Source: an uncultured virus (IMG/VR IMGVR_UViG_3300025313_000005) | Taxonomy: Duplodnaviria; Heunggongvirae; Uroviricota; Caudoviricetes | Length of the DNA stretch: 20,000 nucleotides | Direction: 5' to 3' (one strand) | IMG/VR virus record: IMGVR_UViG_3300025313_000005 | Shown: piece after piece, positions 1-20,000 of the stretch | How positions within the stretch are numbered: position 1 is the first letter of the stretch | Layout: every line of letters starts with the position of its first letter | Position numbers and translations under genes: made by a program | Notes under the pieces: generated by a model | The model's database searches: none | Seen by the model: only the letters and a program-made list of their open reading frames with translations | Told to the model about the DNA's origin: nothing

Positions 1-48
1 TTGTCTACCTTCCCAAAACCTACTCTTACCTTGTGTAATTACTTTCAT
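1..48 (-). CDS. 5' end of a hypothetical protein running off the window (MKVITQGKSRFWEGRQ...)
   Basis: ATG at 48 preceded by GAAAGGTAGGT RBS; open to the window edge. Confidence 0.6.
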   Translation of the reverse strand, partial: MKVITQGKSRFWEGRQ

Positions 49-75
49 AATACCTACCTTTCTTAATCTATTATA

Positions 76-104
76 TATATAATATAATAATTGTGACTTG
101 TCAA
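76..104 (-). promoter_or_regulatory. Putative sigma70-type promoter
   Basis: Minus strand TTGACA (104-99), 17 nt, TATATA (81-76), in the gap upstream of the gene starting at 48; -10 box imperfect and region very AT-rich. Confidence 0.45.
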
Positions 105-107
105 ATT

Positions 108-962
108 CTATATAGTAGTACTACTTAGATAATCTAGGAGATCAAGTCCCGACTCGGTAATATATGTGTATCCATTTATATTGTTAATACAATCAATGTC
201 TTCTAATTTATCTAGAATAAGTTGATTATCTGTGGTGGATGCCATTAGAGACAACTGTATACCAGTTAAGCTATTATCGCTAAGCTTGCTTAGTACAGCA
301 ATATATTTATTTATCTTGTGTTGCTTATCATAAAGAAGGTGTTCAGCTAAATTAACAACCTGATCTGGAATATTGGATTTTTCTGTGTAACTATCAAATA
401 AGTCATTTTTCCAGGGGACATCGTGGTTTTGCGGGAAACTATAATCTTCTATACGCTCATAGGCAAACGTAGTTTGAGGTTTTACACTAACGGTTCTTAG
501 TATAACTGACCTTATTTGTTCGCTATCAACAAATGCTGGACTAATAATTATATTTATTTTCTTATATCCCTTGCCTCCGCAAGGCAAGTCTACCTGTTCA
601 GTTGCTTCTATATTCCCCATATGATTAGTTACTATGGCAAATTTGTAATTAGGTAAAACAGTATCATAGTCCATACTGGAAAATTTAGCGGACATAGTAT
701 GATGAGAATGTATCATTCCATCCCACTGCCCTTTTTGTTCTTTTAATAAGCAATCTGCAACTGCAATTTCCTGTTCTGGAAATACTAGTTCGGTAATTTC
801 ACGGGATTTATTTACTTTAAATAAAGCAAGTAGCTCTAAGTCTGGATAAACCTTAGTGGCGTATACCCATTTCTCCCATAGTTTCATTGAGAAATATAGT
901 ACATCACTCTGAGCAGATACCCAGTCACAACTTATACATGGTTTTGTAGCTAATGTCATCAT
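108..962 (-). CDS. JAB/MPN+ (Mov34) metalloisopeptidase, putative deubiquitinase/Ubl-maturing protease, with possible C-terminal winged helix
   Basis: Exact JAMM motif H-S-H-x7-S-x2-D (GMIHSHHTMSAKFSSMD), upstream Glu (PDLELLALF) and FPEQEI strand; C-terminal YITESGLDLL resembles a wHTH end; directly follows the ThiF gene. Confidence 0.85.
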   Translation of the reverse strand: MMTLATKPCISCDWVSAQSDVLYFSMKLWEKWVYATKVYPDLELLALFKVNKSREITELVFPEQEIAVADCLLKEQKGQWDGMIHSHHTMSAKFSSMDYDTVLPNYKFAIVTNHMGNIEATEQVDLPCGGKGYKKINIIISPAFVDSEQIRSVILRTVSVKPQTTFAYERIEDYSFPQNHDVPWKNDLFDSYTEKSNIPDQVVNLAEHLLYDKQHKINKYIAVLSKLSDNSLTGIQLSLMASTTDNQLILDKLEDIDCINNINGYTYITESGLDLLDYLSSTTI

Positions 963-965
963 AAA

Positions 966-1904
966 TTAATCCTCCGATGTTGTAAAATTAATTTTAAGTT
1001 CTCTTATTAGTTCATTAGGAATATCGTCTTCAGTCATCTCGTCTTTAAAATCTTCAATAATATCGTCTATGAGATTTTGTGGAACATCATGTTTATCCAT
1101 ACGTTCTATATATTTATCAACAACATCTTGAACTCTACTTGGCAAACTATCAATATCTATATTGTCTAAGTAGCTATCTATTGCGTCATCAAATACCCAA
1201 CAATCTTCATGGTTACAGTCATCACTGCCATGGTAATCACCATCATCAAGTATCTCATCCTTAACATCATCTTTTATCTTATTTAATATTGTTTTCGGTA
1301 TTAAGGAGGAATTAAACGCAGTTAAAGTACTCATTGGAGCAGATATAGAAACCTCATTCTCAAACATAGAGTATACAGCAAGTAATCCAGCAAGAGCAGC
1401 TTGATAAACCTTTGGTTTATCGCTGTAGTCAGTTCCTTCTTGATGTTCTTGCTGGGGATCAAAGGTTATTGGTATACCTCTTGTAATTGTAATCCAATCA
1501 CCGTCATATCCAGCGCGTTGATATTTTATTCGATTGTCTTGACAGTAAGTTCTAACTAATCTCTGAATATCTACAGTATCAGTAGCACAAAATACATGTG
1601 TAGTATCATTTAATAAAACACTAATGTTATCACTAGATAAAGCACTAGACATAACGTTTATTGTAAATGCAGGTTTTGTATCGTAAATGGTCTTGCTAAG
1701 ATATGTTACTTTTTTTGTGTTTCTATCAGTATGTGTTGTAGGTAATCTTGTAAGATTATTGTCTTCTAATGTATCATAATCAATAAGAGTTAGGTTATTA
1801 ATACTAGAAAAATGTGAATCTTTCGAAGCTAATGCAAGAAAGTAAGCAATCCACGATCCAACACCTCCACATCCTATTATTGTTATGTTTGTTGTTTTTA
1901 CCAT
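966..1904 (-). CDS. ThiF/MoeB/E1-family adenylyltransferase with acidic repetitive C-terminal extension
   Basis: IIGCGGVGSW nucleotide-binding loop, LIDYDTLEDNNLTR, KKV and FCATDT..QR motifs; RBS AAGGAGG. Confidence 0.9.
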   Translation of the reverse strand: MVKTTNITIIGCGGVGSWIAYFLALASKDSHFSSINNLTLIDYDTLEDNNLTRLPTTHTDRNTKKVTYLSKTIYDTKPAFTINVMSSALSSDNISVLLNDTTHVFCATDTVDIQRLVRTYCQDNRIKYQRAGYDGDWITITRGIPITFDPQQEHQEGTDYSDKPKVYQAALAGLLAVYSMFENEVSISAPMSTLTAFNSSLIPKTILNKIKDDVKDEILDDGDYHGSDDCNHEDCWVFDDAIDSYLDNIDIDSLPSRVQDVVDKYIERMDKHDVPQNLIDDIIEDFKDEMTEDDIPNELIRELKINFTTSED

Positions 1905-1916
1905 GGTTTAGCCTCC

Positions 1917-2534
1917 TTAAATTAAGACTGCTGTAAGAAACTTAGGAATACTTCCTAAAGATATATTTCTTAGATCATCTAATATTTGTGTCCAACTAGA
2001 TGATAAATCGCAATCATCCCTAAGAGTATGTGCGCTATCTGTATTATAGATACTTAAAATATTTTCTATGTCAGAAACTCTGTTTTGTAAGTTTTCAGGC
2101 TTTGTTGTAAAGACAGTGCTTCCAAAGCAAACCTGATTGGTATCTTTATCATAATGAAAAGGCGGAAAATACTCTTTCCAATTATCTGGTGTAATGCCTG
2201 GAATAGGCAAAAGCCGTATGCTTACTGGTGGCTCATATATTATCATGAGTGGTACTGTTTCTTGCATATGAACTGGAATGTTCCAGGTTACATTATTATG
2301 ATATATTTTTTTAATAGAAAAGTTTCCAAATGCTATTGAGTAGATCTGGCTATCCTCAACCTGGTATATACCAGGTTGAGGTAGTGTTATTGTGTTTGTG
2401 ATGTGATTATTTAAGACTCTCAAACATGTATTGTGCGTCGCAAGACCGCTTTCTATATCATATCTGTCTTGTTTTTCCTGCTCTTGTACAATAGCATAGA
2501 GCGTTTCTACTTCATTATCTTCCAGGTTTAGCAT
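1917..2534 (-). CDS. Putative prokaryotic E2 (UBC-fold) conjugating enzyme
   Basis: FPPFHYDKDTNQVCFGS matches the E2 active-site pattern H-x(n)-[IV]-C-x-G, followed by a helix ending YNTDS; sits between Ubl and E1 genes, start overlaps the Ubl end. Confidence 0.6.
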   Translation of the reverse strand: MLNLEDNEVETLYAIVQEQEKQDRYDIESGLATHNTCLRVLNNHITNTITLPQPGIYQVEDSQIYSIAFGNFSIKKIYHNNVTWNIPVHMQETVPLMIIYEPPVSIRLLPIPGITPDNWKEYFPPFHYDKDTNQVCFGSTVFTTKPENLQNRVSDIENILSIYNTDSAHTLRDDCDLSSSWTQILDDLRNISLGSIPKFLTAVLI

Positions 2535-2751
2535 ATGTTCTCAATTCTAGGACATCATCGTGTGCTAGGTCAAGAGGCAGCTCATTCTTATTAACTATTT
2601 CACGACCATTAAGGATTACGTCTACGGTAGTAATATTCCTAGTTTTTAGAGCTTGTTTTAAAGCCTCTAAAAGGGACATGCTCCCGTCATAAGAAATTAC
2701 CTCTCCATTTATGAGAATCTTTCCTACTTCATTAAAGTCATTGATATTCAT
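2515..2751 (-). CDS. Ubiquitin-like (ThiS/MoaD beta-grasp) protein ending KPG-R
   Basis: 78 aa; KILINGE...SLLEAL...VILNGREI...LAHDDVLEL pattern of ThiS/MoaD fold; penultimate Gly; RBS AAGGAG. Confidence 0.8.
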   Translation of the reverse strand: MNINDFNEVGKILINGEVISYDGSMSLLEALKQALKTRNITTVDVILNGREIVNKNELPLDLAHDDVLELRTYAKPGR

Positions 2752-2767
2752 TATATACTTCTCCTTC

Positions 2768-2980
2768 TTAGTCTGTTATGTACTCATTATTGTCGTCATA
2801 TTCACCCAATGTTTTCTTAATTACTCTTGGCGCAGGCATATTAAAATCAGACAAGCTGATTATTAATTTGGTTATTCCTTCGCATATACTACATGGAGGT
2901 GTATTATGACGATTATCTATAGTATTAATATGTGTGGTTATTTTATTACAATCACCACATTTATATTCGTATATAGGCAC
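2768..2980 (-). CDS. FmdB-family zinc-ribbon protein
   Basis: MPIYEYKCGDC...PPCSICEG...KLIS signature; GTG start with AGGAGG RBS. Confidence 0.85.
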   Translation of the reverse strand: MPIYEYKCGDCNKITTHINTIDNRHNTPPCSICEGITKLIISLSDFNMPAPRVIKKTLGEYDDNNEYITD

Positions 2981-3005
2981 GTTATCCTCCTATTTGAAGA
3001 TAGAG

Positions 3006-3028
3006 GGGCGGGGCTATAAGCCCCGCCC
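3006..3028. terminator. GC-rich intergenic hairpin (terminator or processing/regulatory stem)
   Basis: GGGCGGGGCT-ATA-AGCCCCGCCC perfect 10-bp stem; no clean U-tract on the minus (coding) strand. Confidence 0.5.
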
Positions 3029-3037
3029 TGTTCTATT

Positions 3038-3223
3038 TTAGCGCCGTTCTCCTACATTGTAAGGGAATTGGCCCTTCATGGTTCCCCATGCTTTTACTGC
3101 TGCAACTTGAGATGTTGAGAACCCAAGCTTCTCAGCAAGATTACTAATAGGGAGAGGCTTCTTCTTGCCACTATTCTTAATAACAGCATTGAAGATTTTG
3201 TTCCTTTGTCTGTTTGTGAGCAT
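3038..3223 (-). CDS. Small basic HTH-like protein (61 aa)
   Basis: ATG at 3223 preceded by AGGAGGAG (better than the 3277 start); ISNLAEKLGFSTSQVAAVK is HTH-like. Confidence 0.65.
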   Translation of the reverse strand: MLTNRQRNKIFNAVIKNSGKKKPLPISNLAEKLGFSTSQVAAVKAWGTMKGQFPYNVGERR

Positions 3224-3242
3224 TATGCTCCTCCTTTCGATA

Positions 3243-3410
3243 CTATTTTTTGTTTTTGTAGTGCAAACTCCTGGCACGCTGTTCAGTATGCCATAAGAAG
3301 TTTGCTATTTCATCAGACGGAAAAGAACTAGATGTAACTTTATTTACAGGGTTAGATTCTTTTTGTTTTACAAACAATAGATTTATCATCTGCTTTATCC
3401 ATCTAAACAT
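3243..3410 (-). CDS. Hypothetical protein (55 aa, MFRWIKQMINLLFVKQ...), below ORF-track cutoff
   Basis: Manual translation; fills the gap after the Rad52-like gene; AAGGA upstream. Confidence 0.5.
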   Translation of the reverse strand: MFRWIKQMINLLFVKQKESNPVNKVTSSSFPSDEIANFLWHTEQRARSLHYKNKK

Positions 3411-3423
3411 TTTATTTGATTCC

Positions 3424-4149
3424 TTAGCTTTTTACTTTTTCTTTTGGCTTACTCGTTGATTCTCCAATCAATTGATTGATTACTTTGCTTACTTCAGATT
3501 GTGTTAAGTTGCCTTCTTGTAAACCAAAATCAGCAACTGTTTTGCTATGCTCTCCTAACAACTTAAACATAAGGTTCAGTGACTTTTCAGATGCTGGAGC
3601 GGGGTTGGTGTTATTAGATGTACTGCTAGAGTCGGTAGTTACTATTGGTTTTCTATTAAACTTATTAGGTGTTTTAATTGTTGTTACTGGAACTGGGGTA
3701 GTTAGTGTAGTATCAGAGGACATCTCTGTTGCGATCTCATCACTATCATCATATAGATGTAGACCAATACCTAATTGTGATGCAGCTTTCTTGATAGCAT
3801 CTGATGATGCTGCTTTATAATCATTACCCAAGTCTACTATAATACCAGCCTGGGTCTTTTTAACCTTAGCTGAACCAAAGCCTTGCTTTACTATTGTGGT
3901 ACCCTCATGTCGAACGGTTAATTCAACAACAACAACTATATTACCTTCGTCTGTTGCTGTACTTTCTGGCGTAAAATAAAGTATACGACTATCCACGTCA
4001 TGTCCAAATACTTCATTTAACCGCTCTAATACTGCATGAGTGGGGATATAACTAAGAACCTTACCCCCTTTATGTAATTCACGTTTTTTAATTAAACTAG
4101 GATCAAATTTCCTATTTATTTTTTCAACTATCTCTTTTGGCAAAAACAT
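3424..4149 (-). CDS. Rad52/Rad22-family (Sak-like) single-strand annealing protein
   Basis: LSYIP...VLERLNEVFG, VVVELTV...KQGFG, DYKAASSDAIKKAASQLGIGLHLY signature; low-complexity linker and C-terminal LTQSEVSKVINQL helix; RBS AAGGAGGT. Confidence 0.9.
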   Translation of the reverse strand: MFLPKEIVEKINRKFDPSLIKKRELHKGGKVLSYIPTHAVLERLNEVFGHDVDSRILYFTPESTATDEGNIVVVVELTVRHEGTTIVKQGFGSAKVKKTQAGIIVDLGNDYKAASSDAIKKAASQLGIGLHLYDDSDEIATEMSSDTTLTTPVPVTTIKTPNKFNRKPIVTTDSSSTSNNTNPAPASEKSLNLMFKLLGEHSKTVADFGLQEGNLTQSEVSKVINQLIGESTSKPKEKVKS

Positions 4150-4169
4150 TACGTATTACTTACCTCCTT

Positions 4170-4319
4170 TTATTTTACTAATATAGTTTTCTCTTTACTA
4201 CATACCGTACAACGTAATTTAGTACCCTTGCCAGCTTCACTGTGAACTCTCTGGCCCTTGCCATATCTTTTATCTTGGAATTCGTGTGAGCAATTACAAC
4301 CATATATTTGTGCTGGCAC
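4170..4319 (-). CDS. Small putative zinc-binding phage protein (49 aa, MPAQIYGCNCSHEFQDKRYGKGQRVHSEAGKGTKLRCTVCSKEKTILVK)
   Basis: Manual translation; GTG start right after the previous stop, AGGAGG RBS; CxC...CxxC pattern. Confidence 0.75.
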   Translation of the reverse strand: MPAQIYGCNCSHEFQDKRYGKGQRVHSEAGKGTKLRCTVCSKEKTILVK

Positions 4320-4583
4320 TTATACATCCTCCTTTCTTTTAATCTCATTGCGATCAAGGTTTTCTTGCAATCTATCTATGTCTTCTTTTGATAAATCACC
4401 AACCTTAATAGACTTGATATGTATGCCATCAAACAATACGCTTACAAGAAGCAATATAGAACCGCATCCAAGTATCATCCCAGCTATAACAGCTGGTAGT
4501 TGTTCTATTCTACCCCATGTAATTAGTACTGGTGAAGCAGCAATCGATAAGAGAACTAATACTATCTTAAATATCTTATTCAA
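4320..4583 (-). CDS. Small two-TM membrane protein
   Basis: Two hydrophobic stretches then charged tail; AAGGAG RBS; coupled to upstream ORF. Confidence 0.7.
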   Translation of the reverse strand: MNKIFKIVLVLLSIAASPVLITWGRIEQLPAVIAGMILGCGSILLLVSVLFDGIHIKSIKVGDLSKEDIDRLQENLDRNEIKRKEDV

Positions 4584-4797
4584 TAGTTTTCTCCTTCTGG
4601 TTTAGCTCTGGAAAGATATCTAACAGCATAACTAATATCCTACCCAGGCATTGCATCTCTACTTCTTCTTCGATACAGTTACCTTCTTTGTATGGATGTA
4701 CCAAACGCTCCAAAGGATACTTGCCATTAATACCCAAGTACCAATCTTCCACACCAGCATAAAATATTTCTAATCTCTTGGTTATTGATTTAGCCAT
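4576..4797 (-). CDS. Hypothetical protein with degenerate LL(G/N)I-type tag (QCLGRILVMLLDI)
   Basis: ORF with AAGGTG RBS, packed between neighbours. Confidence 0.65.
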   Translation of the reverse strand: MAKSITKRLEIFYAGVEDWYLGINGKYPLERLVHPYKEGNCIEEEVEMQCLGRILVMLLDIFPELNQKEKTIE

Positions 4798-4808
4798 ATT
4801 ACACCTTC

Positions 4809-5015
4809 TTATTCAAAAAATTCTTTATTGTAAATACCAAGTAAAAATTTGACTACAAGACTAGGCGTTGAAATCTCAGCATTTGGCGAACAAGATACCA
4901 ACTCATAACAATATGAAGTGTCAAGTTTGGTCTTTGCTACGTGCACACCCCAATGATTAATACCATGGTATATTGATATAGATTGATATAGAGAATTACA
5001 GCATTGTTTAATCAT
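4809..5015 (-). CDS. Hypothetical protein with C-terminal tag STPSLVVKFLLGI
   Basis: ATG overlaps the upstream stop; shared tag. Confidence 0.6.
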   Translation of the reverse strand: MIKQCCNSLYQSISIYHGINHWGVHVAKTKLDTSYCYELVSCSPNAEISTPSLVVKFLLGIYNKEFFE

Positions 5016-5232
5016 ATAAACATGGTACTTCTATACCAAAGAGTGCTTGACATACTATTGCTGGTGTTGTTGTATTAAGACCTCTGCATTTAGGATACAT
5101 AGCCCTAATCTTATTCATCTCACGGACGGTAATTCTTACCCGTAAATCTAGATAGTCATCCATAATATCTATTGCTACTACATTGGTTGAAGCTAATGGT
5201 GTTTTCATTTGAGTTGGCGCATACCATTCCAA
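5008..5232 (-). CDS. Hypothetical protein with C-terminal tag TTPAIVCQALFGI
   Basis: TTG start uncertain (frame stays open upstream to about 5328); shared tag. Confidence 0.55.
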   Translation of the reverse strand: MEWYAPTQMKTPLASTNVVAIDIMDDYLDLRVRITVREMNKIRAMYPKCRGLNTTTPAIVCQALFGIEVPCLYD

Positions 5233-5375
5233 CTTATCCTGTAGAGCACAATGAGCTAAATGGGATGGTGTTATAGATAGTCTACTCGACCACTTATTTG
5301 TTATAGTGTTCTTGAAAAATATTATTGTTTAATCAAACAATAAATTATACCTAACTTCGCTAACATACATATTAC

Positions 5376-5404
5376 TTGTATATCCTCCTATACTATGCTA
5401 TTAT
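5376..5404 (+). promoter_or_regulatory. Putative sigma70 extended -10 promoter for the lone plus-strand gene
   Basis: TTGTAT (5376-5381), 17 nt ending TGC, TATTAT (5399-5404). Confidence 0.55.
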
Positions 5405-5439
5405 TGTCTTTGTAAGCTACCTCAAATAAGAAAGGAGAT

Positions 5440-5670
5440 ATGTACATGGCTGCTTTCAAAGTTCGCTATATTAAACGTGGACTTAGGAACACTGAGTCTT
5501 TTATAGACCATAAGAACGGTATTGTTTTAACCTCAGACAATCCCGTTTCCGACGACCTCTCAGGACTTGCTGATTTAAGCATTATCCTACGTGGTCTTAA
5601 GATGGACCTTCTTAAGATAGAACAAGGTACGTTAGCTGATATCAACGTAACTACAAGTTACCACTACTAA
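5440..5670 (+). CDS. Hypothetical protein; only convincing plus-strand gene (start 5440 or 5446)
   Basis: AAGGAGA RBS, own promoter and terminator, no competing minus-strand ORF. Confidence 0.75.
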   Translation: MYMAAFKVRYIKRGLRNTESFIDHKNGIVLTSDNPVSDDLSGLADLSIILRGLKMDLLKIEQGTLADINVTTSYHY

Positions 5671-5751
5671 TTAAAACTTTGTCTTAAAAGACAATCACTA
5701 GATAAGATATGGACGAATACAACCCAAAGTTCTGGTGGTTATACGATCTGT

Positions 5752-5782
5752 GCGTATCCTTTGGGATACGCTTTTGTTTTTT
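5752..5782 (+). terminator. Rho-independent terminator
   Basis: GCGTATCC-TTTG-GGATACGC followed by TTTTGTTTTTT, between convergent genes. Confidence 0.85.
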
Positions 5783-5972
5783 ATTTGGCTATACCCAATA
5801 ACATCCCAATAACAAAATCTGGCGTAGCTATACCACTAGTCATTGTTGGTGGTATAGCACGATTAAAACAACACATATAACTACTAGCAATTATATAAAG
5901 CACTGAAGCATTACTACCACAGTAACAATTAAGAACGGCATTATTGCTATATGTAATTATATCATAAATCAT
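5781..5972 (-). CDS. Hypothetical protein with C-terminal tag ATPDFVIGMLLGI
   Basis: Overlaps upstream Zn-finger ORF; shared tag. Confidence 0.55.
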   Translation of the reverse strand: MIYDIITYSNNAVLNCYCGSNASVLYIIASSYMCCFNRAIPPTMTSGIATPDFVIGMLLGIAK

Positions 5973-6096
5973 TATCGTCTATACACACTTTCAAGCACTC
6001 TTCACATAAAGTCATAGGAGAGTTAACTGATATTTCTCCACAATTATCACACACATAGTCACCACTATCATACATTAAGTCATCTTTTTTATTCAT
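5962..6096 (-). CDS. Small CxxC-x12-CxxC zinc-finger protein (44 aa, MNKKDDLMYDSGDYVCDNCGEISVNSPMTLCEECLKVCIDDNDL)
   Basis: Manual translation; AGGAGA RBS. Confidence 0.7.
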   Translation of the reverse strand: MNKKDDLMYDSGDYVCDNCGEISVNSPMTLCEECLKVCIDDNDL

Positions 6097-6160
6097 ATCT
6101 ATCTCCTATAATATTAAGTAGTAATCTACATATTCTCTCAGTGGTTGCCTCATCATTCCA

Positions 6161-7438
6161 TTAAGTACCCTGCATAATCACACTACTACCCCAAGGAGCA
6201 GCTCTATCATGATCTTTAGTATATACCCATAGTACGGGGAACTTGGGTTTATCTTGTGGTGCAGTACCACAACCATCTGTAAAATAAACTACACCATCAA
6301 AAGATAATCTCTTTTCGGCTATGTAATCAAATGCAGGTCTAAAATCAGTACCTCCCCTACCTGTAAATTCATGAACTTCTTTACGTTTGAACTTATATAC
6401 AGCTCCAACCCTTGCATCTGATTCTATAATGGTTAGTTCTGTACTTTTATATCTTGATATAGTATTGAGCTCGTTTAGGAAAGCTGATAATTGCTTATTG
6501 TTTATCGATCCAGATGTATCTATAATAGCACACAGGTTGAGCTTACGCTCCCTGCAATATCCTGGCGGTAGCTGTAACCTACGATTATAACGTTTGAGCG
6601 TATAACGCCTGGTATTATTGCGTGTGCTAGTTACAAATCTACGAAGAACTACATTCCAAGGTACTTCACTATTTAATATTCTTCTAATAAGAGATTTAAT
6701 TTGTCCTGGCAGTTTCCCTTGTGTTTTAATATAAGCTTCTTGGAGCTCACCTTTTATTATACCTTCATAGTATTTTTTACTTATATCTTTATAATCAGCC
6801 ATGTCTTCTTCATCTGGAGTACCCCACATGCTATGGTCATCTATCATCTTTACCTCAGCTTTCCCTCCACCAGGCATTTTTAATTCTCCATCTTGCTCTA
6901 TTTTCTGACGTAAGAATTGATAGTAAACATTTGCAGAACTAAACCTAGAAGGAAAGTCATGATACTGCTCAAGAAATCCATCATAAGTTATATTTTCTTT
7001 TTCTAAAAAGTTAGATTCCATAAACTCATTAACCACAATATCACAAGCAATATTCCATAAAGTATGCTCTAAGACAATGGGTGTTCTTATTGGATGCATC
7101 ATTATTATGTGTAGAAATTCATGTTCTAAGACTGTCTGTATCTGATTCTGATTAAGCGATAAGACATAATGTGGATTAATACATAATATCAGACTTGTCG
7201 CACTCATACCTACACCCATTGTTGGGACGTTTTTGGTGCTAAAGATACGCTTAAACCGCATAAGAAGATAAGCATATAATGCTTTATCTCCTGCAATTAT
7301 CATGGAAGCAAGAGCGCTAGCAAATACCTGTTCTGCTTTTTTATACTCTACAGGACTCGCATCTTCCCCACTAGCCCACTTGGGTAGTTCTTTTTTATCT
7401 ACACTAGCAATACCATTATCAGCAATATCATTAGACAC
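6161..7438 (-). CDS. DUF2201-type HExxH metallopeptidase-like + vWA domain protein
   Basis: PTMGV, LEHEFLHII, WNIACDIVVN, IDDHSMW, IIDTSGSI (MIDAS), GRGGTDFRPAF, VVYFTDG; likely GTG start at 7438 overlapping the ATPase stop rather than 7501. Confidence 0.9.
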   Translation of the reverse strand: MSNDIADNGIASVDKKELPKWASGEDASPVEYKKAEQVFASALASMIIAGDKALYAYLLMRFKRIFSTKNVPTMGVGMSATSLILCINPHYVLSLNQNQIQTVLEHEFLHIIMMHPIRTPIVLEHTLWNIACDIVVNEFMESNFLEKENITYDGFLEQYHDFPSRFSSANVYYQFLRQKIEQDGELKMPGGGKAEVKMIDDHSMWGTPDEEDMADYKDISKKYYEGIIKGELQEAYIKTQGKLPGQIKSLIRRILNSEVPWNVVLRRFVTSTRNNTRRYTLKRYNRRLQLPPGYCRERKLNLCAIIDTSGSINNKQLSAFLNELNTISRYKSTELTIIESDARVGAVYKFKRKEVHEFTGRGGTDFRPAFDYIAEKRLSFDGVVYFTDGCGTAPQDKPKFPVLWVYTKDHDRAAPWGSSVIMQGT

Positions 7439-8597
7439 TTGCTGTTGCCTTCTTCTTTTCTTTCTCTTCCAACTCCAACTCTTGTTCAAGTAGTGTATCA
7501 AAGATATCTATCAGATGATGTTCGTTAGCAACATCTCTTGTCCTAACCACTTGACTAAACACTTCTTTATTTCTACATATTAATTTAAACAGATTAAACA
7601 ATCTTTGGTTACAACCTATTGCTCTCATAAAACTTACAACTAAATCAAGAGGAAGATCTATTATTAATAAACATATACTCTCGACAAAGCTAGACTGAGT
7701 AATGTTAGAGTCTATATACTTGTCAAGATACCTAGCCGTGTCATCTAATCCACGAGACAATACATCCATCTGTTGGTTTTGAATAAGCTTCTGAATTTTA
7801 GTGCGAATTTTTTTATAGTTTTCTACAAGAAGTTTAGAATCTAATGGTTGGTATTTGTCAATAACAAATCTCTTATATGATAGTCCACCAGCCTCACCGA
7901 TATTGCCCATAGCAATATCTAGAAATAAATCATAATCTTTCTTCTCAATGAATTTATCCAACTCAACTAACTTAAGTGCATTGCTTAAGCGTTCCCAACC
8001 TCTACGAGTTGGATAGGCTTGCCCCTTACTTGGGTCAAGATATATATTATCTTGCTTAATAAATTCGCAGACAGATTTGCATATATTATTTTTCTCTGCC
8101 CAACTCAACCACTCTTCAACTGTTGGTTCATATATTACTTTCCAGAACCTATCTTGCAACGCTATATCTAATGGAGATACATCATATCCATCTATCTCAG
8201 GATTTATAGCTGAGACAACAATACAATCTAGAGGCAATGTATGTGTATGTAATTTGAAATCTCTCACTAATTGAAAGATAGCTTGTTTTACATCCTGGGT
8301 ACCACGATTTAATTCATCTAAAAAGATAACAACTTTCTCGCCCTCTTTAGGCCACCAACTTGGGGGAGCCCAATAGGTATAACCGTCTTTAACTATAGGC
8401 ATACCTATTAAATCAGCCACTTCTTGCTGCCCTAATCTTAAATCTGCCAAACGATAACCTAATTCGCTTGCGACTTCAGCAACAACAGCCGACTTCCCTA
8501 TTCCATGCACCCCTTCTATCAGTAATGATACTCGATTACCGTTACCACTGTTCTGAATAAGTTTTCTTAGTACCTCTTGTAGCTGTAAAGTATTCAC
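7431..8597 (-). CDS. MoxR/dynein-related AAA+ ATPase
   Basis: Walker A GVHGIGKS, DLIGMP, Walker B VVIFLDELNR, SAINP sensor, ALQDRF Arg finger, PTRRGWE; paired with vWA gene. Confidence 0.92.
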   Translation of the reverse strand: MNTLQLQEVLRKLIQNSGNGNRVSLLIEGVHGIGKSAVVAEVASELGYRLADLRLGQQEVADLIGMPIVKDGYTYWAPPSWWPKEGEKVVIFLDELNRGTQDVKQAIFQLVRDFKLHTHTLPLDCIVVSAINPEIDGYDVSPLDIALQDRFWKVIYEPTVEEWLSWAEKNNICKSVCEFIKQDNIYLDPSKGQAYPTRRGWERLSNALKLVELDKFIEKKDYDLFLDIAMGNIGEAGGLSYKRFVIDKYQPLDSKLLVENYKKIRTKIQKLIQNQQMDVLSRGLDDTARYLDKYIDSNITQSSFVESICLLIIDLPLDLVVSFMRAIGCNQRLFNLFKLICRNKEVFSQVVRTRDVANEHHLIDIFDTLLEQELELEEKEKKKATASV

Positions 8598-8659
8598 CTA
8601 CCAATACCTCTTTCTTTATTATATTCTAATATCAATACCCAGTAATGCTCTTACTATAT

Positions 8660-9646
8660 CTACACATATTGTTTTCTCATATAAGCCAGATCAGCCTTAC
8701 CGAGCTCTTCTCCTAATACATCTAGTTCTATTAACCTTATTTTATGTCCCATAATCTCACATACATGTGTATTATCTTTAAACCAACGTATGGTCTTAGG
8801 ATTAATATCTTTTAATCTACTTGCTTCATCTTGATATTGCTCTCTTGCTTTAAACATATGAGCTGGACATGTATTTTCCTCTAAAGACATTTGCCTTAAT
8901 TTGACAATACTTAAATACCTACTTTCGTCTTCCCCTCTCGGACGTGACATTGTTTGTGGCTCGCCTTGTGTTCTAACATATCCCCTATCTTTCTGTACTC
9001 TGGAATATCCATGGCTTTGATCGGAGTTCCATGTTGCATTAATATTATTAGTTATCTCTTTATCTACAAACGCACCAGTTACAGCACACCGCCATAAAGG
9101 AAGATGTGGTTGATCTTTTATGTCCTGAACACTTCTCTCGTAGGGTTGATTTCTAAAGCTGTTTTCTTTATCTCTACATGCGAAGGAGCAATTACTACAA
9201 TTACGATATTGACTTACGTTATTATTACGTCTGTAAGCAGGCCACTCTTCTCCATACAATCCTTTAACAACCAGTCTAGGTACTCCATAGAATAATACGG
9301 GCGATATATTTCTTCCTAGATTATAACCATCTAGGATATTTATCTGAGGAATACCTGGCTGATAAGTGCGCAGAGCTTGCTGTATCTTACTTAGAATATC
9401 ACCATCTACCCCTTGCTTTGCAAGGGTAGATGTTATGTGTTGATTGGTTTCTTGCGTATTACCTAATGCCCAACTAGCCCAAAATCTATAACCAATTGTT
9501 TGGGTAGTATCCTTAATCTTATATATCCACCCCCTATAAGATATACTATTGCTTTCATCTACTATGAAATCAAACTGAGCAATACGTTCATTTCCACTCT
9601 TGTTTGTGACGCTACACTTCTGTGCTCTTACATACATGAACATCAC
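8660..9646 (-). CDS. Hypothetical protein with dispersed Cys/His cluster (CSNC..AC, WRC, CPAH); probable start 9637
   Basis: Long ORF; GAGGTG RBS best spaced for ATG 9637. Confidence 0.8.
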   Translation of the reverse strand: MMFMYVRAQKCSVTNKSGNERIAQFDFIVDESNSISYRGWIYKIKDTTQTIGYRFWASWALGNTQETNQHITSTLAKQGVDGDILSKIQQALRTYQPGIPQINILDGYNLGRNISPVLFYGVPRLVVKGLYGEEWPAYRRNNNVSQYRNCSNCSFACRDKENSFRNQPYERSVQDIKDQPHLPLWRCAVTGAFVDKEITNNINATWNSDQSHGYSRVQKDRGYVRTQGEPQTMSRPRGEDESRYLSIVKLRQMSLEENTCPAHMFKAREQYQDEASRLKDINPKTIRWFKDNTHVCEIMGHKIRLIELDVLGEELGKADLAYMRKQYV

Positions 9647-9661
9647 CTCTTGTTAAAAGAT

Positions 9662-9757
9662 AGCTTGCGAAGCAAGCTTCGTTTACTTAGACCACCTGAA
9701 AAGCAAGACGTCAAGGCTTTAAGCGAAGCGTGCCTTGACGTTGAAGCTGCAGGTGGT
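9662..9757. repeat. Structured intergenic element, copy 1
   Basis: AGCTTGC-GAA-GCAAGCT hairpin, 12 nt, ACCACCTG/CAGGTGGT outer stem enclosing ACGTCAAGGC/GCCTTGACGT inner stem; homologous to 14923-15013. Confidence 0.85.
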
Positions 9758-9779
9758 TGCAGTTTATTTTAATTTTTCT

Positions 9780-10040
9780 TTATATATTTAATAATATTCT
9801 TGCTAGATTACTAGGCGTTGCAGGTGTAGGTGAAACATTATTGAAATCAGAATATATCCCTGGTTGATGGACTTTCTTTATAACAGATGGTGTAATATAA
9901 GTAATTGAATTTGCTTTTAAGAACTGATTATTATCAAATCTACTATCATATATCTCGTAAACTTTACTTCTTAGTAAGTATGATATACCCATAATATTGA
10001 TAGTTAAATATATTTCATACGGAAGTAATTGATTAGACAT
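9780..10040 (-). CDS. Hypothetical protein with C-terminal tag ATPSNLARILLNI
   Basis: ORF; shared tag. Confidence 0.6.
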   Translation of the reverse strand: MSNQLLPYEIYLTINIMGISYLLRSKVYEIYDSRFDNNQFLKANSITYITPSVIKKVHQPGIYSDFNNVSPTPATPSNLARILLNI

Positions 10041-10092
10041 GTGTTTCTTCTTCTTATGAAATACCTAGTAATAACATAGACACATTTCTCTC

Positions 10093-10377
10093 TTAGCTCC
10101 TGCCAATGTCTGGATATGCTTTTGGGGCTGCAGGATAATTAGTACCTCTTGTAGGTCCATCAGCACCTACCAATGAATTAATTCTACTATGGAAGTGAGG
10201 TCTATTGCTACCAAATATCTTAGGGAACATAGACGTACTAAATTCTTGCACGGTTATTATCTCACTAGCAAAGAGAGTTTGTGCTTGAGCCCTAGCATCA
10301 ATTAAGCTTAATGCATCTATTATAAAATCATCGTAGCCACCTCTACGGTGGCTTATGTGTACTAAAAATTGAGGCAT
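10093..10377 (-). CDS. Hypothetical protein
   Basis: AAGGAG RBS; in-frame tag copy after its stop. Confidence 0.7.
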   Translation of the reverse strand: MPQFLVHISHRRGGYDDFIIDALSLIDARAQAQTLFASEIITVQEFSTSMFPKIFGSNRPHFHSRINSLVGADGPTRGTNYPAAPKAYPDIGRS

Positions 10378-10435
10378 ACTATCTCCTTCTTATGGGTATT
10401 CCTAGTAATGCTGAAACTAATATATATAGAAATAC

Positions 10436-10810
10436 TCATAGTGGTCTCAGATGTAATTCTATTTTATCTTCGTACGTATTAATATCACAGTTAGAACACG
10501 AACATATAATGAGAAACCCCCTACCATTTTCTGGAAGTTCTCCATCAATAGAACATAGGCTATCGATTGGTAGACCCTGAGATATTATCCTTACGCCATC
10601 GGCCTTATCCACAACTAAATCAAACATATGAGATGGAGTGTGTAGTGCGTTAATGGCCGCTTCATGGAAAGCCACGGCTAATTGAATACCAAATAATCTA
10701 CATACAGCCCTTCTAAGGGCTCTTATTTGTAGTCTATCTGATGCATCATATGAACCCTCATGCCTATTGTTCAATTTAATATCATGGCGTAAACCAGTGA
10801 GTAATCCCAT
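10436..10810 (-). CDS. Hypothetical protein
   Basis: AAGGAGGT RBS; in-frame tag copy after its stop. Confidence 0.7.
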   Translation of the reverse strand: MGLLTGLRHDIKLNNRHEGSYDASDRLQIRALRRAVCRLFGIQLAVAFHEAAINALHTPSHMFDLVVDKADGVRIISQGLPIDSLCSIDGELPENGRGFLIICSCSNCDINTYEDKIELHLRPL

Positions 10811-10815
10811 GTCAG

Positions 10816-11037
10816 CTACCTCCTTAAGTTAAGTAACATAATAACCATGTGTGATAGAGTACAAAAACACTCCTCGTCCCTATTAAGAGGGTCTGCATGT
10901 TTTATTGGTGTATCCTCCTGAATTCCATGAGGATTTATCGTGATAAATCTACAAAAATTATTCTCATAACATATATGTAGGTAGTTTATTGTACACTTCA
11001 TTGAATGATATACGGCTACAGGGTTCATATTATTCAT
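10816..11037 (-). CDS. Hypothetical protein with C-terminal tag CTLSHMVIMLLNL
   Basis: ORF packed between neighbours; shared tag. Confidence 0.55.
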   Translation of the reverse strand: MNNMNPVAVYHSMKCTINYLHICYENNFCRFITINPHGIQEDTPIKHADPLNRDEECFCTLSHMVIMLLNLRR

Positions 11038-11041
11038 TGCT

Positions 11042-11245
11042 TTAATTCATATGTGCATTCGGCATATGTTCTGGTTTATGTCCTGTTTCTTCTTTGTATC
11101 TCTCCACAATATTATCTACTACCTCTTGTGCTTCTTCGTGGGTATCAAATATAACTTGAAATATCTTATTTGTATCACCATCTTCTACTCGAACGATCCA
11201 TTTATTAGTCATAACACTATAACCTAATTGTAATCTAGCTGGCAT
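11042..11245 (-). CDS. Hypothetical protein
   Basis: AAGGAG RBS; beta-beta-alpha pattern ending FDTHEEAQEVV. Confidence 0.75.
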   Translation of the reverse strand: MPARLQLGYSVMTNKWIVRVEDGDTNKIFQVIFDTHEEAQEVVDNIVERYKEETGHKPEHMPNAHMN

Positions 11246-11345
11246 AAACTTCTCCTTCTTATATTAAATTTAGTATATGTTTAGTAATTGTTTAACCAGT
11301 ATATATAGCGATGCCAAATGCTTCAATTCCTCTCTCTATACTCTC

Positions 11346-11594
11346 TTAGTCATAGGCTTTATAGATAGTAAGGCATGGTCCCGCAGGAGGAACCAATACC
11401 AATTGAGTATCCCTCCTATGTTTCATCTTAACAGGTATAAATATCTGCCTATCTTGTAACCATGTAGCTATTATAGATGTGCTTAATCTATACCTACCTT
11501 TTTGAATTATATTTTTAGGTTTACGTCTAAGACTTAGTTTATTCTTCTGCATGTAAAATATGGTTCTCCTCTTCTTCGTCGTAAATAGAGCCAT
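11346..11594 (-). CDS. Basic hypothetical protein (start may be the internal MQKNK)
   Basis: ORF; GAGGAG precedes the internal ATG. Confidence 0.5.
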   Translation of the reverse strand: MALFTTKKRRTIFYMQKNKLSLRRKPKNIIQKGRYRLSTSIIATWLQDRQIFIPVKMKHRRDTQLVLVPPAGPCLTIYKAYD

Positions 11595-11635
11595 CTATGG
11601 CGCTTTATCCACGGTCCTATCGTGGAGGGGAATAG

Positions 11636-11896
11636 CTAAATATTTAATAGTGTTTTACAAAACGAACTTAAACAAGCGATATCATCTTCATATAATAAAT
11701 TGATAAGCGCAGTACCTGATGCAGATGTTATAATATTAGGATAAACATAATATGATTTATAGTTTCTACACCAACCGACGCTAGACATTGAGCCCTCATA
11801 TATAACCATTATGCCTTCAGAATTAAAAGGCTTAGTAGTAGGATCGGGTAAGTTAAGGATCTTATTTATTCTTTCCATAGAAGATAGCCACAGCAT
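11636..11896 (-). CDS. Hypothetical protein with C-terminal tag ACLSSFCKTLLNI
   Basis: ORF; start possibly 11878; shared tag. Confidence 0.55.
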   Translation of the reverse strand: MLWLSSMERINKILNLPDPTTKPFNSEGIMVIYEGSMSSVGWCRNYKSYYVYPNIITSASGTALINLLYEDDIACLSSFCKTLLNI

Positions 11897-12105
11897 GGTT
11901 TGCCATAGTGTGGTGGTTTCTTATAATGTCTAAAATAGTAATCATAGTTGTATCCCTTTGGATAGTTACGAAAGTACATCTCCTCTTTAGCATATGTATG
12001 TGTTGCTTCATAAAGAACTATTAAGGCGCGTGGTATAAAATTCCTTATCCAAAAATTTATTAGCATTGTGGGGTTCAAATACAAATACGCTTTATATGTG
12101 AACAT
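11866..12105 (-). CDS. Hypothetical protein
   Basis: Overlaps both neighbours in coupled fashion. Confidence 0.45.
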   Translation of the reverse strand: MFTYKAYLYLNPTMLINFWIRNFIPRALIVLYEATHTYAKEEMYFRNYPKGYNYDYYFRHYKKPPHYGKPCCGYLLWKE

Positions 12106-13006
12106 TTACTTGTCCGTCCTTAACTACTAATTCGTCATATGTTTTAGTTTGTAATCCCTTATGTAATACTAGTGTAGCCATAGATACTACATCACAATAT
12201 TTAATGGTAGCTACAGGATAATAATTAATATTTAATTCCTTAGCCATATCTTTAATAACCCGCCATACCGCATCGATTTGATCTTCTGCTTTATCTTTTT
12301 TATCTTTAATATATTTAGTTGTTCCCCTAGCTCGCATCATCGTAATAGCTAATTGTCCGCCATGATGAAGCTTACTTAATGCTAGCTCAATTGTTTTACC
12401 TTCTTCCGCCTTGACCTTGCCACAATAATCCAAATAAATCAGATCGTATTTGTTTTTTGTATCCCATAAGAACTCATAGATATTCTCATGATGTACGTGA
12501 ACATTGTTCTTATAGGCTGCTCGTGCTTTAACAGCAGCACAAACATAGCTGTGTATGTTGTGTTCTATTGAGTCTATTTGTGTACCAGGATTATACTTTA
12601 ATATCTCTGGTATATCATGTAGGTATGGTCCACCTAGAATAAGTATTTTAGGCTGTTTCTTACTATATAGACTTCGCTTGGCATATCTATACACAAGCTG
12701 TCTATTGATAGCTTTATTAATACCATCAAAAGGTAGTTGTTGCTTAATCCTATCTATTAAATCACTAGATTTATTTAGAGTAATAACATTAGCAGTACGA
12801 TAACCTTTATTAAATTGAATTAACCCAAGCTTATGCATACGTTGAATGAATCCACGCGCTTCAACGTAACTCTTATATCTACGTAACTCTGGTACAGATC
12901 TATAGAGGTCCGCAATAGAGTCTACTTGTTTGTGTTGTTCCAAATAGTCAATAGTAGCCTGCATGCGGTCTACTGCTTTCTTGCGAGTAATAGATGGATT
13001 ACTCAT
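12092..13006 (-). CDS. Class I SAM-dependent methyltransferase with N-terminal wHTH-like region
   Basis: KILILGGP (motif I-like), IDSIEHN (motif II), HENIYEFL, YDLIYLDYCG, LHHGGQLAIT. Confidence 0.8.
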   Translation of the reverse strand: MSNPSITRKKAVDRMQATIDYLEQHKQVDSIADLYRSVPELRRYKSYVEARGFIQRMHKLGLIQFNKGYRTANVITLNKSSDLIDRIKQQLPFDGINKAINRQLVYRYAKRSLYSKKQPKILILGGPYLHDIPEILKYNPGTQIDSIEHNIHSYVCAAVKARAAYKNNVHVHHENIYEFLWDTKNKYDLIYLDYCGKVKAEEGKTIELALSKLHHGGQLAITMMRARGTTKYIKDKKDKAEDQIDAVWRVIKDMAKELNINYYPVATIKYCDVVSMATLVLHKGLQTKTYDELVVKDGQVNVHI

Positions 13007-13065
13007 AGGAAGATCCTTCTTTCTCTAGATTGCTTCTTTAATCTTACTTATATTTATACTAGTAG

Positions 13066-13263
13066 TCATATTCCTAGTAATAATTTACATACCATATGAG
13101 GTGTTGCAATATCTTCACTAGAACATATCTTACTTTGATCATATTTTTGTGATCGTGATATGATAGCATTTCTAAATATACCAACGAGGAATAAAACTTC
13201 ACCCGTATCATTTCCAGTTTTATCAATGTGAACATTAGCATAACCAAATATCCACTTCTCCAT
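13066..13263 (-). CDS. Hypothetical protein with C-terminal tag ATPHMVCKLLLGI
   Basis: ORF; shared tag. Confidence 0.6.
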   Translation of the reverse strand: MEKWIFGYANVHIDKTGNDTGEVLFLVGIFRNAIISRSQKYDQSKICSSEDIATPHMVCKLLLGI

Positions 13264-13281
13264 TTCGGTTATTAGTTACAT

Positions 13282-13665
13282 TTAATAACCCATCAGTCTT
13301 CTCATAAGTGACTCACAGAAGGCAAGATTACCATCTCTACACATCTGTAATTTCATAGAGAACTCATAGTCATTCATGGGTGGTTGTGTATATGATGAGT
13401 TAGCTTCGTAATATGTACGATTAGGTACATAGCCTGGTTGAATAGGTATTGTTTGCAGGTTATATGGTCTAGGGTATGGCTCATAATACTGTTGTTGATA
13501 GATTGGATAAGGTTGGCATCTATGCTGTCCTTGTATAGCCTGAGTTAAAGTTAGAATACCAATAGCTAGGTTAATTGGATTAATCTGATCTGCATAAGAT
13601 ACCCTAACTGGTATTAAACATATGGCTAATAACAATATACACACTGTTTTATTTGCTGTTCTCAT
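13282..13665 (-). CDS. Putative exported protein, Pro/Tyr/Gln-rich
   Basis: Signal-peptide-like N-terminus (basic, hydrophobic, SYA-D). Confidence 0.65.
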   Translation of the reverse strand: MRTANKTVCILLLAICLIPVRVSYADQINPINLAIGILTLTQAIQGQHRCQPYPIYQQQYYEPYPRPYNLQTIPIQPGYVPNRTYYEANSSYTQPPMNDYEFSMKLQMCRDGNLAFCESLMRRLMGY

Positions 13666-13855
13666 TGAATAACCCCATTCCTGTTAAAAATGACATAGGA
13701 AATGCTATAGCACAACTTAGAATGATTCCCAATAACATATCAATATTATGATCTATATAATACAAAGTACTAGCTGCGCCGTATTGGAACACTGTTATTA
13801 TTAGTATATTAATTAATACTTTTAATATTATATTTAACTTCATAATTACCTCCAC
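13649..13855 (-). CDS. Small two-TM membrane protein (probable start at MKLNII)
   Basis: GGAGGT RBS before the internal ATG; two hydrophobic segments. Confidence 0.65.
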   Translation of the reverse strand: MEVIMKLNIILKVLINILIITVFQYGAASTLYYIDHNIDMLLGIILSCAIAFPMSFLTGMGLFNENSK

Positions 13856-13870
13856 TTTTATTGACTACGC

Positions 13871-14101
13871 TTATATCCCCAGTAGTATTCGTGCAATAAC
13901 AGACGGTGTAGACTTTTCATAATTATCTCTTGGACGCATTTTTCTGACTCGTTGTTTTGATGAATCAATATACGTAGAAAAAACCAATATATCAGAAGAT
14001 ATATTGGCTTGTAATTTTAATATCAAAGTTGCCGCATGTTTTGCACGTAATGTACGTTTTCTATCATCAAATATTTCAATGTTTTGATTAGTCATTTTCA
14101 T
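13871..14101 (-). CDS. Hypothetical protein with C-terminal tag STPSVIARILLGI
   Basis: Coupled to upstream ORF; shared tag. Confidence 0.6.
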   Translation of the reverse strand: MKMTNQNIEIFDDRKRTLRAKHAATLILKLQANISSDILVFSTYIDSSKQRVRKMRPRDNYEKSTPSVIARILLGI

Positions 14102-14297
14102 ACATCCAACTATAGAATACAGGATCTATGCCAGAATTGCATATTCTATTCTCTAATATCTTAACTAGACACGTAGAACTACACGTGTATATGTTATCCG
14201 ACTTTAATTTAAAGAGAGCGAGTTCCTTACAATACCCACATATCTCTTTGTTGGGAACTATAGTTTCTACTAAATTATGAAAGATCATATACTTCAT
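14088..14297 (-). CDS. Small CxxC...CSxxC zinc-finger protein
   Basis: ICGYC...YTCSSTC; AGGGGTG RBS. Confidence 0.65.
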   Translation of the reverse strand: MKYMIFHNLVETIVPNKEICGYCKELALFKLKSDNIYTCSSTCLVKILENRICNSGIDPVFYSWMYEND

Positions 14298-14370
14298 AAT
14301 ATGTTACACCCCTAATAATTGACGTACTAGTGTACTTGAACTAGCTACTCGATCTTTATAAAGAGGAGGC

Positions 14371-14402
14371 GCAGGAGCGCCCCCTCTATTAGGCGCTCCT
14401 GC
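14371..14402. terminator. GC-rich intergenic hairpin
   Basis: GCAGGAGCGCC/GGCGCTCCTGC 11-bp stem downstream of 14427-14894; weak U-tract. Confidence 0.5.
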
Positions 14403-14426
14403 TATAGGAGGGAAAACAATGTAGTT

Positions 14427-14894
14427 TTACTTATGATTACGTTCTTCAGCTTTAGTTAACTGATCAATAGGATCTACTATCTGAATATACTCTCTTGTAT
14501 CCGTTATCATACCACGCTCTATTACTTCACTGGGAGTTGTATATGCTTGTTTAAGTTGACTAAAGAATCCAAGCTTACGTATCTGTACTTGAGGACGCAT
14601 GCGCTCATTAAATGGTTCACTAATACTTATCATATAATCTATCTCGTAGGTATTACCATTCTTACCTGTTTTGGGTATACTTACTTTTTGATTTAGTATA
14701 TTAATTATAACATCTGTCTTTTTGCTCTTAAAGCTCTTATTGCGTTCACCTGTGGTGAACTTGGCTATAACCCCAGCTAATGCCACCTTAAGAGGTATGG
14801 TATCAAATACACGCAGTTCTAATTTGCGCGGAGAATCAACAGCACCTTGAACCTGACTTGCTACTTCTTCTGTAATTATTTCTTTTATTATCAT
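14427..14894 (-). CDS. Hypothetical beta-rich basic protein
   Basis: AAGGAG/AAGGA RBS; preceded by structured element copy 2. Confidence 0.8.
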   Translation of the reverse strand: MIIKEIITEEVASQVQGAVDSPRKLELRVFDTIPLKVALAGVIAKFTTGERNKSFKSKKTDVIINILNQKVSIPKTGKNGNTYEIDYMISISEPFNERMRPQVQIRKLGFFSQLKQAYTTPSEVIERGMITDTREYIQIVDPIDQLTKAEERNHK

Positions 14895-14922
14895 ATCCTT
14901 ATGCTCCTTTTAAATTAAGATG

Positions 14923-15013
14923 AGCTTGCGAAGCAAGCTTATAAACCCCGCACCACCTGTAACGTGAAGAAGTCAAGGGATGTTTTGTCCCTTGACTTCA
15001 AGCGGCAGGTGGT
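14923..15013. repeat. Structured intergenic element, copy 2
   Basis: AGCTTGC-GAA-GCAAGCT, 12 nt, ACCACCTG/CAGGTGGT enclosing GAAGTCAAGGGA/TCCCTTGACTTC. Confidence 0.85.
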
Positions 15014-15023
15014 AGATAAAGTA

Positions 15024-15185
15024 CTATTTAGAATTTAATGTTTCATATAAGAGATTAGCACAGTCTTCACTGCATATAAATGCTCTCATATCTTCATCAT
15101 ACCATTGAGTTATACTGCCACATTGCATACAATTTGTTTTCTTATTAGTTAGTATTAAATAATCTTGATAAATATTATTATCCAA
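15024..15185 (-). CDS. Small CxxC...CSxxC zinc-finger protein (TNCMQCG...FICSEDC), 5' end possibly disrupted
   Basis: Manual translation, 53 aa from TTG; the best RBS+ATG (15246) opens a different 12-codon frame. Confidence 0.55.
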   Translation of the reverse strand: MDNNIYQDYLILTNKKTNCMQCGSITQWYDEDMRAFICSEDCANLLYETLNSK

Positions 15186-15262
15186 TTTATCACTTCTCTA
15201 TAATGATCTATAAAAAATCAAAAAACTTTTGTTGTTCTGGATTCATAAACCCCTACTCCATT

Positions 15263-15508
15263 TCAGATTCTAGTATCTTTCCTACTACTAACTCCACACA
15301 TCCAACATGTAAAAGAGTGTACAATAAAGATAAAAGACAAAGCAATATATTCAGATATATCACGCGTACTTAGTGCTATATAAAGAAGAAGTGATATCCC
15401 TGTAATAATAATACACAATACAATACTAAACATTATTAAAGTATGGACCATTACTTCGATATGCGTCTTCGGCTTGCTTATATAGTCCAAGTAATGCAAA
15501 TACCACAT
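15263..15508 (-). CDS. Small two-TM membrane protein (probable start 15451)
   Basis: Two hydrophobic segments. Confidence 0.5.
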   Translation of the reverse strand: MWYLHYLDYISKPKTHIEVMVHTLIMFSIVLCIIITGISLLLYIALSTRDISEYIALSFIFIVHSFTCWMCGVSSRKDTRI

Positions 15509-15686
15509 GGTAAGGCGTACAAATAGAATTTGTTGGAATATGGTTTTCTGTGTTAATAATACTTATATTATTTATTTTAATTTTTTTAAAACGATTAAAA
15601 TCTTGCATGAACAATACGGACACTTCAAGTTCACTATTACTCCAGCAGTAAACAGTTTTTTTATGATTCATAGTATACCAATTCAA
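15426..15686 (-). CDS. Hypothetical protein with near-C-terminal tag CTPYHVVFALLGL
   Basis: ORF; shared tag followed by a 17-aa tail. Confidence 0.55.
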   Translation of the reverse strand: MNWYTMNHKKTVYCWSNSELEVSVLFMQDFNRFKKIKINNISIINTENHIPTNSICTPYHVVFALLGLYKQAEDAYRSNGPYFNNV

Positions 15687-15700
15687 AGAGAGCTGTTGGT

Positions 15701-15955
15701 TTATTTTGGTCCATTAGAATCCACTTGTTTGATAAAAGATTTAGCTACAGCAGTAATAATCACACCTATTATACAACAAGCAACTACTATCATGACTAGA
15801 GGGAGAGATATAAAACATAAGGTAGCTATAGCAAGAAATAGTATACCGTAGCCTACTACTTGAGCGGCTTGTGTGTGATAAAGAGCTGCTGCTACTACTC
15901 CTAATATAATTAATATTAGTAACATTGTAAACATATCATTCCTCCTTGATGTCAC
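15701..15955 (-). CDS. Small membrane protein (probable start MFTML)
   Basis: Highly hydrophobic; AAGGAGG RBS before the internal ATG. Confidence 0.7.
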   Translation of the reverse strand: MTSRRNDMFTMLLILIILGVVAAALYHTQAAQVVGYGILFLAIATLCFISLPLVMIVVACCIIGVIITAVAKSFIKQVDSNGPK

Positions 15956-16451
15956 CTATAAGTTTGCTTAAAATTTTATTTACTTTACTTTCTCCAATGC
16001 TATTAATTTGTTGCTCAAGACAATTTAACAAACCAGACTTATTATCTGGATCTCTCCATAGTACTATTCTAGCATAAATGCTCCTATTGGTGCATAGAAC
16101 TATAAATAATGGATAATTATTCTCGCCGATAAAAACCATTAACTGAATTGCTTCTTTTATAGGAAGTATTTCACCAATTAAAATCTTAAGTAAGTCTATG
16201 TCATCTAATGTAAGTTTTTCATTATTAATAACACGACGCAAGTTTTCTAACTTATTATATAATACAGTAGTCTTAGTTTTTGCTAACTCAGTTCCTTCAT
16301 CCTGAAAAGGTATGCGATATGCCTTTGGCTTGTTATTAAGAATATTGATAATTAATCCAGAGTATTTACTATAACAATCATCCAAGTTTATTACTACATT
16401 AACTATTTCTTTAACTAACTGCTCAAGTTTTGTCTTGGTTAGTGTTGCCAT
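15936..16451 (-). CDS. Hypothetical protein
   Basis: AGGAGA RBS, 171 aa. Confidence 0.75.
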   Translation of the reverse strand: MATLTKTKLEQLVKEIVNVVINLDDCYSKYSGLIINILNNKPKAYRIPFQDEGTELAKTKTTVLYNKLENLRRVINNEKLTLDDIDLLKILIGEILPIKEAIQLMVFIGENNYPLFIVLCTNRSIYARIVLWRDPDNKSGLLNCLEQQINSIGESKVNKILSKLIGDIKEE

Positions 16452-16506
16452 TAAAATCTCCTACCTTTCTAAGTTAATGTCTTTATTGGTAGATCTTATT
16501 GATTAG

Positions 16507-16809
16507 TTAACTAACTGATGGAGCGTAATTTATAATTGCTTCTAAAATTTGTTTATTTATGTCATCCTTACCTTCTAGTCCCTGCTTCTCTGTTATACCA
16601 AGGAAATGCATGAATTCCTCCTCGGTTAAATCACTATAGGCGTTACGCAATTGCCTTGCTTTTAAGATTTGCCGCTGTATAGTTCTGTTATATACTATCT
16701 GATTAAATATAATTTTATCTCTCTTATACGAGTCGCGAAGGGCATCTTCTATATGTGCAAGATCTAAAGATAATAACATATCTATCTCTTGTTTAATAAC
16801 TTTATTCAT
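16507..16809 (-). CDS. Hypothetical protein
   Basis: 100 aa ORF with GCGGTG RBS-like site. Confidence 0.7.
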   Translation of the reverse strand: MNKVIKQEIDMLLSLDLAHIEDALRDSYKRDKIIFNQIVYNRTIQRQILKARQLRNAYSDLTEEEFMHFLGITEKQGLEGKDDINKQILEAIINYAPSVS

Positions 16810-16835
16810 TGTTTACACCGCTTTCTTTTAATTTT

Positions 16836-18305
16836 TTATATTGCATAGCTATTAAGCCTTGCTCTGATATCAGCAAAAGTATGCTCGACTAGTAATTTAC
16901 CATCGCGGTGAACTTCTATTAGTTGATCGTTGAATATGTGATTTTCTGGTAGTTTATCAATGTATATAAGCTGATTGTCTTCACCAATAGATACTACTGC
17001 TACTCTACCTCTTTGAGATTTCTTCATACCACTATCTGTCTTAGGATCTTTAAAGATTTGTTTTTCTTCACCATCAATAACACATAGAGTTGACTTCAAA
17101 GCAAAACCAAAAGTATCACGAGTATTATATTGATAGGTATACGACCCGATACCAAAGACAGCATTAATAGAAGCAAACCCTTTAGCTGCTAGACGAGTAA
17201 CTATTTCTTCAGCACGATGCATAGTGATAGCATCACCATATATTAATCCTATATGAGAATCAAGTAATTTATATCCCTTCTCTGTAATAGTCCCACCAAA
17301 TATATCCCATAAAGCCTCTATAGCACCTTTCTTGATTAGTTCCGTTTCTCCATTAGGATCGCCGCACACTATCAATACTGGATCGCCACTGTCGGGACGT
17401 ATCACCACCCTTCCATTTCGTGTCAGGATATCATCCTTAAGTATAGGAACTACTCTACCCACTACATCCCAAAAATCATATCCGTCTGATACTATAGATA
17501 CAAATCCTGATGGGTGTACTCGATTTATTATATTGCGTAGATATTCTTCATCATTGCCATATGCACATTGTATACTATGTTCTGTAGCTGGTATAGAAGT
17601 GCCTACTAATTCTGTCTCTACGTTAGCACTATAGTATATTTCTGCGCCCTGTATAGCTGGTATTGTATCTGTCCCTACAAATGATAGCAGGTGCCCCATA
17701 CCACTAGATATAGCTGAATCTAATGATGACATGCCACGCATAGAGAAATCATGTCCTTGAAATTGAACGAAGTCTATGTTACCTACGGTATCCATTGCTG
17801 CTTTATCAAGTATGCGTCTGTATTCATGTGCTATGGTGGCTGAAGTAGACGCCTGCCATAGCTCACATGAAGCCAATGTTTCTATATAATTTGTTAACCA
17901 AAAGAATTTAGGATGTGTGTTTTGTATTGTAAGCATAGGTACATGAATGGGTACTAACGTACCCTCAGGTAGAGCCTTAATTGACAGTGGTAAATAACCC
18001 AGATCATGTAGGTCCTCTATGTGCTGTGTTTCTGGGTTAGTAACTCCTAGAGTAGATCTAACTATACGAACATATTCTTTTACAACTTCTTCTTTGGGCC
18101 TATCAAAAAAATGTTCTTTAAAAAAGGTAATTAGATACTTCTTAATAAAAGCCTGTAGTCCAAAGACAACCACACTATCAATACCTTGTATTCTACTAAC
18201 TCGCGGAGTCCACGTAGAGTATACCATCTCCGTACCTACAGGGTACATTGCTCTGTGTGATAGCTTATAGAAATCACATAGTAACATAGCCGATAGGCTA
18301 TGCAT
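16836..18305 (-). CDS. nadV: Nicotinamide phosphoribosyltransferase family protein (NAMPT/NadV-like; probable Namat of NARP1)
   Basis: CDFYKLSH, HDFSMRG, SIPATEHS, SIVSDGYD, VIRPDSGDP, IYGDAIT, RDTFGFALK, KDPKTDSGMKKSQRG motifs. Confidence 0.95.
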   Translation of the reverse strand: MHSLSAMLLCDFYKLSHRAMYPVGTEMVYSTWTPRVSRIQGIDSVVVFGLQAFIKKYLITFFKEHFFDRPKEEVVKEYVRIVRSTLGVTNPETQHIEDLHDLGYLPLSIKALPEGTLVPIHVPMLTIQNTHPKFFWLTNYIETLASCELWQASTSATIAHEYRRILDKAAMDTVGNIDFVQFQGHDFSMRGMSSLDSAISSGMGHLLSFVGTDTIPAIQGAEIYYSANVETELVGTSIPATEHSIQCAYGNDEEYLRNIINRVHPSGFVSIVSDGYDFWDVVGRVVPILKDDILTRNGRVVIRPDSGDPVLIVCGDPNGETELIKKGAIEALWDIFGGTITEKGYKLLDSHIGLIYGDAITMHRAEEIVTRLAAKGFASINAVFGIGSYTYQYNTRDTFGFALKSTLCVIDGEEKQIFKDPKTDSGMKKSQRGRVAVVSIGEDNQLIYIDKLPENHIFNDQLIEVHRDGKLLVEHTFADIRARLNSYAI

Positions 18306-19095
18306 GATAAGCCAACCTCCTGTATGTTATTTCTCCCTTCAATTCACTCACCTCCCCATTTTGAGTAAAGATGTAGTTAATACCCGATTCGTAGAGGGTT
18401 TTTAAACCTTTCGAAAATATACCATGAGTAACAAATAAGTTAACTTCATTGGCTCCCTTCTCTAATAATTCTTTAGCTAACAACTTAAATGTCATACCCC
18501 CATCACATATGTCATCCACAATTAATACATTTTTATTAGATGGATCACCTATTAAAATATAATTAAATATATTGCCTGTTAATTGATTTCTCTTTTTCTC
18601 TCCATATATAAATGGACAATCCACTATATATTCCTTAGCATATTTACTGCGTGCTCCTGCATCTGGAAAACAAATCATATTGGTTCCTATTTCAGCAATA
18701 ATAACATCAAGTTCCGCATAGGGATATATAGCCTGTGAGTTGTTAATAAGTTGTAATGCAGCTTCACTGTGCGGGTCATGTATTATAACTTCTTTTAGAT
18801 CTAATGTGTTAAGTAACTTAGCAAAAACATGTAGAGCAAATGTAGTTTTGTTGGATATCTCTTTGTCTTGTCTGCCATAGGGCAGGTATTTAATTTCTAG
18901 TGTTGAATTACATCCATAATGTTTAAGTAACATAACAAGTTGAGCTAGTTGTATAAACTCTCCTTCATGAGAAAAGTCCCATCTAATCTTATTAGATGGT
19001 GATGGTTCTAATAAATTCGGATCAAGCTTCCATACTTGAGATGTTCCGTCAGGAAATATAGTTGGAACAATAGGCACATTATTTAAGAATATCAT
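18298..19095 (-). CDS. prs: Ribose-phosphate pyrophosphokinase-like protein (probable ADPR-PP synthase, Adps of NARP1)
   Basis: FPDGT, YLPYGRQDK, DPHS, FPDAGA, VLIVDDICDGGMTF, FVTHGIFSKG; overlaps the NAMPT-like start. Confidence 0.92.
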   Translation of the reverse strand: MIFLNNVPIVPTIFPDGTSQVWKLDPNLLEPSPSNKIRWDFSHEGEFIQLAQLVMLLKHYGCNSTLEIKYLPYGRQDKEISNKTTFALHVFAKLLNTLDLKEVIIHDPHSEAALQLINNSQAIYPYAELDVIIAEIGTNMICFPDAGARSKYAKEYIVDCPFIYGEKKRNQLTGNIFNYILIGDPSNKNVLIVDDICDGGMTFKLLAKELLEKGANEVNLFVTHGIFSKGLKTLYESGINYIFTQNGEVSELKGEITYRRLAYHA

Positions 19096-19112
19096 ATGTC
19101 ACCTCTTATATT

Positions 19113-19403
19113 TTATATCATAGGATTGTCTTTGTGTTTCTCTAGCTCACTTAATGCCTTTCTAGCTAGTCTATCCATGGTCCCCAAAAGATCGTCTATT
19201 AATTCTAAGGACACCTTAGGTCCTAAAAAAGGAACGCTTCTTTGTACACCAAGTAAAAAAGAACATAACTTTTCAACTATTTCCTGGTTAACCTTTAATA
19301 AAGCATGTTTTATTTCTGGTGGTGCATTATTAAATGTATTGCTGAAGTCTTTAGGTAAATGCCATATTAAATTACCAGCACTACTTTCAAATCTTACTTC
19401 CAT
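19113..19403 (-). CDS. Hypothetical protein
   Basis: AGGAGGT RBS. Confidence 0.7.
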   Translation of the reverse strand: MEVRFESSAGNLIWHLPKDFSNTFNNAPPEIKHALLKVNQEIVEKLCSFLLGVQRSVPFLGPKVSLELIDDLLGTMDRLARKALSELEKHKDNPMI

Positions 19404-19432
19404 CTATATACCTCCTATAGATCTTTGCATTA

Positions 19433-19855
19433 CTAAGTTAGGGGTTCAAACTTCTTTTTTAACTTAAGATACCTTTCGTATTCAGTTGCTTGAGTTTTTA
19501 TAGTTCGTTTGGCTTTTTCTTCATTAATTGATCCAAATATTTCTTCTCTATTTTGTTTTTGAACTTCTCGCCATTCTTTTTCATGTATTTTTAATAGTTC
19601 GGGATAACAATAGCTTATCATAGTACAATAATGATTTTGAAATTTTAGTATGCTTGTACAGTCATCATCATAATTATATTTGTGTTCAGGTTCAACTACT
19701 GTATATGTATTGTCATCAAATATTATAAATAAATAGCTATCGCTATACTCACATCTCTTAATAGTCTTACCTTCTACATTATCTATAGTACAGAACATAG
19801 GAAGGTTGTATTTTTCTAAAAATTGTTTAATAAACTCTACTTCTGTTATTATCAT
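19433..19855 (-). CDS. Hypothetical phage protein
   Basis: ATGA overlap with upstream gene, GGAG RBS; ends EYERYLKLKKKFE. Confidence 0.75.
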   Translation of the reverse strand: MIITEVEFIKQFLEKYNLPMFCTIDNVEGKTIKRCEYSDSYLFIIFDDNTYTVVEPEHKYNYDDDCTSILKFQNHYCTMISYCYPELLKIHEKEWREVQKQNREEIFGSINEEKAKRTIKTQATEYERYLKLKKKFEPLT

Positions 19856-20000
19856 TTCTTATTCTCCATAGTCTTGTTTAAGTATGAGGCAATTACATCT
19901 CCATGGCAAGCATGGGGTTTACAAAAACAAACTAATGTTTTGCCACGGAGAGCTTCTACCTCAATTTGAAAATCTTTATACTTTATTTGCTCAGTAAAGT
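19852..20000 (-). CDS. 3' end of a DUF4326-like protein
   Basis: Manual translation ...EALRGKTLVCFCKPHACHGDVIASYLNKTMENKK* matches the LxGKxLxCxCxPxxCHxD signature. Confidence 0.85.
   Translation of the reverse strand, partial: FTEQIKYKDFQIEVEALRGKTLVCFCKPHACHGDVIASYLNKTMENKK

Follow-up and report, generated by a model that had tools for sequence, protein, structure and literature searches.

A recurrent near-C-terminal peptide, possibly a docking helix, on an apparent multigene family of small proteins in an uncultured soil phage

We analysed a 20,000-nucleotide stretch (the window) of the IMG/VR record IMGVR_UViG_3300025313_000005, from an uncultured large phage from soil with a genome of about 180 kb. 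A first-pass annotation had listed ten small ORFs sharing a peptide tag, and all ten peptides were found as claimed, on the minus strand and near the ORF ends. Nine of the ten ORFs carry the motif, 0–18 residues before the stop, one of them (5008..5232) as a probable family member; the weaker tenth (4576..4797) is without statistical support, since it scored −2.8 bits when left out of training. The ORFs, with scores from leave-one-out HMMs, were:

15426..15686, minus strand: tagged ORF, 86 aa from a TTG start; motif CTPYHVVFALLGL at 15483-15521, then 18 residues; 10.8 bits.
13871..14101, minus strand: tagged ORF, 76 aa; motif STPSVIARILLGI at 13874-13912, stop directly after; 16.7 bits.
13066..13263, minus strand: tagged ORF, 65 aa; motif ATPHMVCKLLLGI at 13069-13107, stop directly after; 18.3 bits.
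11636..11896, minus strand: tagged ORF, 86 aa; motif ACLSSFCKTLLNI at 11639-11677, stop directly after; 12.3 bits.
10816..11037, minus strand: tagged ORF, 73 aa; motif CTLSHMVIMLLNL at 10825-10863, then RR; 12.1 bits.
9780..10040, minus strand: tagged ORF, 86 aa; motif ATPSNLARILLNI at 9783-9821, stop directly after; 10.0 bits.
5781..5972, minus strand: tagged ORF, 63 aa; motif ATPDFVIGMLLGI at 5790-5828, then AK; 10.0 bits.
5008..5232, minus strand: probable tagged ORF, 74 aa; motif TTPAIVCQALFGI at 5032-5070, then 7 residues; 3.8 bits left out (rank 20), 20.7 bits if in training.
4809..5015, minus strand: tagged ORF, 68 aa; motif STPSLVVKFLLGI at 4833-4871, then 7 residues; 18.1 bits.
4576..4797, minus strand: doubtful member, 73 aa; motif-like stretch QCLGRILVMLLDI at 4615-4653, then 12 residues; −2.8 bits, rank 357 of 546.

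The gene-caller version of ORF 15426..15686 (P0008) has a later start and 60 aa. The starts of ORFs 13871..14101 and 5781..5972 overlap the ends of Zn-ribbon ORFs (14088-14297 and 5962-6096, respectively).

Besides intact ORFs, four decayed tags (relics) were detected:

11273..11335, minus strand: relic, 21-codon open stretch ending in ASLYILVKQLLNIY, within a decayed region; 10.0 bits with the 12-member HMM.
10382..10435, minus strand: relic, 18 codons, VFLYILVSALLGIPIRRR; 9.6 bits with the 12-member HMM.
8622..8690, minus strand: relic, 23-codon stretch with TICVDIVRALLGIDIRI, −1 frame; 9.2 bits.
6092..6160, minus strand: relic, 23 codons, WNDEATTERICRLLLNIIGDRYE; 14.1 bits, against a best score of 7.6 outside the region.

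The relic at 10382..10435 lies in frame immediately past the TGA stop of a 124-aa ORF (10436-10810), and that at 6092..6160 lies in frame immediately past the TAA stop of a DUF2201 metallopeptidase-like/vWA protein (6161-7501), whose DUF2201 domain extends to residue 443 of its 446. These in-frame relics suggest that proteins of other kinds are able to carry the tag, and the vWA protein is more likely to be one that once bore it than one that reads it. The relic at 8622..8690 overlaps the end of a 328-aa ORF (8660-9646), to which a slip of one base in a run of A would join it. The annotated 82-aa ORF 11346-11594, beside the relic at 11273..11335, is in a different frame.

Across the window, the flanking locus L003 and G001 (a 161-kb virus record near-identical to this phage), the tagged family comprised at least 17 intact ORFs of 63–100 aa, two of its members lying outside the window in L003 and five more in G001; with the four relics, it is larger than first listed. 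All 17 intact ORFs belong to a single region of ~43 kb concerned with replication and nucleotide metabolism, presumably early judging by its gene content and strand, where they lie in runs, all on the coding strand. Each protein consists of a variable body of 48–83 residues, a short polar stretch and a conserved element of 13–16 residues.

The conserved element approximates [ASC]-[TC]-[PL]-x-x-h-h-x-h-L-L-[GND]-[ILM], and an acidic residue or Ile often precedes its [ASC]-[TC]-[PL] core. Among the 17 intact ORFs, position 10 is invariably Leu, position 8 is K/R in 12, and the residue at position 12 is Gly in 11, Asn in 4 and Asp in 2; the motif is followed by no residue in 7, by 1–2 residues in 3 and by 4–18 in 7. 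The tag had no Pfam, PHROG or PDB match. A regular expression for the motif gave 8 matches in the six frames of the window, compared with 0.098 expected (maximum 2) from 500 DNA shuffles and 0.0105 (maximum 1) from 2000 residue shuffles of 63 minus-strand segments. Because this expression was built from the very peptides it matches, leave-one-out HMMs of 12 members were also run over 546 six-frame segments (30 kb). The results showed that 10 of the 12 left-out members scored 10.0–22.2 bits, while every non-family segment scored at most 6.7 bits. The motif stands well above the shuffled controls, and the first-pass observation is confirmed. When the 12-member HMM was run over G001, it recovered 11 trained members and 7 further matches (8.5–14.1 bits), all on the plus strand at 2.7–29.7 kb, with a best score elsewhere of 7.6. 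Among 6625 segments, 9 untrained matches reached at least 8 bits, and 8 of these fell inside the early-strand region, where 18% of the residues lie.

As had been proposed from the variation in codons, it is the peptide that is under selection rather than the DNA. The same codon was used in 122 of 350 same-residue codon pairs (0.349), compared with 0.336 expected from codon usage, and the mean nucleotide identity of the 39-nt motif was 0.48; with synonymous sites thus saturated, what is kept is the peptide. The motif Leu is written with six codons and Ser with five, every motif match falls on the coding strand and in its coding frame, and an Rfam search returned nothing. The motifs do stand at gene ends, the usual place for a promoter, terminator or recombination site, yet these results refute the reading of the motif as such a DNA or RNA element translated by chance, to which we assign a negligible probability.

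By its columns, the motif is consistent with an alpha-helix that is capped, largely hydrophobic and preceded by a polar linker. Column hydrophobicity peaked at a period of 100 degrees (0.39, compared with 0.30 at 180 degrees), and the last 10 residues ahead of the motif were 63% polar, compared with 52% in the rest (P 0.027). The AF2 models of ORF 13871..14101 (all-helical, pLDDT 76, helix at residues 68-75) and ORF 13066..13263 (pLDDT 47.5, helix at residues 56-62) both placed a helix on the motif at low confidence, so that the fold and the exposure of the helix are predicted at best. Together with the G/N/D at position 12, the period and the models agree with the N-capped helix originally suggested. 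The mean Eisenberg hydrophobicity of the helix ranged from 0.23 to 0.78 and its hydrophobic moment spanned 0.14–0.65; a net positive helix charge was lacking in 5 of 12 members.

The variable bodies were then compared. Intact tags occurred only on ORFs of 60–100 aa, in 16 of the 52 early-strand ORFs of that size and in 0 of the 60 longer ones. The body of ORF 10816..11037 resembles that of a G001 member (24350-24619; N-terminal phmmer E 0.0016–0.0019), and two more pairs were borderline (E 0.014–0.03). The bodies gave no common block by Gibbs sampling (width 6, 149.6 compared with 149.7 ± 3.7; width 8, 180.7 compared with 182.4 ± 3.3), and body pairs scored much as shuffled ones did (mean 22.2 compared with 21.6). 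The size limit, the one clear and two borderline pairs and the decayed copy at 11273-11335 speak against the initial description of the proteins as unrelated; the tagged ORFs look like one fast-diverging multigene family, an outcome that had been named in advance as refuting the first reading and with which a docking role is nevertheless compatible.

The phage encodes several candidate readers. A ClpP-like protease (CLP_protease PF00574, E 5e-23; G001 26282-26833) is encoded among the tagged genes, a classical AAA ATPase (PF00004) lies directly upstream of two of them, and the tagged-gene region also contains a ThiF-family E1 (PF00899, E 1.2e-19) together with a JAB match too weak for the Pfam cut-off (E 0.0048). 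The late-strand block encodes a Clp-type ATPase (AAA_2 and ClpB_D2-small; phrog_4871, E 7e-90). Two tagged genes lie directly upstream of the gene for a phage DnaE-type polymerase (PF07733, E 5e-76), the second stopping one base ahead of the polymerase start. Small membrane-protein ORFs (4320-4583, 13649-13855 and 15701-15955) adjoin three members. Two neighbours of 78 and 205 aa had been considered as Ubl and E2, and these assignments found no Pfam, NCBIfam, PADLOC or PDB-sequence support.

We propose that the conserved element would form a self-capped alpha-helix of two and a half turns, with Thr as the N-cap and Pro as the first helical residue. It would expose a hydrophobic surface of about 200 degrees and a single polar stripe (positions 4, 8 and 12), position 12 (Gly/Asn/Asp) serving as a left-handed C-cap from which the final Ile/Leu would fold back. 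Such a helix may act as a plug by which each family member docks into one groove of a common partner, and a single machine would then receive or process all the variable bodies. As a class of partner, the phage's own proteostasis set (ClpP-like protease, Clp-type ATPase, AAA ATPase and E1/JAB pair) would be the most plausible, with the tag as a private degron or adaptor tether. We consider it an even chance that the capped helix is such a plug into one shared partner groove. The location of the tag up to 18 residues inside the C-terminus in some members argues against a reader that requires a free carboxylate.

The main competing explanation is an ordinary divergent paralogue family that has no common reader, in which a small early gene would have been duplicated many times while the bodies drifted, and the C-terminal helix would be a folding nucleus or self-association element. 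The size-limited tags and the related body pairs fit this plain history and count against docking, as does the strong hydrophobicity of the helix, which could pack inside the core of the protein itself; the runs on one strand and the decayed copy also agree with it, and the last helix may simply be what is best conserved in a small fold common to all. However, the body surface receiving such a helix should then be conserved, whereas the bodies share no common block or above-shuffle similarity, and the persistence of Thr-Pro, Leu-Leu, G/N/D and Ile where synonymous sites are saturated indicates that the constraint comes from something other than the variable body. It would also be difficult to derive the relics in frame after the vWA protein and the 124-aa ORF from a separate small gene that has decayed. 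We regard this explanation as possible, though rather unlikely.

Three further functions were weighed against the same data. MinD and FtsA have terminal amphipathic helices that lie in the membrane interface, and a membrane-targeting helix bringing the small proteins to the cell membrane would suit a short element that follows a polar linker and stands at or close to the C-terminus, with K/R at position 8 in 12 of 17 members and membrane-protein ORFs beside three; but amphipathicity and positive charge are not conserved, 7 members extend 4–18 residues beyond the helix, and Thr-Pro, Leu-Leu and the G/N/D cap are fixed, whereas lipid-binding helices keep character rather than exact residues, which makes this role improbable. 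Beta clamp-binding motifs include a C-terminal hexapeptide type, and the last six residues (x-h-L-L-G-I/L) might insert into the hydrophobic pocket of a host or phage clamp, in keeping with the phage's own DnaE-type polymerase, the two tagged genes before it and the motif forming the exact end of 7 of the 17 intact members. The defining Gln, however, occurs at the matching position in 1 of 17 (mostly K/R stands there), Asn/Asp occupies position 12 in 6 of 17, and the helical spacing runs over 13–16 residues, well past the 5–6 residues of the extended clamp motif; we hold this to be very improbable. Still less likely is a part for the proteins in the neighbouring E1/JAB system, either as its substrates or as modifiers, their tails being trimmed after Gly and activated by the ThiF-like enzyme in a ubiquitin-like fashion. 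Both enzyme matches do lie inside the tagged-gene region and 10 of the 17 intact members carry trimmable residues after Gly-Ile, but Gly-Gly is absent, position 12 is again Asn/Asp in 6 of 17, the periodicity is helical rather than that of a strand, the sole moderate-confidence model is all-helical rather than beta-grasp, and the guessed Ubl and E2 neighbours lack database support.

The ClpX-binding tail of SspB and ssrA-type tags are Clp protease adaptor tethers and terminal degrons, and the proteins described here resemble them in having a body, a polar linker and a short terminal peptide that would address a Clp machine, in a phage that encodes a ClpP-like protease and a Clp-type ATPase; this likeness is one of architecture, not of compared sequences. 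In contrast to those short extended peptides, the present tag is a predicted capped helix of 13–16 residues, is internal by 4–18 residues in 7 of 17 members and occurs on at least 17 proteins of one phage. F-box and SOCS/BC-box proteins, and poxvirus ankyrin proteins ending in an F-box-like domain, are substrate receptors with a shared docking module. Like the tagged proteins, they may be seen as different bodies joined by one short, mainly helical C-terminal module to one hub, in multigene families that grow and decay in a viral genome, but they are eukaryotic and dock on cullin ligases, whereas the host here is bacterial and the module much shorter, so the resemblance would be one of logic only. 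T4 internal proteins carry a capsid-targeting sequence that is removed by the prohead protease, likewise a phage-private short address peptide on otherwise different small proteins; that sequence is N-terminal, whereas the present tag is C-terminal and its genes lie amid replication genes, far from the head genes. The T4 gp33, gp55 and gp43 tails are sliding-clamp-binding C-terminal tails. These too are short and hydrophobic, stand at or close to the C-terminus and belong to a phage that has a replicative polymerase of its own, and two tagged genes directly precede the DnaE gene here, but the tag lacks the defining Gln in 16 of 17 members and has a longer conserved span with helical spacing. 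MuC of phage Mu is a further example of such a tail (PMC12867686, PMC2988020). For a phage early protein engaging a Clp ATPase, Gp53 of phage SPO1 offers a precedent, being described as an adaptor-like protein for host ClpCP (PMC6873191).

The address-label role first proposed for the peptide, and the identity of its reader, are inferences. The presence in this phage of a ClpP-like protease, a Clp-type ATPase, an AAA ATPase and an E1/JAB pair favours a private targeting or degradation tag, which is our leading guess, the link from tag to Clp/AAA proteins being one of gene neighbourhood alone. The near-total dissimilarity of the bodies and the confinement of intact tags to ORFs of 60–100 aa point to a lineage-specific, fast-diverging multigene family of small phage proteins, which is about as probable as not to be held together by one docking helix.

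The first-pass annotation had described a common C-terminal peptide on about ten small proteins, and all the peptides that it listed were found at the ends of the ORFs named. A regular expression for this tag, a 13-16-residue element of approximate form [ASC]-[TC]-[PL]-x-x-h-h-x-h-L-L-[GND]-[ILM] lying 0-18 residues from the stop, gave 8 matches over six frames against 0.098 expected from 500 DNA shuffles, and against 0.0105 expected from 2000 residue shuffles. Since the expression was derived from its own matches, leave-one-out HMMs were run in addition (546 segments). Ten of the 12 members found in the window and in L003, the 10 kb beyond window position 1, scored 10.0-22.2 bits, and every non-family segment stayed at or below 6.7 bits. 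ORF 5008-5232 scored 3.8 bits when left out, and the tenth ORF (4576-4797), already called weak, lost its support with a score of -2.8. That leaves nine secure members in the window, of which eight rest on the leave-one-out test and one on inspection by eye. The argument from synonymous codons held: the same codon was used in 122 of 350 identical-residue pairs (0.349 vs 0.336 expected), and the 39-nt motifs had a mean nucleotide identity of 48%. Because codon sharing is at chance level and nucleotide identity is this low, what is conserved is wholly the peptide, and the copies are old.

The window sequence is also present on a 180,683-bp metagenome contig, and the virus record G001 (161,400 bp) differs from it by 1 mismatch over 14,074 shared bases. 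All substantial ORFs in the window lie on the minus strand, G+C is 30-38%, and Rfam and tRNA scans gave no match. The following window genes could be named with Pfam and PHROGs:

weak JAB (E 0.0048, under the Pfam cut-off); ThiF-type E1
Rad52/Erf-type annealing protein; methyltransferase-like protein
DUF2201 metallopeptidase-like/vWA protein with a MoxR-type AAA+
NAMPT; ribose-phosphate pyrophosphokinase

The plus-strand block of G001 carries genes of replication and nucleotide metabolism (DnaE, SSB, RecA, UvrD, ribonucleotide reductase, ThyX and dUTPase), and its minus-strand block carries the structural genes (portal, capsid, terminase and baseplate). The window is part of the former block, which we infer to be the early one. 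The NAMPT and ribose-phosphate pyrophosphokinase-like genes adjoin at 16836-19095 on the minus strand as an NAD-salvage pair, and the 60-64% identity of this NAMPT to those of Bacillus and Alicyclobacillus phages is the sole hint of a host. In the late-strand block, five glycosyltransferases cluster with a polysaccharide pyruvyl transferase (G001 82300-88939; L025 2300-8939), and the block also contains a patatin-like phospholipase (G001 135414-136247; L027 15414-16247). G001 also has a small translation/RNA-repair gene set:

G001 37481-37900 (L022 17481-17900), RF-1-domain protein, 139 aa
G001 22902-23393 (L022 2902-3393), peptide deformylase
G001 36070-37026 (L022 16070-17026), RNA ligase

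Several small zinc-ribbon ORFs (Cys-x2-Cys ... Cys-x2/3-Cys) are interspersed among the tagged genes:

Window 14088-14297, 5962-6096, 15024-15185, 4170-4319 and 2768-2980, zinc-ribbon ORFs
L003 10003-10224 and 10208-10387, zinc-ribbon ORFs

The ORF at 14088-14297 shares 14 bases with the start of the tagged gene that follows it, and the ORF at 5962-6096 shares 11 with the start of its own; a rough count found no excess over chance in the pairing of zinc-ribbon and tagged genes. The only convincing plus-strand gene in the window (76 aa, 5440-5670), located in a 550-bp gap separating minus-strand genes, has a good ribosome-binding site and is followed 3' by a terminator-like hairpin with a T run at 5752-5771.

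Two further members were found in L003, between the classical AAA ATPase and the DnaE gene. A scan of G001 with the profile of the 12 window and L003 members returned 11 trained members and 7 further matches at 8.5-14.1 bits. All of these were plus-strand matches within 2.7-29.7 kb, and the rest of the 161 kb yielded nothing above 7.6 bits; among untrained matches of at least 8 bits, 8 of 9 fell within the early-strand region, which makes up 18% of the residues (6625 segments). Four of the further matches are the tails of intact 84-89-aa ORFs, and a second profile iteration added a 100-aa ORF. The family thus totals 17 intact ORFs of 63-100 aa over about 43 kb; start codons are uncertain in several members, and most have no clear Shine-Dalgarno sequence. 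Four decayed tags were also found:

In frame, directly after the TAA stop of the DUF2201/vWA protein
In frame, directly after the TGA stop of the 124-aa ORF 10436-10810
Overlapping the end of the 328-aa ORF 8660-9646 in the -1 frame, where a one-base slip at an A run would reach it
11273-11335, within a decayed stretch

We read these relics as more probably lost tags than programmed recoding, because G001 has no suppressor tRNA and encodes no tRNA at all. The vWA protein has homologues in many phages (phrog_1314), and the in-frame relic behind so widespread a protein suggests that the tag was once also carried by unrelated proteins. A very basic, low-complexity 82-aa ORF (11346-11594, minus strand) has a relic tag alongside it in another frame, and is probably part of a decayed family member, not a real gene.

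Relatives of the tagged proteins were sought in several collections. Megablast of window 4500-16000 against phage GenBank gave no match, nor did tblastn with ORF 13871-14101, an IMG/VR search with the E1, or a genome-contig search with the 328-aa ORF. With ORF 13871-14101 or alignment A1 as the query, homologous-protein searches recovered nothing beyond proteins of the window itself and 99% copies. Other proteins of the virus matched only distant phages (MoxR AAA+ 34%, vWA 27-29%, NAMPT 60-64% and DnaE 35% identity), and an IMG/VR search with the AAA+ protein found one 34% relative, L001; the tag was absent from this 15-kb sequence and from its 75-kb record, G002. A C-terminal alignment profile searched against 1.84 billion representatives gave 11 matches at E ≤0.001, of which 8 were the window's own and 3 repeat proteins; this search was blind to new members (it also missed the L003 pair), so that it is no evidence of absence elsewhere. 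A degenerate DNA pattern gave 4 matches in IMG/VR, all chance-like.

Sequencing runs X15-X17 (soil/groundwater metagenomes, all from 2016) each covered at least one third of the stretch, leaving aside 14 possible-source rows, and possibly belong to one sampling campaign; no RNA run was among those listed. Contigs from runs X16-X19 showed a relative at roughly 85% identity across the E1, JAB, 328-aa, NAMPT and Prs genes, to which most of the small-ORF region did not align. The alignment runs through the conserved genes, with small-ORF stretches skipped or replaced, so that turnover falls mainly on the small genes. Comparison over window 1123-1245, 4118-7929 and 18287-18485 showed that the ~85% strain or species co-occurs in X16 and X18. 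Within the small-ORF region, window 5430-5750 is one of few segments for which alignment to it persists in run X18.

No match to a known family was found: the 10 window members had no Pfam match below E 0.069 and no PHROG match below E 0.011, PADLOC had none for the two members tested, the motif profile reached at best E 2.6 against PDB sequences, and the ESM Atlas gave no usable match. Keyword searches of open-access text found no description of a similar tag, a weak indication that none exists.

The bodies upstream of the tag were then compared with one another. Smith-Waterman scores over 136 pairs averaged 22.2 against 21.6 for shuffled bodies, and a Gibbs search found no shared block. The bodies of 10816-11037 and G001 24350-24619 have a clear common N-terminal stretch (score 49, a value that none of the 2720 shuffled pairs reached; phmmer E 0.0016-0.0019), and two further reciprocal pairs were borderline (E 0.014-0.03). 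Of 52 early-strand ORFs of 60-100 aa, 16 bore an intact tag; of 60 larger ones, none did. The tagged genes share a size class, cluster on one strand over about 43 kb, and include a decayed copy (11273-11335). The description of the proteins as unrelated stands insofar as the bodies are almost without sequence likeness; the confinement of tags to 60-100-aa ORFs, the one similar pair and the decayed copy point instead to a multigene family whose copies arise by duplication, diverge very rapidly and decay.

Residue counts over the 17 intact ORFs gave the following anatomy of the tag:

Positions 2-3: Thr-Pro in 10, another residue with Pro in 4, [TC]-Leu in 3
Position 8: Lys or Arg in 12 of 17
Position 10: Leu in 17 of 17
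Position 11: Leu in 16, Phe in 1
Position 12: Gly in 11, Asn in 4, Asp in 2
Position 13: Ile, Leu or Met

Thr-Pro is a typical N-cap/N1 pair of helices, and the residues that can take up a left-handed C-cap position are Gly, Asn and Asp. Column hydrophobicity had its strongest period at 100 degrees (0.39, vs 0.30 at 180 degrees), and positions 4, 8 and 12 form a single polar stripe. These features fit a helix that carries its own caps and makes about two and a half turns, and single-sequence AF2 placed a helix on the motif in both models, at low confidence (pLDDT 76 and 47.5). The 10 residues ahead of the motif were 63% polar compared with 52% in the rest (P 0.027) and form a putative linker; an SspB-like adaptor tether would consist of a body, a flexible linker and a short terminal docking peptide. 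A strand-like pattern upstream of the linker, noticed post hoc, was present in 8 of 12 members where 5.67 would be expected (P 0.13) and was dropped. A helix-turn-helix reading was rejected by eye, and Pfam gives it no support. Of the 17 members, 7 stop at the tag, 3 extend 1-2 residues past it and 7 extend 4-18 residues past it; an ssrA-type degron, with its non-polar end and free carboxylate, was rejected on the count that only those 7 members end at the motif.

The highest-ranked candidate partners are the phage's own ClpP-like protease, Clp-type ATPase, AAA ATPase and E1/JAB pair:

G001 26282-26833 (L022 6282-6833), plus strand, ClpP-like protease (PF00574, E 5e-23), in the replication block among tagged genes
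G001 150581-151729 (L028 10581-11729), minus strand, single-ring Clp-type ATPase (AAA_2 and ClpB_D2-small; phrog_4871, E 7e-90)
Directly upstream of two tagged genes, classical AAA ATPase
E1/JAB pair, candidate reader

By eye, the ClpP-like protease presumably keeps Ser, His and Asp at the catalytic-triad positions of ClpP. The Clp-type ATPase gene lies between the portal and terminase genes in the late-strand block, and its product has a Leu-Gly-Phe tripeptide at what we take, by eye, to be the place of the ClpP-docking loop of Clp ATPases. A weak head-protease candidate, separate from the ClpP-like protease, adjoins the portal. The weak JAB-like ORF, the ThiF-type E1, a 205-aa orphan and a 78-aa ORF are grouped at window 108-2751 on the minus strand. 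The E1 also matches the E1 part of PADLOC E1-E2 models, and the 78-aa ORF looks ThiS/MoaD-like by eye but ends in Pro-Gly-Arg; neither it nor the orphan had support in Pfam, NCBIfam, PADLOC or PDB sequences.

We give about an even chance to a plug-in helix that docks all members on one shared partner. The first-pass annotation had held that a single divergent paralogue family with a shared fold would refute an address label; the evidence points to a family, yet in our view this does not refute docking: a helix that merely packed into a common core would call for a conserved receiving surface, and none is conserved. A plain paralogue family, in which the helix is simply what the duplicates retain, draws on the same size class, clustering and similar pair, and faces the same lack of likeness among bodies; we regard it as a less likely alternative. 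A membrane-targeting helix of the MinD/FtsA type would also be a short helix near the C-terminus and is improbable: the hydrophobic moment ranged from 0.14 to 0.65, conserved amphipathicity was absent, and 5 of the 12 members examined had no net positive charge in the helix.

A clamp-binding tail is close in logic and still harder to credit. The bacterial clamp-binding consensus has Gln at the first motif position, which was found in 1 of 17 members (Lys or Arg in 12), and a predicted complex of B. subtilis DnaN with ORF 13066-13263 (ipSAE 0.00 and 0.01) gave no answer for or against binding. Processing by the E1/JAB system, whose genes lie in the same window, seems scarcely likely: a ubiquitin-like modifier was rejected, as the tag has no Gly-Gly and position 12 is Asn or Asp in 6 of 17, and for a ubiquitin-like beta-grasp the AF2 model of 13871-14101 was all-helical (pLDDT 76), the second model being too poor to judge. 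A nucleic-acid element would make the 39-nt motif itself the conserved unit; with its chance-level codon sharing, it can practically be set aside.

Should docking be the function, a late-made unfoldase reading the tag on early proteins would bring about timed clearance; alternatively, the bodies might be receptors delivering targets. A bolder version, which we consider doubtful, is a private phage targeting system in which the helix would be the address for the ClpP-like protease together with the Clp-type or the classical AAA ATPase; the E1/JAB pair might also read it. On this view the mini-proteins, at least seventeen in number, might form a receptor library, each body seizing a different host or defence protein, by analogy with F-box/BC-box proteins; alternatively, they might be early effectors cleared when the late-strand Clp ATPase appears. 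The relics behind larger genes would record proteins that joined such a private system and then left. Closest in logic to the tag are Clp adaptor tethers and degrons, F-box/BC-box receptor families, clamp-binding tails and the T4 capsid-targeting sequence. The adaptor-like protein SPO1 Gp53 is likewise close (PMC6873191).

Small orphan genes number in the hundreds in large phages, and one strongly conserved address on seventeen of them offers a single experimental handle: one protein reading the tag, once found, would assign the full set to a pathway. If the tag merely marks a paralogue family, it shows how far bodies can drift around one fixed helix. If the reader is the phage Clp/AAA machinery, bacteria would here harbour a targeting or degradation system that a virus encodes and a tag directs, and with it an orthogonal tag-and-reader pair that may serve as a tool.

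Follow-up and report, generated by a model that had tools for sequence, protein, structure and literature searches.

The copies of a short C-terminal tag that lie directly behind stop codons in this region are probably scars. Each would be the final 10-25 codons of a small tagged gene that has otherwise been deleted or replaced, in a rapidly changing early-gene region of a large, uncultured myovirus. These copies, termed orphans here, were analyzed in the window (the whole 20,000-nucleotide stretch of DNA), in which the region's genes are all on the minus strand; the features located below are likewise on that strand. Gene-loss scars in a plastic early region of a phage genome are in themselves an ordinary finding. 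The more interesting object is the tag family itself, which has no Pfam family and joins proteins of unlike bodies.

A shared peptide motif at the C-terminus of intact genes

We found that at least 24 small ORFan proteins of two related uncultured myoviruses, 16 in the window's phage and eight in its relative, carry a tag with a footprint of 13 residues and the consensus (S/T/A)-T-P-x-x-(V/I/M)-x-(R/K)-x-L-L-(G/N)-(I/L/V). The reference example, STPSVIARILLGI (13874..13912), forms the C-terminus of ORF 13871-14101, and further attached footprints were located at 15521-15483, 13107-13069, 11677-11639, 10863-10825, 9821-9783, 5828-5790, 5070-5032, and 4871-4833. The bodies of the tagged proteins showed no detectable likeness by BLAST, apart from a single orthologous pair and another that was marginal. 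The nucleotide conservation of the attached tags was 0.78, 1.18, and 0.34 bits at codon positions 1, 2, and 3, respectively, and their synonymous codons mostly followed genome-like usage. Because the third positions vary freely and the codons are genome-like, the tag is a genuine peptide-level C-terminal signal, maintained in the intact genes by selection on the protein, and an untranslated copy would have no reason to keep the motif.

It was noted that the attached tag begins with Ser/Thr-Pro, presents a hydrophobic face containing a single basic residue, and closes with Gly and a hydrophobic residue. The membrane-targeting sequence of MinD is a C-terminal amphipathic targeting helix, and the tag may be likened to it in pattern only, as what resembles a short capped helix borne by unrelated proteins at their C-terminus or close to it. 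No Pfam family was recovered for 10 tagged or tag-like ORFs, a homologue search with one tagged protein returned nothing outside its own cluster, and the ESM Atlas, queried with the last 27 residues, yielded single-helix look-alikes only and no lead. Should the tag prove to be a docking or targeting signal common to these proteins, that would indicate that many early proteins make use of one hub, belonging to the host or to the phage.

Position and probable decay of the post-stop copies

The four in-frame post-stop copies that the initial annotation had quoted were found in the sequence as given. Orphan d (6089..6160; 23 codons and a stop) follows the stop of the vWA gene (TAA, 6163-6161), and the ribosome-binding site for the zinc-ribbon ORF 5962-6096 lies within it. 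Orphan c (10054..10092; 12 codons and a stop) follows the TAA of ORF 10093-10377, which stands at the Thr position of the motif, leaving only the C-terminal half of the tag. Orphan b (10379..10435; 18 codons and a stop) abuts the TGA of ORF 10436-10810 and includes the ribosome-binding site of ORF 10093-10377. Orphan a (14304..14426) is a 40-codon open stretch after the TAA of ORF 14427-14894 with a weak tag match at its end, scoring below 6 bits in the motif scan, and the LLGV codons of this match also provide ORF 14088-14297 with its ribosome-binding site, 9 nt ahead of the ATG. Most of this last extension is made up of a non-coding element, a G+C-rich hairpin of 12 bp (14371..14402), which was present in both the minimum-energy and the centroid structures (region z = -3.1).

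The in-frame distances, measured between the first stop base and the first Leu codon of the LLG core, were 42 nt for orphan d, 24 nt for c, 30 nt for b, and 111 nt for a, every one a multiple of 3. Two further copies in the window are out of frame. Orphan e (8616..8672) consists of a footprint at 8672-8634 and a short tail in frame +2 relative to ORF 8660-9646; its core (8645-8634) lies 17 nt past the first base of that ORF's TAG stop, which falls within the tag-like DNA. Orphan f (11270..11314) consists of a footprint, one codon, and a stop, and its core (11287-11276) lies 61 nt past the first stop base of ORF 11346-11594. A seventh orphan, also out of frame, was encountered in G001, a near-identical virus record.

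We then compared the two halves of the tag, using a scoring matrix trained solely on the eight tags of the relative; the five N-terminal positions were unused in detection. The median score of the N-terminal half was 6.6 bits among 14 attached tags and -0.9 among the seven orphans (Mann-Whitney; p = 0.0013). Pro at position 3 was present in 13 of 14 attached tags compared to none of six orphans (Fisher exact test; p = 1.8e-4), or one of seven when the G001 orphan is included. The LLG(I/V) half was kept about equally, with C-terminal-half medians of 14.1 in the orphans and 11.0 in the attached tags (p = 0.29), largely because detection relied on that half. The orphans have thus lost residues that are conserved in the intact copies.

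A short, low-complexity, Leu-rich pattern could also arise by accident in A+T-rich spacers. Across 167,326 nt, the core-only pattern matched 31 times in the three gene-strand frames compared to twice on the opposite strand, with 23 of the 31 in the first 48 kb and eight in the other ~119 kb. Those eight matches outside the tag region amount to ~0.7 expected per 10 kb, so that about one of the six orphans could be a chance match; copy a, with its low score and its LLGV codons doubling as a ribosome-binding site, and copy c, just 10 residues long, are open to this reading. However, six orphans occur within ~9 kb where roughly 0.7 would be expected, clear homologues exist for copies d and e, and copies b and f are alike (21/30 nt), which makes it highly improbable that accidental matches explain some or all of the set.

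Probable remnants of lost tagged genes

Relatives of the window were sought in several collections. No nucleotide match was found among GenBank phages, a search with the vWA protein recovered only relatives below 60% identity (best about 29%), and scans of IMG/VR gave no close relative and a single 27% identical locus (L013, 20.9 kb) with no convincing tag. A metagenome scan yielded two relatives, L011 and L012. No RNA run was listed among those carrying the sequence. It was also observed that contigs of four sequencing runs at 80% likeness recorded a diverged relative across parts of 5.6-9.2 kb, with nothing touching the tags.

The comparison with L011 gave direct evidence for a remnant. L011, whose vWA protein is 68% identical, carries three intact tagged genes (2066-2296, 2300-2524, and 2517-2762) after the vWA stop and before the zinc-ribbon ORF, and the window has the 23-codon orphan d alone at this site. 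In an alignment, orphan d matches the final ~22 codons of the third gene as well as its ribosome-binding site, and is therefore homologous to the 3' terminus of a gene that is still intact at that position in the relative (L011 2517-2762). The bodies of the three L011 genes had no match anywhere in the 167 kb. From the vWA gene to ORF 4320-4583, the window possesses four attached tags and one orphan compared to eight attached tags in L011, a count taken from one relative.

The spacing of the genes follows the same trend. Among 21 gene junctions curated by hand (window 15686-5781), there were seven in which the upstream gene was untagged and the spacer measured at least 40 nt, and six of these contained an orphan that filled most of the spacer. 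Another seven combined an untagged upstream gene with a spacer below 40 nt, and none held an orphan. The initial annotation had offered 3' remnants of gene replacement as its second option; this is borne out directly for orphan d, the only copy with a syntenic intact counterpart, through the relative's intact genes, and it fits the other copies.

We propose that when a tagged gene is lost, its 3' end would tend to survive, presumably because the ribosome-binding site of the next gene immediately follows it or lies within it. The surviving piece would then drift, with its Thr-Pro half lost or cut off, and it may come to stand in frame with the preceding stop by chance. Other phage ORFan regions offer a parallel, in that lost dispensable small genes leave short non-coding pieces between the kept genes as deletion scars; unlike those scars, the leftovers described here are recognizable through the common C-terminal motif of the lost genes. 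In a cyanophage study, an 'ORFanage' region was reportedly deleted spontaneously.

Stop codon read-through as an unlikely alternative

An intriguing question is whether the in-frame copies are instead reached by programmed or leaky read-through, so that a minority of the vWA, ORF 10093, ORF 10436, and ORF 14427 molecules would be tagged, which would represent a new phage route to tagged isoforms. This was the first of the two options in the initial annotation, and some features are in its favor. Four of the six window orphans are in frame, three of them (a, b, and d) have no ATG, GTG, or TTG of their own in frame before the tag, as had been stated, and a strong hairpin lies ~25 nt past the ORF 14427 stop. 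Extension c does possess its own GVT-type starts, GTG and ATG, the latter yielding a mini-frame that reads MLLLGIS and a stop. The excess of in-frame copies, although in the predicted direction, did not go beyond chance (p = 0.10); it weakened to four of seven with the G001 orphan added (p = 0.17), and to three of six when copy a was then removed (p = 0.32). The reported absence of any intervening stop is true but trivial for b, c, and d, since the upstream stop abuts or cuts into the 13-residue footprint.

The stops themselves argue against read-through. TAA is the least leaky stop in bacteria, and the four contexts are TAA+T, TAA+G, TGA+G, and TAA+A, so that three of four are TAA rather than leaky stops; across the region as a whole, TAA ends 14 of 22 curated genes. 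The suppressor tRNA that was to be looked for did not appear: ARAGORN recorded no tRNA gene, suppressor or other, in the window and the 161.4-kb record G001 (167 kb in total). As G001 is estimated to be 73% complete, such a gene may still be encoded elsewhere in the genome. In addition, the extensions are without the conserved Thr-Pro, Pro being present in 0/6, the stop at c removes part of the motif, and what is orphan d here forms, in the relative, the end of a distinct gene. The A1 protein of Q-beta is produced by read-through of the coat-gene UGA, and the present copies share with it an in-frame open stretch after a stop codon. They differ from it in their stops, which are mostly TAA, and in their short and degenerate extensions, which relatives do not conserve as such.

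The homologues of three upstream proteins also end untagged. The vWA gene (6161..7501) encodes a vWA-like and metallopeptidase-domain protein (Pfam DUF2201_N/DUF2201; E = 2.7e-24 and 1.1e-20), and its homologue P0003 (68% identity) has the same last residue and no tag, with separate genes coming next. Likewise, the ORF 10093 homologue P0131 (76% identity, 89 aa) and three homologues of ORF 14427 (79, 46, and 34% identity) end at the same place without a tag. Judged by where the homologues stop, these upstream genes are natively untagged, and conservation of the extension in relatives was not found for vWA, ORF 10093, or ORF 14427. A cluster look-up recovered nine of 10 proteins, none with a longer variant, and each upstream ORF was represented by one sequence on ~20 contigs. 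We therefore consider read-through tagging very unlikely and infer that translation of the orphans as extensions does not reach a useful level.

Two further candidates were assessed and set aside. A recent nonsense mutation in a once-tagged gene could account for the stop at the Thr position of copy c, but the 76% identical homologue is untagged too. A -1 frameshift fusing ORF 8660-9646 to orphan e had no canonical slippery site, and, as read from that short contig, the L012 tag would lie in frame +1 rather than -1 when the reference is the frame resembling the end of the ORF.

Possible cassette exchange and signals in the DNA or RNA

A separate possibility is that the C-terminal half of the tag, together with the ribosome-binding site that follows, is a selected cis-acting DNA or RNA module, such as a recombination junction or a 5'-leader, and that the orphans are functional punctuation. 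Each module of one to three overlapping genes (15686-5781) closes with an attached or orphan tag, except one ending at 15024, and the LLG half is as well kept in the orphans as in the attached copies. Orphans b and f have the remnant and the ribosome-binding stretch in common. Orphan e matches an attached tag at 47413 of the combined sequence, 36 kb away, at 26/30 nt, the highest value among 496 pairs (mean 15.0, sd 2.8), which suggests exchange and hints at the recombinogenic character that the initial annotation had ascribed to the tag. Between the window and L011, a single relative, the bodies of tagged genes at equivalent positions are unalignable, and similarity returns in or after the tags.

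On the other side, third codon positions in the tag are free and codons mostly genome-like, and the retention of the LLG half is partly a product of how the orphans were detected. Judged by eye on the alignment, orphan d and its counterpart share ~55-60% identity, below the 71-72% of the flanking genes. Sigma-70-like promoters were not enriched in the region (55 found compared to 58.8 expected), which also set aside the tag as a promoter, and Rfam returned 0 matches. On this balance a selected cis-acting module is unlikely, although some constraint on the DNA or RNA of the orphans' LLG half may exist. The stretch CTATATATA, common to orphans b and f, was examined as a signal and rejected, with 13 occurrences in 167 kb that are unrelated to gene starts.

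In T4-type phages, hyperplastic regions undergo modular shuffling that is mediated by PeSL (promoter-early stem-loop) cassettes (Arbiol et al. 2010, PMC2839356). The two systems are alike in that a short repeat punctuates a region of small, non-essential ORFan genes. The single relative compared here may differ from the window's phage, as close relatives do in PeSL regions, by insertion, deletion, or replacement of genes between the repeats. PeSL is a non-coding promoter-plus-terminator unit, whereas the tag repeat is the coding 3' end of the genes, is conserved at the peptide level, yielded no promoter signal, and has recombination at the repeat hinted at only. Comeau et al., in 2014, are said to have dealt likewise with PeSL cassettes in T4-type phages.

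A tentative and rather unlikely proposal is that the tag might be a coding counterpart of PeSL, in which a C-terminal-helix peptide module for docking, membrane targeting, or turnover would also serve as a homology patch for cassette exchange, and the orphans would be kept crossover sites. If the tag does also guide recombination, it would represent a coding analogue of PeSL-mediated shuffling.

As a side observation, L012 (a 1,555-nt contig) possesses a tag copy at 2-73, upstream of the AAA gene and at the same place as orphan e. A tag copy before the AAA gene in both phages would be a long persistence for a neutral scar; it would be less odd if the L012 copy is still attached to a gene.

The tag and its attached copies

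The window is A+T-rich (G+C 30-39%) and carries its genes on the minus strand. Over bases 1-14074 it matches the terminal part of G001, a virus record of 161,400 nt, at 99.99% identity. G001 is a large myovirus, with genes for tail sheath, portal, large terminase and major head protein, as well as for ribonucleotide reductase, thymidylate synthase, a UvsX-like recombinase, RNA ligase, helicase and primase. Counts were made on a combined sequence of 167,326 nt, comprising the reverse complement of the window and the rest of G001; positions designated as combined are coordinates in that sequence.

The tag pattern (S/T/A)-T-P-x-x-(V/I/M)-x-(R/K)-x-L-L-(G/N)-(I/L/V) was found to close small ORFs of 63-100 aa, with 0-22 residues behind it. 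The strict pattern gave 10 matches in the combined sequence, all 10 on the gene strand and lying from 4.4 to 31 kb, and a scoring matrix recovered extra copies reaching 47 kb. Across 24 copies attached to intact genes (16 in this phage and 8 in a relative), nucleotide conservation at codon positions 1, 2 and 3 was 0.78, 1.18 and 0.34 bits. Their synonymous codons mostly mirrored genome codon usage, the exceptions being a modest ACG excess at Thr2 (p = 0.0065), TTA at Leu10 (p = 0.04) and a shifted codon choice at Arg8 (p = 0.04), all uncorrected over seven tests. From the codon-position conservation and the mostly ordinary synonymous codons, it follows that the peptide of the attached tag is the target of selection. 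The pattern of this peptide suggests a single short, capped amphipathic helix.

The bodies of the tagged proteins had no detectable likeness, with the best BLAST pair at E = 0.001, one orthologous pair aside. Pfam returned no family for any of 10 tagged or tag-like ORFs, and a search of 5.8 billion proteins with one tagged protein retrieved only its own cluster. It was noted that the tagged proteins at combined 30276-30545 (G001) and window 10816-11037 have a common N-terminal stretch (BLAST E = 0.001, 39% over 31 residues), the only hint within this genome that the bodies of tagged genes may be paralogous. Zinc-ribbon-like motifs (CxxC...CxxC/CxxxC) were also seen in three small ORFs at window 5962-6096, 14088-14297 and 15024-15185, and in two cases the ORF shares sequence with the beginning of a tagged gene; a zinc-ribbon ORF paired with a tagged gene also occurs in L011, a contig of the relative (2763-2900 and 2900-3109).

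Orphan copies behind stop codons

The initial annotation had reported in-frame tag copies directly behind stop codons, an observation that was confirmed in part. All four exist as quoted: orphans a (behind ORF 14427-14894), b (ORF 10436-10810), c (ORF 10093-10377) and d (the vWA gene, 6161-7501). Two further copies, e (behind ORF 8660-9646) and f (behind ORF 11346-11594), are out of frame, as is a seventh orphan, which in G001 immediately follows a tagged gene. The suggested in-frame bias stood as a count of 4/6 (p = 0.10) and became 4/7 (p = 0.17) with the G001 orphan. The copies also lack an intervening stop as quoted, but this carries no information for b, c and d because in these the 13-residue footprint is cut by the preceding stop or lies right against it. 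Orphan a is a weak tag match; a 12-bp G+C-rich hairpin makes up most of its 40 codons, and its LLGV codons form a ribosome-binding site 9 nt ahead of the next ATG. Since a core-only pattern had 8 matches in approximately 119 kb outside the tag region, about one orphan may be a chance match.

At combined 23877-23975 (G001), a tagged gene has a second tag immediately behind it, the out-of-frame orphan RGPSYTIRILLGV; the tagged gene after that, which starts with TTG, has its ribosome-binding site in the LLGV codons of this orphan.

Among 21 hand-curated junctions, an orphan was found in 6 of the 7 spacers of at least 40 nt behind untagged genes and at none of the 7 junctions where the genes overlap or lie closer together. 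In this otherwise tightly packed region, the spacers effectively consist of orphans.

Read-through and remnant explanations

Read-through of these stops had been proposed to yield a tagged minority isoform, a proposal left unsupported by the stops, the tRNA search and the protein clusters, all of which were without sign of it. The in-frame orphans are preceded by TAA+T, TAA+G, TGA+G and TAA+A; TAA is the least leaky stop, and it ends 14 of 22 curated genes of the region. The check for suppressor tRNAs found no tRNA gene in the window or in G001, whose completeness is estimated at 73%, and no longer variants were found in the clusters of the upstream proteins. P0131, a 76% identical homologue of the protein upstream of orphan c, has an untagged end after 89 aa, and three homologues of ORF 14427 (79, 46 and 34%) stop where ORF 14427, upstream of orphan a, stops; in the genes that precede c and a, the absence of a tag is the native state.

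The best explanation is the other one offered, namely that the orphans would be 3' ends left from tagged genes. The clearest case is orphan d. P0003, encoded on the 9,100-nt metagenome contig L011, is a relative of the vWA protein at 68% identity, and the C-terminal ends of the two proteins fall at the same residue. Between the vWA gene and a conserved zinc-ribbon ORF, L011 has three intact tagged genes, and the window has no more than orphan d, 23 codons long. Orphan d can be aligned to the end of the third of these genes, over its last ~22 codons and its ribosome-binding site. Nothing in the 167-kb combined sequence matches the bodies of the three L011 genes. At the level of sequence comparison, this synteny and the alignment to the third gene's end identify orphan d as what is left of a tagged gene's 3' end, and we infer the same for the other orphans. 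Elsewhere in the syntenic stretch, the tagged-gene numbers of the two phages differ as well (2 vs 1, and 1 vs 0), with the bodies of these tagged genes unalignable and window/L011 similarity returning in or just after the tag.

Decay was assessed with a matrix trained on only the relative's 8 tags and scored over five N-terminal positions that were unused for finding copies. The median score was 6.6 bits in 14 attached copies versus -0.9 in 7 orphans (p = 0.0013), and Pro3 was present in 13/14 attached copies versus 0/6 orphans (p = 1.8e-4). The set of 7 orphans includes the one in G001, which the pattern had missed. Set aside beforehand were an internal match (combined 733), two matches in alternative frames of long ORFs (at combined 13791 and combined 17963) and the 8 matches past 48 kb that count as background.

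Possible exchange between tags

Orphan e and the attached tag at combined 47413 were identical at 26 of 30 nt, the highest value among the 496 pairs compared (mean 15.0, sd 2.8), and the TAG stop of the ORF upstream of orphan e sits within that tag-like DNA. The relative's contig L012 has a tag copy at the same place as orphan e, and orphans b and f are alike, ribosome-binding stretch included. The e/47413 identity, the L012 copy and the b/f likeness hint at exchange between tags, and the tag's C-terminal half is perhaps retained for a reason other than translation. These observations would also be consistent with tags serving as recombination patches, for which the PeSLs of T4-type phages (PMC2839356) provide an analogy.

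Other elements nearby

An element of ~60 nt is repeated in the two longest spacers, on the minus strand at window 14979-14923 and at 9718-9662, and no third copy occurs in 167 kb. In it, CCTTGAC is separated by about 30 nt from the perfect hairpin AGCTTGC-TTC-GCAAGCT, which lies 25-30 nt ahead of the starts of ORF 14427-14894 and ORF 8660-9646. The element may represent a promoter-plus-leader-hairpin unit, and it resembles a PeSL in form more than the tag does. On the opposite strand of G001, several structural-side genes (e.g., combined 79955, 67502 and 60211) have the octamer TATAAATA immediately ahead of their ribosome-binding sites. The octamer, with raw counts of 15 and 24 on the two strands, resembles the T4-type late promoter.

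A hairpin at window 5752-5771 (about 3312-3335 in L011) separates the tagged gene 5781-5972 from the convergent ORF 5440-5670, which has no annotation and is the region's only gene on the plus strand. The hairpin is kept in both phages with different stem sequences, reflecting compensatory changes, and is probably a bidirectional terminator. Window 5430-5753, which spans this plus-strand ORF, was the best-conserved stretch relative to L011, with 88% nucleotide identity over 324 nt.
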